Under the pieces are notes generated by a model. That model made no database searches. It saw only the letters and a program-made list of their open reading frames with translations, and was not told the origin of the DNA. Shown here piece after piece: positions 1 through 64,000 of a stretch of DNA of 64,000 bases. The stretch spans positions 235,984 to 299,983 of IMG/VR virus record IMGVR_UViG_3300046787_000408, one strand, 5' to 3'. Each line of letters opens with the position of its first letter. Position 1 is the first letter of the stretch. Position numbers and translations under genes: made by a program.

Positions 1-16
1 TAGCAAACTGGATCGA

Positions 17-640
17 TTGCAAAAATTTGGACTAACTGGTACTGGAAACTCAGCAGAAGTTATGAGCACAGTGGTTGACATTATGCGAGCGTTCCTGGAA
101 AAGTACAAAGACAAGATACAAGTGTTGTCGTTCAGCGCCAAAGAAGATTCACGCCAGGGCCTATATGCTAGAATGGTCAAACGACTGTTACCTGACTGGA
201 CCATGAAACAATCTGGTGAGCACTTTGTTCTTGTGGCTCCCAGACAAGATGTTACAGAAACCTGGGGAATTGAAAAATACGCCATTCCCTTGCCCATTGG
301 TGACTATCTTGATCATGACGAACACGATTTTGCTCCCCCGGGCAATTACAAAGATGTCGGCATCCTGCACGACGAAGTGTTTGACTTGATTGATACTGGG
401 GCAGAGCCAGACGTTGTGCCTGCTGACGCCAAACAGTTGCTGGCCACTCAAGACTGGCTGACCAATGCTGGTGGTGACGGACCGTTGTTTGACGAGTACC
501 CGGACAAGCCTGTGGTATATGAAAAAGCTGGTAAGTACTACATTCTCGACGGGCATCACAGAACCACACGAGCTTGGAAAATGGGCAGACCCATCTCAAT
601 ATACCTGTTTAGGGACGAACAATTAAAGGAATTTACATGA
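17..640 (+). CDS. 5'-truncated protein with C-terminal ParB/Srx-like domain
   Basis: YYILDGHHR motif; frame is open upstream to the window edge. Confidence 0.6.
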   Translation: MQKFGLTGTGNSAEVMSTVVDIMRAFLEKYKDKIQVLSFSAKEDSRQGLYARMVKRLLPDWTMKQSGEHFVLVAPRQDVTETWGIEKYAIPLPIGDYLDHDEHDFAPPGNYKDVGILHDEVFDLIDTGAEPDVVPADAKQLLATQDWLTNAGGDGPLFDEYPDKPVVYEKAGKYYILDGHHRTTRAWKMGRPISIYLFRDEQLKEFT

Positions 641-1308
641 ATCCAAATTTTGACAACGAAGAATACGATGACGAAGCCGGCATGGCTGACAACAATCTTG
701 AAACATTAAAACGTGCAGTTGAAGGCATTGATGATGTAATCAATGCAGGCGATAACTTGCCCGAATGGTGCCAAGAAAAGATTGCTGTGGCCAAGTCAAT
801 GCTGGTTGCAGTATGGGACTACATGCGAAGCGAAGAACAGCGTGGTGACGATTCTGATTCAGGACCTGACGAGTTAACTCGTGTGTTAGAACTTAGTGGT
901 ATTGGAATTACAGAAGATCTCAATGCTGATCGACAATTTGATATCATTGAAGAAATGGTTGAGCAACTGGCACTAGAGCACGGAGTTGATGCTGAACAAA
1001 TCTGGGAAGACTTTGAATCAGTAGACGACCATGAACTGTACGAAACTGCTGCATGGAGACGCAAAGAAGGCAAGAGCAAGAGTGGCGGCCTCAATGCCAA
1101 AGGTGTTGCTAGCTATCGTAGAGAGAACCCTGGTTCAAAACTGCAAACTGCTGTGACTACCAAGCCAAGCAAACTCAAGCCAGGATCAAAAGCAGCCAAG
1201 CGCCGCAAATCATTCTGTGCTAGAATGGGCGGAGTCAAAGGTCCAATGAAGAAGCCCAATGGCAAACCTACACGTAAAGCTCTAGCTCTACGTAAATGGA
1301 ACTGCTGA
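637..1308 (+). CDS. Phage protein with acidic N-terminus and basic DUF6321-like C-terminal domain
   Basis: C-terminus AAWRRKEGK...GGLNAKGVASYRRENPGSKL...RRKSFCARM...ALRKWNC; ATGA overlap with previous gene. Confidence 0.6.
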   Translation: MNPNFDNEEYDDEAGMADNNLETLKRAVEGIDDVINAGDNLPEWCQEKIAVAKSMLVAVWDYMRSEEQRGDDSDSGPDELTRVLELSGIGITEDLNADRQFDIIEEMVEQLALEHGVDAEQIWEDFESVDDHELYETAAWRRKEGKSKSGGLNAKGVASYRRENPGSKLQTAVTTKPSKLKPGSKAAKRRKSFCARMGGVKGPMKKPNGKPTRKALALRKWNC

Positions 1309-1309
1309 T

Positions 1310-1516
1310 ATGCGAGCAAGTGAATTTGTAACTGAAAACTTTGCTGATGGCAAAGTAAAGGGCAAAAGTAGGCCTGGACGTGTGAAACGTTCGGGCGCTA
1401 GCTGTTCAGGAAGTGTTACAGATCTACGTGCAAGAGCCAAAAATGCATCAGGCGAAAAAGCCCGGATGTATCATTGGTGTGCAAACATGAAATCAGGTCG
1501 CAACAAAAATAAATAA
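1310..1516 (+). CDS. Small basic phage protein, putative capsid-internal protein
   Basis: N-terminus MRASEFVTE resembles the T4 capsid-targeting sequence. Confidence 0.6.
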   Translation: MRASEFVTENFADGKVKGKSRPGRVKRSGASCSGSVTDLRARAKNASGEKARMYHWCANMKSGRNKNK

Positions 1517-1520
1517 CACT

Positions 1521-1721
1521 ATGCGAGCACAAGAATTTATTGCTGAATCGGTTGCCCCAGGGTTCAATGTGTACTCAGCTCGAGTACGAGTCAAGAATCC
1601 CATGTACAACACCAGCATTGATGTGGCTGTGTTTGCAAAGAGCCCACAGATGGCTCGTGTATTGTTACAAGCTCAGTATGGCAAGGACAGTACAGTATCT
1701 GATGTGACCAAGATTGCTTGA
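1521..1721 (+). CDS. Small phage protein, putative capsid-internal protein
   Basis: N-terminus MRAQEFIAE; TAAATA just upstream. Confidence 0.6.
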   Translation: MRAQEFIAESVAPGFNVYSARVRVKNPMYNTSIDVAVFAKSPQMARVLLQAQYGKDSTVSDVTKIA

Positions 1722-1961
1722 TTAAAAATTCTTGCAAACTGGTGTTGCTGCGGGTGTACGATGCGCTTGTATAACTTGTAACGCAACTATCTTGGCAGTT
1801 TCATTACCTGATTTAGCAATTTCTTGAAGTGCGTTCCACTTTGCAATTTCTGCCATAGAACTAGAATGTGCAATAGTCTTGGCAGTGTCAGCACATAGTT
1901 GTTGATTGGCACAACCTGACAAAATTGCTGTAAAAATCAATAAAAGTAATGTCTTTTTCAT
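1722..1961 (-). CDS. Small lipoprotein
   Basis: MKK, hydrophobic stretch, lipobox LSGC. Confidence 0.65.
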   Translation of the reverse strand: MKKTLLLLIFTAILSGCANQQLCADTAKTIAHSSSMAEIAKWNALQEIAKSGNETAKIVALQVIQAHRTPAATPVCKNF

Positions 1962-2042
1962 GCAAATACTTATTGCAAACTAAAGGCAAAGTTGACCAAA
2001 ATGATCAATTGTGATCATTTTGGATACCCTGTATACTACAAC

Positions 2043-2495
2043 AAGCGAGACACAAGGTTAGCAGGCCGGGATATAATACTGCTGGTGAATCCGTTCTGAT
2101 GTGTGACGGCAACCAATTCTTTTCCTCCGCAAAAGACTTCTATGCACTACCTCAAGCCACGGCTTGAGATGCCTTGAAATGTTGCCCCGCTGGGTTTTAC
2201 GTTTGCATAGTCGTACAGGTTGAGTGCAGCGCGAGCTGACTTAGATGCAATATGTCCATGAGAACAAATGACACCGAAGTTCTCTTAAAAATCGTAGTAG
2301 GTGGGGTAAGGTACAGAGCCCAGAGACATGCAATCCAAATACCTACGGTCAAGAAGCGAAAGCAACTCAGATGAAAATCTCAATGACGCCTTGAGTGGGT
2401 GTCATTGTCGCTCTGCAATCTAGATGAATTAAAAACCCGTAAGGATTTAAACAGCTCTGAGTGCAACGAAAGAGCAGATGTAGCGCAGCTACATC
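2043..2495 (+). ncRNA. Candidate ~450-nt structured non-coding RNA (unassigned)
   Basis: No credible ORF; promoter TTGTGA-17-TATACT (2009-2037); several hairpins, e.g. CTCAAGCC/GGCTTGAG, CAATGACGCC/GGTGTCATTG, GATGTAGC/GCTACATC. Confidence 0.4.
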
Positions 2496-3198
2496 AAGTC
2501 CTGATGACTACTAGGTTGCAGGATTTAAGCAATTTTACATACATCCAACCAATATCAAATTCCCATGTTTTGATGCTTAGTTTAGGACTTGCTGGGCTTA
2601 GGTGGTGATTGTTGTGCAGTTCTTCTCCGCCTATAATGATTCCCCACGGCGTGATGTTTCGACTGTGATCCTTGCTATCACCATTTCGATATCCCCACCA
2701 GTGTCCTAGACCATTAACTACCCCTGCGGCCCAGAATGGTATCCAGGCCATTTGTATCAGCCAAATAACAATACCTGCCCAGCCAAACGCTGCTAGGTTG
2801 AACAAAAAGAGAATGCCAATGCCAAGTCTACTGTGACGAGTGTATACGTTGTGCTCCATCCAATCAGCAGGAGTACCGCGACCGTATGAATCAACCATGA
2901 CTTTGTCTTTTGATGCTGCATGATATAATGCTGCTCCTTTGAATAACACACGCCAAAAACCATACACATGAGGACTGTGTGGATCACCTGCAACATCCGT
3001 ACTGCGATGATGTTTGCGATGTATTGCTACCCACTGCTTGGTTACCATGCCTGTAGTAAGCCATAGCCAAGCTCGCATAAAGTGTTCTACTACAGGATGA
3101 AATGTCAAGGATTTGTGTGCTTGAGCACGGTGCAAAAACAAAGTCACGCACACTATGGTAATGTGCGTGACTATCAAGGTGTAAATCAAATAAGTCAT
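2494..3198 (-). CDS. Membrane fatty-acid (acyl-CoA) desaturase
   Basis: Three His boxes HRAQAH, HRKHH, HNNHH; transmembrane segments; start overlaps the upstream stop (TAATG). Confidence 0.9.
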   Translation of the reverse strand: MTYLIYTLIVTHITIVCVTLFLHRAQAHKSLTFHPVVEHFMRAWLWLTTGMVTKQWVAIHRKHHRSTDVAGDPHSPHVYGFWRVLFKGAALYHAASKDKVMVDSYGRGTPADWMEHNVYTRHSRLGIGILFLFNLAAFGWAGIVIWLIQMAWIPFWAAGVVNGLGHWWGYRNGDSKDHSRNITPWGIIIGGEELHNNHHLSPASPKLSIKTWEFDIGWMYVKLLKSCNLVVIRT

Positions 3199-3746
3199 TA
3201 CATACTTAGTGGTGCCCAGAGCCATATGCCCTGAGTCATTAACAGTAATCCCACTGCACCAACACCCAACGACCCCCAATACATGCGCATGTTCACAGCA
3301 AGAATACTAGCTGAAAGCAATACGATAGCAAGTTGAAACAACATGCCAGAGAACGTGAGCCATGGGCTGTGCAATCTAGCTTCGTCTCTTGCAGCTTCTT
3401 GTGCTCGGGCCTTGGCTAGTAGTTCTTTCTTGCCTTCGCCTGTTTCAGGTTCACTCTCGTAACGATCAATCTTGGCTTGTAGTTTTGCAGCACGTTCCCG
3501 GTTGCCGGCTATCTTGGCTTCTTCCAGTTGTCCTTCTGCTAGTGTTTGCTTGATACTCTTGCTTTGATAAAAGCCATAAGTGTTTGAGGCTTTTAGCAGA
3601 TTGGTCTGTGCTGCACTGCTAAAGTTGTTGGCAATATAAGTGTTTGCTGCCAAGAACAAGGCCATTACAACAATAACCAAACCGGCTTTGTCTTTGATCT
3701 GTGCTTCACGTTCAGAACGTGTGAGTGTTTTCTTTTCTTCTGTCAT
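3198..3746 (-). CDS. DUF4337-like membrane protein
   Basis: N- and C-terminal TM helices; ASNTYGFYQSKSIK motif. Confidence 0.6.
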   Translation of the reverse strand: MTEEKKTLTRSEREAQIKDKAGLVIVVMALFLAANTYIANNFSSAAQTNLLKASNTYGFYQSKSIKQTLAEGQLEEAKIAGNRERAAKLQAKIDRYESEPETGEGKKELLAKARAQEAARDEARLHSPWLTFSGMLFQLAIVLLSASILAVNMRMYWGSLGVGAVGLLLMTQGIWLWAPLSM

Positions 3747-3761
3747 GTTGGTTCCTTTGAA

Positions 3762-4349
3762 TTATTTATTGGCCAAGGGGTTATCAATAGCCTTCTGGAT
3801 TTTGCCGTCAACTTCGCGTTTGAGCTGTTCTACTTCACGGCTAATTTCCCTACGTGCATCTGCCATTTCCTTGCGGATAGAGTTGACTTCGCCACGTGCT
3901 TTGTCAAGATCTTCACGAACATCTTTACGGGCCTGTCGCATTTCTTGTTCAGTTTCACGTTGTGCTTGTTTAACACTGCGTTCCACTTGCTCAGTTACTG
4001 ACTCGTTACGACGAATATCGTTTTTCAAGTCAGTTTTGATGTCACGAGTGTAGTCTGCACCCTTTTGACTGTTTTCTTCAATCACAGCCAAGCGCTTGTC
4101 AAACTCACTCAAGTCTGGGGCTGAATACTCGGCAATCTTTTTCTTCATGCTTTGATAGTCTTTGTACACTTCAAAAGCACCATACAAGCCGCCTAGTGTT
4201 GAACTCACAATGGTAGCTGCTACCATGAGTTTGGCCGGAGTAAATTCGTAGCCGCCAATACTGATAACAGTATCCTTGCTGGCATACTTTTTCATGGCTG
4301 CTTCTGCTTCGTCAATCTTGGCGTTTACATTTTTGATTGGTTCTGTCAT
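3762..4349 (-). CDS. Membrane-anchored coiled-coil protein
   Basis: One TM segment followed by a charged heptad-rich region. Confidence 0.7.
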   Translation of the reverse strand: MTEPIKNVNAKIDEAEAAMKKYASKDTVISIGGYEFTPAKLMVAATIVSSTLGGLYGAFEVYKDYQSMKKKIAEYSAPDLSEFDKRLAVIEENSQKGADYTRDIKTDLKNDIRRNESVTEQVERSVKQAQRETEQEMRQARKDVREDLDKARGEVNSIRKEMADARREISREVEQLKREVDGKIQKAIDNPLANK

Positions 4350-4359
4350 TTTAGTTTCC

Positions 4360-6636
4360 TTATTTGTATTGTAGGTTTACCAGATCTTGATGTAATCTAT
4401 CGCTGGCTCCCTGGAGCAATCGCTGTGCTCTTGCATTGTCAACAGTGCGTTGATTCTTGTAAATTTCTCGAGGTGCATAAAATGCCACATCTGGCATGGT
4501 AGCAGAGTATGTTTGATACCCTTGTGGTTGTGTAGCCATACTGGCAATATTAACTCCAGCTGCTAATTCATTAGATTGCACATTGCGATTTACAGTGTCT
4601 GTGCGTGACTCTTGTGTGCTAGATTGCACTATAGGACGTTGTTCCATTGCGTCATTTAGGGCGGAACGACTGCCAATTTTGATGCCTTCCATCTGTGGTA
4701 CTTCAGGCTCAGATTGTGTAGCATTGCGTCCTTGCGGTGCTTGCAAGCTGTACATATCAATTTGTCCCTGTGTCATACCTGACGGCAAAGCTGATCCTGG
4801 GTCTGCAATTACACTAGCACCAGGTGCTCGTAATCCACCAATATTGACCACGGAAGTTTGAGTAACGTTGGTTACGTTTACTGCTGCAATCTGTGATTGA
4901 CTGGTATTTGCCAGCGACACTGTAGAAGTAGCTGATGTTTGTGTCATGCTGGATGTGATACTTTGTGCAGTTAATGCACCAGCAACTGTTTCTGCTTGTT
5001 GTTGAGCCGATGTTGCTGCTTGCGTGGCCGATGATTCTGCGGCTTGTACCACTGACTTGGCTTCGTTGCCTATTCTAGCCTGGTTAGAGCTGATCATGCT
5101 CATAACTGATCCCAAGCTAGGTCCAGACGATGAACTGGATTTGCTGGTATCGCTTGCAGTTTTGACTTCACCAGCTCGGGGCTGCTGAGTGCTGCCACCT
5201 TGTGGGGGAGGTTGATTGGCAGGTGTTGTGCCGCCAGCTGCTGGTTGTCCAGGTGGCGGAGGTGGAGGTGGCGCACCTGGGGGAGGTTCTGTTCCAGGTG
5301 GAGGTGGTGGAGGAGATCCTGGCGGTGGTGGTGGGGGCTGTGTTGGATCAAGTACCGGTGTGCCTGTGGTAGAGTCCAGCGTTGTTGATTGTGATCCGTC
5401 GTTGTAAGTAACAGTCGAAGCTGTGGTTGCAGAAGCTTGCAATTGTCTAGCCATTGCTTCGCCATACTTTTTGCAATCTGGACTGTATAAAGGATTAGCC
5501 ACACAAGGATCAGCAGTGTAAATCAGTGTTGCCCAGGCACCTTCAATGGAAGAACCTGTGCCTCCAGCTGATCCTGTTATTCTACCAGTACCTAACATTG
5601 ATTGATTCAAGCTGGTTGGTAACAAAAACTTGTCACTGACTGATCCACTAGTACCGTCGCTCGAGAAACTGTAATTTTTTGAGTACAACAAACTTGGCTT
5701 ACCACTGTTGTTAGTAAGTGATACAGTAGCATTAGCATACGCAGGTATGTTCATGGTCCACGAACATGAACCGTCTTGATTCCAAGCAGTGCAACCAGAA
5801 AAACTTTGTCCAACTCTCCAGTTAAACCCGTAGTTGAATCCATGCACCATAGCACCTACTCCTGCATTCTGCAATGCGGTGTTAACAGCAAAGGCCTGAT
5901 TTAGGCTAGTTCCGCCCTGAGTTGAATCCAACAAGTTGTTTGTATTAAGTATACCGCTAAATCCAGCACATGTAGCACTATACGCAGGATTGGTTGCACA
6001 CGGATCTACTTTGTATTTTAGATCAAAGCTAACATTAATAATTTCTGGTCCATAGTTGCCAGCCCAGAAGTTATTGTCCCTACCTACAAACCCCACTTGT
6101 GCTGTGCTTAGTGATGATGCTACATAAGGTGTTGCAAAAGTCTCACTAAATTTAAAGTTAGTCCAGTTGTATAGTTGATTAGTTGATGATGAGTAATCGT
6201 AATTTGCAATTTCATTACCACCTGAACCGTACAACTTCACATACGCTGCCAAGTAGTCTTGTTGGCCACCATCCCAACCGTTGCCGTTCTTGGCGGTAAA
6301 TCCAAAGTTGAATCCACTTAATTGTACCCCAGTCCCACCAGCTGCTAGTGCTCGGTTGATGTTGACCACTTGATTAAGATCTGTTAGTCCATAACTGAAG
6401 TTGATACTACCACCGTTACCGATACTAGGGTTAGGGCCGCAGTTACCTGGTTCGCCGGCATAAAAGCACAGTTGGTTAACATAAACACCGTTGTTCCAAG
6501 TACTAGTTGTATCCGTAGGTGTAGTACCGGTATTGATTAAATTACCGGTAGTGGGATCTACTGTTTGACTATTAGAATAACTTGTGGACAAGCACGCCAA
6601 GAATAGCGCCAATGCCAATTTTCTTATAATTGTCAT
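4360..6636 (-). CDS. Large secreted protein with duplicated beta-rich domain and Pro-rich linker
   Basis: Signal peptide; repeated DPC..NP.YS..C and N.AL..AG.G....GFN.GF motifs; poly-Pro tract. Confidence 0.75.
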   Translation of the reverse strand: MTIIRKLALALFLACLSTSYSNSQTVDPTTGNLINTGTTPTDTTSTWNNGVYVNQLCFYAGEPGNCGPNPSIGNGGSINFSYGLTDLNQVVNINRALAAGGTGVQLSGFNFGFTAKNGNGWDGGQQDYLAAYVKLYGSGGNEIANYDYSSSTNQLYNWTNFKFSETFATPYVASSLSTAQVGFVGRDNNFWAGNYGPEIINVSFDLKYKVDPCATNPAYSATCAGFSGILNTNNLLDSTQGGTSLNQAFAVNTALQNAGVGAMVHGFNYGFNWRVGQSFSGCTAWNQDGSCSWTMNIPAYANATVSLTNNSGKPSLLYSKNYSFSSDGTSGSVSDKFLLPTSLNQSMLGTGRITGSAGGTGSSIEGAWATLIYTADPCVANPLYSPDCKKYGEAMARQLQASATTASTVTYNDGSQSTTLDSTTGTPVLDPTQPPPPPPGSPPPPPPGTEPPPGAPPPPPPPGQPAAGGTTPANQPPPQGGSTQQPRAGEVKTASDTSKSSSSSGPSLGSVMSMISSNQARIGNEAKSVVQAAESSATQAATSAQQQAETVAGALTAQSITSSMTQTSATSTVSLANTSQSQIAAVNVTNVTQTSVVNIGGLRAPGASVIADPGSALPSGMTQGQIDMYSLQAPQGRNATQSEPEVPQMEGIKIGSRSALNDAMEQRPIVQSSTQESRTDTVNRNVQSNELAAGVNIASMATQPQGYQTYSATMPDVAFYAPREIYKNQRTVDNARAQRLLQGASDRLHQDLVNLQYK

Positions 6637-7699
6637 CTAGTTTTGCCTCATCTGGTTTTGGTAGCTTCTCTGGATTAGCTTCCCATGATGCTTTAGCCTG
6701 CTCGCCAATCTTGCCTTCGTATGGGCAAGGTGTACCTGCTGCTAGCATAGCATCAAACACTCTACGGTCCTGACACATAGTTGCCACAGCAGCTACTTTC
6801 ATTCCCATGTCGTACAAAGTCTTGCTTAACTTCAAGCGTTCACAATTCATATCACGTACTGTTCCGCCTGAACTTACGCCAAACACTTGTGTTTGTACGC
6901 TACCGGAACTGCCTGTTGAACATAGATCAGCATTACCACCACTTAACATAGCAGGTGCTACAGCAGTTGGTGGAGGTTGAATTACTCGCTGAGTAATAGT
7001 GCTTTCGTTAATGTTACGGTTGGTCATGTCACCAGTCTGCACGTTTTGATTCACTGCGGTACTGGTGTTAACGTTGTTGTTAACGTTGTTACTGGTTGAC
7101 GTAGACGTGTTGATATTACGGTTGGTCATGTCACCTGTGTTGACGTTGTTGTTGGTAGCCGTACTGGTGCTTACGTTGTTATTGTTGTTAGTAGCAGTGC
7201 TGACATTGTTGTTGTTGTAGGTCATTGTGCCACTATTGATATTGTGGTTGGTATTGGTGTTGTTGCTGGTACTAGAACTAACGTTGTTGTTGTTGTAGGT
7301 CATTGTGCCAGAGTTGACATTGTTGTTGTTGTAGGTCATTGTGCCAGAGTTGACATTGTTGTTGTTGACCGTGCTGGTACCCGAGTTGATATTGTTGTTG
7401 GTGTTAACACTGGTACTGGTATTAGTATTGGTGTTAGCACTGGTGCTATTGACCTGGGCAGTACTGTTGCTGTTTGACGTGCTGTTGGTGTTGCTGTTTG
7501 ACGTCACAGTGCTGGTACTGTTGCTGGTACTGTTGGTATCAACCAAGGTTGATGAATCGTAGGTCCCTTGATTGATCAACTGAGTGTTGTTGGTAGTAGT
7601 GCCGCCTGTGCTAGTGGCAGTACTGGTGTTGGTGGTTTGTGCGCCGACGGCTGCTACAAACACCAGGCTGGCTAGGCCCATGGCAATTTTTCTTTTCAT
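6572..7699 (-). CDS. Secreted Asn/Thr-repeat protein with Cys-containing C-terminal domain
   Basis: Signal peptide; repeated NSGTMTYNNNNV and TGDMTNRNIN units; C-terminal CERLKLSK..YDMGMKVAAVATMCQD. Confidence 0.75.
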   Translation of the reverse strand: MKRKIAMGLASLVFVAAVGAQTTNTSTATSTGGTTTNNTQLINQGTYDSSTLVDTNSTSNSTSTVTSNSNTNSTSNSNSTAQVNSTSANTNTNTSTSVNTNNNINSGTSTVNNNNVNSGTMTYNNNNVNSGTMTYNNNNVSSSTSNNTNTNHNINSGTMTYNNNNVSTATNNNNNVSTSTATNNNVNTGDMTNRNINTSTSTSNNVNNNVNTSTAVNQNVQTGDMTNRNINESTITQRVIQPPPTAVAPAMLSGGNADLCSTGSSGSVQTQVFGVSSGGTVRDMNCERLKLSKTLYDMGMKVAAVATMCQDRRVFDAMLAAGTPCPYEGKIGEQAKASWEANPEKLPKPDEAKLDDNYKKIGIGAILGVLVHKLF

Positions 7700-7827
7700 T
7701 TTGCTCACCTTATGGTTATTATTATGTTGATATTTATTGCCCTAGAGCAAACAAATAGTGAGTACTGAATGTACAAAAGTACAGATTCAATAGCAGCGGT
7801 TAATCAAAATATCCCGCTAAATACCAC

Positions 7828-8118
7828 ATGAAGTTGCACAATATTCAAATACAATACGATGTTCACTGTGATTGGACAGACACTGCTCCAGTGTATCGTT
7901 TGTATGTCAACAATGAGTTGTTTACAGAACGCACTTATATTTGGCATGACCAGTATCTTGAAGAAGTTGTGGCTATTGATGCCGAACCTGGTGACTATAC
8001 CATACGTTACGAACTTGTAGGGGCAGGTTCCTTGACTGCTAGTAACCCCCGAGTCAATCATGGTGCTGCACACTTTGTAGACAACTACACTCTAAGGATA
8101 ATCAATGAAAATGCGTGA
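7828..8118 (+). CDS. Hypothetical protein
   Basis: ORF directly after TAAATA (7818-7823). Confidence 0.6.
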   Translation: MKLHNIQIQYDVHCDWTDTAPVYRLYVNNELFTERTYIWHDQYLEEVVAIDAEPGDYTIRYELVGAGSLTASNPRVNHGAAHFVDNYTLRIINENA

Positions 8119-8311
8119 TATAATGGAAACCACAACTGCTGGTTCAGTAGCCACTGTGAGCATGCCTTTAGGCGGAGTGAAAACAAGAAATGGTGGATCA
8201 ATGTTAACAGGTAAATATGTAACGGATTCGGACCCAACTCCAAATACGCCTAAAGAATACAAGAGGAATAAAAATGTTAGCGGACGCTTTAAAAACACTC
8301 CTGGCAACTGA
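8105..8311 (+). CDS. Small hypothetical protein, possible capsid-internal protein
   Basis: MKMRDIMET N-terminus; overlaps neighbours in operon. Confidence 0.5.
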   Translation: MKMRDIMETTTAGSVATVSMPLGGVKTRNGGSMLTGKYVTDSDPTPNTPKEYKRNKNVSGRFKNTPGN

Positions 8312-8714
8312 GTACGCTTTTGTCACAAAAGCACAACAGTTCCACTGGAATGTGGAAGGACCAGACTTTGGCCAACTGCACAAGTTCTTTAACATGATCT
8401 ACGATGATGTGTATGGTGCAATTGATCCCACAGCTGAATACATTCGTGCGCTGAACGAATATGCTCCTGGTAGTTTTGAGCGTTTTGCAGAGTTATCTCG
8501 TATTTCTGGACAAACAAAAATTCCACGTGCTCGACTCATGCTTGAAGAATTGCTGGCCAACAATGGTCAAATGATAGAACTATTAAATGAATGCTTTGGG
8601 GAAGCTGAACAAGAAAACCAACAAGGCATCATGGACTTTTTGGCCTCGCGTATTGACGCTCATCAAAAGCATGGCTGGATGTTGAGAAGTTATTTGAAAG
8701 ACCAACGAGCATGA
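8274..8714 (+). CDS. dps: Dps/ferritin-like DNA protection protein
   Basis: FHWNVEGPDFGQLHKFF, AEYIRAL, HQKHGWMLRS motifs. Confidence 0.9.
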   Translation: MLADALKTLLATEYAFVTKAQQFHWNVEGPDFGQLHKFFNMIYDDVYGAIDPTAEYIRALNEYAPGSFERFAELSRISGQTKIPRARLMLEELLANNGQMIELLNECFGEAEQENQQGIMDFLASRIDAHQKHGWMLRSYLKDQRA

Positions 8715-9442
8715 ATCACGACATACGATCAATTCTAGATCGACTAGCCACAGTGGAGAGTCGTACTACTCCAGTTAATGTCAAGTCTGGGCTGAATGCA
8801 CAACAAAAAAGTGTACCACAATTACCAGCTTTGTTTCAGCCACGCAACATCAGCACAGTGCTCAAAAGTAAAAAAGACCCTGCTCATCCCATGAAGGGCG
8901 AATTTGTGGGAGACTCAGTTGAGCCACAAGCACCAAGTTTGGCAGAAACCATGCAGGCTGTGGAAGAAGACATGCTGGGCAAAGTCAAACGTGACTTTGT
9001 AGACTACCTAGAACGTCTAGAAGACAAAAACAAAATTGACAAGGCCTTGGTACACAAAGCCAAGCAAGAACTTGACATAGAAGATCCCATTGAAGAAGAT
9101 CCCACACAAGCTGAACCAGCTGGCATAGCCCCACCTGCTCCAGCACAAGATCCTGTGTTGCCCGAAAGCGACTTTGAGGATTCAGAACTAGCACATGACA
9201 TTGACCAAACTGCTGCAAGTCAAGCAGTAGCAGCGGAACAACCAGTCAAAACAGTGGCCATGGAAGATGGCGCTGTGTTAGAAATCTACGGCGACCAAGG
9301 TCGCGGGTTTGAAGTACGACACGGTGGCCGTAGTTTGCCCACACGCTTTCCCAATATTGATCACGCTGACATGGCAGTGAAGATTTTCCAAAAACGCAGA
9401 AAAAACGCTGACTTGGACCAAGATTACCTGGAAGAAAAATAA
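8711..9442 (+). CDS. Hypothetical acidic phage protein
   Basis: 243-aa ORF with ATGA overlap. Confidence 0.7.
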   Translation: MNHDIRSILDRLATVESRTTPVNVKSGLNAQQKSVPQLPALFQPRNISTVLKSKKDPAHPMKGEFVGDSVEPQAPSLAETMQAVEEDMLGKVKRDFVDYLERLEDKNKIDKALVHKAKQELDIEDPIEEDPTQAEPAGIAPPAPAQDPVLPESDFEDSELAHDIDQTAASQAVAAEQPVKTVAMEDGAVLEIYGDQGRGFEVRHGGRSLPTRFPNIDHADMAVKIFQKRRKNADLDQDYLEEK

Positions 9443-9443
9443 A

Positions 9444-11471
9444 ATGTTTGTAGATGACCTCTTTGACCAAAAAACACTAACTGAAGCCCAAGGCGGCGGC
9501 AGTCCTTGGCACTCAGAACCTGAGCAACAGACCATTGACGCTACTCGTCAGGCACGGTTGAATCGCGAGCGTGAACCTGCTGGCAGTGATGCTATTGATG
9601 CTAGACTACGAGCACAAAATGATCAGTTGGCACAGTATGCACAAACAGGCAACTTTTGGATCAAGCGCAAAGACACACAAGAACACATTAGTGATGCCAT
9701 GGTAGGCAAGGCTGCTGCTGTGGCTGCTGCACAGGACATGTTGAAACAACAACCTGACTTGCGTGGCAACATTGTGATCACAGCATATGGTCCGGGTGAA
9801 ACTCAAGGTGTGGCGGAAGGCGCCGGGATACCAACCGATTGGATGGGAGTCCCTACTAGATTGTCCAAGAACGACAAGAAGCCAATCAAGAGACCATCCG
9901 GGTATGATGAATATATCAAGCGCGGCGCCAAACAAGGATTCCAAGATGATCCTACTAATCCTTTGCGTAAAAAAGTCAAAGAGCAAGGTGTGGCGGAAGG
10001 CATGATGGATAATCCTGGTGAACAAGACTCGCCAGTAGCACAAGCTATCATTCGCAGAATTCTAATGCAGCGTACAGACCTGTTGGCCAAACACGGCCCA
10101 GAAAAAGTTGGACAGGCAGTAGACGAAGTTGCTGACTTTGTGGGCGATGTAGATGAAATTGGATCTAGCGATGTGTCAGGTTGGGTTCGTCATGTTGAGC
10201 AAATGCTGGGCAACATGGGCGAAGGTCTAGCAGAAGGCCAATTAGACGAACTTAGTTTCAAAGACATTCAAAAAAGCGCCAATAAGTTTGCCAAGGGCGC
10301 AAACAAGTTTACAAAAAACGTAGCAGACACCGGTGCTGCCGTAGGCAATGCAGCTGGAGCATTAGGTGGTGCAATCAAACAAGTAGGCAAAACAGCTATT
10401 GCTGATCCAGTAGCTGCAACATACAATGCTACCAAGTCAGGCCTAGGTAAAGCATCCAATGTTGCTGCCAACACATACGGTGACCTAAAAAAAGGTGTAC
10501 AAGCTGTTGGCAAAGCTGGGCAAACCGTTGGCACAGATATTGGAGCAGCAGGCACAGCCGTTGGTAAAGGCATACAAAGTGTAGGTCGTGGAGTTGCCAA
10601 TGTTGCAGGCGGTACTGCTGGAGCATTAGGATCAGTTGCTGGTGGTGCTACTACTGGACTTGGTCGTGCAGCAGCTCGCGGATTCAATACCGGAGTACAA
10701 AATGTAGGCGGCGATGCCATTGACAAAATGCAAACCAACATAATGACTCCCAAAGCTGCTGACATACAGAAACAAATTGCTACCAAGCAAGATGAAATCA
10801 AAGCTTTGCAAGCAACACTGGCTGGTGAACAATCTGCTGCTGCAACGGAACCCAAAGCTGGTATACAAACTGGTGCCACTGCATTAATTGATCCTGACAC
10901 TAAGCGGCCTTACGAAAAAGACAAGCTGGCATCCATGTACGGATACAAAGAACCTGAAGCAGCCGATGCTGATAAAACTCCAGCAGCACCTGCTGCTCAG
11001 CCGCAAGGATTTAGTGCAGCCAATGTGATGAATTTGCCAGGCATGGCAAAGACTGCTGCTAAACCAGCAGCGCCTGCTAAAACAGCCAACTTTGCTGGCC
11101 CTGGCGGATACGGAGCAACTACAACTGGCATCAAGGCTCCGGCTGCACCTAGCTCACCAGCGCTGGCAGCTCCTAAACTACCTGGTGCGCCTCGAGTTAC
11201 TGCTGGTGGACCAACGCCAGCTGAAAAAGCCAATCTTGACAAGCGTATAGCAGCGGCAGCTCCGGCTGTGGCTGAAGCTTTGGCACAAGTTGAACGCATG
11301 TTGGAAAGTGTCAACAGCAAGAAAAGTGCGGAAATGGTCAAGGCTTATGTGGATCAGAGGTTTACAGAACTAGGCCTACGCAACACTACTGAATGCCGTA
11401 GCATCATGGCACGTGTGGTACAAGAATCAGCTATTCGTCGCAGACAATATGCGAAGAGTCTAGCAAAATAA
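9444..11471 (+). CDS. Large Ala/Gly-rich putative virion-internal protein
   Basis: 675 aa; repeated QGVAEG/GLAEG/LDE motifs resembling prohead-protease sites. Confidence 0.7.
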   Translation: MFVDDLFDQKTLTEAQGGGSPWHSEPEQQTIDATRQARLNREREPAGSDAIDARLRAQNDQLAQYAQTGNFWIKRKDTQEHISDAMVGKAAAVAAAQDMLKQQPDLRGNIVITAYGPGETQGVAEGAGIPTDWMGVPTRLSKNDKKPIKRPSGYDEYIKRGAKQGFQDDPTNPLRKKVKEQGVAEGMMDNPGEQDSPVAQAIIRRILMQRTDLLAKHGPEKVGQAVDEVADFVGDVDEIGSSDVSGWVRHVEQMLGNMGEGLAEGQLDELSFKDIQKSANKFAKGANKFTKNVADTGAAVGNAAGALGGAIKQVGKTAIADPVAATYNATKSGLGKASNVAANTYGDLKKGVQAVGKAGQTVGTDIGAAGTAVGKGIQSVGRGVANVAGGTAGALGSVAGGATTGLGRAAARGFNTGVQNVGGDAIDKMQTNIMTPKAADIQKQIATKQDEIKALQATLAGEQSAAATEPKAGIQTGATALIDPDTKRPYEKDKLASMYGYKEPEAADADKTPAAPAAQPQGFSAANVMNLPGMAKTAAKPAAPAKTANFAGPGGYGATTTGIKAPAAPSSPALAAPKLPGAPRVTAGGPTPAEKANLDKRIAAAAPAVAEALAQVERMLESVNSKKSAEMVKAYVDQRFTELGLRNTTECRSIMARVVQESAIRRRQYAKSLAK

Positions 11472-11560
11472 TCACCTTAGGACCGGTACTTGTTACCGCG
11501 GTGAGCCCGGCTGCTGGGCAGAGTAATCCGATTCGCTACCGGAACCTTTAAAGTGAGCAC
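11472..11560 (+). promoter_or_regulatory. Structured intergenic RNA element (three hairpins plus possible pseudoknot)
   Basis: TCACC/GGTGA, CGGTA/TACCG, GCCCGG/CTGGGC, TCCG/CGGA; loop TTCGCT complementary to AGTGAG. Confidence 0.45.
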
Positions 11561-11584
11561 TATCAACTCTTAGATAAATTCATT

Positions 11585-12451
11585 ATGATATTGGAATTTG
11601 TCTTTCCCACAAACCGTATTGAAGTGCAAGTTGACTTGTTGGAAAACCCAGGAGTGCAAGTCTGGACCAACAAGTTTCTAAATAACAATTACACCACCTC
11701 CGTGCTAGCACATGACCACTTGTGGGTTCCCGAAATGGATACTACAAAGTTCAATCATGCTGTAGCTGAGTGTAGCCGCTTGATTGGTCAACTAGTGCAG
11801 TACGGCATAATATATTCAGGACCTGATATCAGCACTGTTGACCACAACACACTTAATCGTGTGCATAGATTTTTTACCCACAACCAGCAACGATGCAATG
11901 TTAGAGATTTTGGCAGCAACTTTGACTATGACTCAGTAATGAGCATGTTGGATAGAGTAAACACTCATGTGCATGAACTAGAAAGTTTTTTGCCACGTGG
12001 ACCAGCTGATATTCCAGTTACACAAATTGAAGAAATAAAACTATATCATCCTACTCAGTATGGTACTTCTGATTGGATTGATTTGACTGGCTATCGTCAG
12101 TATCATAGTAGCCAACACCATGACATAATACTCAGTTCAGAAGTACTGGGCAAGACTCTATTACAAAGCTACCTGGACCAAGACGATCCAACTGACTGGG
12201 ATACCTCGGGACACTATGTGTCTGCTGGTGGATTACAAATTGCTTACTTGCCAACCCGACAGCAAATCTATCAAAGCAACAGTTTCAAGCAATGGCTTGC
12301 CCAATACAATGCTGACCCAGTTGATCTAATGTATGATTTTCCTATTGGTAACATACAGGATCGGGACACGGGTCCATTCCAGCAAGTACTAGCTGAACTG
12401 GATCATTGCAAATTTAGCGATGTGACAGTGAATTACAGAAAGAAAACATGA
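11585..12451 (+). CDS. Hypothetical protein
   Basis: 288-aa ORF. Confidence 0.7.
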   Translation: MILEFVFPTNRIEVQVDLLENPGVQVWTNKFLNNNYTTSVLAHDHLWVPEMDTTKFNHAVAECSRLIGQLVQYGIIYSGPDISTVDHNTLNRVHRFFTHNQQRCNVRDFGSNFDYDSVMSMLDRVNTHVHELESFLPRGPADIPVTQIEEIKLYHPTQYGTSDWIDLTGYRQYHSSQHHDIILSSEVLGKTLLQSYLDQDDPTDWDTSGHYVSAGGLQIAYLPTRQQIYQSNSFKQWLAQYNADPVDLMYDFPIGNIQDRDTGPFQQVLAELDHCKFSDVTVNYRKKT

Positions 12452-13536
12452 AATACTACTGCTCAGACCAGTTCAAGACCATGCATATACGCAGCACCAA
12501 CTCAGGGCAAGTGCTTGTGAGTCCGTGTTGTGCAGCACAAACTGACCCAGTGGTGGCTGACAAATTTGATTTTGCTACCAACGAGTTTTTGCAGCAGACA
12601 AGACAACATGCTGTTGATGATACTCCTGCGCCTGCTTGCAGCAACTGCTGGCGCCAAGAAGCACAAAATCCGCCTAGCCGTAGATTTTTCAGCAATCAAA
12701 ACAAAAGCCAAGACATTCGTGTTGAACTCAATCGCATTGATGTGACCACGCAAAATGTATGCAATTTGGCTTGCATTATGTGCAGTAGCTACAGCAGCAG
12801 CACGTGGGCACGTGAAGAAGGCTTAACTGATCAAGACTACAGCTTTGAAGACAAGCTACAACTGTTTCGTAGACTGGACTTTTCTCATGTGTACCAAATG
12901 CATTTCACTGGTGGCGAACCGCTAATGAGCACTGAGCATTTGAAAATGCTAGGCATCTATGCAGAATCTTCGCCACTAAGTCAACTGCACATCAGCTACA
13001 ACACCAATGGTACATTCTTTCCTGATCAACGTGTGTTGGATACATGGAGTCAGGTTAAAGCCATAGATCTTGTGATCAGTTTAGACGCAACTGGTGCCGC
13101 ATGCGAACTTATACGCTGGCCAGCTAAGTGGGAACAAATTGCTGCCAACATTGCTCAATTCTTTGAATTACGAACCCAAATGCCACACTTGAAAATTGGG
13201 TTCATTAGTTGTGCCAGTAACTACAATCTATTTGAGTTAGCAAATGTAATAGACTTTGTACACAGTCATGATCCTGATCTCACTGTGCATTTTCAAGTCA
13301 ACCACAAGCCGTACTTTGCGCCAGCCTTGATTCCGCCCGAAATGGTGGAGCCAGTAATAGCTCGATTGGCGGCATATCCAGAATTAGCAAACTTGCTGCC
13401 CACAGCTCAGACTCAGTTGGATCATGCTCGTTATCAAAGAGAAATTACAACCTACCATCGATTAATGGCCGAAATGGAAACCAGACGTGGCACAGATTGG
13501 AGATCAGTGTTGCAAATTGGCAAGTACATGAGTTGA
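12448..13536 (+). CDS. Radical SAM protein with extra N-terminal Cys motifs
   Basis: CNLACIMC; FTGGEP; YNTNGT. Confidence 0.85.
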   Translation: MKYYCSDQFKTMHIRSTNSGQVLVSPCCAAQTDPVVADKFDFATNEFLQQTRQHAVDDTPAPACSNCWRQEAQNPPSRRFFSNQNKSQDIRVELNRIDVTTQNVCNLACIMCSSYSSSTWAREEGLTDQDYSFEDKLQLFRRLDFSHVYQMHFTGGEPLMSTEHLKMLGIYAESSPLSQLHISYNTNGTFFPDQRVLDTWSQVKAIDLVISLDATGAACELIRWPAKWEQIAANIAQFFELRTQMPHLKIGFISCASNYNLFELANVIDFVHSHDPDLTVHFQVNHKPYFAPALIPPEMVEPVIARLAAYPELANLLPTAQTQLDHARYQREITTYHRLMAEMETRRGTDWRSVLQIGKYMS

Positions 13537-13583
13537 TTTTGTTTAGCAATGATGCTACAATAGCAACTCACAAGGAGTATTCT

Positions 13584-13844
13584 ATGGAAGCAAAAACATT
13601 CAACGGTGATCAAAAGATCAAACTGATTCAAATCATCAACGAGGGTATGCAAGTGACTCAAGAAATTGAAACACTCACAGGCGGACTCAATGATACAATC
13701 AAAGCAGTAGCAGAAGAACTGGAAATCAAACCAGGTGTTTTGAAAAAGGCTATCAAGCTGGCACACAAGGCTGAATTTGGTAAAGCCAAGCAAGACCATG
13801 AGCTGCTGGAAACAATTTTGGAAACCGTTGGCAAAACACTATAA
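13584..13844 (+). CDS. Small dsDNA-binding protein (T4 DsbA/GapR-like)
   Basis: 86-aa helical protein; SD AAGGAG; directly upstream of DNA polymerase. Confidence 0.55.
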   Translation: MEAKTFNGDQKIKLIQIINEGMQVTQEIETLTGGLNDTIKAVAEELEIKPGVLKKAIKLAHKAEFGKAKQDHELLETILETVGKTL

Positions 13845-13916
13845 GTACTGTTTTACACAGCGAGTCGCTCACGTTACGAGCATGAATCACGGCTTACCGG
13901 CCATAAACGGAGAACA

Positions 13917-16580
13917 ATGAGTTATATTGACGCACTATATGATCGTGAGCACGATCGCATCCACACAGTAGAACGCCGAGAAGGCAAGCGAGTGTATCGC
14001 GAATTCCCGGCCAACTATATCTTTTATTACGACGACCCGCGTGGCAAGTTCCGCAGTATCTATGACACTCCGGTGTCACGATTTAGCACACGCAACAACA
14101 AGGAATTTCGCAAAGAAGTTCGCATGCACTCGGGCAAGCAGTTGTATGAGTCGGATATCAATCCCATCTTTAGATGCTTGGAAGAAAATTACAAAGACCA
14201 AGATGCTCCTGAACTGCATACAGCGTTTTTCGACATTGAAGTAGATTTTCACAAGGACAAGGGTTTCTCACCAGTGGAGGATCCGTTCAACCCAATCACT
14301 GCTATATCAGTTTACTTGAACTGGATGGACCAATTGGTTACCTTGGCTGTTCCTCCTCGACACATGAGTATGGAGACTGCCCAAGAACTAGTAGCTGAGT
14401 TTGAAAACACATTCTTGTTTGAGAAAGAAGAGGACATGCTTAAAATGTTCTTGGACTTGATTGATGATGCAGATGTGCTCAGTGGCTGGAACTCAGAAGG
14501 CTATGATATTCCTTACACAGTGAATCGTATCACTAGGGTGCTCAGCAAGGATGATACTCGCAAGTTTTGTTTGTGGGGGCAGATACCTAAAAAGCGTATG
14601 TTTGAACGTTTTGGTGCAGAACAAGAAACATATGACCTGGTAGGCCGTGTGCATATGGACTATATGCAACTGTACCGCAAATACACTTACGAAGAACGTC
14701 ATAGCTATAGCTTGGATGCTATTGCTGAATACGAACTAGGCGATCGAAAAACACAGTTTGAAGGTACCTTGGATCAGTTGTACAACCAACACTTTAAAAA
14801 GTTTATTGAGTACAACCGTCAAGATACTGCACTGTTGGACAAGCTGGACAAGAAGTTACGCTTTCTTGAACTTGCAAGTGAACTGGCACACGCTAACACT
14901 GTGCTGTTGCAAACCACTATGGGTGCTGTGGCTGTGACCGAGCAGGCCATTATCAATGAAGCACATGAACGTGGTATGGTGGTGCCAAACCGTCAGCAAC
15001 GAAATGACAGTGCAGACAATCAGGCCGCTGGTGCTTATGTGGCTTATCCACGCAAGGGTCTACATGAGTGGGTAGGATCGGTAGACATTAACTCACTATA
15101 CCCATCAGCAATTCGCGCCATGAACATGGGCCCAGAAACAGTGGTTGGACAGTTGCGTCCTGTAATGACTGATCAGTATATCAAGACTCAGTTGTCCAAG
15201 AACGGTGGCAAGTTTGCTGAAGCCTGGGAAGGCTTGTTTGGTAGCCTTGAGTACACCGCTGTGATGAACACAGAAATTGGTACAGAGATTATTATTGACT
15301 GGCAGGATGGTACAGAAAGCACTCACTCAGCCGCTGAAATCTGGAAGATCATATTTGATAGTCACCAGCCTTGGATTCTCACTGCCAACGGAACTATTCT
15401 TACCTATGAGAAGAAAGGTATCATCCCGGGCTTGCTGGAACGTTGGTACTCAGAGCGTAAGGAAATGCAAGCCAAGAAGAAGCAAGCAACAGACCCCAAG
15501 GACATTGCGTTCTGGGACAAGCGGCAGCTGGTCAAGAAGATTAACTTGAACAGTTTGTACGGTGCTATTCTAAACCCTGGTTGTAGATTCTTCGACAAAC
15601 GTATTGGACAGTCAACTACGCTGACTGGTCGTGCAATTGCAAAACATATGGATGCACACATCAATGAGTGTATTACTGGAAAGTATGACCATGTGGGCGA
15701 AGCAGTGATCTATGGTGATACTGACTCTTGCTATTTTTCAGCGTGGCCTGTGTTAAAAGCTGAAGTGGAACAAGGTCGTATGGAGTGGAGTAAGGAAACT
15801 TGCATCGCACTGTATGATTCAATTGCCGATCAAGTCAACGACAGCTTTCCGGGCTTTATGGAACAAGCGTTTCATTGCCCCAGAGAAATGGGCGAGCTGA
15901 TCAAGTGTGGTCGAGAAACTGTGGCTGATCGTGGATTGTTTATTACCAAGAAACGATACGCTGTCAACGCTATTGATATTGAGAACAAGCGATTGGACGT
16001 GGATGGCAAAATTGGCAAGACCAAAGCCACTGGACTTGATCTCAAGAGGTCTGACACTCCCAAGGTTATTCAGGAATTCTTGCTAGAAGTTTTGAACAAG
16101 CTGTTGGCCGGAGCTCAACGTGACGAACTGATTGAACACATTCGTGCTTTCAAATACGAGTTTGCAGAGCGCCCAGGTTGGGAGAAAGGTTCGCCCAAGC
16201 GTGTTAATAACTTGACCAAGTATGCTGCTGAAGAAACTAGACTGGGCAAAGCCAACATGCCTGGACATGTGCGAGCTGCTATCAACTGGAACAACATGCG
16301 CAGAATGAACGGTGACAACTACTCAATGCAGATCGTTGACGGTATGAAGACCATTGTGTGCAAGTTGAAGTCTAATGCACTGGGATGGACCAGCATTGGT
16401 TACCCCACAGACGAGCAGAGACTACCAACTTGGTTTACTGAGTTGCCGTTTGACAATGCTCTAATGGAGGCCACTGTTGTGGACCAAAAGGTTGACAACT
16501 TGCTGGGCGTGTTGGCATGGGACTTGGCTTCTGCTACCAATACAGAAAACACCTTTACTAGTTTGTTTGATTTTGAATGA
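13917..16580 (+). CDS. Family B DNA polymerase
   Basis: Exonuclease motifs FDIE and GWNSEGYD; polymerase motifs DINSLYPS, KINLNSLYG, YGDTDS. Confidence 0.97.
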   Translation: MSYIDALYDREHDRIHTVERREGKRVYREFPANYIFYYDDPRGKFRSIYDTPVSRFSTRNNKEFRKEVRMHSGKQLYESDINPIFRCLEENYKDQDAPELHTAFFDIEVDFHKDKGFSPVEDPFNPITAISVYLNWMDQLVTLAVPPRHMSMETAQELVAEFENTFLFEKEEDMLKMFLDLIDDADVLSGWNSEGYDIPYTVNRITRVLSKDDTRKFCLWGQIPKKRMFERFGAEQETYDLVGRVHMDYMQLYRKYTYEERHSYSLDAIAEYELGDRKTQFEGTLDQLYNQHFKKFIEYNRQDTALLDKLDKKLRFLELASELAHANTVLLQTTMGAVAVTEQAIINEAHERGMVVPNRQQRNDSADNQAAGAYVAYPRKGLHEWVGSVDINSLYPSAIRAMNMGPETVVGQLRPVMTDQYIKTQLSKNGGKFAEAWEGLFGSLEYTAVMNTEIGTEIIIDWQDGTESTHSAAEIWKIIFDSHQPWILTANGTILTYEKKGIIPGLLERWYSERKEMQAKKKQATDPKDIAFWDKRQLVKKINLNSLYGAILNPGCRFFDKRIGQSTTLTGRAIAKHMDAHINECITGKYDHVGEAVIYGDTDSCYFSAWPVLKAEVEQGRMEWSKETCIALYDSIADQVNDSFPGFMEQAFHCPREMGELIKCGRETVADRGLFITKKRYAVNAIDIENKRLDVDGKIGKTKATGLDLKRSDTPKVIQEFLLEVLNKLLAGAQRDELIEHIRAFKYEFAERPGWEKGSPKRVNNLTKYAAEETRLGKANMPGHVRAAINWNNMRRMNGDNYSMQIVDGMKTIVCKLKSNALGWTSIGYPTDEQRLPTWFTELPFDNALMEATVVDQKVDNLLGVLAWDLASATNTENTFTSLFDFE

Positions 16581-17518
16581 AACTCAGTAGCATTGTACAT
16601 TATCGCAATCAACTGGACACTATGAGCGTAAAGCTCATATGTGCCCAAGCTGAGCATGAGCTGTCGGCTGTTGATCACTTGGTGTCCAGTCAAGAACACG
16701 ACATTGGATTTTACAAAGCTCGTATTGCCAAACGGTTAAGTGTGGTAAACGAATCCTTTGAACAGTTTGCCAAAGTGTATGACGGATTGAAAGCAGAGCT
16801 AGAAGCAGCAATACAAAAACAACAAGCGGCATACTTTCAAGAAAGCACAAAGCTGTATCATCACAGCATACGCCATGAACCCACAGACAATACTCTAAAT
16901 CGTCGCTTGTCCATTGACGATGACAGTAATTTGTTGTTGCGTACTAGACTTCGTAACTACACTGATTGGCGCATTCCAGGCATGATTATTCGTCCAGGCC
17001 TTGAAACATTCATTGAAGATCTGGTGCCCTTGGATCCGCTGTATGTGGTAGACCATGCTCAGGACCTGATTGATCCTGCCGTTATGGGATTCAACGAAAC
17101 ATATCGTGCTCGGCTGAGACAGTATGTGATCAACGAAGACAACGATAAAATTCTAGGCGATATGCCTGACAACCAGTTTGGATTGATATTTGCTTACAAC
17201 TATTTCAATTACAAACCCATGGAACTGATTGAAAGGTACCTTGCTGAATCGTATGAAAAATTACGAACTGGTGGCACCTTGGTCATGACCTACAACAACT
17301 GCGATCGAGCACACGGAGTTAAACTAGCAGAACGAAAATTCATGTGTTACACTCCGGAATCGCAAATTATAAAAATTGCCGAAACTATTGGATTTGATGT
17401 GATTTTTCAGCACACTGGATCTGGAGATTTGGCTTGGTTAGAACTGCGAAGGCCTGGCGAGATTGTTTCATTGCGCGGTGGACAAACTTTAGCCAAAGTT
17501 GTTGCACGATCTAAATAA
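16577..17518 (+). CDS. Coiled-coil plus methyltransferase-like fold protein
   Basis: C-terminal FGLIFAYNYFNY...LRTGGTLV resembles class I SAM-MTase motifs. Confidence 0.5.
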   Translation: MKLSSIVHYRNQLDTMSVKLICAQAEHELSAVDHLVSSQEHDIGFYKARIAKRLSVVNESFEQFAKVYDGLKAELEAAIQKQQAAYFQESTKLYHHSIRHEPTDNTLNRRLSIDDDSNLLLRTRLRNYTDWRIPGMIIRPGLETFIEDLVPLDPLYVVDHAQDLIDPAVMGFNETYRARLRQYVINEDNDKILGDMPDNQFGLIFAYNYFNYKPMELIERYLAESYEKLRTGGTLVMTYNNCDRAHGVKLAERKFMCYTPESQIIKIAETIGFDVIFQHTGSGDLAWLELRRPGEIVSLRGGQTLAKVVARSK

Positions 17519-17549
17519 ACCCTGTATACTTAAACATTAGGAGAAACTT

Positions 17550-18272
17550 ATGAGAGACTGTCTTTTAGACTTGGTAGAGCACACTTTTGACCTTGGTTGT
17601 ATTGACCTTGTGAAGATTGTTGGCGACGACAAAACTACTCAAATCAGCGGCTTGGCCGAAGACTTGAGCGTGGTAGTGCAAGGCAACTACCACAACCCTG
17701 TAGCCGACTTTGTGGGCACATTTGGTATGCCCAACCTCAACAAGCTCAAGACCTTGTTGAACTTGCAGGAATATCGTGAGGACGCTAAATTGGCAATTAC
17801 TCATCGTAATCCCGGAGAGCCGGACGGTATCAACTTTGAAAACAAGCACGGCGATTTCAAGAACAACTATCGTTTTATGACGTCTAGTGTGGTAAGTGAA
17901 AAACTTAAAACTGCCAAGATGAAACCAGTGAACTGGCATATTGAGTTTGAACCCACAAACGCCAGCATTCAGCGACTGAAGTGGCAAATGAGTGCCAACG
18001 TTGAAGAACCAACTTTTCAAGTCAAGACTGAAGGCACTGACCTTAAGTTTTACTTTGGTGATCACTCAACGCATGCTGGTAACTTTGTGTTCCAAGCTGG
18101 GGTCACAGGTCAACTCAAACGTGCTTGGAGCTACCCAGCCAAGCAGTTTGCTAGCATCATGGATCTCAACGGTGACAAAGTGGTACGTATCAGTGACGAC
18201 GGTGCTGCTCAGATCACAGTAGATTCTGGTATTGCAGTGTACAACTACATCCTCCCAGCACAAAGCAAGTAA
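17550..18272 (+). CDS. Putative sliding clamp (gp45-like)
   Basis: 240 aa, beta-rich two-domain pattern, replication context; strong SD AGGAG. Confidence 0.5.
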   Translation: MRDCLLDLVEHTFDLGCIDLVKIVGDDKTTQISGLAEDLSVVVQGNYHNPVADFVGTFGMPNLNKLKTLLNLQEYREDAKLAITHRNPGEPDGINFENKHGDFKNNYRFMTSSVVSEKLKTAKMKPVNWHIEFEPTNASIQRLKWQMSANVEEPTFQVKTEGTDLKFYFGDHSTHAGNFVFQAGVTGQLKRAWSYPAKQFASIMDLNGDKVVRISDDGAAQITVDSGIAVYNYILPAQSK

Positions 18273-19912
18273 TGGCACAAGACAACCTAACGGCTAAACA
18301 AACAGGTACTGATGGCAGAAGTCAGTACGCTGTATTCTTGCCAGCTATTAGTGGTTTTTATGCTACATTTGTGGGCCGTCAAAGAAACGAACAGTATGTA
18401 GATCCTGCTCGTTTCCCCAAGGGTCTTACAGACATGGAACAGATGAATTGGCTTGATAGTCAAAAAGCTTTGTTTCCGTATCGTTGGAGTTTGTACTCAG
18501 GTGGTCATGCCAACTTGGATTTGGCCAAGCAAGACTGGAGTGAGGACATGGTTCGTAATCGCGAACCTGGCACCTTTATCTTGGGCGACTCTGGAGGATT
18601 CCAGATTGCCAAGGGCTTGTGGGAAGGCGACTGGAAAGCCAACTCAGGATGCCCCAAAGCACAAAAAAAGCGTGATGGTGTACTCAAGTGGTTGGATAAC
18701 ATTGCTGACTACGGCATGATCCTTGATATTCCTACCTGGGTTATTCACAGCAAAGAAGCCAGCAAAGCCTGCGGTATTACTACGCTACAAGAAGCAGTTG
18801 ATGCTACCAAGTTCAACAACGAGTACTTTATGAAACACCGTCGTGGTGTCAAGAATGGTGGTGCAAGATTCTTGAACGTGCTACAAGGCGACAATCATAC
18901 CAGTGCAGAAGATTGGTACCAGCTCATGAAGGACTACTGCGACCCTGTCAAGTATCCTGACACGCACTTTGACGGTTGGAGTATGGGTGGCCAGAACATG
19001 TGTGATGTTCACTTGGTACTAAAGCGCTTGGTAGCATTGCGTTACGACAACTTGTTACAAGAAGGCAAGCATGATTGGATGCACTTCTTGGGCACAAGTA
19101 AACTGGAGTGGGCAGTTCTACTCACAGTTATTCAGCGAGCTGTGAGAAAATATGTTAACCCTGCTTTTACTATCTCTTTTGATTGTGCTAGTCCATTCCT
19201 TGCAACGGCGAACGGGCAAGTCTATTTTGAAAACGTCTTTGAGAACGATTCTAAGTGGAGCTACAGAATGGCGCCGTCGGCAGACGACAAAAAGTACTCA
19301 ACAGACACCCGCAAGTGGTCGGACGGAGTAGTTCAAGACGGAATTTATCCACGCTGGGAAGACAGCCCTATTAGCGATATGCTAACAATGAAGGACATCT
19401 GTATCTACAAAGCTGGTACTCCCAAGCCAGGCGTTGTTATTACAGAAGAAAACTTCCGCGATCCCGAACTGTATGATGTGCTGCCAGATCAAAACAAAAA
19501 CGGTAAGTGGGGCAAAACATCATGGGACAGTTTCAGTTATGCATTGCTCATGGGCCACAACGTTTGGATGCATTTGACTGCGGTACAAGAAGCCAATCGT
19601 CGATTTGACGCAGGAGAGCGTCCGGCCATGATGCAGCGTGACGGTGGCGACTATGACAAGTTTGAAGACATTGTAGAAGCTATTTTTGCAGCACCAGATC
19701 GCGAAAGTGCAGAAGCCATAATTGAGCATTACGATTCATACTGGATGGAAATTGTGGGCACTCGTGGGTTCAAAGGTAAAAAAGCCAAGAATGCACGTAC
19801 TCAGTTTAATGCGTTATTTGATTTTGAAGAACCTGAGGTTGAACAATTAGTTGATGATAGTGTACAATTAGACAACAACAAACTTGATCAACTTGAGCAG
19901 GATCAGCAATGA
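18272..19912 (+). CDS. TGT-superfamily transglycosylase (DpdA-like)
   Basis: GDSGGFQ, NVLQG, MHFLG, ISFD motifs; clustered with folE/queD/queE. Confidence 0.75.
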   Translation: MAQDNLTAKQTGTDGRSQYAVFLPAISGFYATFVGRQRNEQYVDPARFPKGLTDMEQMNWLDSQKALFPYRWSLYSGGHANLDLAKQDWSEDMVRNREPGTFILGDSGGFQIAKGLWEGDWKANSGCPKAQKKRDGVLKWLDNIADYGMILDIPTWVIHSKEASKACGITTLQEAVDATKFNNEYFMKHRRGVKNGGARFLNVLQGDNHTSAEDWYQLMKDYCDPVKYPDTHFDGWSMGGQNMCDVHLVLKRLVALRYDNLLQEGKHDWMHFLGTSKLEWAVLLTVIQRAVRKYVNPAFTISFDCASPFLATANGQVYFENVFENDSKWSYRMAPSADDKKYSTDTRKWSDGVVQDGIYPRWEDSPISDMLTMKDICIYKAGTPKPGVVITEENFRDPELYDVLPDQNKNGKWGKTSWDSFSYALLMGHNVWMHLTAVQEANRRFDAGERPAMMQRDGGDYDKFEDIVEAIFAAPDRESAEAIIEHYDSYWMEIVGTRGFKGKKAKNARTQFNALFDFEEPEVEQLVDDSVQLDNNKLDQLEQDQQ

Positions 19913-20424
19913 ACAGAGAAGGCCACAGCAATGTTCAGTTCTTTACTGGAACTGAAGTAGAACGTACTCCAGCATTTGGAAAACAAACACTATTTGTGGT
20001 TGGCGTTCAACCAGTTGATGAAATTGCACATCACTTTGACATGAACCCTCGCGGGATTGAGCACATCTTTTTTGGTGCCAATCACAGCTTCTGTCCTGAT
20101 CCTGATGATCATACGGAGTGGCAGCGTTGGGAAAGAATGATCACGCACTTTCTTGAAAAAGGTTACATGTGCAGTCTGGACATTCCGGTCAAGTGCGTGG
20201 AAACATTCAATGAGACTGGCCTGTGCGAGTATCGCAACTTCATCCCACAAATTCGTGTAAGTATTCCTTACATACAACTGTGGAACTACAACACCATGAT
20301 CAAGCTGGACGACAGTGATTTTGACGCTACCAATCCTGGCGTTTGGACTCACAGTCTGCACAGCTTGATGTCAAGACGAACATTCACTGACTGGGATCAG
20401 TACAACGAGGACTCAACATTATGA
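19909..20424 (+). CDS. Hypothetical protein coupled to the TGT-like gene
   Basis: ATGA overlaps on both sides. Confidence 0.7.
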   Translation: MNREGHSNVQFFTGTEVERTPAFGKQTLFVVGVQPVDEIAHHFDMNPRGIEHIFFGANHSFCPDPDDHTEWQRWERMITHFLEKGYMCSLDIPVKCVETFNETGLCEYRNFIPQIRVSIPYIQLWNYNTMIKLDDSDFDATNPGVWTHSLHSLMSRRTFTDWDQYNEDSTL

Positions 20425-20870
20425 GCATGACTATAGTACAACGAGAAGACATGGAACGAATTATGGCCGCAGCAGAACGCAAAATCTGGGTCACGTTTCG
20501 CAAAGAAGGCATCCACTGCTACCCTGCAGCAGCTACTGATCCGGCACTGGCCACAGGTGACGAATACGATGTAAGCTTTCTTGGCACACCACATCGTCAT
20601 ATCTTTCACTTTCGTGTATGGATTGATGTGATCCACAACGATCGAGACATTGAGTTTATCCAGTTCAAGCGTTGGCTGGAGAATCTCTACAGAGACAGCA
20701 TTTTACAACTGGACTACAAAAGTTGCGAAATGATGGCAGATGATCTGTATCTACAGATTGCTGCAAAGTATCCAGACCGTGCGGTTTGGATTGAGGTAGC
20801 CGAAGATGGTGAAAACGGCGCTCTTATCAAATATGAAACTCACCGCCCCCAACTTAGTGTTAATATTTAA
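20421..20870 (+). CDS. QueD-like T-fold paralog (possible DpdL-type CDG decarboxylase)
   Basis: LGTPHRHIF replaces CxxxHGH; DRDIEF and SCEMMA motifs. Confidence 0.6.
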   Translation: MSMTIVQREDMERIMAAAERKIWVTFRKEGIHCYPAAATDPALATGDEYDVSFLGTPHRHIFHFRVWIDVIHNDRDIEFIQFKRWLENLYRDSILQLDYKSCEMMADDLYLQIAAKYPDRAVWIEVAEDGENGALIKYETHRPQLSVNI

Positions 20871-20879
20871 GGAAGTACC

Positions 20880-21107
20880 ATGGCAAAGCCAACATTCAAA
20901 TCCAATGCCCGTGTAAACGAGATCTTTGAAGACCTGGAAAAACTCTATGAGTTTTGCCAAGACTATGGATATCGCTACAACGAAAGCGATCTCTACAACT
21001 TCAAGAGCTATGCGTGGCAGCAGTTCAACAAGTACTCACAAGGCAAAAACGCCAAGAACATGTGGGACGAAGACACTCGACGCTTTGCAGGATATCGTCC
21101 ACAATGA
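20880..21107 (+). CDS. Hypothetical protein
   Basis: SD AAGGA; operonic. Confidence 0.65.
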   Translation: MAKPTFKSNARVNEIFEDLEKLYEFCQDYGYRYNESDLYNFKSYAWQQFNKYSQGKNAKNMWDEDTRRFAGYRPQ

Positions 21108-21520
21108 GTGCCGCTCGAGAAAAAGACCAAGCAGATTTTGATCTCGAGCGATTTGTGGACATGTTCGACGAAGCGCTGACCAGTAAAGATCCGCGTGTGG
21201 TAAATGCACTACGCAGTCTCATGATGATGGTCACGCTAACTAGACCCGAGTCGCGTGATTCAGGATTGCATGATCGCAACGCAGGTCCGTTGCGTAGACT
21301 GCATGAAGACATGAACCACTTGCACAGAAGGATTGAGCGCATGGAAGAACAGCTTAGTCGAGCAGAACGTAGTCAACGTCCAGAACAGATTGATCCTTAC
21401 AACTATCCCTACGAAAAATACACAATGGCAGCAGCACAAAAAATGTCTCAAGCTATTGATCAAGATGTGCTGAATAAACTCAAGGCCACGTACCGCGGCA
21501 AAATACAAGGACTTAAATGA
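21104..21520 (+). CDS. Hypothetical protein
   Basis: MSAAREKDQ start with ATGA overlap. Confidence 0.65.
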   Translation: MSAAREKDQADFDLERFVDMFDEALTSKDPRVVNALRSLMMMVTLTRPESRDSGLHDRNAGPLRRLHEDMNHLHRRIERMEEQLSRAERSQRPEQIDPYNYPYEKYTMAAAQKMSQAIDQDVLNKLKATYRGKIQGLK

Positions 21521-22731
21521 GAAAACTATTTTACATGGGCTTGGAAAGTTACGAAGCCCGATACACACTACAGCTTACTGAGTGGAATCGTCGTGTGTTT
21601 GATCGTCGTGGCTTGGATGTGGTTTATGTGCCTGGTACCACCATTGACAACACACAGGCTATCTCAGTGGGTCAAGTTCTGGACGCACATGGTCGCAGTT
21701 TCTTTGCCATGAGCCAAATGATGAACTTGGTTCAAATGATGAAGAACGGCGAAGTTACTGAGTCTGACGTTATCTACTTTGAAGACATGTTCCAGCCAGG
21801 CTTTGAAAGTCTTGGTTACATTTTGAACCAGATCCCGCCAGGCCATTGTCCTCGCATCTTTGTACGTTGTTTGGCACAGGCCATTGATCCTGATGACTTT
21901 GTACATGTTTGGGGACTGAACAAGTGGATGGATTTGTATGAAAAGATGGTTAACGAAATTGTCACGTTCAGTGGCGGCGGCGTCTTGGCTACCAACGAAG
22001 AAATGGTCGCGCACATGCGCATTGCTGGATGGACTGCTCCGATCTACAACATTTCAGGGTTGGCATTTGGAAAAGAGGAAGTTCTTGAGCGCATCGGAGG
22101 TAGTTCCCAAATCACACCGTTTGGTGACCGTCCAAGACGGGTGGGTTTCGCGGCTCGTTTTGATCAAGAAAAGCAGCCCGGCTTCTTTATGGACCTTATT
22201 GAAATGTATGGCGAGCTTACGACCGAACCCTGTGAGTTTGCGATATACTCGGGAGGCCCATTGCGCAGCAACAATCCGGCTTATATCGAGCGGGCTCGAC
22301 GCATGGAGAAAGAGGGCAAGCTCAAGATCTACGAAAATCTAAAGAAAGATGACTACTACGCCTTACTTAATGATACTCGTGTTTTGTTTAATTGCGCTCT
22401 TCAAGACTGGGTATCTAACACTGTATCCGAAGCCGACACTGTGGGGTGTAATGTTCTTTATCCTGCATATCGTAGTTTCCCTGAAACTTTTGCAAATGAC
22501 CCTAACCGCCTATATGTCCCTTGGAGCATAGATGACGCTTATCACAAGATGCAAAACTTATTGCGTGAACCACATCACAACATGGGACTTATTTCTGACT
22601 GGAACAATGGCACTGTTGACCGTGTTGTTGATATTGTTACCGGACAAGGTGAGCAGTGGAATCGTGCGGGCAACCGATATCGTGACCATGTTGCTCACGA
22701 AAAGTATCAAGTTGTAAAGATCGAAGAATAA
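21517..22731 (+). CDS. GT-B fold glycosyltransferase
   Basis: FAARFDQEKQP and LQDWVSNTVSEA, similar to the GT4 EX7E region. Confidence 0.75.
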   Translation: MRKLFYMGLESYEARYTLQLTEWNRRVFDRRGLDVVYVPGTTIDNTQAISVGQVLDAHGRSFFAMSQMMNLVQMMKNGEVTESDVIYFEDMFQPGFESLGYILNQIPPGHCPRIFVRCLAQAIDPDDFVHVWGLNKWMDLYEKMVNEIVTFSGGGVLATNEEMVAHMRIAGWTAPIYNISGLAFGKEEVLERIGGSSQITPFGDRPRRVGFAARFDQEKQPGFFMDLIEMYGELTTEPCEFAIYSGGPLRSNNPAYIERARRMEKEGKLKIYENLKKDDYYALLNDTRVLFNCALQDWVSNTVSEADTVGCNVLYPAYRSFPETFANDPNRLYVPWSIDDAYHKMQNLLREPHHNMGLISDWNNGTVDRVVDIVTGQGEQWNRAGNRYRDHVAHEKYQVVKIEE

Positions 22732-23579
22732 TGCAAGTCGAAGGCATCAAGTGGGCGCACATAGAAGCAAGTTCTAGATGCAACGCATGGTGCCCTGCAT
22801 GTCCAAGGAACAACAACGGATATGGCTTGGCCGACGGTGTAGTCGAACAAGACTTGTCTCCGGACAAGTTTGAAGAAATCATCAGTGGCCTGCCCAACTT
22901 GTACGGTGTTCAATTCTGCGGCAACTTTGGAGATCCTCTTGCTTCTGTTCACATTGACCAGTTGATAGATATCGCAAAAAAGTACGCTAAAAAAATACAA
23001 ATACATACCAACGGTAGCCTACGAAACGTTGACTGGTGGACTGGTCTAGCTCAGACTCTAGTAGATGTTGATCATGATGTTTGGTTTGGGATTGATGGGT
23101 TAGCAGGCGTACATGAGATATATCGTCAAGGTACTAGCTTTGAAAAGATTATTAAAAATGCGCAGGCATTTATTTCTGCTGGCGGATATGCAACTTGGCA
23201 GTTTATACCGTACAAGCACAACGAACACCAAGTGTCCCAGTGCTTAAAACTAAGCCAACAGATGAAGTTTAAAAAATTTCATCTAGCAAAATTGTACCGA
23301 CGCAAAACACTAGCAAGGCACTACAAAACAGGTCAAGAATTTGACTTGTTGCCCACTGACTCGATGAGATTGCTAATCAACATTGATCGTGTTAAACTAG
23401 CAGTTGAAGATAAAAATTGTATGCATTTGTCTATGCCAAGTGTGTATGTGTCGGCGGCAGGGAACATCAGCAGATGTTGCTACTTGTCCGATCAAGAACA
23501 GTTTGGTAGTGTAAGCCAGTTATTAGAAAATGTTAGCACTGATCTAACGGATAAAATATGTATTAGGAGTTGTGGATAA
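22731..23579 (+). CDS. Radical SAM protein
   Basis: CNAWCPAC; HTNGS; C-terminal Cys motifs. Confidence 0.85.
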   Translation: MQVEGIKWAHIEASSRCNAWCPACPRNNNGYGLADGVVEQDLSPDKFEEIISGLPNLYGVQFCGNFGDPLASVHIDQLIDIAKKYAKKIQIHTNGSLRNVDWWTGLAQTLVDVDHDVWFGIDGLAGVHEIYRQGTSFEKIIKNAQAFISAGGYATWQFIPYKHNEHQVSQCLKLSQQMKFKKFHLAKLYRRKTLARHYKTGQEFDLLPTDSMRLLINIDRVKLAVEDKNCMHLSMPSVYVSAAGNISRCCYLSDQEQFGSVSQLLENVSTDLTDKICIRSCG

Positions 23580-23580
23580 A

Positions 23581-24519
23581 ATGAATATAGTAGTTACAGG
23601 AGCCGCTGGATACATTGGCGGCCAAATTGCATTACAGTTACGAGACGCCGGATATTCAGTAACCGGCATTGATAGTAGACCTTTGCCTGCTCATCTTGAA
23701 GGTGTTATGAATTTCTTGCAAGCAGACTTTGCTAGTGATGAATCATTTCGTCGTCTTCTTGATTTGCGCCCTGAAGCTATTGTGCATTGTGCCGGCACTA
23801 GCTTGGTTGGGCCCAGCATCAAAAACCCCAGCGATTACTACAACAACAATGTGGTCAAGACCATACAACTGTTGGACATTGTGATTTCTGCTATGCCTCG
23901 AACTAGAATAATTTTTAGTTCCAGTGCCGCAGTGTACGGCGTTCCCTTTATGAATCCATGTCATGAAGTTGACCCAAAAGAGCCCATTAGTCCATACGGC
24001 GAAAGCAAGCTTATGGTAGAACAAGTGCTGGAAAGCTATCATCGTGCATACGGCCTGGATTATGTGGCCTTTCGTTACTTCAACGCCTGCGGTGCTGACT
24101 CACAAGGACGACACGGTCAAGAGCCCGGAGCCACACATATTATTGCTAGAGTTCTTGAAAGCATTCGGGACAATCAAGAGTTTGTGCTCAACGGCATTGA
24201 CTACCCTACTCCTGATGGTACCTGTATACGCGACTATGTGCATGTGGAAGATATTGCTCGAGCACATGTTATGGCTCTGAGCTCTGCTGTGGAAACAGGA
24301 GTTTACAATCTTGCATCCAGCACAGGAACCAGCAACCGAGAAGTTATTGACATTGCACAACAAGTTACTGGTAGTGCAGTAATTATTCGTGCAGGTGAAA
24401 AGCGAGCAGGTGATCCGCCAATGCTTACTGCCAGCGCAGACAAGTTTAACAAGCTGGGAGAGTGGCAACGCTACAAGTTGTCTGACATGATTCAACACGC
24501 ATGGAACTGGTATGTTTGA
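23581..24519 (+). CDS. galE: UDP-glucose 4-epimerase-like SDR
   Basis: VTGAAGYIG, FSSSAAVYG, YGESK, RYFNACG, DGTCIRDYVHV. Confidence 0.9.
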   Translation: MNIVVTGAAGYIGGQIALQLRDAGYSVTGIDSRPLPAHLEGVMNFLQADFASDESFRRLLDLRPEAIVHCAGTSLVGPSIKNPSDYYNNNVVKTIQLLDIVISAMPRTRIIFSSSAAVYGVPFMNPCHEVDPKEPISPYGESKLMVEQVLESYHRAYGLDYVAFRYFNACGADSQGRHGQEPGATHIIARVLESIRDNQEFVLNGIDYPTPDGTCIRDYVHVEDIARAHVMALSSAVETGVYNLASSTGTSNREVIDIAQQVTGSAVIIRAGEKRAGDPPMLTASADKFNKLGEWQRYKLSDMIQHAWNWYV

Positions 24520-25099
24520 TAAAATTCTAAAGTTTGAACAGGCCCTAGCAGAGTTTACAGGTGCGCCATATGCAATCATGACTGATTGCTGTACCCACGC
24601 TATTGAACTGTGCTTGAGGCACGACCGTGTGCGCGAAGTTGTGATGACTCCTTACACCTACTTGAGTATTCCTATGACCATGCACAAGTTAGGCATCAAG
24701 TACTACTATCGTGAAGAAGACTGGACCGGCGAATACCAGTTCCATGGTACTAGAATCTGGGACAGTGCCCGACGTCTTGAAAAGAACATGTATCGTTCTG
24801 GACAGATGCAGTGCCTGAGTTTTGGGCACACCAAACCCTTGCATATTGGGCGCGGTGGCGCTATCTTGTTGGATGACTCACGAGCATACGACACCATGAT
24901 TCGTCAACGATATGATGGTCGCGACCTAAATATATCACCATGGCAAGAACAGCACACATTCCAAATTGGGTATCACTACAAGCCCACACTGGAAGAAGCC
25001 GTGCAAGGGCTTGCCTTGCTAGAAGGTATCAAGGAAACCAATCCTGTACCCATACATGTACAGTATCCAGATTTACGCAAGATAACCATTACTGCTTGA
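24512..25099 (+). CDS. Short DegT/DnrJ-family PLP aminotransferase-like protein
   Basis: CCTHAIEL, WDSAR, SFGHTKPLHIGRGG. Confidence 0.7.
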   Translation: MFDKILKFEQALAEFTGAPYAIMTDCCTHAIELCLRHDRVREVVMTPYTYLSIPMTMHKLGIKYYYREEDWTGEYQFHGTRIWDSARRLEKNMYRSGQMQCLSFGHTKPLHIGRGGAILLDDSRAYDTMIRQRYDGRDLNISPWQEQHTFQIGYHYKPTLEEAVQGLALLEGIKETNPVPIHVQYPDLRKITITA

Positions 25100-25166
25100 C
25101 TTTGCGATCTAAATACATTACAATTAACAAAAAAGCAATCCACTGCTTCAACATCGGAGAACCATA

Positions 25167-25985
25167 TTGACAAAAGAATTCGTACCAGATAAAATTTTGC
25201 ACGCCAGCGCAGAATTTGTCCCAGATCCAGTTATAACCCAAGCACAACCAGCCCCAGGAAAAAAATTGACACAGTTACATTATAGAGAAGAAGACGGTAG
25301 ACCACTTAGCCAAGTTATCCGTGATAGACTCAAACAAGACAACAAACGTTTTTGGGCTGGCGACAACATTAGCGAATACATTAGCGATGTTGAAAAAGAT
25401 ACCTTGATTGGCGAAGCTACAGCAGCATTTGAAAAAGTCTTGGACACCCTACTGATTGACAGAGAAAATGATCCCAATAGCAAGGGCACGGCGCGGCGAC
25501 TGGCCAAGATGTACTACAATGAAATCATGTCTGGTCGATATGAGGCGAGCCCTAATGCTACGGCTTTCCCGAACGACACAGATGGAGCGTACGACGGCAT
25601 GTTGGTTGTACGCTCTGAGCTTAAGAGCATGTGCTCGCATCATCACCAGCCTGTTACGGGTGTTGCTTATATTGGAATCATTGCTGGGCCTAAACTCATT
25701 GGTCTTAGCAAGTACACTCGCATCGCGCAGTGGTGTGCCCGTCGGGGTACTCTCCAGGAAGAGCTATGTATGGATATTGCTAGGGAAATCGAATTTGCTA
25801 CCGGCTCAAGGGATGTGGCTGTTTATATCCAAGCTACCCACGGATGCTGTGAGAATCGCGGTATTATGGCACACTCTAGTCTCACGCAAACTACAGTGCT
25901 AAGAGGCGCTTTCAAAGAAGATCAAAGTGTCAAGAAAGAATTCTTTGACAACATCAAACTGCAACAGGACTTTGCACCACGATGA
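25167..25985 (+). CDS. folE: GTP cyclohydrolase I
   Basis: SMCSHHHQP, IGLSKYTRI, LQEEL, HGCCENRG. Confidence 0.93.
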   Translation: MTKEFVPDKILHASAEFVPDPVITQAQPAPGKKLTQLHYREEDGRPLSQVIRDRLKQDNKRFWAGDNISEYISDVEKDTLIGEATAAFEKVLDTLLIDRENDPNSKGTARRLAKMYYNEIMSGRYEASPNATAFPNDTDGAYDGMLVVRSELKSMCSHHHQPVTGVAYIGIIAGPKLIGLSKYTRIAQWCARRGTLQEELCMDIAREIEFATGSRDVAVYIQATHGCCENRGIMAHSSLTQTTVLRGAFKEDQSVKKEFFDNIKLQQDFAPR

Positions 25986-26377
25986 ACGATCTAGAACAAG
26001 CATATCATGACAAAGTTGCTCCTTGGGATTTAAAGGTTGATGACCTTAGTGATTTTCATGTGACTGTGTTCCAAGATCGATTTCCTGTTGCAGTAGGGCA
26101 CTTGTTGTTTGTGCCTAATTTTAATACCCGCACAGTGATAGTTGATGCTTTTGAATCTGCACTAGCACATGGTAATCGCCTAGTAGCCGCAGGAGAATGT
26201 GATGCCTTCAACGTTGGTATCAACATGGGTGCTGCTGCTGGTCAAACTGTGATGTACCCACATGTGCATTTGATCCCAAGAAAACACGGCGACTGTGCGG
26301 ATCCCGTAGGTGGAGTGCGTGGAGTAATTTTTGGGCAAGCCAACTACAAGAAATCTGGCTATCAACAGCCAGTATAA
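25982..26377 (+). CDS. HIT family hydrolase
   Basis: AGQTVMYPHVHLIPR. Confidence 0.88.
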   Translation: MNDLEQAYHDKVAPWDLKVDDLSDFHVTVFQDRFPVAVGHLLFVPNFNTRTVIVDAFESALAHGNRLVAAGECDAFNVGINMGAAAGQTVMYPHVHLIPRKHGDCADPVGGVRGVIFGQANYKKSGYQQPV

Positions 26378-26462
26378 GTAATATTCTCAGCGGCCTTTAC
26401 GGCATTCATCCCGCTATACAAATTCTGCAAGCCTATGCTATAATCTAACATAGGAGAACACC

Positions 26463-26987
26463 ATGGCAAAATATCTATCAACAAAAACATACGGTAACGA
26501 TCGAGGTCTAAGCTGTTGCTTTAGACAGTGGCGCAGTAAGCACAGCCACTGCTCGTTGCTACACGGATACAGTATCGGTATCAAACTTGTATTTGAATCA
26601 GAAACACTAGACGACCGTAACTGGGTCATGGACTTTGGTGGCCTCAAGGCATTCAAAGAGTGGAGCGAATGGCAGTTTGATCATACCACTGTGATTGGAT
26701 CTGATGATCCACATCTGGCAAAGTTTAAAGAACTAGCCAAGTTGGGCAAACAAGCAGAGGGTGGTGTTCTGGATCTGCGTATTGTAGAAGCTGTGGGCTG
26801 TGAGAAGTTTGCCGAACTGGCATATCGCACCATGCAAGAAATTCTAGAAGCCTATCAACAAGGTCGAGGTTGGACACACCCTGATGGACGTGTGTTTGAA
26901 GCTCGTTATCCTGTGGGCGCTGGCGTTAGATTGCGTAGTGTGGAAGTATTTGAACACGCTGGAAACTCAGCTACTTACGAAGGATAA
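26463..26987 (+). CDS. queD: 6-carboxy-tetrahydropterin synthase
   Basis: CSLLHGY, VMDFG, FDH, GCEKFA. Confidence 0.85.
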   Translation: MAKYLSTKTYGNDRGLSCCFRQWRSKHSHCSLLHGYSIGIKLVFESETLDDRNWVMDFGGLKAFKEWSEWQFDHTTVIGSDDPHLAKFKELAKLGKQAEGGVLDLRIVEAVGCEKFAELAYRTMQEILEAYQQGRGWTHPDGRVFEARYPVGAGVRLRSVEVFEHAGNSATYEG

Positions 26988-26990
26988 TGA

Positions 26991-27845
26991 ATGAGCGAAA
27001 CTACTACACCTGAATTTGACATTGCTATCTTGTTGCCCACTCGCGGGCGATCAGATTCACTTGAACGCAGTATCAAAAGCGTTATTGAACTAGCATCTGA
27101 TGCTAGTCGTGTGCAGTTGATGTTTGGGTTTGACAACGATGACCCAGTGGGTATTACTCACTTTGTACAAGAACTGCAACCCTGGCTGGATCAGCAAAAT
27201 GTTAACTACACTGCTATCAAGTTTCCGCCTTTGGGTTACATTCGACTCAACGAATATGTTAACGAACTAGCTCGCAAGAGCGATGCACGTTGGTTGGTAT
27301 TCTGGAACGACGATGCTGTAATGGAGACTCAAGGCTGGGACTCCAAGATCATGGAGTGGGAAGGCAAGTTCAAGTTGCTGGCCTTTCATACTCACAACGA
27401 TCATCCGTATAGTATTTTCCCTATTGTGCCTCGCAAGTGGTTGGATCTGTTGGGGTACTTGAGTCCGCATCAAATCTCTGACGCTTGGCTGAGTCAGCAG
27501 GCGTATATGCTAAACATTTGGCAGCGTATTGAAGTTGATGTATTGCACGATCGGCATGACCTTACTGGCAACAACAATGACGAAACATTCCAAAATCGTC
27601 CCATGTTGGAAGGAAATCCTGCCAACCCCAAGGACTTTCACAGCATGACACAGATGGACATTCGTCACCGAGACTGTCATAAAATTGCCGAGTATTTGAG
27701 AACACAAGGTATTGACTTGACATTTTTTGATCAAGTGTTCCGCGGTGAACAAGATCCCTGGGAACACCTTGCCAAGAATGATGTAAACCGTCAAATGATG
27801 CAGTTTAAAAATCCGCATACACATTTCCAAACAGGTGCCAAATGA
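26991..27845 (+). CDS. GT-A (GT2-like) glycosyltransferase
   Basis: ILLPTRGR; FWNDD. Confidence 0.75.
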   Translation: MSETTTPEFDIAILLPTRGRSDSLERSIKSVIELASDASRVQLMFGFDNDDPVGITHFVQELQPWLDQQNVNYTAIKFPPLGYIRLNEYVNELARKSDARWLVFWNDDAVMETQGWDSKIMEWEGKFKLLAFHTHNDHPYSIFPIVPRKWLDLLGYLSPHQISDAWLSQQAYMLNIWQRIEVDVLHDRHDLTGNNNDETFQNRPMLEGNPANPKDFHSMTQMDIRHRDCHKIAEYLRTQGIDLTFFDQVFRGEQDPWEHLAKNDVNRQMMQFKNPHTHFQTGAK

Positions 27846-28630
27846 CACACATGACTCTTGAAGAACGTATCAAAAAATACTGGAATACACAACCATGTAA
27901 CATCAAGCACGGTCAAAGTGATATTGGCACAACAGAGTTCTTTCGCGAAGTAAGTGAACGCAGATATCGTGTTGAGCCGCACATTGCTGAGTTTGCTGGT
28001 TTCCATTTGTGGGCTGGTAAACGTGTGCTGGAAATTGGTTGCGGCATTGGTAGTGATGCTGAAGAGTTTGCCAAACACGGTGCTGAATATGTGGGTATTG
28101 ATCTGTCAGATCAGAGTATCGCACTAAGTCAGCAAAGGTTTGAAACACTAGGGCTTGAAGGTGAGTTTCATAATGTTGATGCAACAGATGCTGCCGCTCT
28201 AGCCAAACTAGGCGAGTTTGACCTTGTGTACAGTTATGGTGTTATCCATCACTTTCCTGGCATTGACAAAATCATCAGCAATGTGCAAGCAGTTATCAAA
28301 CCAGGTGGCGAGTTCCGTTATATGGTGTATGCCAAGAACTCTTGGAAGTATGCTATGATCCAAAAGGGTCTGGACCAATTTGAAGCACAAGCTGGTTGTC
28401 CGTATGCACAAGCGTTCTCCAAAGATGAAATACATCAACTGATGAACGAGCAAAACGGTTGGCACATTGAGAGGTTGCGTCAGGACCACTGTTTCATGTA
28501 TAATGTAGACTCGTACAAGGCAGGACGCTATGAGTTAGAACCGTGGTTTGAGGCCATGAGTGAATCACATCGTCAAGCTGTTAGAGAATATCTAGGTTGG
28601 CATCTTTTAGTTAAAGCAAAGAAATTATGA
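27842..28630 (+). CDS. Class I SAM-dependent methyltransferase
   Basis: VLEIGCGIG, FDLVYSYGVIHH, IKPGG. Confidence 0.9.
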   Translation: MTHMTLEERIKKYWNTQPCNIKHGQSDIGTTEFFREVSERRYRVEPHIAEFAGFHLWAGKRVLEIGCGIGSDAEEFAKHGAEYVGIDLSDQSIALSQQRFETLGLEGEFHNVDATDAAALAKLGEFDLVYSYGVIHHFPGIDKIISNVQAVIKPGGEFRYMVYAKNSWKYAMIQKGLDQFEAQAGCPYAQAFSKDEIHQLMNEQNGWHIERLRQDHCFMYNVDSYKAGRYELEPWFEAMSESHRQAVREYLGWHLLVKAKKL

Positions 28631-29472
28631 AATTCAAAGTATCAGAACTGTTCTACTCAGCACAAGGCGAAGGCCGTTATGTAGGCGTTCCTAGTGTGTT
28701 CCTTCGCATGTTTGGCTGTAACTTTACCTGCTCTGGGTTTGGCTGCAAGCCTGGTGAAAAAAGCACAGGAGCAGATGAAGTAGCCAAGACTGTGGAACTG
28801 TACAAAACGTTTGAAGAATTGCCATTGGTGAGCACAGGATGTGACAGCTATGCAAGTTGGCATCCAGCCTTCAAACACTTGAGCCCAAGCTATACTGCTG
28901 AACAACTAGTGGACAAAATGGCTGCATTACTGCCACACGGTAACTGGTTGCAACCTAATGGGAACCCAGTACACTTGGTTATCACAGGCGGCGAACCACT
29001 ACTGGGCTGGCAACGAGCATATCCTGAACTGCTGGACTTGTTGCATGCACGTGGCTTACGACACATCACATTTGAGACCAACGGTACTCAGGAACTGTCA
29101 AGAGAGTTTAGAACATATCTAGACGACTGGCATGGTGAAATTACATTTAGTGTCAGTCCCAAGTTAAGTGTCAGTGGCGAAAAACGTGAAGACGCTATTC
29201 GTCCAGAAATTGTGTTTGACTATGAAACACATGGTATCACATATCTAAAGTTTGTGGTAGACAAGATTGCAGACTTTGACGAATTGGATCAAGCAGTAGA
29301 TGAATATCGACTGGCTGGATTTGCTGGTCCTGTGTTTGTGATGCCAGTAGGCGGTGTGGTTAGTGTGTATGATGGTAACAGAATTCATGTTGCAGACGAA
29401 GCACTCAAGCGCGGTTACTGGTATACTCCAAGATTGCATGTGGATCTTTGGGGTAATGGCTGGGGGAAATAA
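28627..29472 (+). CDS. queE: 7-carboxy-7-deazaguanine synthase
   Basis: SAQGEG, FLRMFGCNFTC, CDS, ITGGEP, FETNGT, SVSPK, PRLH. Confidence 0.88.
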   Translation: MKFKVSELFYSAQGEGRYVGVPSVFLRMFGCNFTCSGFGCKPGEKSTGADEVAKTVELYKTFEELPLVSTGCDSYASWHPAFKHLSPSYTAEQLVDKMAALLPHGNWLQPNGNPVHLVITGGEPLLGWQRAYPELLDLLHARGLRHITFETNGTQELSREFRTYLDDWHGEITFSVSPKLSVSGEKREDAIRPEIVFDYETHGITYLKFVVDKIADFDELDQAVDEYRLAGFAGPVFVMPVGGVVSVYDGNRIHVADEALKRGYWYTPRLHVDLWGNGWGK

Positions 29473-29895
29473 ATGTTTGATCGAATCAAAAGTTTGTTTG
29501 GCAAAAATGCCAATGTGAATCCACCTCCCACACAATCAAGGCCTGTACCACCGCCTCCACCACCACCAAAGCCAAGGCCCAAGGCTCCTGAAAAGTCAGC
29601 CAAAGAACTAGCTACCGAACGTGGCGAGCCTTATGTAGCAGTACTCAGCATGGACGTGGATCCGGATAATCTGCACCAAGGGGCATTTGAGCTGGACTGG
29701 AACGAAAAGTTCGTGGCCAACTTGATTAGAGCTGGATACCAAGGTAAAACAGACAATGACGTGGTGGACCAGTGGTTCCAGAACGTGTGCAGGCACGTGG
29801 TAATGGAAACATGGGAGCAGGAGCAAGCTATCAAGAATTCCGGCATTTATGTACAGAGTCGCAACATTGGCGACGGAAGAAGCGAAGTATCATGA
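29473..29895 (+). CDS. Hypothetical phage protein
   Basis: Pro-rich N-terminus; FELDWN motif. Confidence 0.7.
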   Translation: MFDRIKSLFGKNANVNPPPTQSRPVPPPPPPPKPRPKAPEKSAKELATERGEPYVAVLSMDVDPDNLHQGAFELDWNEKFVANLIRAGYQGKTDNDVVDQWFQNVCRHVVMETWEQEQAIKNSGIYVQSRNIGDGRSEVS

Positions 29896-30383
29896 TTTTC
29901 AATCACATCAAAGAACTCAAAGCCCAAGGCAAACGTATTGGCATCACATTCAGTCAATTTGACATGCTGCATGCTGGGCACATTGCCATGTTGGCCGAAG
30001 CCAAGAACCACTGCGATTATCTTATTGCAGGTTTACAAACTGACGCCAGCATTGACCGTCCAGGTGTTAAAAATGCTCCTGTGCAAAGCATTGTGGAGCG
30101 ACAGATACAACTCAGTGCCTGCAGATTTGTAGACGAGATTGTGGTGTACACCACAGAGCGAGACTTGGTTGACTTGATTTTAACCTTGCCCATTGATGTA
30201 CGCATCCTGGGCCAAGAGTACGAAGACACCAACTTTACCGGACGCAACGAAGGCTCTGGACTGGGTATAGAGCATGTGTTCAACAGCAGAGATCATTCGT
30301 TCTCCAGCAGTAGTTTGCGTAAACGTGCGGCGGCTGCTGAAGCTGAAAAGGAACAGTTGAATGGAATCACTAAAGCCTCCTAA
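29892..30383 (+). CDS. Cytidylyltransferase (TagD-like)
   Basis: FDMLHAGH, CDYLIAGL, SSSSLR. Confidence 0.85.
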   Translation: MIFNHIKELKAQGKRIGITFSQFDMLHAGHIAMLAEAKNHCDYLIAGLQTDASIDRPGVKNAPVQSIVERQIQLSACRFVDEIVVYTTERDLVDLILTLPIDVRILGQEYEDTNFTGRNEGSGLGIEHVFNSRDHSFSSSSLRKRAAAAEAEKEQLNGITKAS

Positions 30384-30603
30384 GACTTTCAAAGTCTATT
30401 CACTAATCAGACAGACTGGTCTGTTGCTGAACTATGTGTACGTGGCTGGTACCGGAGCGGTTCAATTTGGTCCAGGTTTTTATGCCACCCGGGACGAGGC
30501 CGAACACAGTAGAACACTGGAACTGCTCAAAGAAACTTCAGAAACTAGATCACACTTTCATGTGTTTGAGTTAGAAATTCCCAATCCTGCATATCGAGAA
30601 TAA
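30361..30603 (+). CDS. Hypothetical protein
   Basis: Operonic ORF with SD AAGGA. Confidence 0.55.
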   Translation: MESLKPPKTFKVYSLIRQTGLLLNYVYVAGTGAVQFGPGFYATRDEAEHSRTLELLKETSETRSHFHVFELEIPNPAYRE

Positions 30604-31275
30604 ATGAACATACTTTTCAACGGCGACTCCAACATGAGTGGAGAAGAATTAGACAATCGTGATCAATGCATGGCTGGTGTTATAGCCAGCCACTTTGGTG
30701 CTACTGCTACAAACATTGCAGTGAGTGGAGCCAGCAATGACTTGATATACAACAGCACCTTGGATTACATACACAATAATCCTGCGCCGGATCTTGTGGT
30801 AATTGGGTGGACTGAACATGGTCGTGAGCAATGGTACTTTGACGGTGAGTTTCACGAGATCAATCAACTGGACGTAGGACAACGTATTCCTGAGCAGTTT
30901 CGTCGCAGATATCAGTTCTGGAAAAATCACATTCAGAAAGAAGGCGAGTGGCACCGTGTGATGGGTTACTACTGGCACAACAAGATCTACAACTTGCACT
31001 TGATGCTGCAAGAGAAACAGATACCACACTTGTTTTTCAATGCGTTCAATGCATTTCAAGTCGAGAACCCAGCTGAATGGTTGCCTTGGCAGGATTGTTT
31101 TTTCCGTCCTTACCATCAAAACCTTTGTTATGTGAACTGGTGTAGCGAACGTGGCTTCAACGAAATCACTCCCGGGTGGCAACACTATGATGAAGCAGCC
31201 CATGCCGCATGGGGCAATACCATGATTGATTACATGAACAACCATCCTGCTTATGATACTATATGTAAACGGTGA
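30604..31275 (+). CDS. SGNH-hydrolase-like protein
   Basis: FNGDS, AVSGASN, C-terminal H..E.AH. Confidence 0.6.
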   Translation: MNILFNGDSNMSGEELDNRDQCMAGVIASHFGATATNIAVSGASNDLIYNSTLDYIHNNPAPDLVVIGWTEHGREQWYFDGEFHEINQLDVGQRIPEQFRRRYQFWKNHIQKEGEWHRVMGYYWHNKIYNLHLMLQEKQIPHLFFNAFNAFQVENPAEWLPWQDCFFRPYHQNLCYVNWCSERGFNEITPGWQHYDEAAHAAWGNTMIDYMNNHPAYDTICKR

Positions 31276-31981
31276 TAGTCACGCGGCTGCGGCTGAAGCA
31301 GTAAACCCTCATGGTTGGGCACAAGATGATGGTATGTTTTGGGGGCTAGGTAAACTACCACATCCTGACAACGAACGTGCAAGCTTTGGATGCGAGTTGG
31401 CCAACTGGTTACGAGCGATCCTGTACCTGGATGCACAAGCTGGCGGAAGCAATCGTCGTATTATACGTACCACTCGTGAGTGGTTGCTGACCCAAGAAGA
31501 TGTTAAAGATCTGTTTGTGGTATTGCAATGGTCAACTTGGGAACGAGAAGAGTGGTTTGATGGCAGCGATGATTGGGTGCAAGTAAACGCCAGCGGAGCT
31601 GATGAAGTTCCGGACCACTTCAAACAACGTTACAAAGAATACATTGCAGACATTGATTGGAAAAAATGTACCGAAAAAGCACATGAAACAATTTGGCAAT
31701 TCCATCAAGAGCTCAAGGCACAGGGAATTCGGCATGTGATGTTTAACGGAAACAATCATTTTGGTGATGCCCAAAACCGCTATGATTGGGAAAACTGCTA
31801 TATCAACCCGTACGATCCTGCTTACACATACAATAGTATACTTCGAGCAAAAGGGTTTAATACGGTCAATCCAAATAGTTGGCATTTTGGGCCAGATGCC
31901 CATTGCTTTTGGGGCGAATATCTGTTACAATACATCAAGACTAATCAACTACTTGAGCCACATGAAATACCTACTTATTGA
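31253..31981 (+). CDS. SGNH-hydrolase-like protein (paralog of the previous gene)
   Basis: VNGDSH, AQAGGSN, WHFGPDAH. Confidence 0.6.
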   Translation: MILYVNGDSHAAAAEAVNPHGWAQDDGMFWGLGKLPHPDNERASFGCELANWLRAILYLDAQAGGSNRRIIRTTREWLLTQEDVKDLFVVLQWSTWEREEWFDGSDDWVQVNASGADEVPDHFKQRYKEYIADIDWKKCTEKAHETIWQFHQELKAQGIRHVMFNGNNHFGDAQNRYDWENCYINPYDPAYTYNSILRAKGFNTVNPNSWHFGPDAHCFWGEYLLQYIKTNQLLEPHEIPTY

Positions 31982-33005
31982 CACTAGCAACATGTTTTTT
32001 CGTGCTCGACACCAGGCACACCGAGCAGCAGACACATGGACCAAGCTAGGGTTTGCGTTACACTTGACTATCATGAGTGCTAACAAAGTGGCACGTGATT
32101 TGGGTGCAGATCACGTGGTGTTCGCACTGGAAGGACGCAGCTGGCGCAAGGACTTTTACAAGCCCTACAAAGCCAACCGTGCTGTGGCACGTGGTGCAAT
32201 GACAGAAACTGAAGCAGAAGAAGACACGCTGTTCTGGGAAACCTACGATGCGCTGACTAAATACTTGTCTACGAAAACCAATTGCAGTGTGATCCGTTGC
32301 GCAACAGCCGAAGCGGATGACGTCATTGCACGTTGGATTGCATTACACCCCCAAGACGACCACACAATTGTAAGCACAGACTCAGATTTTGTGCAACTCG
32401 TGGCACCCAACGTGCGATTGTACAACGGTGTTAACGATCACTTGTTTAGTGTTGATGGTGTCAAAGACGGCAAGGGCAAGAATCTAAGTTTTACAATTGA
32501 AAGCAATTCAAAGATCAAAGTGGGCAAATCAGATCCTTACTTTATTGCACCTGTGGATTACCAAAAGTGGGTGTTGTTTTTGAAATGTGTACGTGGCGAT
32601 CCCGGTGACAATGTGTTCTCAGCATATCCAGGTGCCCCGGTAAAAGGTACAAAGAATCGTGTGGGCATTACAGAAGCATTTGAAGATCGTGGCAAAAAAG
32701 GCTATGCGTGGAACAACATGATGTTGCAACGTTGGACTGACCATGAGCAAGTAGAACACAAGGTGTTAGAAGATTACGAGCGTAACGTGGCTCTGATTGA
32801 CCTTACTGCACAACCGCAGGACATCAAAGATGTTGTAGACACAGCCATTCGCGAACAGGTAAGTCACAGAGACGTGGGCATGGTGGGTGCGCACTTTCTA
32901 AAGTTCTGTGGCAAGTACGAGTTAAACAAGCTCAGCGACCATGCAGATGCAGTGGGACGCTGGATGAACAATACATACAAAGGAGTATTAGATGATACAC
33001 GCTAA
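31962..33005 (+). CDS. 5'-3' exonuclease / T4 RNase H-like flap nuclease
   Basis: LIDTSN, YKANR, EADD, STDSDF, GDPGDN. Confidence 0.9.
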   Translation: MKYLLIDTSNMFFRARHQAHRAADTWTKLGFALHLTIMSANKVARDLGADHVVFALEGRSWRKDFYKPYKANRAVARGAMTETEAEEDTLFWETYDALTKYLSTKTNCSVIRCATAEADDVIARWIALHPQDDHTIVSTDSDFVQLVAPNVRLYNGVNDHLFSVDGVKDGKGKNLSFTIESNSKIKVGKSDPYFIAPVDYQKWVLFLKCVRGDPGDNVFSAYPGAPVKGTKNRVGITEAFEDRGKKGYAWNNMMLQRWTDHEQVEHKVLEDYERNVALIDLTAQPQDIKDVVDTAIREQVSHRDVGMVGAHFLKFCGKYELNKLSDHADAVGRWMNNTYKGVLDDTR

Positions 33006-33447
33006 ACCAGTGGTAGCCAATCAGTATTGGATCCTGAAGCAGGACGATCAAAAAGTAGGCAATATCCAGGCTGTAGATGATGGTTATCAAATTACTATTC
33101 GTAATAAAACTGCCAGCTACAAAACCATTCCCATGTTGAGAAATCGTGAGAATGTTGAATTTGAACCTGTTACAAAGAAACCCAAAGAACTTGGACATCA
33201 AGTTCACGGCTATGACACTGGATGTCGTGTGTACAATCCCATCTGGGATGTCAAACACAAATTACCATTGTTTACTACCAGCAACAAAAGCAAATCATGG
33301 TTTGCCGCAGGTTGGTACATGATCAAACAGCATCGTAACTGGCGTGCTGTGCAAAACCCCAAACTCATTGTACTTGAACGCTACAAGTATCAAGGTCCTT
33401 TTCACTCTAAAGAAGAAGCAAATGCAAATCAAAGTCAAGTCTCTTGA
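32992..33447 (+). CDS. Hypothetical protein
   Basis: SD AGGAG; operonic. Confidence 0.7.
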   Translation: MIHAKPVVANQYWILKQDDQKVGNIQAVDDGYQITIRNKTASYKTIPMLRNRENVEFEPVTKKPKELGHQVHGYDTGCRVYNPIWDVKHKLPLFTTSNKSKSWFAAGWYMIKQHRNWRAVQNPKLIVLERYKYQGPFHSKEEANANQSQVS

Positions 33448-33856
33448 TCCCCGGGCACAACTGCCCGTTTACGCCACCACAGGTGCTGCCTGTTTTGATA
33501 TCTGTACTATTTCAGACAACACTGATATCCTAACCGGAGACAGTGCAGTGTTCAAAACTGGCCTGAGCTTTGAGATTCCTGAAGGCCATGTCATGATGGT
33601 GTACAGCCGCAGTGGACACGGTTTCAAACAAGGCCTTCGTCTCAGCAACACCACTGGCATTATCGACTCAGACTATCGTGGCGAACTCATGGTCAAGTTG
33701 CACAACGACGGCGTCAAGACAGCGCACATTGCCGCAGGCGAGCGTATTGCACAAGGCATGATTGTTCCAGTACAGCAGGTGCAGTTTGCCTTGGTTGACG
33801 AATTGTCTGACACTGATCGCGGCACAGGCGGCCTGGGTAGTACAGGACGAGTATGA
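33422..33856 (+). CDS. dut: dUTPase
   Basis: AACFD, SRSG, GIIDSDYRGE, RIAQ, RGTGGLGSTG. Confidence 0.95.
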   Translation: MQIKVKSLDPRAQLPVYATTGAACFDICTISDNTDILTGDSAVFKTGLSFEIPEGHVMMVYSRSGHGFKQGLRLSNTTGIIDSDYRGELMVKLHNDGVKTAHIAAGERIAQGMIVPVQQVQFALVDELSDTDRGTGGLGSTGRV

Positions 33857-34149
33857 CCAACGCTGAACAGTTAAAACAGATCAAGGCATACTCAGACGAG
33901 TTGCTCAATGATCCAGTGAGACTCAAAGCGTTCATGCGCAAAGTAATGGGACCGCCTAGGCGTACACTAGAGGGTGCAGAACGTGAGCAAGTGCTGACCA
34001 TGTTGGCCTTGATTGGTCCTTCTGTGACTACCAACAACCAGCACTCGTGGTCAGAAGATTATGTACAAGGTGGTCAGCACTGGTGTGTAACTTACTTTCC
34101 CAATGAAGAACCTGTAGTAGAGGAGATTGAGCGTGACCTTGATCAATGA
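33853..34149 (+). CDS. Hypothetical protein
   Basis: ATGA overlap. Confidence 0.6.
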   Translation: MTNAEQLKQIKAYSDELLNDPVRLKAFMRKVMGPPRRTLEGAEREQVLTMLALIGPSVTTNNQHSWSEDYVQGGQHWCVTYFPNEEPVVEEIERDLDQ

Positions 34150-34273
34150 CGAATACAACGACTGTTGGGTCTGGGTTGAAGACAACAATCATGACCTAGA
34201 GCTTAGTCCGCACTTTGACTACGAAGAAGACGCTATTCAATGGCGTGATCGTTTGAAAGACATGTTGAAATGA
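34133..34273 (+). CDS. Small hypothetical protein (46 aa, GTG start)
   Basis: SD GGAG; fills the gap and ends in an ATGA overlap. Confidence 0.5.
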   Translation: MTLINDEYNDCWVWVEDNNHDLELSPHFDYEEDAIQWRDRLKDMLK

Positions 34274-34614
34274 GTACACAAGTCAATATTGAGTTTGACG
34301 CTGATCCTGATTACAACAAAGTGATCACGGTGCATAGAGGTGAGTTTACCATGGAAGACTGGGTGGCCACTCTTGATCAACAAGAACAACAAGAGTGGCG
34401 TCGGCAGCACGACATCCATGAAGCTGCTGTACATGCCGCAGTAGCCGCAGGTGACGCAGAAGTACACACGCCTGATCCAAAAAATGCCACCATCAAGTGG
34501 CGAAATCAAGAGATTCACTTGAAGTGGATGAACACCATCAGCGCTGAAGACAATGCCAGTTACCATAGCTTTTGGGCTAGATACCACGCCGCAATGGCTG
34601 AAAGAAACACATGA
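34270..34614 (+). CDS. Hypothetical protein
   Basis: Operonic ORF. Confidence 0.6.
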   Translation: MSTQVNIEFDADPDYNKVITVHRGEFTMEDWVATLDQQEQQEWRRQHDIHEAAVHAAVAAGDAEVHTPDPKNATIKWRNQEIHLKWMNTISAEDNASYHSFWARYHAAMAERNT

Positions 34615-34817
34615 GTCTACATATCAACCGATTTATTGATCTAATCAAAGCGCAGGAAAGTCGCGGCGGTCGCGACATCAATATGAGTCTCAAAGATGCT
34701 AAAGATCTACATGCTGATATTACCAAACTGCTACTAGTACTAGAATCCTTGAGAAGTCAGCACAATACTCCACGCGACGAAGTTATCAAAGTAGAACTTA
34801 CTGGTGGTACATTTTAA
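34611..34817 (+). CDS. Hypothetical protein
   Basis: ATGA overlap. Confidence 0.6.
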   Translation: MSLHINRFIDLIKAQESRGGRDINMSLKDAKDLHADITKLLLVLESLRSQHNTPRDEVIKVELTGGTF

Positions 34818-34855
34818 AACGGCGTAGTTTTTGGCTAAATAAAACTAGGAGTTTA

Positions 34856-35155
34856 ATGATGTCAAGACCAAAACCCAGTGTGCTAATTGAGCATACACAC
34901 AAACAAACCTACAAGACTGAGCAAGTGCTGGCGTCTGAAGGAGTATGGGCGGTGTTCTACGATACCAAGCCTATCAACCTAAAGACCAGCAATTTGCTGA
35001 CTCAGTACCCTGGCCCCAAGTACAAAAAAGTATCGTTTAGCAATCCAGGGCATGCTATTAATCTAGCTCGCAAACTCAACACACAGTTCAAGACTGACAA
35101 ATTTAGTGTGGTGTTATTGACTCACGGGGCTCAGGTATTCCCCAATGTTCAGTAA
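34856..35155 (+). CDS. Hypothetical phage protein
   Basis: TAAATA and SD AGGAG upstream. Confidence 0.7.
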   Translation: MMSRPKPSVLIEHTHKQTYKTEQVLASEGVWAVFYDTKPINLKTSNLLTQYPGPKYKKVSFSNPGHAINLARKLNTQFKTDKFSVVLLTHGAQVFPNVQ

Positions 35156-35507
35156 ACAGCAAATTACTCAAGCTGTGCTGGGGTTGGTCACTGGAGACTT
35201 TAGGCCAACCCTAGATCAAGCACTACAACAATGGTGGAAGGATCCACGGGACGATACGGGTCTTAGGCTCAGTGCTGAAGGACTGTTTGTTTTTGGGCTA
35301 ACTGAAATTGTTTACCACAAATTTCCAGTACCACCTGGCATTCATGCCAAAGCTGCTACCTTGTTGACGCTGGATCGCAAAATGACCTGTCCTTACTATC
35401 TCACACAAGGCAAATCACCAGAGATCTATATCTATGGTGGTAAAGAAGCCACCATGTTTGCTCTGTACGGAGATGTAGAAAAGTTCTTACGGGGTATAGC
35501 TGGGTAA
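35145..35507 (+). CDS. Hypothetical protein
   Basis: Operonic ORF. Confidence 0.65.
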   Translation: MFSKQQITQAVLGLVTGDFRPTLDQALQQWWKDPRDDTGLRLSAEGLFVFGLTEIVYHKFPVPPGIHAKAATLLTLDRKMTCPYYLTQGKSPEIYIYGGKEATMFALYGDVEKFLRGIAG

Positions 35508-36473
35508 CAGCTGATCAGCTAGTGCATGAGCTTGCACTACAAATTCTCTTTCCATTCGATCAGGCAGACCCCATAATGCCCATTCTCGGTTGCGTTCCAG
35601 TCTGCGTCGATAAGGCGTTAAATCAATTCGCCCTTGAATAAGATCGCGATTCAAGATCAGCGCTTGTTCAGCTCGTTCTAGTCCTAGATCATTGCTAATG
35701 GTGTCATAGCTGGTGTCAACTAGATCATCAAACATGTCAAACCCCATGCGGCGGCAATGCTCCACAATACCGGGATGGCCAATCACTATAGGTATCTGTT
35801 CCGCAGCAAATGCCATTAAAGTTTTTTCTGTCACAATACCAGTAGGATCAAAGTACTGAGTCTCGGTTACTATGTTAACAGCTGAACTACTGTACACATA
35901 GGACAGGGCCAAAAAGTTTGGATAATTTTCGCAGCCAAAGTAATTGCTGTAGTCAAATTCAGGCAAGGGTATTTCTGTGCCAAGACTCAGCCAGTTATTA
36001 TCGCCGCCCCAACTTTTTAATGTATATGCAACCCTGCTGCGATTCACACAGATTCTGCCATTTAGACACTGCCATGCATGGGTACGTGGTTGTGTCAACA
36101 TGTGGCGCCACTCGTCAAAGCCTGCAGCCAGGGCGTTGCAAAGGTCATAGTTGTGGTTGCTGAACTTGATAAGATTGATAGGACCAGAATAAAATTTGTC
36201 CAGATCAGCAGTCCAGTACGTGACTAGAACTTGCTTGGAATGTTCGCCGTAAAAACGTTCTATGGTTTCTAGCTCTAGCCATTTTCCGTCCCTAAAAGTA
36301 ATAAAATCAGTAAAGTGCAATACTACTAGAGTATTGGGAGTAAACTCAGCAACTGGCAAATTCAACGGCCATCCTGTGTTGTAATCGTAATCACCGCAGG
36401 TGACCTGATACCGAGTCACTAGGTCAAAGCCCATTGGTCCCAGTGTTTGATTGATAAAGTGTGCAAAATTCAT
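35487..36473 (-). CDS. Hypothetical protein, possibly glycosyltransferase-like
   Basis: NIVTET...TEKT...GFDMFDDLVDTSYD shared with 37134-38219; TAAATA upstream on minus strand. Confidence 0.65.
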   Translation of the reverse strand: MNFAHFINQTLGPMGFDLVTRYQVTCGDYDYNTGWPLNLPVAEFTPNTLVVLHFTDFITFRDGKWLELETIERFYGEHSKQVLVTYWTADLDKFYSGPINLIKFSNHNYDLCNALAAGFDEWRHMLTQPRTHAWQCLNGRICVNRSRVAYTLKSWGGDNNWLSLGTEIPLPEFDYSNYFGCENYPNFLALSYVYSSSAVNIVTETQYFDPTGIVTEKTLMAFAAEQIPIVIGHPGIVEHCRRMGFDMFDDLVDTSYDTISNDLGLERAEQALILNRDLIQGRIDLTPYRRRLERNREWALWGLPDRMEREFVVQAHALADQLLPSYTP

Positions 36474-36501
36474 GTTGTGGTATTTACTCTGTAAATACTA
36501 C

Positions 36502-37146
36502 ATGCAACTCACAATTGAACAAGCTCTGGGCGCAGAATATCTTATGTTTTATCATGCAGCATGGCCAGTGGATCTATTGCAGCCAGTATGTACATTGCCC
36601 CAATGTGTTGCTGCTGTGAACCATGACATGGCCACAAAAGGCAAAGATCTACAGCAATGGAACAGTGTTCAGCAAGATGCAGTAGCAAGACTAATGTGGG
36701 TGAACTGGATCTATCAACGACTGGGCGCGGAGCCCATACGCAAGCCTGTACTCACACACTGGCACCTTGGGCAACACATAGTGGACTGTGGGGACACACG
36801 ATTGATGGCCTTGAATCTATTGTTGGACCCAGGAACTGTAGGAGTTGCAGTCACAGTGCCCGTGGAACATGCTGATCAATTTGGTGACTGGGATCCAATA
36901 CGCACCAATCAAGACTTGATTCAAGTTACTGGGTTTGGTAATACTGCTCAAGTCTTGCTTCGTTCTGGAACTGAGCAGGCCATTGAGTGGTTGGAGATTG
37001 GTGATCACACCACTGCTCATCACTTGCATTCTGTTGATCAGCGTGTGGGCATGATGCAGAATTACTTGAACCAGCAGTCTGCAGATTTTGAATTCTCAGT
37101 AGACTGGGCCCGCAGCTATATCAACTGGACAAATTATGCCAGTTGA
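36502..37146 (+). CDS. Hypothetical protein
   Basis: Divergent TAAATA just upstream of ATG. Confidence 0.6.
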   Translation: MQLTIEQALGAEYLMFYHAAWPVDLLQPVCTLPQCVAAVNHDMATKGKDLQQWNSVQQDAVARLMWVNWIYQRLGAEPIRKPVLTHWHLGQHIVDCGDTRLMALNLLLDPGTVGVAVTVPVEHADQFGDWDPIRTNQDLIQVTGFGNTAQVLLRSGTEQAIEWLEIGDHTTAHHLHSVDQRVGMMQNYLNQQSADFEFSVDWARSYINWTNYAS

Positions 37147-38219
37147 TTCATGTGTTGCTGCTGCCATGTGTCAAAGTCTCGTGGCCATTGTTGTTTAAAC
37201 GAAGCCAGTAATGCCTGATTGTGTGCAGCCGCCTGACTGCATCTCTGAGCAATTGTTGCAGGATCAGCAGTACGCATGTCGTTGACCACTCGCATGCTTT
37301 TCCAAACAAAAATGTTGTTTTTGTTTTCTACTTCCTTGAGACGGTCATAATGATTGTGATCAATAATGTCTCGCATGCAATCAAACCCCAGGCTTTCAAG
37401 ATAAGCCACACCGTATCGTCCCATGTATGCAGTCCATGGACTAGGCGAAACCAGCAAGCGAAATATCTTTTCGCTAAGTGCTACTGAGTTGTCACTGCTG
37501 TAGGTTTCACATTCAATGTTGGTGTAACTGCGAGTGTATATTTCGTCGTGTTCTAGTTCATGATTGCGCAGGGGAATTTGTGGCGCAACCAGTTTGAAAC
37601 TGGCTGACCAAAATTCTCGATCTTCCACAGACAAGTTTTCCCAAAAATCTGCAAAGTTCACTGCTAGTTGTTCAGGCGCTTCTAGTTCTCGACGCCCAAT
37701 GGTTCGTTGTGCATTGAAGTTTACATGGCCCTTGTGCAAGTGAGCTCGCTTGGCTATTTCCAGCATGAGTTTGAATCTACGTGTGTCTATACGATTCACA
37801 CTGAAAGTAAAATGTCGTTCAGGTTGCCATACTCGTGGTTGCGGAGCATAACTGTAGATTCCGTAGAAGCTGGCCGGCAAACGCCACACACGATATTGAG
37901 TAGGGCAAGTGATATAGTTGTCAGTGATCACTGTGGTGTTCTTGTCCCACAAGTAAGGCAGGTCCACATGATAGTCACTACTGCAACTGCGAATGTCGTC
38001 TACCAAACATACCACAACTTGTTGATCTCCACGACGCCAAACTCTGCGATCCACACCTTGACTCTGAGCTGAATTGTCAATGGGTTCGTAACCCAGGTTG
38101 GAGAGAGCATTGGTAAAATAAGTGGCTGTGGCTTCTTCTTGCTGAAGGCACTGACTGTGTTGCCATATCTCATCGTCGTATATGAATTTTTTGGTGTGCG
38201 GATCAAGGTTTGTGGTCAT
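37134..38219 (-). CDS. Hypothetical protein, paralog of 35487-36473
   Basis: NIECET...SEKI...GFDCMRDIIDHNHYD. Confidence 0.65.
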   Translation of the reverse strand: MTTNLDPHTKKFIYDDEIWQHSQCLQQEEATATYFTNALSNLGYEPIDNSAQSQGVDRRVWRRGDQQVVVCLVDDIRSCSSDYHVDLPYLWDKNTTVITDNYITCPTQYRVWRLPASFYGIYSYAPQPRVWQPERHFTFSVNRIDTRRFKLMLEIAKRAHLHKGHVNFNAQRTIGRRELEAPEQLAVNFADFWENLSVEDREFWSASFKLVAPQIPLRNHELEHDEIYTRSYTNIECETYSSDNSVALSEKIFRLLVSPSPWTAYMGRYGVAYLESLGFDCMRDIIDHNHYDRLKEVENKNNIFVWKSMRVVNDMRTADPATIAQRCSQAAAHNQALLASFKQQWPRDFDTWQQQHMNQLA

Positions 38220-38316
38220 TCAAATACTTACCGGTTGATGTTTTGGTTGACCAAATAATCCAGATCGCTTATACTGTAATTGTAGTAGTTGATAACCCAG
38301 GCGAAAGGAGCTCAAA

Positions 38317-38511
38317 ATGGCAGAAGTCAAACTTTCCGGACTGTATAAAGTCACAGTAACTGAATATGAGCGGGGTTGGGGACAACGTGTTGACCCCAAT
38401 GATACCCGGTTCTTTACTACACTGCCCGAAGCTGAAGCTTACAAAGCTCGTTGGGAAACAGGCGGTAACCCTGATTATTACTGGCGTGCTGAAATCCAAA
38501 AAGTAAGCTAA
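38317..38511 (+). CDS. Small early protein
   Basis: sigma70-like promoter (TTGACC...TATACT) and SD AGGAG upstream. Confidence 0.65.
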   Translation: MAEVKLSGLYKVTVTEYERGWGQRVDPNDTRFFTTLPEAEAYKARWETGGNPDYYWRAEIQKVS

Positions 38512-38563
38512 AGTATACACCAGGTAGTACTACAAAAGTACTACCTTTTTCATGTGCAAAAAC

Positions 38564-38602
38564 GGTTGACCAAAAATGCCCAATTTGCTATAATATACAC
38601 AT
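38564..38602 (+). repeat. Early sigma70 promoter module, copy 1
   Basis: GGTTGACCAAAAATGCCCAATTTGCTATAATATACACAT, 35/39 identical to 42121-42159; preceded by a GTAGTAC/GTACTAC hairpin with T-tract. Confidence 0.8.
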
Positions 38603-38939
38603 GAACACAAAAACAGTAACCCGTAAAAAGCGCTCAGATCGTACTCACATCATTTACATGATTGAGTCGGGCTCTGACTTCTATATTGGTGTTACTGCTA
38701 AAACTGCATCAACTGTGAAACTGAGTGTTATGACTCGTTGCCGCAAGCACCTGTATCGTTCACGTAGCGAAGACAAGAGCTGGATGCTGTACGAAACCAT
38801 GCGTGAGCGTGGTGTTGGTGAGTTCACTGTGCGTGTTTTGGATGTGGTGCGCGGCAAGACTCAAGCCCACAACCTGGAGCGTGGCTTGATCCGTGAGATG
38901 AAGCCAAATTTGAACACAGACGTGCGTGGTGTTGCATAA
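38601..38939 (+). CDS. GIY-YIG-like nuclease-domain protein (probably leaderless mRNA)
   Basis: IIYMIESGSDFYIGVT; E...I....P.LN. Confidence 0.6.
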   Translation: MNTKTVTRKKRSDRTHIIYMIESGSDFYIGVTAKTASTVKLSVMTRCRKHLYRSRSEDKSWMLYETMRERGVGEFTVRVLDVVRGKTQAHNLERGLIREMKPNLNTDVRGVA

Positions 38940-38951
38940 GGAACAATCAAA

Positions 38952-39179
38952 ATGAGAACACAATTACAAGCCGAAATGAAACGCATTCGTGACCTGTTGC
39001 CCACAGAGTTGTTTGAAGGCAGCAAGGACTGGCGCGAAGGCAATACAGTTGAACGCATTGAATGGCTGCTTTCCATGTACGAAAGTTCAAAGCAAGAAGT
39101 TGAGCGTTTGGAAAAGTTGGTCGACGATATTGAAGATGATCTTGCTACCGAAAGGCAGTTTAACTTTGATCGGACTTGA
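38952..39179 (+). CDS. Hypothetical coiled-coil protein
   Basis: SD AAGGA. Confidence 0.6.
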   Translation: MRTQLQAEMKRIRDLLPTELFEGSKDWREGNTVERIEWLLSMYESSKQEVERLEKLVDDIEDDLATERQFNFDRT

Positions 39180-39263
39180 CAAATAATACTAAAGGTGTTA
39201 TACTAAGACTAAATACAAAGCAACGAGATAGACTCCGAGCACATTTATACAAAGGATTTTTGT

Positions 39264-39620
39264 ATGCCAAAAGCAACTACATTCACCATCAAAAAAGCCT
39301 ATGCACTGAGTGCAATAGACAAAGCAGGCAAGCGTGTCTATTACGACACTGACTCACACAGCGGCGGCTATCCATACTGGAGCCCGTACTTCAACCAACA
39401 CAAGACTTGGGAATCGCTGGGCAAGATTCCAACATTCTCCAGCACAGACTACATGCGTCGAGATGTTACAGTCATCGAAGCACTTGAAGTTAAAATTCAA
39501 GCCAAGGTAGTTTCTACTACTGAAATCGTTTCAGAAGCACGAGCAAAGGCCATGGCAGAGATTGCCAAAATTGAACAAGAACTGCGCCGCAAAGTCGCCA
39601 TGTTGGAAGGTACAAAATGA
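39264..39620 (+). CDS. Hypothetical protein
   Basis: sigma70 promoter TTGACA-17-TATACT upstream; ATGA overlap with nadM. Confidence 0.65.
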   Translation: MPKATTFTIKKAYALSAIDKAGKRVYYDTDSHSGGYPYWSPYFNQHKTWESLGKIPTFSSTDYMRRDVTVIEALEVKIQAKVVSTTEIVSEARAKAMAEIAKIEQELRRKVAMLEGTK

Positions 39621-40633
39621 AAAAATACGATACCTTGGTCCTTATTGGACGCTTTCAACCTTTTCATAACGCTCACTTGGAGATTGTCAAGCGTGCCACC
39701 GCACTTTGCGATCGGCTGATTATTGTTGTTGGTAGTTCGCGCCAACCACGCACTTACAAGAATCCATTTACGTTCGAAGAACGTGCGCGAATGATTCGCG
39801 AAGCTACCATGGGCCTTAGCTTGCAGATTGCCATTGAACCCAACACTGATACTATCTATAACGATCAAGCCTGGGCAGTTCGTGTACAGCAAATTGTGGC
39901 ACAACACACCAAGTCCGGCGAACGTGTGGGTATCATTGGTCACAAAAAAGACGACAGCAGTTTCTACCTTGACATGTTCCCACAGTGGGGTTACGAAGAT
40001 GTCGAGCTGGTAGAATTCCTTAGTGCCGTTGATGTACGTGACTTGTATTTCAAATGGACTTTTAACAGCAACTTTATCAAGAACGTTGTTCCTGAATCAG
40101 CTTATGATTTCTTAATGGCCTTTCGCCAAACTGAAGAGTTTGCACAGACCATTCGTGAACGCGAGTTCATTGCAGAACACAATAAACAGTATGCAGGCCT
40201 CAAGTATCCTCCAATTTTTTCGACTGCTGATGCAGTTGTGATTTGTTCAGGTCATGTGTTGATGATCAAACGCCGTGCCGAGCCAGGTCGAGGTTTATGG
40301 GCACTGCCCGGTGGCTATGTCAATGCTCGAACTGACAAGTCGGTAGAAGATGCGGCTATCCGTGAACTACGCGAAGAAACTATGATCAAAGTACCAGCTC
40401 CAGTTTTGCGTGGTAGCATTCAACGCAGTAAGGTGTTCGATGCTATCGACCGTAGCCCAAGAGGACGTATTATTACTCATGCGTTTCACATTCAATTACC
40501 CGACGGCGAACTGCCTAAGGTAAAAGGAAGCGATGACGCTGAAAAGGCACGGTGGGTGCCTATTGCAGAAGTCCGGTCGGAGGACTGCTTTGAAGACCAC
40601 TACGAAATCCTGCAACATTTTGTAGGTGCCTAA
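39617..40633 (+). CDS. nadM: Bifunctional NMN adenylyltransferase / NUDIX ADP-ribose pyrophosphatase
   Basis: GRFQPFHNAH, KNPFTFEER; Nudix box WALPGG...AAIRELREET; GSDDA. Confidence 0.93.
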   Translation: MKKYDTLVLIGRFQPFHNAHLEIVKRATALCDRLIIVVGSSRQPRTYKNPFTFEERARMIREATMGLSLQIAIEPNTDTIYNDQAWAVRVQQIVAQHTKSGERVGIIGHKKDDSSFYLDMFPQWGYEDVELVEFLSAVDVRDLYFKWTFNSNFIKNVVPESAYDFLMAFRQTEEFAQTIREREFIAEHNKQYAGLKYPPIFSTADAVVICSGHVLMIKRRAEPGRGLWALPGGYVNARTDKSVEDAAIRELREETMIKVPAPVLRGSIQRSKVFDAIDRSPRGRIITHAFHIQLPDGELPKVKGSDDAEKARWVPIAEVRSEDCFEDHYEILQHFVGA

Positions 40634-40674
40634 GCGATAGACGCAAAGGCTTTTAACTTTAAAGGAACTTTAAA

Positions 40675-42072
40675 ATGAAACTCGCAAAAAATCTTATCCT
40701 CAACACTGACAGCTACAAAGTCAGTATGTTCAAACAATATCCAGCAGGAACCACAGGTGTATACTCGTATATTGAGTCGCGGGGCGGACGTTACAATCGA
40801 ACAGTTATGTTCGGACTCCAGGCCTTTATCAAAGAGTACTTGCTCGAACCAATCACTCAAGCAGATATCGATATCGCTGATGAAATCCTTACCGCACACG
40901 GTGAGCCTTTCAACCGAGCAGGATGGCAGTACATTCTTGACAAGCGCGACGGATACCTCCCAGTTGTTATTCGATCCGTCCCTGAAGGAACAGTGGTACC
41001 TGTGTCCAACGTCTTGGCAACAATTGAAAACACTGATCCAGAGTGCTTCTGGTTGACCACTTGGTTGGAAACAGCCCTGCTTCGTGCAGTGTGGTATGGT
41101 ACTACTGTGGCAACACAAAGTTATACAATTAAACAAGTGATTCTTGACTACTTGGAGAAGACAGGTGAACCTAGTACTATTGATTTTAAGTTACACGATT
41201 TTGGTGCTCGTGGTGTTAGTAGCATGGAGAGCGCAGGAATTGGTGGGGCGGCACACTTGGTTAATTTTATGGGTACGGATACTATTACTGGCGTGCTTTT
41301 TGCTAGGGAGTATTACAATGCTGGCGTCGCTGGGTTCTCCATCCCAGCCGCTGAACACAGCACAATCACCAGTTGGGGTCGTGACGGAGAAGTTGACGCC
41401 TACCGAAACATGCTCAACCAGTTTGCCCGTGCAGGCAGTGTCCTCGCCGTTGTTTCTGACAGCTATGATATCTACAATGCTGCCAGCAAGCTCTGGGGAG
41501 AAGAACTGCGTCAACAAGTAATTGACAGCGGCGCTACTGTTGTTATTCGTCCTGACAGCGGTGATCCTGTTGAAGTTAACCGTAAGCTGGTTGAGATCCT
41601 GGGAGAGAAGTTTGGGTACACAGTAAACGCTAAAGGCTTCAAAGTGTTGAACAATGTACGTCTTATTCAAGGTGATGGCATCAACGAGCTTACAGTTCGT
41701 AGTATTCTTGGTGCGTTCATGGCCATGGGCTGGAGTGCCGACAACATTGCTTTTGGTATGGGTGGCGCTCTACTTCAAATTGTAGATCGTGACACACAGC
41801 GTTTTGCAATGAAATGCAGTGCTATGCAAATGAACGGTGAGTGGGTTGATGTTGTCAAAGACCCTGTCACTGATCCTGGCAAGAAGAGCAAGGCAGGTCG
41901 TGTAACACTTTGGAAGTCAGGCGTTGAATTTGCATCAACTGTTGGACAGCCACTGAATTGGACAGACCAAGGCATTGGTCCTTGGACAGAGGCTTTGGAA
42001 GAAGTCTATCGCGATGGAAAGTTGATCAAAGAAATTGACTTTGCTACTGTGCGAGCCAACGCTAAAAAGTAA
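40675..42072 (+). CDS. nadV: Nicotinamide phosphoribosyltransferase
   Basis: TDSYK, LHDFGARG, SIPAAEHS, VSDSYD, IRPDSGDP, IQGDG. Confidence 0.93.
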   Translation: MKLAKNLILNTDSYKVSMFKQYPAGTTGVYSYIESRGGRYNRTVMFGLQAFIKEYLLEPITQADIDIADEILTAHGEPFNRAGWQYILDKRDGYLPVVIRSVPEGTVVPVSNVLATIENTDPECFWLTTWLETALLRAVWYGTTVATQSYTIKQVILDYLEKTGEPSTIDFKLHDFGARGVSSMESAGIGGAAHLVNFMGTDTITGVLFAREYYNAGVAGFSIPAAEHSTITSWGRDGEVDAYRNMLNQFARAGSVLAVVSDSYDIYNAASKLWGEELRQQVIDSGATVVIRPDSGDPVEVNRKLVEILGEKFGYTVNAKGFKVLNNVRLIQGDGINELTVRSILGAFMAMGWSADNIAFGMGGALLQIVDRDTQRFAMKCSAMQMNGEWVDVVKDPVTDPGKKSKAGRVTLWKSGVEFASTVGQPLNWTDQGIGPWTEALEEVYRDGKLIKEIDFATVRANAKK

Positions 42073-42120
42073 TACTTTAGCGCACCTAAAAAGTAGTACT
42101 TGTGTACTACTTTTTTTTTT

Positions 42121-42159
42121 GGTTGACTCAAAATGCTCAATTTGTTATAATATACACAT
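42121..42159 (+). repeat. Early sigma70 promoter module, copy 2
   Basis: TTGACT-17-TATAAT; near-identical to 38564-38602; upstream hairpin plus poly-T terminator. Confidence 0.8.
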
Positions 42160-42182
42160 AGCAAAGCAAAAAAGAGCACACA

Positions 42183-42347
42183 ATGGCAATTCTAACCCGT
42201 GAACAAAAGTCCCAGAAGATTATGGAACTTGAGATTGAAGCCAGCAAGATCGTCCAGCAAGCAAGTGGTAGCATTTATAGTTCTAATCTGTTTCCAAAGT
42301 ATCTGAAACTGGTTCGTAAAATTCAAAAACTGAGGGATTCGCTATGA
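42183..42347 (+). CDS. Small early protein (54 aa)
   Basis: MAILTREQK...; ATGA overlap with next gene. Confidence 0.55.
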   Translation: MAILTREQKSQKIMELEIEASKIVQQASGSIYSSNLFPKYLKLVRKIQKLRDSL

Positions 42348-42553
42348 CAAAATTCGTACACATCGTTCAAGTCCATCCCGTAGAGAATGGTGAGCCTAAC
42401 CTGTACAAGGTCAAGGCAGAGCGTGAGTTTGCGACTAAAGAACAAGCCGATGCGTGGATCATAGATCACAACAGACTGCATGATCCATACGAATGGAATT
42501 ATGAAGCAGTCTACTACGGCTGTGTCAACGATGAAACCGGAGAACTGGTATGA
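42344..42553 (+). CDS. Hypothetical protein
   Basis: Chain of overlapping small ORFs. Confidence 0.6.
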   Translation: MTKFVHIVQVHPVENGEPNLYKVKAEREFATKEQADAWIIDHNRLHDPYEWNYEAVYYGCVNDETGELV

Positions 42554-42804
42554 ACATCCAAACCGTAGCAGTCAATCTGCGTAACACAATTGCCGGCAAG
42601 GAAAATATGTTGCTGGCTGTTCAACAAGAGCGAACCTTTGTTGGTTTGCGTGATGGCGAAGATATCGCACTTAAAACAACTGCCCAGTTCCTTACTATCA
42701 ACATCGGCGAACTCAAGCGTATCTTGCAGGATGTGGAACAGTGTATTCCTAAGAGTGAATATTCCCTCGATGGCCCAATGATTAAAATGTTCCGAGAGGA
42801 CTAA
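42550..42804 (+). CDS. Hypothetical protein
   Basis: ATGA overlap; SD GGAG. Confidence 0.6.
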   Translation: MNIQTVAVNLRNTIAGKENMLLAVQQERTFVGLRDGEDIALKTTAQFLTINIGELKRILQDVEQCIPKSEYSLDGPMIKMFRED

Positions 42805-42805
42805 A

Positions 42806-43534
42806 ATGAGCATTATCACAGCATACAAATCAGACGCAGACGGCAAGATCTTTGAAGACAAGTCAAAGTATCAAGCCCACCTGCGAACACTGGCCCGACA
42901 TCGCAATGCTCAACGCAAACTGCAAATTGCCGAAGCAGCCAAAGATGCTGCCTGGGCTGAACTGTACGAGCGTGAGCAAAGCATTGACGACTGGATGCAA
43001 ATGGTTATTGACAACCAGCACCTGTTCTGGGCCGAAGCTGCCGAGGGCGATCCTTACGACTGGGAATGTGTTGGCAAAAAAGTTAGTCGACGCAAAGATG
43101 CTCAAGTTGTGCCGGTGCCGCGGCTGTTGCAGATCACTCACAGCCTGCGCTGGAACGACATGGTTAGTAATAGCCACTCATGTCCTGTAGGTGGTGTTCA
43201 ATGCTGGAGCAGCCACGAAGCCAAGGACGGTCGCCCACGTGGCTACCCAGGTTGGCAAGGACGTATTGACTGGCTGGTTGAATGGCCTAAAGAGTTTGAC
43301 GGTATCTATCTTGGCAGCGACTTGTTCTCTAAAGGTACTTTCCGCAGTGGTCGTCAACGTGCTCACACTGGTACAGGCGGTGGTGGTGGCGGGTACTTTG
43401 ACAAAGAGTTCAATACCTGGTGCCAGCGTCCTGGCTACAGTTTCAGCATCTTTGCCAGTGACTGGCCGGGCATGGCTCGTTACCATGAGAAGCGTAAAAT
43501 GTGGAAAACACTCAGCACCAAGGAGTTTGCATGA
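42806..43534 (+). CDS. Hypothetical phage protein
   Basis: 242 aa; SNSHSCP, GYPGWQGRI, HTGTGGG motifs. Confidence 0.7.
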   Translation: MSIITAYKSDADGKIFEDKSKYQAHLRTLARHRNAQRKLQIAEAAKDAAWAELYEREQSIDDWMQMVIDNQHLFWAEAAEGDPYDWECVGKKVSRRKDAQVVPVPRLLQITHSLRWNDMVSNSHSCPVGGVQCWSSHEAKDGRPRGYPGWQGRIDWLVEWPKEFDGIYLGSDLFSKGTFRSGRQRAHTGTGGGGGGYFDKEFNTWCQRPGYSFSIFASDWPGMARYHEKRKMWKTLSTKEFA

Positions 43535-43806
43535 ACGAACGAATTAAAGAACTTGCCCGCAAAGCTGGCATCAGCATCCTGTACGAATACGATGGGTACG
43601 ATGGTCATGCTGGTGTTTTAAACTTTGACGACATTGAAAAGTTTACCCAACTGCTGGTAAGCGATGTGCTTCGCGAAGTCGACACCCGTGCATACGTTTC
43701 GGGTGACCGTGCCTGGAGCGATGACCTGGATCGTCCCTGGATCGAACTGGAGTACGGCTTTGGCAAATTAGCTGATGCACAACGTCAAGCAGGAAAGAGA
43801 AAATAA
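43531..43806 (+). CDS. Hypothetical protein
   Basis: MNERIKELA start; SD AAGGAG. Confidence 0.6.
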   Translation: MNERIKELARKAGISILYEYDGYDGHAGVLNFDDIEKFTQLLVSDVLREVDTRAYVSGDRAWSDDLDRPWIELEYGFGKLADAQRQAGKRK

Positions 43807-44021
43807 TGGGATACATTTACATCTTGATGATCTGGACTGTAGTTGGTGTAGGTGACGCCAAGGGTTCTCGCACAGTGGTCAAATACGATTGGCGACCTCT
43901 AGGTGAGTTTCATATGGAAGAAGGCCGGACGAACATGAAGTCTGCCCTGCAAATGTGCGAAGATGCTGCAAAGCAACTTGGATTGAAGTATGAAAACTAC
44001 CGTTGCGTGAGGAGCAAATGA
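43806..44021 (+). CDS. Hypothetical protein
   Basis: TAATG overlap. Confidence 0.55.
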   Translation: MGYIYILMIWTVVGVGDAKGSRTVVKYDWRPLGEFHMEEGRTNMKSALQMCEDAAKQLGLKYENYRCVRSK

Positions 44022-44131
44022 CCTATATTACCAACTACAACAACACCATTCAGTTGCCTTGGGAGCCAGGGCTGTTGGAATGGTTGCAAGCAAAATATCC
44101 ACATTCTCGTTATAGGATTGTAACACGATGA
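44018..44131 (+). CDS. Small hypothetical protein (37 aa)
   Basis: ATGA overlaps at both ends; SD GAGGAG. Confidence 0.5.
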   Translation: MTYITNYNNTIQLPWEPGLLEWLQAKYPHSRYRIVTR

Positions 44132-44295
44132 TTCCGCACACTGAATGGGAACGCCTTGACCTGCTCAAAGAAATTGAGTGTGGCGATAAAATTGTTATTC
44201 CTGTGAGTTATGAACATGCAGTGAACATGTTGAACGTTGCTAGCAGGTACATCCAAGAACAACATCAACAAATGTGGAAAGCACTGCAACAATGA
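44128..44295 (+). CDS. Small hypothetical protein (55 aa)
   Basis: ATGA overlaps at both ends. Confidence 0.5.
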   Translation: MIPHTEWERLDLLKEIECGDKIVIPVSYEHAVNMLNVASRYIQEQHQQMWKALQQ

Positions 44296-44564
44296 TCTAC
44301 TACAAAATTCGCAAGCTGTCAGATCCTACCGAGTTTGTAAAGGGTACACCTGTGTACTTGAGTTACGACAAGACTGGTCGCATCTTTCAGTCACTGGGCA
44401 GCTTGAGGACATTCTTGACCGGCGTGATGAATGCTGACAAACGAAGCGGCTGGAACCGTATAGCAGACTGGGAAATAGTTGAACTTGAAATGGTGATCAA
44501 AGAAGTCAAACAACCGTTTGACGTTATTGACCCTAAAAAAGTATGGAACATGTTGAAGAAATGA
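44292..44564 (+). CDS. Hypothetical protein
   Basis: ATGA overlaps. Confidence 0.6.
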   Translation: MIYYKIRKLSDPTEFVKGTPVYLSYDKTGRIFQSLGSLRTFLTGVMNADKRSGWNRIADWEIVELEMVIKEVKQPFDVIDPKKVWNMLKK

Positions 44565-44872
44565 AATACAAATACATTGGATGGTGCAAAGACGAGAAGA
44601 CCAACGCCGACAAGGTCTGGGGCGCAATTTGTTTGCGAGAACCTACTGCATCTTACCGTAGTGATGGCAAGTACGTAACCTTTTGGGGGCGCCGTGGCAA
44701 AAAGCTACAAACCAAATTGGTCGAAGGTAGTCTCTGGGATGTGCATCATCCTTTCCTTAAAAAGCTAGACAAAGGCTACAAGGAAATTCAAGAAAATCAA
44801 TTGGATGAAGTGTACCCTGAGTTTCAACAAGACTTGGAAAAGACTGCCTTCTGGGCTGCACTGCAATCATGA
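44561..44872 (+). CDS. WGR-domain-like protein
   Basis: ADKVW...VTFWGRRG...KKLDKGY. Confidence 0.6.
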   Translation: MKYKYIGWCKDEKTNADKVWGAICLREPTASYRSDGKYVTFWGRRGKKLQTKLVEGSLWDVHHPFLKKLDKGYKEIQENQLDEVYPEFQQDLEKTAFWAALQS

Positions 44873-45105
44873 GTGTATATGCAGACGGAGTACGGTATCA
44901 AACAATGCACTTGCCCTGTGGCGGTGTTGCAAAGTTTGATCACTCAAGCGGTATTAGTTATCGTTGCCTAGATTGCATGGCTGTGGTAGGATCTGTAGGT
45001 ATGCCCAGAGCCTGCCAGAGTGAAATTGCCAAGTACGATGTGCTCAAACAACTTGGCGGCAACGTCAAGTGGGACTATAATAAGGGCTGTGAGGTAACTG
45101 AATGA
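44869..45105 (+). CDS. Small Cys-rich protein
   Basis: PCGG...YRCLDC zinc-ribbon-like motif. Confidence 0.55.
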   Translation: MSVYADGVRYQTMHLPCGGVAKFDHSSGISYRCLDCMAVVGSVGMPRACQSEIAKYDVLKQLGGNVKWDYNKGCEVTE

Positions 45106-45293
45106 CTCAAGATCAAATTTTAGGCTACGCCGAACAGCCTGATGGTAGCTGGGAACCAATCCTGCCTGCTCAACGTGGCTACATTTATACCCAGGCTTTT
45201 ATACTTTGTCGGGAGTGCCAAACTGCCATTCGCCCACAAGGTGGTCCCAACCGTAACGCACTTTGCCCCACTTGCTATGAACAAAACACCTAA
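45102..45293 (+). CDS. Small zinc-finger protein
   Basis: CREC...CPTC. Confidence 0.55.
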   Translation: MTQDQILGYAEQPDGSWEPILPAQRGYIYTQAFILCRECQTAIRPQGGPNRNALCPTCYEQNT

Positions 45294-45597
45294 TCGATTC
45301 CGCCCTAGCTCTAGCATGGACACTAAGAGTATCATGCGTGAACGCCGAAAGTATGGCGCTTTGCACGGTAGCTACAATTGGCAAAGCCGAATTAAGTGGT
45401 ATCCTGCAGGTTACAAACTCAACAAGAAAACTATCTTTCGACAGTTTGGTAATCTTCATTATCTTGCTTGTCACAGTCCCGAGCCAATCTCAAAGAAGTG
45501 GCAGAAAGCCTACAACAACTATTACAAAAAGCACTTTGGGTCGTTCGGTGCAAGTGTACGTTATCTCAACAAGTGGTCATGCCACTCTTGGTTATGA
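45277..45597 (+). CDS. Basic hypothetical protein
   Basis: Overlapping chain. Confidence 0.5.
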   Translation: MNKTPNRFRPSSSMDTKSIMRERRKYGALHGSYNWQSRIKWYPAGYKLNKKTIFRQFGNLHYLACHSPEPISKKWQKAYNNYYKKHFGSFGASVRYLNKWSCHSWL

Positions 45598-45791
45598 ACG
45601 AAAAACTCAACACATTTAGAACACTGCAAGACTTGCCGCCGGCTGTGACTAGTTTTTGGTGCCGATTCAACTGGCATACTTGGACCAAGTGGAGTGCGGT
45701 AGAACACAATGGTCATTCAATCTGGGCACGGCAAAATCGCTATTGTGTACACTGTCATGCCTTGGATCAAAAGAAATGGCAAGTGGCATGA
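45594..45791 (+). CDS. Small hypothetical protein
   Basis: WCRFNWHTWTKW...CVHC; ATGA overlaps. Confidence 0.55.
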   Translation: MNEKLNTFRTLQDLPPAVTSFWCRFNWHTWTKWSAVEHNGHSIWARQNRYCVHCHALDQKKWQVA

Positions 45792-46039
45792 AAACAACAA
45801 AACCACCTATTGAACATCAAGACCTGTTTGGACAGGCCCTGGAGGTTGGCGACTGTGTGGTGTATCCACGTAGCAACAGCATGACAGTGGGCACAGTGGC
45901 CAAGCTCAATCCCAAGATGGTCGGCGTTAAAAGTGTCGGCCATAGCTGGGGCAACTGCAACAAGTATCCACAGGAGCTGGTGAAAGTTTCGGGTTCAGAA
46001 GTCACAATGTATTTGCTGAAAAAGATGTCCAAGGCTTGA
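45788..46039 (+). CDS. Small SH3/KOW-like hypothetical protein
   Basis: DLFGQALEVGDCVVY. Confidence 0.55.
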   Translation: MKTTKPPIEHQDLFGQALEVGDCVVYPRSNSMTVGTVAKLNPKMVGVKSVGHSWGNCNKYPQELVKVSGSEVTMYLLKKMSKA

Positions 46040-46073
46040 CACTAAATAAAAACCCTGTTACAATAGTTTTTTA

Positions 46074-46148
46074 GGGCCAATAGCTTAATGGTAAAGCAGT
46101 CGACTCATAATCGATTGAGTCTAAGTTCAATTCTTAGTTGGCCCACCA
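46074..46148 (+). tRNA. tRNA-CAT (probably Ile2, or Met)
   Basis: Cloverleaf; loop CTCATAA; CCA; own sigma70 promoter. Confidence 0.9.
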
Positions 46149-46153
46149 AACAT

Positions 46154-46228
46154 CTGGCGTTCGTATAATGGATAATACACGGGTCTTCTAAGCCCTTTAT
46201 ATAGGTTCGATTCCTGTACGCCGGACCA
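46154..46228 (+). tRNA. tRNA-Arg(TCT)
   Basis: Cloverleaf; loop CTTCTAA; CCA. Confidence 0.85.
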
Positions 46229-46235
46229 CTATAGT

Positions 46236-46272
46236 ATAAATTATTTCAATTACAGCAATAGAAATAATTTCA
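46236..46272 (+). promoter_or_regulatory. OxyR-box-like operator upstream of ahpC
   Basis: ATAA-N7-CAAT-N7-ATAG-N7-TTCA spacing. Confidence 0.4.
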
Positions 46273-46373
46273 GACAAAAACAATGAATCTGCTTGATTTC
46301 ATTGCTATATACTATTACAATAAACACTCAGTATAAACACTGAGACTCAACATTTTAACACAAGGAAATCAAA

Positions 46374-46943
46374 ATGAAAACAGTTGGCGATAAATTGGCC
46401 CCATTCGCAGTCACCGGCGTTCGTCCCGGTCAACCTGAAGATGCGTTTTATACCATCACAGACACCAGCTTTGAAGGCAAGTGGAAAGTAATCGTTTACT
46501 ACCCCAAGGACTTTACATTCGTATGCCCCACAGAAATTGTAGCTTACGACAAGTTGGCACAGGACTTTGCTGATCGTGACGCAGTGTTGCTCACAGGTTC
46601 AACAGACAATGAGTTCTGCAAAGTGGCTTGGCAAAATGCACACGCTGATTTGAAGAAGATCACACACCACCAGTTTGCTGACACACAACGTGCCACCTAC
46701 GATGCTGCAACCAACACAGTAAAGAACCTGAGCTTGATTGAACAATTGGGTGTGTTCTATGCTCCAGCTGGTGCCGCACTTCGTGCCACATTCATTGTTG
46801 ATCCCAACAATGAGATCCAACACGTTACAGTCAACAACTTGAACGTGGGTCGCAGTCCAGAAGAAACACTTCGTGTGTTGGATGCATTGCAAACAGGTGA
46901 ACTGTGTGCTTGCAACCGTACAGTTGGCGGCGAGACACTGTAA
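46374..46943 (+). CDS. ahpC: Peroxiredoxin AhpC
   Basis: YPKDFTFVCPTE; RATFIVDP; GELCAC. Confidence 0.93.
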   Translation: MKTVGDKLAPFAVTGVRPGQPEDAFYTITDTSFEGKWKVIVYYPKDFTFVCPTEIVAYDKLAQDFADRDAVLLTGSTDNEFCKVAWQNAHADLKKITHHQFADTQRATYDAATNTVKNLSLIEQLGVFYAPAGAALRATFIVDPNNEIQHVTVNNLNVGRSPEETLRVLDALQTGELCACNRTVGGETL

Positions 46944-47566
46944 TGTTAGAAACTATATGCGACACATTAGTCGAAGCATATAGCCGCAACTGGATTACCA
47001 GTCGTGATGGCAATGTAAGTATTCGTCATCACGACCGTGATCACTTTTATATCACGCCTAGTGGTGTGCGTAAGCAAACGCTACAGCCTGATCAATTTAA
47101 AAAGATTAGAATTGTAAGTAGTCTTATGTGGACAGAAGAATTCTACACAGACATTAGTGCTAATTTAAAGCCCAGCGGAGAGATTCCCTTGCACTTTGGG
47201 TTACAAAAGAATATGGGTCAGCATAGCAATGATGTTAGGGTAGTAGTTCACTTGCATCCTACATATTGTGTAGCGGCTATGCATCGTGGTATTGAGTTAA
47301 GCAGCCTTGCTGATAGCTTTCCAGAACTCAGTCGTTATACAAGTGTGGCGCCTAACGTAGGAGATGTAGCACCTATCAGTCAAGAACTTGCTGATCGTTG
47401 CCATGAGAACTTGCAGTTAGATAACTACGGAAATATTGCTTATGACATTGTTGGGATCAAAGGTCATGGAGTAGTGGCTATTGACACTAGTCCGTGGCGT
47501 GCGTTTGAGCACATTGAACGATTAGAACATATTTGCCAAATTGTGTTGGCATCAGGAAAATATTAA
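46943..47566 (+). CDS. Class II aldolase/adducin family protein
   Basis: DGNVS, ITPSG, PSGEIPLH, VVHLHP, KGHG. Confidence 0.85.
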   Translation: MLETICDTLVEAYSRNWITSRDGNVSIRHHDRDHFYITPSGVRKQTLQPDQFKKIRIVSSLMWTEEFYTDISANLKPSGEIPLHFGLQKNMGQHSNDVRVVVHLHPTYCVAAMHRGIELSSLADSFPELSRYTSVAPNVGDVAPISQELADRCHENLQLDNYGNIAYDIVGIKGHGVVAIDTSPWRAFEHIERLEHICQIVLASGKY

Positions 47567-47567
47567 C

Positions 47568-47966
47568 ATGTTGGATTGTTTGATCATTGGGGATAGTATT
47601 GCAGTGGGCACACACCAAGCAAGACCCGAGTGTGTGGCCTATGCCAAAGGCGGCTGGAATACCTGGCAATGGAATCGCGAATACTTGAACAAAGATTTGT
47701 CTGCCCGGACAGTTATTATCAGCTTGGGCAGTAACGACCACAAGGGCGTACGAACCCGAGCAGAGTTACAACGTATTCGTGAGAAAGTTGGAACAACTGC
47801 TAGAGTATTTTGGATCTTGCCTGCAATCAATCCAGACATTCAAGCAACAATCAAAAGCATGGCGGCAGAGTACGGAGATTCTGTACTGCCAATGACTCGT
47901 TTACAAAAGGATGGCGTACATCCTAGCTGGGCGGGTTATAAAGAATTAGCGGAGAAAACAAAATGA
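47568..47966 (+). CDS. Small SGNH/GDSL hydrolase
   Basis: IGDS, SLGSND, DGVHP. Confidence 0.75.
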   Translation: MLDCLIIGDSIAVGTHQARPECVAYAKGGWNTWQWNREYLNKDLSARTVIISLGSNDHKGVRTRAELQRIREKVGTTARVFWILPAINPDIQATIKSMAAEYGDSVLPMTRLQKDGVHPSWAGYKELAEKTK

Positions 47967-48478
47967 CAACATGGGTAGATCAACTCAAAGAAACCATCCC
48001 TGACTATGCCAAGGATACTCGACTCAACATTGACGCTGTGATCAAACGTTCGAGCTTGGCTCCTGAATTAGCTGAAGCTATTGCTCTAGCGGCAGCATTT
48101 GCCACAGGCAACACCAAGCTGTGGACCTGGATTCACAGTGTGTTGGCAGACCGCAAAGAAGCTGATGCAGCACTGACCGCTGCCTCAATCATGGCTCAAA
48201 ACAACGTTTGGTATCCATTCGTTGAAATGGCAGATGATCCTGCTTTAGCCGGGTTGCCTGCACAGTTGCGCATGAATGCTATTGCAAGTCATGGTGGAAC
48301 AACCAAGGCCAACTTTGAAGCTTACAGCTTGGCCGCAAGTATTGTGGGCAAGTGCCATTTCTGTGTAAAAGCTCACTATGAGACTTTGAAAGCAGAAGGT
48401 TACACTGTGGAACAACTTCGCGACATTGGACGTATTGCCGCAGTAGTTACCAGCACTGCCCGAGTGTTAGCCAACTAA
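47963..48478 (+). CDS. ahpD: Alkyl hydroperoxide reductase AhpD
   Basis: PDYAKD, MAQNNVWY, CHFCVKAH. Confidence 0.9.
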   Translation: MTTWVDQLKETIPDYAKDTRLNIDAVIKRSSLAPELAEAIALAAAFATGNTKLWTWIHSVLADRKEADAALTAASIMAQNNVWYPFVEMADDPALAGLPAQLRMNAIASHGGTTKANFEAYSLAASIVGKCHFCVKAHYETLKAEGYTVEQLRDIGRIAAVVTSTARVLAN

Positions 48479-48492
48479 AATTAGTAGCTGTC

Positions 48493-49047
48493 ATGATTAG
48501 TTCTAGTCCAGACCGTGGCTGTTTCCAAATTGAGTGCGAACTCAAGCGAGTTGCTGAAGGCGACAAAACTGCTGAAGAAGCAAACGACATGATTGAGTTT
48601 TACCAGTCACATCGAGCACAAATTCGCGAAAAAGAAGCTGACCCTGAATGGCAGAAAAACAACATGGAGTTTGATCTCCGTGCCACAGACTGGATTGTGG
48701 CCAAAGTACGTGCATCTGAAGCTTACGCACAGAATCTGTATGCTGCCATGTGCAATCAGAACTTTCAGAAAAACGAAGTATGGTCTGTGTTGAAAAATCA
48801 AACCTGGGGTGCCAGCTGGCGCTATGCTGGAGGTATTGTTGCTGACATGCGTGGCGAAGGTGACTACATGGACTGGTACTGCTCGGGCATCCAAGGTGAC
48901 GCAGACATCGAAACCATGACTCCTGAGCAGCTGGAACGGCATCAATGGTACAAGGCCAACTTTGTGGGCGAAAGTGTAGTCACCAACGAGATCCGAGAAG
49001 ATCTAAAAAAATTAGGATGGTGGGTGGTAGAAGATGCTGTTGAATAA
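48493..49047 (+). CDS. Hypothetical phage protein
   Basis: YAQNLYAAMCN, SWRYAGG, DYMDWYCSG. Confidence 0.7.
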   Translation: MISSSPDRGCFQIECELKRVAEGDKTAEEANDMIEFYQSHRAQIREKEADPEWQKNNMEFDLRATDWIVAKVRASEAYAQNLYAAMCNQNFQKNEVWSVLKNQTWGASWRYAGGIVADMRGEGDYMDWYCSGIQGDADIETMTPEQLERHQWYKANFVGESVVTNEIREDLKKLGWWVVEDAVE

Positions 49048-50179
49048 TCGTTGTACCTACAACGCTGACAAGTTTGGATTCTACCAGTCTGGTGATATCA
49101 AAACCTACAGCAAAATAGAAGCTATTGAAGCCCAGAAACGAACTGGGCATTTTCCTGAATGGAATTTCAATAGGCCAGTGTTTGACAACATGAATTGGAA
49201 AGTTGAACCTCCTGGACAGTTGTGGGACTATTACAAGGCTCGTGCTAGACAAATACGCGAAAGTTATGACTATTGTGTGTTGTTTTATTCTGGCGGCAGT
49301 GATAGTCATAATATCCTTAACGCATGGCTAGAAGAAGGGTGTCAAATTGACGAAGTAGCAAGTTTTTGTTATTTTGATGCGGCTGGCACCCAATCTTTTA
49401 TGAACAGCGAAGTTGATCAAGTGGCAATTCCCATCATGAAAGAATTGGCCAAGTTTCAAAATATCAAATTCAGACTGATTGATTTTAGCAAGGATATAGT
49501 TGATGCAGTTGATCAGTTCTCCGATGAGTGGAAATATCTAAGCAACTTTCATTGGACGCCAAATTCCAAAACCATCTTGATGTGGCGCAAGCGCATTGAA
49601 GAGTATCGACGCATGATTGACGCTGGTAAAAAAGTTTGTTTTGTTTGGGGATCAGACAAGCCTAAGGTTTTTTACGATGGGAAGTTGTACTTTCAATTTG
49701 TTGATATTATTGACAATTGCATTAGTCCAAAAATGCAACAAGAATACAACAACGGGTTCTTTGATGAATTGTTTTACTGGACTCCTGACATGCCCGAAAT
49801 TGTGGTAAAGCAGGCACACGTGGTAAAACGTTTTGTTGAAACAGTGCATGATCCAGTGTTTTACGAACCAGCTGGTTCTAAAGATGCACACGGTTCCGGG
49901 TATAACAAGGTGTTAAAAACTCATTTGTCGCAGTGGGGACTCAAACAAGTAATATATCCTCGATGGGATCCTACCACGTTTGTTGATGGCAAAAGCCCTA
50001 GTCGTGTGTATAGCATACGCGATACTTGGTTTATCAACGGAAACTTGGACCAGAGCCAGAAGTTCCGAGACTTATCACAAGGATTTTTCTCATCTGTAGA
50101 TCAATACTGGCTGAGTGATACTAGCAATTTTTTAAAAGGAATCAAGGGCAGTGTTTCACCCAAGTACTACCTAGAGTAA
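49034..50179 (+). CDS. PP-loop (adenine nucleotide alpha-hydrolase-like) protein
   Basis: LFYSGGSDS. Confidence 0.6.
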   Translation: MLLNNRCTYNADKFGFYQSGDIKTYSKIEAIEAQKRTGHFPEWNFNRPVFDNMNWKVEPPGQLWDYYKARARQIRESYDYCVLFYSGGSDSHNILNAWLEEGCQIDEVASFCYFDAAGTQSFMNSEVDQVAIPIMKELAKFQNIKFRLIDFSKDIVDAVDQFSDEWKYLSNFHWTPNSKTILMWRKRIEEYRRMIDAGKKVCFVWGSDKPKVFYDGKLYFQFVDIIDNCISPKMQQEYNNGFFDELFYWTPDMPEIVVKQAHVVKRFVETVHDPVFYEPAGSKDAHGSGYNKVLKTHLSQWGLKQVIYPRWDPTTFVDGKSPSRVYSIRDTWFINGNLDQSQKFRDLSQGFFSSVDQYWLSDTSNFLKGIKGSVSPKYYLE

Positions 50180-50196
50180 GAATAATAAATACCAAC

Positions 50197-50376
50197 ATGA
50201 TTATCAACATCCATTTACAAAATACATTGTGGCAAACTCAAACCATACCAGGCCCTGGCTACAACGTCACAGAAATTCTGGACAGCATTGAAAGTGCTCG
50301 TGAGGCTGGTGAGCTGAATTGGTTGTTGTGGGATCAACCCTTACGGCTTGACATACAAGTCGTAGAGCCGCTATAA
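50197..50376 (+). CDS. Small hypothetical protein (59 aa)
   Basis: TAAATA immediately upstream of ATG. Confidence 0.45.
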   Translation: MIINIHLQNTLWQTQTIPGPGYNVTEILDSIESAREAGELNWLLWDQPLRLDIQVVEPL

Positions 50377-50383
50377 TACAAGT

Positions 50384-50878
50384 TATTGCTGTATGAAGCA
50401 AAGAGAAAAGGATTCAAGACGCGGGGGCAGTGCCCGCCAGGTCCACCATAAGGAAGTTTGATGAGTCGTAGTAGTCCATGGTTAAGTAAAGATAGTCCAA
50501 AAACTCTCAAGGAGTTTTATATTGAACTACACCCAGATTGGGTAGAGATTGATGGTCAGTACTTAACTGAGGATAGATGGAACGACATCGAACCAGAGAT
50601 ACTGGTTGCCATGAAGCGAGAATATGTTAAGTGTTCTGAACTTCTTGGTTGGCAAGTTTCTTTATGATGGGCCTGACACAGGATCGATTGGGTCAAGAGT
50701 AACAGAGTGGACAGCACGGCATGCAATCACCGACACAAGATTCTGAATCAAGGCTAGTCTTTGGTAGTAGGAACGACTTGGAAAACGAAGTAAACAAATT
50801 AAACGCAAACGACTCACAGTTCGCATTGGCCGCCTAAACGTAGCCTAGGGTAAGACATACCTCGTAACAGAAACTCAA
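50384..50878 (+). ncRNA. ssrA: Circularly permuted (two-piece) tmRNA: acceptor piece ~50384-50448, coding piece ~50669-50878, tag (A)ANDSQFALAA at 50805-50837
   Basis: CAGGTCC-A-CCA precedes GGGCCTG (7-bp acceptor with G3:U70); GAC plus T-arm; TTGGGTC/GATTCAA and ACAGCA/TGCTGT helix 2; promoter TTGACA-18-TATAAT. Confidence 0.92.
50458..50667 (+). CDS. 69-aa ORF inside the tmRNA intervening segment
   Basis: SD TAAGGA right after the CCA; stop TGA ends one base before GGGCCTG. Confidence 0.55.
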   Translation: MMSRSSPWLSKDSPKTLKEFYIELHPDWVEIDGQYLTEDRWNDIEPEILVAMKREYVKCSELLGWQVSL

Positions 50879-50899
50879 GGGCCCACTTCGGTGGGTTTC
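50879..50899 (+). terminator. Hairpin after tmRNA
   Basis: GCCCAC-TTCG-GTGGGT followed by a short T tract. Confidence 0.55.
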
Positions 50900-50916
50900 C
50901 TACTGAAAGGACTACT

Positions 50917-51537
50917 ATGAAAAAACTACTATTCATTACCGCGTTGTTGGCATCTGCAGTCAACGCACAAACTATCGATAACTGGACTGCATCTGGCGCT
51001 CCAGTAAAAAACAGCACCAACTTGTGCTGGCGCGATGCTAACTGGACTCCGGCTACTGCCCATCCTGATTGCGACGGAGCACTCAAGCCTGCACCGGTCA
51101 AGGCAGTTGCACCTGTTGCAGTACCAGTAACTGTAACTCCAGCAACACCAGCACCTAGGGCGGCTGAAGCTCCCAGGCCCTTGGTAATCAAACACTCGTA
51201 TGCCGCTGACGCATTCTTTGACTTTGATCGTGCTGTGATCCGACCAGAAGGCAAGGCCAAGTTGGACGCCTTGGTTGCACAGATCAGCAAGATCACTTTG
51301 GAAGTCGTGATTGCTGTGGGACACACTGACAGCGTTGGTACAGATGCTTACAATCAAAAGCTAGGCGATCGTAGAGCACAAGCAGTCAAGGCCTACTTGA
51401 TCAGCCGAGGTGTTGAGCGCAATCGTGTGTACACTGAAAGCCGTGGCGAGAAGCAACCTGTAGCAGACAACAAGACTTCTGTGGGCAGGGCCAAGAATCG
51501 CAGGGTGGAAATTGAAGTAATTGGTACTACCAAATAA
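50917..51537 (+). CDS. ompA: OmpA-family protein
   Basis: Signal peptide; FFDFD, GHTDSVG, YNQKLGDRRA, NRRVEI; N-terminal CWRDANWTPATA..CDG. Confidence 0.9.
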   Translation: MKKLLFITALLASAVNAQTIDNWTASGAPVKNSTNLCWRDANWTPATAHPDCDGALKPAPVKAVAPVAVPVTVTPATPAPRAAEAPRPLVIKHSYAADAFFDFDRAVIRPEGKAKLDALVAQISKITLEVVIAVGHTDSVGTDAYNQKLGDRRAQAVKAYLISRGVERNRVYTESRGEKQPVADNKTSVGRAKNRRVEIEVIGTTK

Positions 51538-51544
51538 CACTAAC

Positions 51545-51571
51545 AAAAGCGCCCAAGGGCGCTTTTGTTTT
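51545..51571 (+). terminator. Intrinsic terminator
   Basis: AAAAGCGCCC-AA-GGGCGCTTTT-GTTTT. Confidence 0.8.
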
Positions 51572-51692
51572 GGGCAAAGTCTCAAACTTTCGTGTCAAAC
51601 ATGTGCGCACACGCACATGTTTTGTTAGATAACCACTGTATAATAGCAACATAAACAATCAGTTTATAAATCATTTTTAAAAGGAAAAAATA

Positions 51693-52592
51693 ATGACTAC
51701 AACAATCACCATCAAAGACAAAGCAGTAAACACCACATACCAAAACGTTACTGGATTAACAGGCGGCGCAGGCGTTGATGCAGTATTTGATGTAACCAAA
51801 ACCAACGGAACATATTCTGTTGTGCTCGACAGCTTGGCAGCAAGTGCTGGTACAGGCTATGTGGCTGGCGACACAATCACTCTTGCTGGCACAGCCCTGG
51901 GTGGTACAGTTGCCAACAACTTGATCGTTACAGTTGCCACAGTTGGTGCCGCAGGTAAAATTGCCACATTTGGTGTGGTAGGTACAGGTCGTGTTGGCGA
52001 CGGTACAGTTGACGTTGCGGTTGATGTTACTGGTACCGAAGGCGTTGACACCTACACATTTGGGGGCTCCAGCACAGAATTCACTGTGACCAAGGCCGCA
52101 GACAAGATCACAGCAGCCAGCACCCTGGCTACCAATGTTTCATACACTCTTGAAGATCACGAGCGTGTGGTGTTCACAGACAAGGCCATTGCTTATGATG
52201 CTGACGGTCGTGCAGGTGATGTATATGCATTGTTAGCTGCCGCTTTGGGCACAGCAGATGTTACTGATGCGTATACTGGAATTGGTATCCATCTTGCTGA
52301 CGCTGGTTGGACCAACAAGCAATTGGCAGAAGCCTTGTTGGCCACAGACACTTACAAAACTGATGCTGGCGGCGTAAGCACAGAAACTTTCATCAAGCAC
52401 GTTTACAAAAACGTCACAGGTACTGACGCTACATTAGCTGATGTTACCGAACTTACCAATTGGATGAACGGTAACCAGTACAGCCAAGCTGATGTGTTGG
52501 TGATTGCTAGCGAGTTGGCCAGCTTTGAAACTGCTATTGGCTTGACTGGTCTTGCCACTACAGGCATTGACTACACGCCATTTGTTGCCTAA
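51693..52592 (+). CDS. Thr/Gly/Ala-rich protein with C-terminal DUF4214/S-layer-like domain
   Basis: LAEALL...STETFIKHVYKNVTG; SD AAGGA. Confidence 0.6.
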   Translation: MTTTITIKDKAVNTTYQNVTGLTGGAGVDAVFDVTKTNGTYSVVLDSLAASAGTGYVAGDTITLAGTALGGTVANNLIVTVATVGAAGKIATFGVVGTGRVGDGTVDVAVDVTGTEGVDTYTFGGSSTEFTVTKAADKITAASTLATNVSYTLEDHERVVFTDKAIAYDADGRAGDVYALLAAALGTADVTDAYTGIGIHLADAGWTNKQLAEALLATDTYKTDAGGVSTETFIKHVYKNVTGTDATLADVTELTNWMNGNQYSQADVLVIASELASFETAIGLTGLATTGIDYTPFVA

Positions 52593-52651
52593 ATTGACAA
52601 AAAGAGCAACAAAATATTTGACTTTTGTTGCTCTGTCATATATACTACACT

Positions 52652-52750
52652 ATGATGACAGCAATCGCAATCACGTTTAAAAACATACCTGCCAATTATG
52701 AGCAGGCCTATGAGCGCGATTGTATCTCGGGGCTTTGTCGTTGTAGTTAA
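52652..52750 (+). CDS. Leader peptide 1 (MMTAIAITFKNIPANYEQAYERDCISGLCRCS)
   Basis: ATG at the predicted +1 of TTGACT-17-TATACT (52618-52646); stop lies in the loop of the antiterminator hairpin. Confidence 0.6.
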   Translation: MMTAIAITFKNIPANYEQAYERDCISGLCRCS

Positions 52751-52800
52751 CAAAAGTACTACATTCTACAAAGACCCGCACATGATGCGGGTTTTTCTTT
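52728..52800 (+). terminator. Attenuator 1 (antiterminator/terminator)
   Basis: CGGGGCTTTGT/ACAAAGACCCG and TGTAGT/ACTACA versus ACCCGCA-CATGA-TGCGGGT-TTTTCTTT. Confidence 0.7.
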
Positions 52801-52806
52801 ATGTAC

Positions 52807-53029
52807 TAGACCAATAATTGAAAGAGTGTTACAATAGAAACAAGTTAGAGATACAGCGAAGTTTGCAAAGACCCTACAGTGATGCGGGGCTTTTGCAAAA
52901 CAAGTTGACCAGTATTGCACATCGTGTTATACTAGAGGCTAGTTAGGAAGAACAACAACTGCTCCGGAAACGGTAGCACTGCTAGAAGACACAGAAGCAG
53001 TTGACAAATATTCCCAACAGTGTTATAAT
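52807..53029 (+). promoter_or_regulatory. Three tandem sigma70-like promoters
   Basis: TAGACC-17-TACAAT, TTGACC-17-TATACT, TTGACA-17-TATAAT. Confidence 0.75.
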
Positions 53030-53380
53030 AAACACTTAGCAACAAACGATCGAGTAGTTGCGTAGAATTCCTTAAAAATTTACATGTATGATTACCCGGC
53101 AAGACAACACTTGACACGATTTTGATGTTCGGTGATAACAGTCCGTAATGCTGTGAAGCAAAACGTAGCCGGGGATCATATAAAAATGCACATTAGTTAG
53201 AAAGTCCAGCTAAGTTGAGCGTCCCCTGTAAAACGGGGAAAGAGCTAGAATTGCAGGTTAGTATTGCTTTTGTGTGTTTTTATATGATTTTTGATGCACT
53301 ACTTGCCTGAGCGAAAAACTCGTGGTAAACTACAAGAGACAGAGGGTTCGAATCCCTGGGACTGGTAGTGTGTCTTTTAT

Positions 53381-53455
53381 ACTGGGTTCGTCTATCGGTT
53401 AGGACATCAGGTTTTCAACCTGAGAAGACGGGTTCGACTCCCGTACCCAGTACCA
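53381..53455 (+). tRNA. tRNA-Glu(TTC)
   Basis: Cloverleaf; loop TTTTCAA; CCA. Confidence 0.9.
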
Positions 53456-53519
53456 AGTTTATGAGTTCGTCTAGAAACCGGTAAATTGTAGTTTAGTCTA
53501 CAAGCTCGTAATTGATCAT

Positions 53520-53594
53520 GGTGCGTTCATATAATGGTCATTATCCTGGATTGTCTATCCAGAGACGGGAGTTCGATTCTCCCACGCATCGCCA
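53520..53594 (+). tRNA. tRNA-Asp(GTC)
   Basis: Cloverleaf; loop TTGTCTA; GCCA. Confidence 0.9.
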
Positions 53595-53601
53595 AGTTAC
53601 T

Positions 53602-53690
53602 GGATCTTGTTCCCCATTGCCGGCTGTAACCCGGTAGGCATTGTCAAGTGGGGTGGTTGCCAAGTAGTTCGATTCTATCAAGATCCACCA
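53602..53690 (+). ncRNA. Non-canonical tRNA-Tyr(GTA)-like RNA
   Basis: 8-bp acceptor GGATCTTG/CAAGATCC, 4-bp T stem, ACCA; GCCGG-CTGTAAC-CCGGT arm; no normal D arm. Confidence 0.55.
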
Positions 53691-53766
53691 GTTTTATAGG
53701 AGAGTCGCTGCGAAGCGAATTCTTAAACGACCCGTAGAACTCCCGGGCGTCCTGTAGTTAGTATAT

Positions 53767-53851
53767 GGAGAATCCGCCGCAATGGTGTGGCAGGGGACTG
53801 TAAATCCTCCGACTTAGGTCATGACTGGTTCGATCCCAGTATTCTCCACCA
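53767..53851 (+). tRNA. tRNA-Tyr(GTA)
   Basis: Cloverleaf with variable arm; loop CTGTAAA. Confidence 0.9.
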
Positions 53852-53857
53852 ATTTTT

Positions 53858-53997
53858 GTGGTAAGTTTGGTTGACAGGCTATTTGACTGTATGCGTAGCA
53901 GGATTGCAAACCCGAGGGGCATATGGCGATGGGAAGTGATATCACCCGTTTGTAAAAACAGATAGCTAGGCAGGTTCGAATCCTGTTTACTACACCA
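53858..53997 (+). ncRNA. Expanded (140 nt) tRNA-like RNA with Cys(GCA)-like loop
   Basis: GTGGTAA/TTACTAC acceptor, GCAGG-TTCGAAT-CCTGT T arm, ACCA; internal TTGCAAA loop. Confidence 0.5.
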
Positions 53998-54099
53998 AGT
54001 TTATGTCTGGGTCTGACATGGTGTTTCTGATGCGATTGATCACGCAAAGGAGAATGTGGCTCGATACCACGCCCGGCGCCAAATACTAAGGCAATAACA

Positions 54100-54282
54100 A
54101 GTACTAGAGTAGATGGAAACCGACCCATGCGAGACTGCGTGGGCTTCACACTTAGAATGTGACGATGCGAAAGTAAGTCGGTCCAGTAGGGTAAGGAAAA
54201 GTGTTGCTGGCGGAAAAAGCTGCTACCAGACAGAAGTTAAGCGGGCCTAGGCTGACAGTTTAACGCCGTGTACTCTGGAACT
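54100..54282 (+). ncRNA. Orphan structured RNA
   Basis: Closing stem CTAGAGTA/TACTCTGG; internal ACCGAC/GTCGGT and CCCATGC/GCGTGGG. Confidence 0.4.
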
Positions 54283-54351
54283 AATTTATGCTCTATTAGC
54301 TCAATTGGGAGAGGAAAGTAGAGCACGGACTAAATATAGTAGAGGTCTACT

Positions 54352-54741
54352 ATGTTAAAAATTTTTAAATGTCTTTACTGTCAAAAAGAAAATCCGTGCA
54401 AAAAGAATCACATGCACAAGTACTGCAATAATATGTGTCAGAGATTGCACAGCATTACCGAAGCGATGAATGGTGATTCTCCCACTAAAGGAGTTGCACA
54501 AAACTATATGCGGAAATTTGTTGAATACAAATGTGTACATTGTGGAATAGGTTCTGAGTACAACGATAAACCTATAACATTGCAAATTGATCATATTAAT
54601 GGAGTTCGGACTGATCACAGAAAAGTAAATCTGCGATGGTTATGCCCGAATTGTCATTCCCAAACTGAGACTTGGGGATATAAGAATGTTTCAGATGAAG
54701 GTAAACGCAAAATACAACTTGCGTTAAACGGTAAGAAATAG
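54352..54741 (+). CDS. HNH endonuclease (free-standing, homing-type)
   Basis: CVHC...LQIDHING...NLRWLCPNCHSQT; AT-rich; inside the tRNA array. Confidence 0.9.
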   Translation: MLKIFKCLYCQKENPCKKNHMHKYCNNMCQRLHSITEAMNGDSPTKGVAQNYMRKFVEYKCVHCGIGSEYNDKPITLQIDHINGVRTDHRKVNLRWLCPNCHSQTETWGYKNVSDEGKRKIQLALNGKK

Positions 54742-54815
54742 GTCTCAAAGTGTTCATGGACGCACACAACACTGTCACTGTTGAAGAAGGGGATCGTTAC
54801 CCCTTGAGACCGCCA
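54741..54815 (+). tRNA. tRNA-Asp(GTC), second copy
   Basis: Loop CTGTCAC; atypical T loop ATCGTTA. Confidence 0.85.
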
Positions 54816-54822
54816 AGTTAAT

Positions 54823-54900
54823 GGGCGATGACTGTTGTAAAGGATAACAGGCGGCAGTAACTCTGCCGTGACAGTGGTTCGATTCCACTATCGTCCACCA
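54823..54900 (+). ncRNA. tRNA-like RNA with Ala-type acceptor (G3:U70, A73)
   Basis: GGGCGAT/ATCGTCC-A-CCA; T arm AGTGG-TTCGATT-CCACT; 7-bp arm with 5-nt loop instead of a normal anticodon arm. Confidence 0.6.
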
Positions 54901-54907
54901 TGAATAT

Positions 54908-55016
54908 GGGTTGTCAAGGAAGGTCACATGCACGGTGAGTAGCCGTAGGAGCATTATCGAGTGTGCGCCACCGCACTCTTGGTCAGACATGGGTTCAAGT
55001 CCCATACAATCCACCA
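54908..55016 (+). ncRNA. 109-nt tRNA-like RNA with Ala-type acceptor
   Basis: GGGTTGT/ACAATCC-A-CCA; GAC plus ATGGG-TTCAAGT-CCCAT. Confidence 0.55.
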
Positions 55017-55020
55017 AGTT

Positions 55021-55242
55021 TTGTTGTAGTGTTAGCAAGTGAAGTCACGCTAGCGAGGTTTCTTCGAAGGACCGAGTCAGTAGAAGGTTGCGGGTTCGAT
55101 GCCCGACTGGTCGCTTGAGTGGGACTGGTATACATGATGGCGTATCAACTGGATGAATCTCAAGTAACGTACCGAGTCCTAGCCCGGGCTATATGCAAAT
55201 AGGTGAATGGTGTCAATAACGATGGTGACACTACTGCAACAA
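55021..55242 (+). ncRNA. Orphan structured RNA
   Basis: Closing stem GTAGTGTTA/TGACACTAC; internal T-loop hairpin CGGG-TTCGATG-CCCG. Confidence 0.4.
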
Positions 55243-55251
55243 ATTCAACAT

Positions 55252-55326
55252 GTCGCATTAGACTTCTGGTGAGGTCATCACCCTTTCAAGGTGACCAGAC
55301 GGGATCGTAACCCGTATGCGACTCCA
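55252..55326 (+). tRNA. tRNA-Glu(TTC), second copy
   Basis: Loop CTTTCAA; T loop ATCGTAA. Confidence 0.85.
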
Positions 55327-55421
55327 TTGATAAACACACTTACAGATCCGCCCGAGTAGTAAGGGAGACAGCGACTAACCGTTGAAGGACTGTTTAAAAG
55401 TGTGTTTTTCAATGGAACAAT

Positions 55422-55513
55422 GCCCCTATAGTTTAATGGTAAAACGGCGGATTTATATCCCGTAAGCAACAGATAATTGGTTCATCTGGGTTCAATTCCC
55501 GGTGGGGGTACCA
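55422..55513 (+). tRNA. tRNA-Ile(TAT) with long variable region
   Basis: Loop TTTATAT; ~22-nt variable region; ACCA. Confidence 0.7.
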
Positions 55514-55520
55514 AAAAGTT

Positions 55521-55708
55521 AAGCTGGCCTGCCTGCGTCTAAAACTCAATGACGATGGGCCCAACTACCAGGGACTCCAGTTGATCCACTGCCTCTGGGG
55601 ATTAAGTTGCCATGACTGCTAGTCACAGTCGAACCATGTTGGTGGAAGGAAGGGAGTGCAGTGATGTATTCCGTACCTTTAAACGCAGGGTAGTAGGCGG
55701 ATCAGTTT
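55521..55708 (+). ncRNA. Orphan ~190-nt rod-like RNA (6S-like size and shape, unverified)
   Basis: CCTGCGTCTAAA/TTTAAACGCAGG closing helix. Confidence 0.35.
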
Positions 55709-55783
55709 ATCCAATTTGTGTTGACAAGCAATGTTGTTTGTCATACAATAGATACTTAGACAGTAACAAAAGTCTTTAAACAC

Positions 55784-55876
55784 ATGCACATCAAGGCGCC
55801 GTACACGCCGATGATATGTGGTATTCAGCACTGCCACTGGCAGTGTGAGGCAGGTTCGAATCCTGTATAGTGTGCA
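55784..55876 (+). ncRNA. tRNA-like RNA without CCA, with its own promoter
   Basis: TGCACAT/GTGTGCA stem; GCAGG-TTCGAAT-CCTGT; promoter TTGACA-17-TACAAT (55721-55749). Confidence 0.4.
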
Positions 55877-55939
55877 GTTGTTTACAGATTTGGTAAAATT
55901 AGTTGTTGACAAGTTCAACAATTGATGTTACAATAAGAT

Positions 55940-56828
55940 TCCGGGGCAGTTTAATGTCCTACTAGGTAGCTTGCTATCTAGTGAAGAATAAGCTGAGTGA
56001 TCAGCCCAAAGGAGGTATGCCTACATAACTCCGCCAGCAATGGTTCGTTTAGACAAGCCTGCTCAGACTCGCGAGAGTCCCTTTACTGATAAGACCGGTG
56101 GAGGTAACAATGACGCTGGATGTTGTGGAAAGAACGTTTGCTTACCGGCCCGCAAGGGTAACCGGAGCAGATGGAAAGTAACAGGTGGTGCTGACTTCAC
56201 AACTAAACCAGTCCAGTTAATTGGTATGAGAAAGGGTAGTGTATTTGTCCGAGGTGTTGCAACCAAGGGCTCGTATGCAGTTTGAGTGGTTGGTGGATTG
56301 GCAGCAATGTCAAGACGCAGATCGCAAAAGACGACTGAGTAGTTCGCAAGACGAAAGGTACGTGGTGTGTTGTATTGTGTATTCCAAAAGAGTATGCAGC
56401 AACTGAGTCAGCACATCGCAGTAGGTTGTTATAAGCTAATGGTAAGCTAACTCCCTGTTAAGGAGTCGACTGCGGGTTCAACTCCCGCTAACGATTAAAA
56501 TGCAAAGACTGACTCGGTCGTATGTGAAAAGCATCTAATACTTGAGGCGCAAGCTAATCAAGTCAGACGTAACTCGCAAGGTGAAATCTGTTTATGCTGG
56601 AAGTTTCGTAAGGTGTTAGCGCACTTGAATGGCTCGCAAGGTCAACGGGATAGATGGCGTAGAATAGCATACGGCGACAAGACTACTGCCTGTCTTTAAA
56701 AACGGCGATGCTGATAGCAGACATGGATACCTGGCAACAGGGCTGTGTGGAAGTCGAGAGAAAGCTGGCTCGCAAGGCTGGTAATAATGCTCGAGGTGCT
56801 ATTGGGAGAGATGTATTCTCAGTCCTCC
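55940..56828 (+). ncRNA. GOLLD-like large ornate RNA
   Basis: ~890 nt without a credible ORF; promoter TTGACA-17-TACAAT (55906-55934); at least six CGCAAG-capped hairpins; lies in a phage tRNA array; contains an embedded tRNA. Confidence 0.75.
56425..56495 (+). tRNA. tRNA-Asn(GTT)-like domain embedded in the large RNA (no CCA)
   Basis: GTTGTTA/TAACGAT; AGCT-AATGGTA-AGCT; ACTCC-CTGTTAA-GGAGT; GCGGG-TTCAACT-CCCGC. Confidence 0.75.
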
Positions 56829-56933
56829 ACTATTCTAAAACACATTACATGCACAATGGGTAGACATGGTAGTATTGCTTGTGATACAGCAGTATAACGC
56901 TGTGGTAGTGTATTTCAGAATGGTAAATAATTG

Positions 56934-57007
56934 CGCGGGTAGGGTGGTCACCACACCGGTCTCATAAGCCAGGTGCATCGGCAGTTCAAATCTGTCACCC
57001 GCATCCA
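56934..57007 (+). tRNA. tRNA-fMet-like (CAT), degenerate D arm
   Basis: C1:A72 mismatch; loop CTCATAA; CCA. Confidence 0.65.
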
Positions 57008-57139
57008 AATTCGTAGTTTTTCAGCATGTGGTATAAATACAACACTGAAAAACATTTAGTGGTTGACAACAATCACTAAGTAAAGTATAATTAACACTTG
57101 AACAGCAACAAAGCTGTTTGAGTAACCCAAGGAAACAAA

Positions 57140-57271
57140 ATGACTTCTATTACTTGTTCACTGTTAACCAAACAAATGCTCCAGGCGACACAAACCTGGT
57201 CGCACGCCTTTGGTCGCGTGAATAGTATTCCGGGAGTCTCAGGGTCTTGTGAAGGTGGTGGTTACGCATAA
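57140..57271 (+). CDS. Leader peptide 2 (MTSITCSLLTKQMLQATQTWSHAFGRVNSIPGVSGSCEGGGYA)
   Basis: Promoter TTGACA-17-TATAAT (57063-57091); SD AAGGA; stop in the antiterminator loop. Confidence 0.7.
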   Translation: MTSITCSLLTKQMLQATQTWSHAFGRVNSIPGVSGSCEGGGYA

Positions 57272-57329
57272 TAGCAGTAACTAACAAACTCAAAAGACCC
57301 TGGAACTAAAAACTCCAGGGTTTTTCTTT
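57240..57329 (+). terminator. Attenuator 2 (antiterminator/terminator)
   Basis: CAGGGTCTT/AAGACCCTG and GGTTAC/GTAACT versus CCCTGGA/TCCAGGG-TTTTTCTTT. Confidence 0.75.
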
Positions 57330-57511
57330 ATGTGTAATGAGTAACGAGGACTCAGCCAGCACACTAAACTAGGCAAACGGGCGGACAGGACACATGAACG
57401 TGTGGTGAGAACACACTAGTAAGACTCCTGGTCGGGGTATCAACCCCGTCATGTGGTGTAGCAATACACTGCATTCTAAAACACACTTGCTGAGTATGTT
57501 TTAGAATGTAT

Positions 57512-57586
57512 GGGCTGTTAGTGATAGTGGTAGCACAGTGGCTTTGCAAGCCTCGGGCAGGAGTTCGATTCTCCTACGGTCCACCA
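57512..57586 (+). tRNA. tRNA-Ala(TGC)
   Basis: G3:U70; loop TTTGCAA. Confidence 0.88.
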
Positions 57587-57595
57587 TATGTTAAT

Positions 57596-57670
57596 GTATC
57601 TCTGGTGTAATGGCAGCATCGCGGATTCCAAATCCGTTAGGTCAGGGTTCGAGTCCTTGGGGGTACGCCA
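57596..57670 (+). tRNA. tRNA-Trp(CCA)
   Basis: Loop TTCCAAA; G73. Confidence 0.9.
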
Positions 57671-57678
57671 ATTTTTGT

Positions 57679-57752
57679 TCGGGAATGGTGTAGAGGTAAC
57701 ACAACAGACTTTGACTCTGTCGTCCCTGGTTCGATCCCAGGTTCCCGTGCCA
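57679..57752 (+). tRNA. tRNA-Gln(TTG)
   Basis: Loop CTTTGAC. Confidence 0.9.
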
Positions 57753-57760
57753 GTTTTTGT

Positions 57761-57836
57761 GGGGGTATAGCTCATCTGGTAGAGCAGGTGCTTTGCAAGC
57801 ATCAGGTGGCAGGTTCGAGTCCTGTTGCCTCCACCA
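57761..57836 (+). tRNA. tRNA-Ala(TGC), second copy
   Basis: Canonical cloverleaf. Confidence 0.93.
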
Positions 57837-57837
57837 T

Positions 57838-57912
57838 AGCCGTGTAGCTCAGAGGAAGAGCGCTGTCTTGATAAGGCATAGGTCGACATTTCGAAATTGT
57901 CCATGGCTACCA
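57838..57912 (+). tRNA. tRNA-Ile(GAT)
   Basis: Loop TTGATAA. Confidence 0.85.
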
Positions 57913-57920
57913 ATTTTTAT

Positions 57921-57999
57921 TCCGAGAAACTCGAGCAAGGTGCATGAGCTTGACTGTTAATCAATGGTTAGGTGGGTTCGATTCCCACACTCGGAGCCA
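57921..57999 (+). tRNA. tRNA-Asn(GTT)
   Basis: Loop CTGTTAA; atypical D arm. Confidence 0.8.
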
Positions 58000-58041
58000 A
58001 TTTTTTTGTAGTAGGCGAGAGTGCCTACTAAGTAGTTTACT

Positions 58042-58131
58042 GGTGCGGTCCTATAATGGTATTAGAGCAGATTGCTAATCTGTCGCTCGGCGTAATCCGG
58101 GTTCTGAGTTCGAGTCTCAGTCGCACCGCCA
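58042..58131 (+). tRNA. tRNA-Ser(GCT)
   Basis: Loop TTGCTAA; long variable arm. Confidence 0.9.
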
Positions 58132-58139
58132 GACAACAT

Positions 58140-58215
<76 letters not shown>

Positions 58216-58222
58216 TGTTTGT

Positions 58223-58297
58223 TCCTCGATAGCTCAGTGGTAGAGTGCCGGACTGTTAATCCGTTGGTCCCTGGTTCGAGCCCAGGTCGAGGAGCCA
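58223..58297 (+). tRNA. tRNA-Asn(GTT), second copy
   Basis: Canonical cloverleaf. Confidence 0.92.
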
Positions 58298-58304
58298 TAA
58301 TTTA

Positions 58305-58379
58305 GCCCTTGTATCCTTAGTGGTAGAGGTCCTGTTTTGTAAGCAGGGTGTGGTGGTTCGATTCCATCCTGGGGCACCA
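58305..58379 (+). tRNA. tRNA-Thr(TGT)
   Basis: Loop TTTGTAA. Confidence 0.85.
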
Positions 58380-58434
58380 CAAACATAGTCAATACTCTCC
58401 CTTGACGAGCTAGGTCACTAGACTATTTTCTTTC

Positions 58435-58508
58435 GCCCTATTAGTATAATGGTATTACACCTGTTTTGTAATCAGGTTACGGCAGTTCGATTCTGTCATG
58501 GGGCACCA
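58435..58508 (+). tRNA. tRNA-Thr(TGT), second copy
   Basis: Loop TTTGTAA. Confidence 0.88.
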
Positions 58509-58559
58509 CTTTCAAGCCTATACTCAATCCTGCCGTGACGACTGTCCCTGGGCTTTTAT

Positions 58560-58636
58560 CTTTGTATGGCGCAGCCTGGTAGCGCACTAGTCTGGGGGAC
58601 TAGGGGTCGCAGGTTCGAACCCTGCTACAAAGACCA
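58560..58636 (+). tRNA. tRNA-Pro(GGG)
   Basis: Loop CTGGGGG. Confidence 0.9.
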
Positions 58637-58645
58637 ACTTTCAAT

Positions 58646-58723
58646 CTCTGTGTAATGTCAATCTGGTAGACGGCCTGATCTGGAGTCAGGAGGCTGTACG
58701 TTCGAATCGTACCATGGAGACCA
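58646..58723 (+). tRNA. tRNA-Pro(TGG), atypical C33/A37
   Basis: CCTGA-TCTGGAG-TCAGG. Confidence 0.8.
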
Positions 58724-58730
58724 ATTCAAC

Positions 58731-58806
58731 GCCGCGGTAGCTCATCAGGTAGAGCAGCAGACTGAAAATCTGTGTGTGGCTGGTTCGAGTCCAGCTCGTG
58801 GCACCA
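58731..58806 (+). tRNA. tRNA-Phe(GAA)
   Basis: Loop CTGAAAA. Confidence 0.92.
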
Positions 58807-58899
58807 TTTTATCCTTGAGTTAAGCGGGGCCGTATACACCCTTGCCAATAGAGTTAGTAATGTGTTCTGCAACAGACACCTCAGGGGCCAATTTACGAT

Positions 58900-58977
58900 G
58901 CGTCTCTAGTTCAACTGGATAGAACACCGGCCTACGAAGCCGTGAGGTTGGGGATTCGAATTCCTCGGGACGCACCA
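58900..58977 (+). tRNA. tRNA-Arg(ACG)
   Basis: Loop CTACGAA. Confidence 0.9.
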
Positions 58978-59041
58978 AAAAACAGTTGACAACATTCTGT
59001 AATTGTTGTATAATTAGAACTTAAACAAAAGAGGTAACACT

Positions 59042-59065
59042 ATGAAACGTTCAGGTAAACGATAG
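59042..59065 (+). CDS. Mini leader ORF MKRSGKR
   Basis: Promoter TTGACA-17-TATAAT (58986-59014); SD AAGAGG; stop abuts hairpin 59065-59101. Confidence 0.5.
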   Translation: MKRSGKR

Positions 59066-59127
59066 TGTCATCCTAGACCCCCGTATGGTCCTGGATGGCA
59101 CGTAAAAGACAATTCTTTACGATCCAT

Positions 59128-59204
59128 CCCTTCAAGATGTTACTGGTTAGCATACCGGACTCTTAATCCGAGAAGTCTGAGTTCGAATCTCAGTGGAGGG
59201 ACCA
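59128..59204 (+). tRNA. tRNA-Lys(CTT)
   Basis: Loop CTCTTAA. Confidence 0.82.
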
Positions 59205-59207
59205 TAT

Positions 59208-59285
59208 GGGGGTATAGTGTTAACGGTTTAGCACAGCGGACTTTTAATCCGCCAGGTCAGGGTTCGAATCCCTGTGCCCCTACCA
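59208..59285 (+). tRNA. tRNA-Lys(TTT)
   Basis: Loop CTTTTAA. Confidence 0.9.
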
Positions 59286-59411
59286 TATGCAAACACATTA
59301 ACCTGCGAAAAAGAATTCCGATGCATAATCGGCCAGTGTATAGTGTGTTTACATATGGTATTAATCTATCGACGGGTAGACACCATGCTGGGGAGTAATT
59401 AACCTCAGGAA

Positions 59412-59484
59412 CTCGCGGTCTTCTAAGTGGTAAGAAAGCCCCGTTATGGGGGTGAATGCAGGTTCGAACCCTGCCCGCAATGAG
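59412..59484 (+). pseudogene. Degenerate tRNA
   Basis: Intact D and T arms; 6-nt anticodon loop; broken acceptor stem; no CCA. Confidence 0.5.
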
Positions 59485-59503
59485 TTTGCTAGACTTCTTT
59501 GGT

Positions 59504-59578
59504 GTGGCTATGTTGTAACGGTTAGCAACAGAGATTGTGATTCTCTTAGTCTGGGTTCGATTCCCAGTAGTCACCCCA
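59504..59578 (+). tRNA. tRNA-His(GTG)
   Basis: Loop TTGTGAT; C73; no encoded G-1. Confidence 0.88.
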
Positions 59579-59588
59579 AAGAGGTTTT

Positions 59589-59663
59589 GGTTGTATGGCG
59601 TAGACGGATGCGCACGGGCTTCATAAGCCCAGGAGGTTGGATCGATACCAACTACAACCACCA
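59589..59663 (+). tRNA. tRNA-Met(CAT)
   Basis: Loop TTCATAA; T loop ATCGATA. Confidence 0.82.
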
Positions 59664-59664
59664 C

Positions 59665-59739
59665 GGGTCTTTAGTTCAACGGATAGAATGCCATGCTTCG
59701 AACTTGGCGATGTGGGTTCGATTCCTGCAGGACCCGCCA
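59665..59739 (+). tRNA. tRNA-Arg(TCG)
   Basis: Loop CTTCGAA. Confidence 0.88.
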
Positions 59740-59747
59740 AACAACAG

Positions 59748-59794
59748 TTGACAAATAAACATGCTTGCGTTATAATACAAGCTGTTCTTTAAAA
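59748..59794 (+). promoter_or_regulatory. sigma70 promoter plus boxA-like element
   Basis: TTGACA-17-TATAAT followed by TGTTCTTTAAAA. Confidence 0.7.
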
Positions 59795-59814
59795 ACTTAA
59801 TTCAAGATTAAAGT

Positions 59815-59888
59815 GCCTGGGTAGTTAAATGGTATAACAAGCGGCTGATAACCGCTAATCACAAGTTCAATTCTTGTCCTAGGTACCA
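59815..59888 (+). tRNA. tRNA-Ile(GAT), second copy
   Basis: Loop CTGATAA. Confidence 0.88.
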
Positions 59889-59889
59889 A

Positions 59890-60060
59890 TTAAAACTTTT
59901 CAATGAAATTCATGGCGTCTTCCATGCTGGTAAAATATCGCATGGTCAGGCGTTCGTTGTAAATATCATTGACAAAGATGTAACACACAGAACCTGTGTC
60001 GTTGACGCTCAAGTGTATTTGTACACTGCCGTTAGCTGCAATAAAGTTTCTTGTTCGCAT
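59890..60060 (-). CDS. Small antisense-oriented protein within the tRNA array (56 aa)
   Basis: MRTRNFIAANG...; TAAATA upstream on minus strand; fits exactly between two tRNAs. Confidence 0.55.
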   Translation of the reverse strand: MRTRNFIAANGSVQIHLSVNDTGSVCYIFVNDIYNERLTMRYFTSMEDAMNFIEKF

Positions 60061-60072
60061 CGTGTATTTAAC

Positions 60073-60146
60073 GCGGGGTTGGTATAGTGGCTGTGCTCTA
60101 GCCTTCCAAGCTAGTGAGACGAGTTCGATCCTCGTACCCCGCTCCA
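60073..60146 (+). tRNA. tRNA-Gly(TCC)
   Basis: Loop CTTCCAA. Confidence 0.9.
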
Positions 60147-60153
60147 TATTTTT

Positions 60154-60229
60154 GCCTGGTTGCGCAGAGAGGTTATGCATCTCCTTTACACGGAGAACGA
60201 TGTCAGTTCGAGTCTGACACCAGGTACCA
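60154..60229 (+). tRNA. tRNA-Val(TAC)
   Basis: Loop TTTACAC. Confidence 0.88.
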
Positions 60230-60238
60230 GTTAGTTTT

Positions 60239-60312
60239 CTCGGTATGGTGAAATGGTATCACTGAACGTTTGGGACGTTCGAGCGTAGGTTCGATTCCTG
60301 CTACCGAGACCA
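60239..60312 (+). tRNA. tRNA-Pro(TGG), second copy
   Basis: Loop TTTGGGA. Confidence 0.9.
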
Positions 60313-60457
60313 AGAGCAGCGTATGAGTTACATCATTCAGTATGAGTCACAAGGTACCGCGGTAAATCCTTGGGCAAGCAATAGTACGTACATCAATGTA
60401 ACAGGTGGTAGTGATCTACTAACGGGCCAGCCTCAAAAATTGTGTCCACCAATCTAT

Positions 60458-60535
60458 GCACAGGTGGCGGAGAGGCCCAACGCAAGGGATTGCAAATCCC
60501 TAAAACCGTGAGTTCAAATCTCACCCTGTGCTCCA
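60458..60535 (+). tRNA. tRNA-Cys(GCA)
   Basis: Loop TTGCAAA; U73. Confidence 0.9.
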
Positions 60536-60541
60536 AACAAC

Positions 60542-60633
60542 GGAAAGTAATGCAGCGGGGATGGTCCTGCGACTGGCCTTGAAAACCAGGTTCTCTTAAC
60601 AGGGATGGGGTTCGACTCCTCTGCTTTCCGCCA
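60542..60633 (+). tRNA. tRNA-Ser(TGA) with 8/4 fold
   Basis: 8-bp acceptor GGAAAGTA/TGCTTTCC; 4-bp T stem; loop CTTGAAA; long variable arm; G73. Confidence 0.8.
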
Positions 60634-60658
60634 ATAAGTAAGTGCAAAGGATTTAGTG

Positions 60659-60832
60659 ATGGAAAACAAAACACAACTATTTGAAAACAAGATCACTCTT
60701 GAGCGCTACATTTGCGACAATGTTCGCATGGTTCGCACACTTGAAGGACAAGAGTTCCTGAGTGTACGTCGAGAAGGCGAAACTCGCAAATTTTTAATTC
60801 GTCGAGACAGTTTGCGTCAAGTAAACAGTTAA
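60659..60832 (+). CDS. Small protein within the tRNA array (57 aa)
   Basis: SD AAGGA; MENKTQLFENK...; stop abuts the next tRNA. Confidence 0.6.
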   Translation: MENKTQLFENKITLERYICDNVRMVRTLEGQEFLSVRREGETRKFLIRRDSLRQVNS

Positions 60833-60907
60833 GTCTCTATAGTTCAATGGATAGAACAAGTTCCTCCTAAGAATTAGATACAGGTTCGATTCCTGTTGGA
60901 GACACCA
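60833..60907 (+). tRNA. tRNA-Arg(CCT)
   Basis: Loop CTCCTAA. Confidence 0.9.
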
Positions 60908-60914
60908 AACAAAT

Positions 60915-60999
60915 GCGTTAGTGGTGGAATGGTATACACGTTGGTCTTAGAAGCCAATGCCCTAGTGGATTGAGAGTTCGAGTCTCTCCTGACGCACCA
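60915..60999 (+). tRNA. tRNA-Leu(TAG)
   Basis: Loop CTTAGAA; variable arm. Confidence 0.9.
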
Positions 61000-61050
61000 T
61001 GAACTCGCTTTTGCTGACAGCGTATAATAGGACAAGTAGTCAGCACACTT

Positions 61051-61124
61051 AGGTCATTAGCTCAAAGGTAGAGCGCTTGGTCGACATCCAAGATACAGCG
61101 GATCGATACCGTTATGACCTACCA
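61051..61124 (+). tRNA. tRNA-Val(GAC)
   Basis: Loop TCGACAT (C33); T loop ATCGATA. Confidence 0.8.
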
Positions 61125-61131
61125 AACACAT

Positions 61132-61208
61132 GCCCCGGTGGTGGAATTGGTAGACACGCAACGTTGAGGTCGTTGTATCTGTGGGTTCGAGTCCCATCTG
61201 GGGTACCA
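61132..61208 (+). tRNA. tRNA-Leu(GAG) with short variable loop
   Basis: Leu-type D arm; loop TTGAGGT; 5-nt variable region. Confidence 0.85.
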
Positions 61209-61214
61209 AACAAC

Positions 61215-61298
61215 GCGACTGTGGTGGAATGGTATACACAGCAGACTTAAAATCTGCCGCTTAATTGATTGAGGGTTCAAGTCCCTCCAGTCGCACCA
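61215..61298 (+). tRNA. tRNA-Leu(TAA)
   Basis: Loop CTTAAAA. Confidence 0.92.
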
Positions 61299-61302
61299 TT
61301 AT

Positions 61303-61373
61303 GGGCCTACTCTGGCTGATCTTGTGAGGTCCAAACTCACAAGTCGAAGGTTCAATTCCTGAAGGGCCTGCCA
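61303..61373 (+). ncRNA. D-armless tRNA-Trp(CCA)-like RNA
   Basis: CTTGTGAG-GTCCAAA-CTCACAAG arm; AGG-TTCAATT-CCT; ends GCCA. Confidence 0.55.
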
Positions 61374-61378
61374 TTTTT

Positions 61379-61585
61379 GCAAACAATGATTCGTGCGGGG
61401 GTAATACCCCTTGGAGCTCTGTGCAGGGATGTAGCATCTCCTATGGACCAGTTGTACAGGTGAGAGGCCTGTAAACGTTCCCGGTGTCAAGAGTTATCTA
61501 TTGCAGGAGGCCGCGAAAGCCCTAGAGTGCCGACCCTGTGTCGATAGTTCACGTCCACACGCCCCGGCGAAACCGGATTGTTTGC
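61379..61585 (+). ncRNA. Orphan structured RNA at the end of the array
   Basis: GCAAACAAT/ATTGTTTGC closing stem; GGGG-GTAATA-CCCC, TACAGG/CCTGTA and CCGG/CCGG hairpins; followed by a T tract. Confidence 0.45.
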
Positions 61586-61624
61586 GTTTTTATTTTTAGA
61601 ACTCAGCGGTATATAAATATTTGA

Positions 61625-63109
61625 ATGTTAATAAAAAATGTAGATGTGGTACTTCTTTGCCATTCGTTGATATCTTTTAAAAAAGCTGGTCCATATAGAA
61701 TTGCTACCGAGCTTCGATCAAATGGGTACTCATGTCAAATTATTGATGCCGCCTGGTATTTTGATCAAAATGAACTCAAAACAATACTAGATTTTTGCAT
61801 AGGTCCAGATACAAAAATTGTTGCATGGAGCAGTCCATATGCTGACATGCACGAAAAAGAACAATGGGGTGTGGGATTTAGAGAACACCTGACTGTTGAG
61901 TTTCATGAGGAATTCATTATTGACTATGCAAAAACCATCAACAACAAGATCAAATTTGTAGTAGGTGGGCCTACTGCTTACAAAAGGCAATCTGACCCGG
62001 GAATCAACACTGTATTTTATGGCATGAGTGATGCTGCCATTGTTGCTTATCTCAAGTTCCTAGAAGGAAAAAATCCGTTTTTTCAGTACACAGTTCAAGA
62101 TGGTACCATGATAGTAGATGGTAATTCTTACAATCTGTCATGGGAGTTCAACCAAAGCTTGATAGAGTACCAGCCAGAAGACAATATACTACATGGCGAT
62201 GCAACCATGATTGAGATTGCTAGAGGTTGTATTTTCAAATGCGATTTTTGTAGTTACCCATTAAACGGTAAAAAGAGCAATGAATATATCAAGTACAAAG
62301 ATACCTTGTACAACGAATTTTTGCACAACTACACACATTTTGGAATTAAAAAATACATTGTGTCCGATGACACATTTAACGACAATCTGCAAAAGTTACA
62401 AATGATGGCCGAGATTGCACAGTCTCTTCCGTTTAAACTTGAACTAGCTTGCTATATCAGGATTGACCTAATACGGGCACATCCTGAACAGTATCAATTG
62501 CTCAAAGACATTGGTCTTGCTGGAGCATTTTTTGGTATAGAAAGCTTGAATCACCAATCGCTCAAGTCTATAGGTAAAGGATTGCATCCTGACAAAGTGG
62601 TTGCAGAACTGTATCAATTTAGAGATCAACTGCCCAATTGCGGCACTATGGGTAGTTTTATTGCAGGACTTCCTTATGAGACCAAACATAGTCTAGAGAA
62701 CACAGTGTCGCTGACCATGGATCACGATTTCCCTATTGACATATTGCGCATGGAACCATTGACTATAAACTCAATGAGAAAGCACAATTCAAGTGAGTTT
62801 GAGAAAAATTCTTCAAAATATTTTTCTATTGATCCAAGCAAACGCAACTATCTTGGACATGAATTTTGGCACAATGGAGATTTTGATCTAGCATATGCCA
62901 AGGATTTTTGTCAAGATTTCATGAAAAAATTAAGCAGTACTGGTAGAAATCGAATTGGCGGATTCCAAGTAATGGCCTTGCACAACTACTATCCGGATGT
63001 ACCGGCGGCCCATGTGTCCCCAAGTCAACTGCCAGTAACATTGGAAATGCAACAAGCAAAACTTGATAGGTACAAGAGCATGGTATTTGACAACAAAATC
63101 AAAACATAG
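61625..63109 (+). CDS. B12-binding-type radical SAM protein
   Basis: EIARGCIFKCDFC, SDDTFN, FFGIES, FIAGLPYET. Confidence 0.85.
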   Translation: MLIKNVDVVLLCHSLISFKKAGPYRIATELRSNGYSCQIIDAAWYFDQNELKTILDFCIGPDTKIVAWSSPYADMHEKEQWGVGFREHLTVEFHEEFIIDYAKTINNKIKFVVGGPTAYKRQSDPGINTVFYGMSDAAIVAYLKFLEGKNPFFQYTVQDGTMIVDGNSYNLSWEFNQSLIEYQPEDNILHGDATMIEIARGCIFKCDFCSYPLNGKKSNEYIKYKDTLYNEFLHNYTHFGIKKYIVSDDTFNDNLQKLQMMAEIAQSLPFKLELACYIRIDLIRAHPEQYQLLKDIGLAGAFFGIESLNHQSLKSIGKGLHPDKVVAELYQFRDQLPNCGTMGSFIAGLPYETKHSLENTVSLTMDHDFPIDILRMEPLTINSMRKHNSSEFEKNSSKYFSIDPSKRNYLGHEFWHNGDFDLAYAKDFCQDFMKKLSSTGRNRIGGFQVMALHNYYPDVPAAHVSPSQLPVTLEMQQAKLDRYKSMVFDNKIKT

Positions 63110-63121
63110 TATAATCGAAAC

Positions 63122-63355
63122 ATGTATAAATTAATAAACAAAGCAGGAACAGAGTTAGATGGGTTCAACACCCTAGACTCTGCTATGCAAGCGGCAAAAG
63201 CAGTGGGATTCTTTGTAACAATCAAAGGACCCGACTTTGAAGTTTGTGGTATTTTTGGTGTGGACACAATTGCAAACGGCTTGTGTCCTGATGGTGTTAA
63301 ATACGATTGGAACAAAGCCAGTCGCATAGGTGCGGCCAAACGAGTTCGAGCATAA
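63122..63355 (+). CDS. Hypothetical protein
   Basis: Promoter TTGACA-17-TATAAT immediately upstream (leaderless). Confidence 0.6.
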
Positions 63356-63756
63356 TGATACACGAATTGTTTGAAGGATTAGACGTAAAGACGAAAACTT
63401 GCGGGATGTGTTTAAAAGACCTCCCTGTGGGCATGTTCGGAACAGACGGTGGTGCAAAGTATCTAAGATACGAGTGTAAACCGTGTGCAAAGAAACAATC
63501 AGCTTTGCTAAAGAAGATCAAACTATCCGCACCAGTTAGGCCCACAGATTATCGATGCCCTATTTGTGATAAAAACGAAGAGGAAGCTAAAGGACACAAT
63601 CCTAATAAAAAAGGAGTATGGTGTGCAGACCATGATCATGCCACTGGAAAATTTAGAGGTTGGTTGTGTCATAAATGCAATTTAGGATTAGGTAATTTTA
63701 ATGATGACATTGACAGATTATCTAGAGCAAAAGCATATTTAAAGGAGCGAGTATGA
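63355..63756 (+). CDS. Endonuclease VII-like HNH protein
   Basis: CPIC...[22 protein letters not shown]. Confidence 0.85.
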
Positions 63757-64000
63757 AACGAGTAATAGAGGTTAGAGCTGCCGAAGGTGGCGAGGATTCA
63801 AAACTGTTTGTGAAAGATCTAGCACAAGCCTATATCAAATTTGCACAAAGCAAGGGCTGAGCTACCCGCTTGATAAATGAGTATCAAGGCGAACTTCACT
63901 TGGAAGTACAGGGTACTGATTTATCTGGCTTACTAAACGAAGCCGGTGGACACCGAATACAGCGTGTTCCGCCAACTGAGCGCAAAGGTCGCGTTCATAC
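63753..64000 (+). CDS. RF1-like peptide chain release factor lacking domain 1, with in-frame TGA at codon 36; 3'-truncated by the window
   Basis: SD AAGGAG; [15 protein letters not shown]...[11 protein letters not shown]...[20 protein letters not shown], same frame on both sides of the TGA (63858-63860). Confidence 0.85.

What the first reader, a model, noticed from the sequence alone, without database searches (positions are those of the whole stretch)
63753..64000. Release factor gene with an in-frame UGA at a conserved Trp position
Seen: RF1-like sequence (PPT motif, HRIQRVP..GRVH) continues in the same frame after TGA 63858-60. The TGA falls where RF1 proteins usually have Trp (Y..A...(G/R)W). 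The protein starts at domain 2, as PrfH does. Other genes here use TGA as a true stop, so this is not genome-wide recoding. Established: prfB is autoregulated by an internal UGA through +1 frameshifting. Inference: read-through rather than frameshift control, so the phage factor is made only when UGA termination by host RF2 is weak. This would be another translation-stress sensor beside the tRNA attenuators. A sequencing error or pseudogene is possible.
Basis: partly seen in the sequence, partly recalled or inferred. Interest (0 to 1): 0.8.

Follow-up and report, generated by a model that had tools for sequence, protein, structure and literature searches.

The report
Release-factor gene gated by in-frame UGA
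A giant freshwater phage, more than a hundred of its relatives and some bacteria carry a shortened release-factor-1 gene that can be completed only if the ribosome reads through a strictly conserved UGA stop at a tryptophan position, a form of control once proposed for release factors and, in the papers I could search, not reported for bacterial-type ones.

Summary
An RF1-like gene lacking domain 1 starts at ATG 63753, has an in-frame TGA at 63858-60, and continues in the same frame past the window end. An overlapping contig carries it on to an intact GGQ domain and a TAA stop. The TGA aligns with the conserved Trp of solved RF1 structures. All 166 related viral loci I fetched (104 distinct sequences, down to about 55% identity) have TGA there, never TGG, TAA or TAG. 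dN/dS is about 0.1 on both sides, over a tree of about 26 substitutions per third-codon site. Synonymous change is suppressed just 3' of the stop. TGA is an ordinary stop in this phage (38 of 82 genes), and no UCA-anticodon tRNA was found. More distant relatives have TGG at the site. Bacterial homologues carry either the same in-frame TGA or, in Myxococcota, a prfB-style CUU UGA C +1 frameshift site in the same alignment column (further downstream in Thiobacillus). Best reading: programmed UGA read-through, probably as Trp by tRNA-Trp(CCA), so that output depends on RF2-dependent termination efficiency. Expression, the inserted residue and the sensor role are untested. The nearest precedents are prfB and the Mimivirus release factor. 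I found no report for RF1-type genes.

The parts
63742..63747 (+). Shine-Dalgarno sequence AAGGAG, 5 nt upstream of the start codon
   Evidence: Read directly. A strong AAGGAG-like site precedes the ATG in most of the 80 relatives, so initiation does not look weak.
63753..63857 (+). Codons 1-35 of the short RF1-like gene (start of domain 2)
   Evidence: Pfam PCRF and NCBIfam prfA positions 115-146. dN/dS is 0.13 across relatives.
63858..63860 (+). In-frame TGA (codon 36) at the conserved Trp position: the proposed read-through site
   Evidence: TGA in 166 of 166 related viral loci, covering 104 distinct sequences. It aligns with the Trp of solved RF1 structures. No read variants. More distant relatives have TGG.
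63861..64000 (+). Codons 37-82 in the same frame; the gene runs 433 nt past the window end to a GGQ domain and a TAA stop
   Evidence: dN/dS is 0.11 for codons 37-225. The AlphaFold model of homologue P0003 superposes on ribosome-bound RF1 domains 2-4 with TM 0.90-0.92.
63840..63896 (+). Zone of suppressed synonymous change around and 3' of the TGA (codons 30-48): the likely read-through context
   Evidence: The observed/expected ratio of synonymous differences falls to 0.42-0.5 here, against about 1.0-1.2 over most of the gene. The base after the stop is A in 53 relatives, G in 25, C in 2 and never U. The preceding codon is Gly in 79 of 80.
63867..63891 (+). Candidate small hairpin starting 6 nt after the TGA (weak evidence)
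   Evidence: 87.5% of cells pair, but only one pair covaries. RNAalifold gives -0.15 kcal/mol. Local folding energy is unremarkable, at rank 0.28 within the gene.
63969..63977 (+). PPT, the RF1-type P-x-T tripeptide, within Q-R-V-P-P-T...H-T
   Evidence: The RF1 reading-head residues are kept, so UAA/UAG specificity is inferred and UGA recognition is not expected.
57596..57670 (+). Phage tRNA-Trp (anticodon CCA): candidate near-cognate reader of the UGA
   Evidence: ARAGORN. It has U11-A24, the state of the Hirsh UGA suppressor, and a G27.U43 wobble at the top of the anticodon stem. All four phage tRNA-Trp genes examined have A24. This is suggestive only, because A24 is common in bacterial tRNA-Trp (PMC13092985).
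63355..63756 (+). Upstream neighbour: endonuclease VII gene whose TGA stop overlaps the RF start codon (ATGA)
   Evidence: Pfam PF02945. It shows TGA acting as a genuine stop 100 nt upstream of the in-frame TGA. The gene is absent at this place in relatives L023 and L048.

Best explanation
The gene encodes a class-I release factor of RF1 type that has lost domain 1, the RF3/L11-contacting domain. It sits inside the phage's tRNA island. Ribosomes initiate efficiently, but most terminate at UGA codon 36 through host RF2 and release a 35-residue peptide. A fraction read the UGA in frame, most likely by near-cognate pairing with tRNA-Trp(CCA) from the host and/or the phage. That restores the ancestral Trp and completes the 226-residue factor. 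Output is then set by the competition between RF2 and tRNA-Trp at this one codon. The factor keeps the RF1 reading head (UAA/UAG), so it cannot terminate its own synthesis at UGA. The control is therefore cross-regulation by RF2 activity rather than prfB-style autoregulation. Shown here: the conserved in-frame TGA, purifying selection on both sides, an intact RF1 fold, TGA as a normal stop elsewhere in the phage, and no cognate suppressor tRNA in the sequence examined. Inferred: read-through itself, Trp as the inserted residue, the codon specificity, and the sensor role.
For: TGA is the codon in all 166 related viral loci (104 distinct sequences), never TGG, TAA or TAG, and always in frame 0. 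Database proteins that show W at the site are code-4 gene calls of TGA. dN/dS is 0.13 upstream and 0.11 downstream. The tree length is 10.6 substitutions per site overall and 25.8 at third positions, so a neutral stop codon would not have survived. There is a trough of synonymous change at and 3' of the stop. The base after the stop is never U, the strong-termination context according to PMC5289835. The site aligns with the Trp of RF1. More distant short RF1 genes have TGG there. GGQ is intact, the model has pLDDT 90, and it superposes on ribosome-bound RF1 with TM 0.9. No UCA-anticodon tRNA appears among the 40 tRNAs of this phage or in the flanks of about 100 relatives. The phage tRNA-Trp has the A24 state. 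Bacterial homologues carry either the same in-frame TGA (Thalassospira, Pararhizobium, Rhodovibrio) or a CUU UGA C +1 site with an upstream GGGAG or GGGGG, in the same alignment column in Myxococcota and 11 codons further downstream in Thiobacillus. These are independent stop-codon gates in one gene family. Truncated RF1 lacking domain 1 is reported to be active in vitro and in vivo (PMC1586002, citing Mora 2003).
Against: There is no transcript, ribosome-profiling or peptide evidence; the one metatranscriptome examined did not cover the locus. No strong stimulatory RNA structure was found. The UGA-A and UGA-G contexts are also common at genuine stops in this phage. About 46% of the phage's genes end in UGA, so read-through must stay low or be site-specific. 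One lineage (P0124) has deleted the codon outright, so Trp is not indispensable. Three frameshift-type homologues use UAG instead of UGA, which fits autoregulation better than RF2 sensing. The host is unknown.
Confidence: 0.62

Rival explanations
1. Constant throttle. The UGA only keeps the level of a potentially harmful extra release factor very low, about 1% of initiations, and has no regulatory sensing role.
For: A strong Shine-Dalgarno sequence combined with a leaky stop gives low output. No strong stimulatory structure was found. Jeudy et al. proposed a similar buffering role for the Mimivirus factor.
Against: A weak ribosome-binding site would give the same result, yet TGA is fixed across about 26 substitutions per third-codon site. 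Relatives have repeatedly evolved stop-based gates of two mechanistic kinds, which points to a property specific to stop codons.
Confidence: 0.18
2. True autoregulation. The short factor itself recognises UGA through broadened specificity, so the in-frame UGA is a prfB-like negative feedback loop or an RF2-backup switch.
For: Homologues use the canonical prfB cassette, SD-like sequence plus CUU UGA C. Three use CUU UAG C, which an RF1-type factor would read, so in those the loop would be autoregulatory.
Against: The reading head is RF1-type: Q-RVP-P-T...H-T is kept, and by the tripeptide rule a Pro at the first position restricts the second base to A (Ito 2000 as cited in PMC1586002). Abundant host RF2 would swamp any self-feedback at UGA.
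Confidence: 0.1
3. Dedicated decoding. An undetected suppressor tRNA or a late-infection code switch reads UGA as Trp, as in TGA-recoded phages.
For: TGA-recoded Jade phages carry RF1, TrpRS and a suppressor tRNA together. One distant relative (the P0128 clade) sits on a contig that looks like code 4. Only about 69 kb of this roughly 340-kb genome was examined.
Against: 38 of 82 genes here end in TGA, many as ATGA overlaps. No other in-frame TGA was found. No UCA anticodon appears among several hundred tRNAs in the islands examined.
Confidence: 0.06
4. Broken or split gene. It is a pseudogene or an assembly error, or it makes two separate polypeptides with re-initiation after the stop.
For: Gene callers split it. 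One distant Logan contig (L177) does look degraded.
Against: The stop is conserved in 166 of 166 loci, dN/dS is about 0.1 on both sides, and reads agree. There is no conserved in-frame start codon or Shine-Dalgarno sequence after the stop; codon 40 is CTG, CTA, CTT or TTG.
Confidence: 0.02
5. Selenocysteine is inserted at the UGA.
For: A UGA followed by a small hairpin superficially resembles a bacterial SECIS element.
Against: The site is Trp in homologues, not Cys. The hairpin is weak and shows no real covariation. No tRNA-Sec was found.
Confidence: 0.01

Closest known systems
prfB (RF2) programmed +1 frameshift autoregulation
   Same: [quoted passage not shown] Homologues of the phage gene in Myxococcota and Thiobacillus carry the same cassette, an SD-like sequence plus CUU UGA C.
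   Different: In the phage the frame does not change, and there is no CUU U slippery site or conserved SD-like element. The encoded factor is RF1-type and is not expected to read UGA, so the loop would be cross-regulation rather than self-regulation.
Mimivirus/Megavirus class-I release factor R726/mg280 (Jeudy et al. 2012, PMC3521657)
   Same: It is a virus-encoded release factor whose synthesis needs read-through of an in-frame UGA. Trp insertion by a virus-encoded tRNA-Trp carrying a Hirsh-like A in the D arm was proposed. It is the only recoded gene in those genomes.
   Different: That factor is eRF1/aRF1-type in a eukaryotic virus and needs a frameshift as well. An omnipotent factor can autoregulate at its own stop. 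The UGA there was not reported to lie at a conserved Trp. The phage factor is bacterial RF1-type and lacks domain 1.
Read-through of the coat-gene UGA in RNA phage Qbeta (A1 protein)
   Same: It is a phage UGA read at low efficiency as Trp by tRNA-Trp in a standard-code host (from my own knowledge, not tested here).
   Different: In Qbeta, read-through adds a C-terminal extension to an already functional protein. Here the protein upstream of the stop is only 35 residues, and read-through is obligatory for any function.
PrfH (RFH), the domain-1-less release-factor paralogue paired with RtcB2
   Same: It lacks domain 1 and has about 200-230 residues with a GGQ motif.
   Different: The sequence score is well below the family cutoff (43 bits against 166.65). 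The fold match is weaker (TM 0.70 against 0.90-0.92 for RF1). The P-x-T motif is retained here, no RtcB gene lies upstream, and no recoding is described for PrfH in PMC1586002.
RF1 in the code-change module of TGA-recoded Jade phages (Borges et al., bioRxiv 10.1101/2021.08.26.457843)
   Same: It is a phage-encoded RF1 associated with UGA-to-Trp decoding and with tRNA genes.
   Different: Those RF1 genes are written in the standard code, while many late genes of those phages carry in-frame TGA and a UCA suppressor tRNA is present. Here the RF1-like gene is the only gene seen with an in-frame TGA, and TGA is a frequent stop.

Membership tests
RF1 (prfA; TIGR00019 / NF001859) | PCRF and RF-1 domains with a GGQ motif | tested here: met
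   Pfam PF03462 and PF00472. GGQ lies at L002:225-233.
RF1 (prfA; TIGR00019 / NF001859) | P-x-T tripeptide and RF1-type reading-head residues | tested here: met
   PPT within QRVPPTE...RVHTS aligns with PVT and PAT of solved RF1 structures.
RF1 (prfA; TIGR00019 / NF001859) | N-terminal domain 1 (about 105 residues), with a score above the curated equivalog cutoff | tested here: not met
   The match starts at profile position 107-115. The score is 196 bits against cutoffs of 400 and 423.
RF1 (prfA; TIGR00019 / NF001859) | Fold of domains 2-4 as in ribosome-bound RF1 | tested here: met
   The model has pLDDT 90.4 and superposes on RF1 with TM 0.90-0.92 and rmsd about 2 A.
RF1 (prfA; TIGR00019 / NF001859) | Peptide release at UAA and UAG but not UGA | not testable with these tools
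   This is inferred from motif conservation only.
PrfH (TIGR03072) | Score above the family cutoff | tested here: not met
   40-43 bits against a cutoff of 166.65. The PDB PrfH chain scores 30.7 bits and TM 0.70.
PrfH (TIGR03072) | RtcB-family gene immediately upstream | tested here: not met
   Upstream lie an endonuclease VII gene, a 77-residue ORF and a radical SAM gene. Relatives have an unrelated small ORF upstream.
prfB-type programmed +1 frameshift | CUU UGA C shift site with an SD-like stimulator, and the downstream ORF in the +1 frame | tested here: not met
   The window has GGC TGA GCT with the ORF continuing in frame 0, as do all phage relatives. The feature is met in Myxococcota and Thiobacillus homologues.
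Programmed stop-codon read-through | In-frame stop conserved among homologues, with purifying selection downstream | tested here: met
   166 of 166 loci have TGA. dN/dS downstream is 0.11.
Programmed stop-codon read-through | Enhanced conservation at synonymous sites next to the stop | tested here: met
   The observed/expected ratio is 0.42-0.5 over codons 30-48.
Programmed stop-codon read-through | Read-through product detected | not testable with these tools
   No RNA coverage was found, and no proteomic data are available here.
Genome-wide TGA-to-Trp recoding (code 4) | TGA not used as a stop, in-frame TGA in many genes, and a tRNA with anticodon UCA | tested here: not met
   38 of 82 genes end in TGA. 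No other candidate in-frame TGA was found. No UCA-anticodon tRNA was found.

The most novel reading that the evidence does not exclude
A widespread family of RF1 paralogues lacking domain 1, in jumbo phages and in Alpha-, Beta- and Gammaproteobacteria, Myxococcota and Acidobacteriota, is made only through a stop-codon gate early in the gene: UGA read-through in some lineages and a prfB-like +1 frameshift in others. The gate would measure RF2-dependent termination efficiency and couple the supply of RF1-type activity to it. This would be the read-through form of release-factor control that was hypothesised before prfB was sequenced and that the 2016 Atkins review says had not been found in bacterial RF genes. 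In phages it would be tuned by the phage's own tRNA-Trp.
Probability: 0.4. Interest if true: 0.9.

Novelty: new variant of a known kind. Interest (0 to 1): 0.85.

Why it matters
Recoding in release-factor genes is a textbook example of translational autoregulation, but it is known only as the +1 frameshift of prfB and the combined read-through and frameshift of the Mimivirus factor. The Atkins et al. 2016 review (PMC5009743) says that an early in-frame stop with the ORF continuing in the same frame has not been found in RF2 genes, and that the UAG/RF1 counterpart is also unknown. This locus and its relatives are that arrangement in an RF1-type gene, but with the stop codon the product should not be able to read. 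If confirmed, three things follow. First, dsDNA phages and bacteria would gain a new, deeply conserved case of programmed read-through. Second, it would define a new RF1 paralogue family whose role could be tested in cultured strains that carry it (Thalassospira xianhensis, Pararhizobium sp. BT-229, Rhodovibrio sodomensis, Nannocystis, Thiobacillus denitrificans). Third, it would show that jumbo phages tune termination as well as tRNA supply. There is also a practical point: current gene callers either truncate these genes or translate them with code 4, so the feature is hidden in databases.

Tried and rejected
**Sequencing error or strain polymorphism.** Rejected. Contigs from three DNA runs show no variant at the TGA, although neighbouring bases vary, and 104 distinct homologous sequences agree.

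**Pseudogene.** Rejected by dN/dS of about 0.1 on both sides of the stop and an intact GGQ domain.

**Genome-wide code 4.** Rejected.

**Frameshift in the phage gene.** Rejected. The frame is unchanged in every phage relative. Both alternative frames close within 4-8 codons, inside the conserved CCUGAUAAAUGAG (read from the sequences).

**Cognate suppressor tRNA.** None was found in the window, in L002 or in about 100 flanking regions. Whole genomes could not be scanned.

**Stimulatory RNA structure.** A small hairpin is possible, but RNAalifold, pair counts and local folding energy give no real support.

**Re-initiation after the stop.** There is no conserved start codon.

**PrfH membership.** Rejected.

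**Close relatives in cultured phages.** None was found above 42.5% identity.

**RNA evidence.** A metatranscriptome from the same study did not cover the locus.

**Literature.** Eight full-text searches found no description of an in-frame UGA in a phage or bacterial RF1-type gene. The library does not hold most subscription-journal papers, so a prior report cannot be excluded.

Full report
**The locus.** On the + strand a strong Shine-Dalgarno sequence (AAGGAG, 63742-47) precedes ATG 63753. Thirty-five sense codons follow, then TGA at 63858-60, and the same frame stays open to the window end, encoding ...[18 protein letters not shown]. Both pieces match the PCRF domain. NCBIfam prfA aligns piece 1 to profile positions 115-146 and piece 2 from position 164, so the protein begins at domain 2 of RF1.

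**The rest of the gene.** The window is the last 64 kb of a 299,983-bp IMG/VR contig. A 41,414-bp contig from the same metagenome overlaps its final 127 nt, the length of an assembler k-mer, and carries the remainder. That remainder holds an intact RF-1 domain with GGQ and ends at TAA, giving 226 codons in all.

**The phage.** It has a T4-like family-B DNA polymerase. The nearest isolates are Sinorhizobium phage Phosso (50.7% identity) and Agrobacterium phage Atu_ph07 (47.3%). The runs that hold the sequence are mostly freshwater metagenomes.

**Is the stop real and non-random?** TGA is an ordinary stop codon in this genome. In a non-overlapping set of 82 ORFs, 38 end in TGA, 39 in TAA and 5 in TAG. 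Twenty-two of the TGA stops are ATGA arrangements, including the endonuclease VII gene whose stop overlaps the RF start codon. No other gene shows a convincing in-frame TGA. Contigs from three DNA runs, one of them an independent marine sample, vary at neighbouring positions but not at 63858-60.

**Comparative evidence.** Two scans of IMG/VR returned 160 loci, and exact-protein look-ups added more. Every one of 166 loci, representing 104 distinct gene sequences with protein identity down to about 55%, has TGA at this codon. None has TGG, TAA or TAG, and all continue in frame 0. Database proteins of about 222 residues that show W at the site turned out to be TGA translated under code 4 on short contigs. 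The 172-186-residue entries in the same hit list begin just downstream of the stop, as expected of truncated gene calls; their DNA was not checked individually.

**Selection.** dN/dS is 0.13 for the 35 upstream codons and 0.11 downstream. The tree length is 10.6 substitutions per site overall and 25.8 at third positions. A neutral or decaying stop codon could not have persisted over that much divergence.

**Which residue belongs there?** In alignments to solved structures the site falls on the Trp of T. maritima RF1 (KGW) and E. coli RF1 (RRW). More distant short RF1-like genes (44-49% identity) have a genuine TGG at the site (P0122, P0130, P0134). One lineage (P0124) has deleted the codon exactly, reading GGC GCT ACT where the phage family has GGC TGA GCT ACC. 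In the tree, TGA, TGG and other states interleave among the deep branches, while the jumbo-phage clade is uniformly TGA. A one-step change from TGG to TGA, together with continued function, fits Trp insertion by near-cognate tRNA-Trp(CCA).

**tRNA evidence.** No UCA-anticodon tRNA occurs among the 38 tRNAs of the window, the 2 just downstream, or the tRNA islands that flank the gene in about 100 relatives. The phage's own tRNA-Trp has U11-A24, the state created by the Hirsh UGA-suppressor mutation, and a G27.U43 wobble at the top of the anticodon stem. All four phage tRNA-Trp genes I examined have A24. PMC13092985 describes such variants as promoting UGA reading, but it also shows A24 to be common, so this is a lead and not a test.

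**Signals around the stop.** After correction for pairwise divergence, synonymous differences fall to 0.42-0.5 of expectation over codons 30-48, that is, at the stop and about 35 nt 3' of it. The preceding codon is Gly in 79 of 80 relatives (GGC in 64). The base after the stop is A in 53, G in 25, C in 2 and never U. PMC5289835 reports +4U as the context that reduces read-through. A small hairpin starting 6 nt after the stop pairs in 87.5% of cells, but it shows almost no covariation, RNAalifold gives it no energy, and local folding energy is unremarkable. I therefore attribute the constraint to linear sequence context rather than to a stable structure. The conserved CCUGAUAAAUGAG also places stop codons in both alternative frames, so ribosomes that slip at the pause would terminate quickly. 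That last point is my own observation, not a tested function.

**What the protein is.** By HMM score the order is RF1 (196 bits), then RF2 (118), then PrfH (43). All three scores are below the curated whole-protein cutoffs, because domain 1 is missing. An AlphaFold model of a homologue (pLDDT 90.4) superposes on ribosome-bound RF1 domains 2-4 with TM 0.90-0.92, against 0.70 for PrfH. The RF1 reading head (Q-R-V-P-P-T...H-T) is kept, so I infer UAA/UAG specificity. Domain 1 is reported to be dispensable for peptide release and needed only for the interplay with RF3 (PMC1586002). The gene's own terminator is TAA in 72 of 80 relatives.

**Homologues in bacterial genomes.** A scan of one genome per GTDB species found the same family in bacteria.
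- Six Alphaproteobacteria have the same frame-0 TGA at the Trp site. Three are cultured strains: Thalassospira xianhensis MCCC 1A02616, Pararhizobium sp. BT-229 and Rhodovibrio sodomensis DSM 9895.
- About 25 Myxococcota genomes (among them Nannocystis exedens and N. punicea) and one Acidobacteriota MAG have CTT TGA C/G, in most cases preceded by an SD-like GGGAG-type sequence 3 nt upstream, with the rest of the gene in the +1 frame. That is the canonical prfB cassette. The Leu codon occupies the Trp-site column.
- Thiobacillus denitrificans and two related genomes have the same cassette 11 codons further down.
- Two proteobacterial MAGs have an in-frame TGA about 14 codons after the Trp site.
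- Three genomes use CTT TAG C.
- All twelve genes I checked have GGQ, and eleven of them end in TAA.

These recoded forms fall into two separate groups of the family tree and are interleaved with uninterrupted genes, which implies several independent origins. A stop-codon gate early in the gene is therefore a recurrent, selected property of this gene family.

**Mechanism proposed.** Efficient initiation is followed by a contest at UGA-36 between RF2 and tRNA-Trp. Only the read-through fraction yields the factor. Because the product should not read UGA, output would report RF2-dependent termination efficiency, and in the phage also the supply of tRNA-Trp, rather than the product's own level. 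The sequence-level facts above are shown. Read-through itself, the inserted residue, the codon specificity and the sensor role are inferred.

**Rivals.** I considered a constant throttle, genuine autoregulation through broadened specificity (favoured by the three UAG cases), an unseen suppressor tRNA or late code switch, a broken gene, and selenocysteine. Each is weighed in its own section of this report.

**Comparison with what is known.** The closest systems are prfB and the Mimivirus/Megavirus release factor, which needs UGA read-through plus a frameshift and for which a virus tRNA-Trp with a Hirsh-like D arm was proposed (PMC3521657). The Atkins 2016 review states that an early in-frame UGA with the ORF continuing in the same frame was once hypothesised for RF2 but never found, and that the UAG/RF1 counterpart is unknown. 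TGA-recoded Jade phages encode RF1, but in the standard code. I found no description of the arrangement seen here, within the limits of the searchable library. I therefore file it as a new variant of a known kind, recoding-gated release-factor synthesis, and not as a member of prfA, prfH or the prfB frameshift class.

**Limits.** There is no expression data and the host is unknown. Only about 69 kb of a genome of roughly 340 kb or more was readable. The synonymous-site analysis is a simple pairwise method. The frameshift sites in bacterial homologues were read from sequence only.

Noticed in passing
L191-L225 (genome contigs), e.g. L220 Nannocystis exedens DSM 71, L221 N. punicea FL3, L193 Thiobacillus denitrificans DSM 12475: Domain-1-less RF1-like genes (PPT motif, GGHRWQ variant) have an N-terminal ORF ending in CTT TGA C/G, usually preceded by an SD-like GGGAG- or GGGGG-type sequence, with the rest of the gene in the +1 frame. 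This is a prfB-type programmed frameshift cassette in a gene that is not prfB. L214, L225 and L184 have CTT TAG C instead.
   Followed up: partly
L185-L190 (Thalassospira xianhensis, Pararhizobium sp. BT-229, Kiloniella, Rhodovibrio sodomensis, Rhodospirillales and Sphingomonas MAGs): The same frame-0 TGA at the Trp site occurs in alphaproteobacterial genomes. In the two loci scanned (L185, L186) the neighbouring ORFs mostly lack Pfam matches, which may indicate prophage or mobile DNA. Three carriers are cultured strains usable for experiments.
   Followed up: partly
window 63355-63756: An endonuclease VII (PF02945) gene sits between the 77-residue ORF that ends ...KRVRA and the RF gene. In relatives L023 and L048 that ORF abuts the RF gene directly, so this looks like a homing-endonuclease insertion. 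A second HNH gene lies at 54352-54741, inside the tRNA island.
   Followed up: partly
window 63874-64000 = L002:1-127: The assembly breaks inside the RF gene with a 127-nt overlap between two contigs of the same sample. Logan contigs show several co-occurring related strains that share this conserved stretch, which probably tangled the assembly graph.
   Followed up: partly
window 46074-61298 and L002:569-645, 2105-2178: A tRNA island holds 38 tRNAs covering all 20 amino acids, with 2 more downstream. In most relatives the RF gene is embedded in the island. tRNA-Leu(CAA) starts 9 nt after the RF stop codon, so the mRNA 3' end may be made by tRNA processing. A PF04308 RNaseH-like gene follows in this phage and in several relatives (L083-L085).
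   Followed up: partly
RF gene codons 156-178 (L002:345-413): A second trough of synonymous variation (observed/expected 0.43-0.6) lies in the long helix before domain 4. It has no obvious explanation, and local folding there is weak.
   Followed up: no
L178/L179 (P0124), L173/L174 (P0128), L177 (P0168): Three variants of the gate were seen. In one the TGA/Trp codon is precisely deleted, on a 181-kb contig. In another, TGG is kept and a TGA lies 4 codons later, on an AT-rich contig whose neighbouring gene also has an in-frame TGA (probably code 4). The third is a frame-disrupted copy that looks degraded.
   Followed up: partly
database proteins P0001-P0120: Automatic gene calls for this family fall into two length classes: about 172-186 residues beginning just after the stop, and about 222 residues with W at the site. 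The three long entries whose DNA I checked are TGA translated under code 4. The recoding is therefore hidden in protein databases, and JGI names these proteins 'peptide chain release factor 1'.
   Followed up: yes
window 55422-55513; L083:941-1031: ARAGORN reports an unusually long (92 nt) tRNA-Ile with anticodon TAT in the window, and a 'tRNA-???' with a two-base anticodon in a relative. They may be intron-containing or aberrant tRNAs.
   Followed up: no
window 40675-42072, 13917-16580, 61625-63109, 12448-13536: Other genes in the window include a nicotinamide phosphoribosyltransferase, a T4-like DNA polymerase (nearest isolates Phosso and Atu_ph07) and two radical SAM genes. Together these point to a jumbo phage of the Rak2/Atu_ph07-like group, with a host perhaps among the Proteobacteria.
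   Followed up: partly
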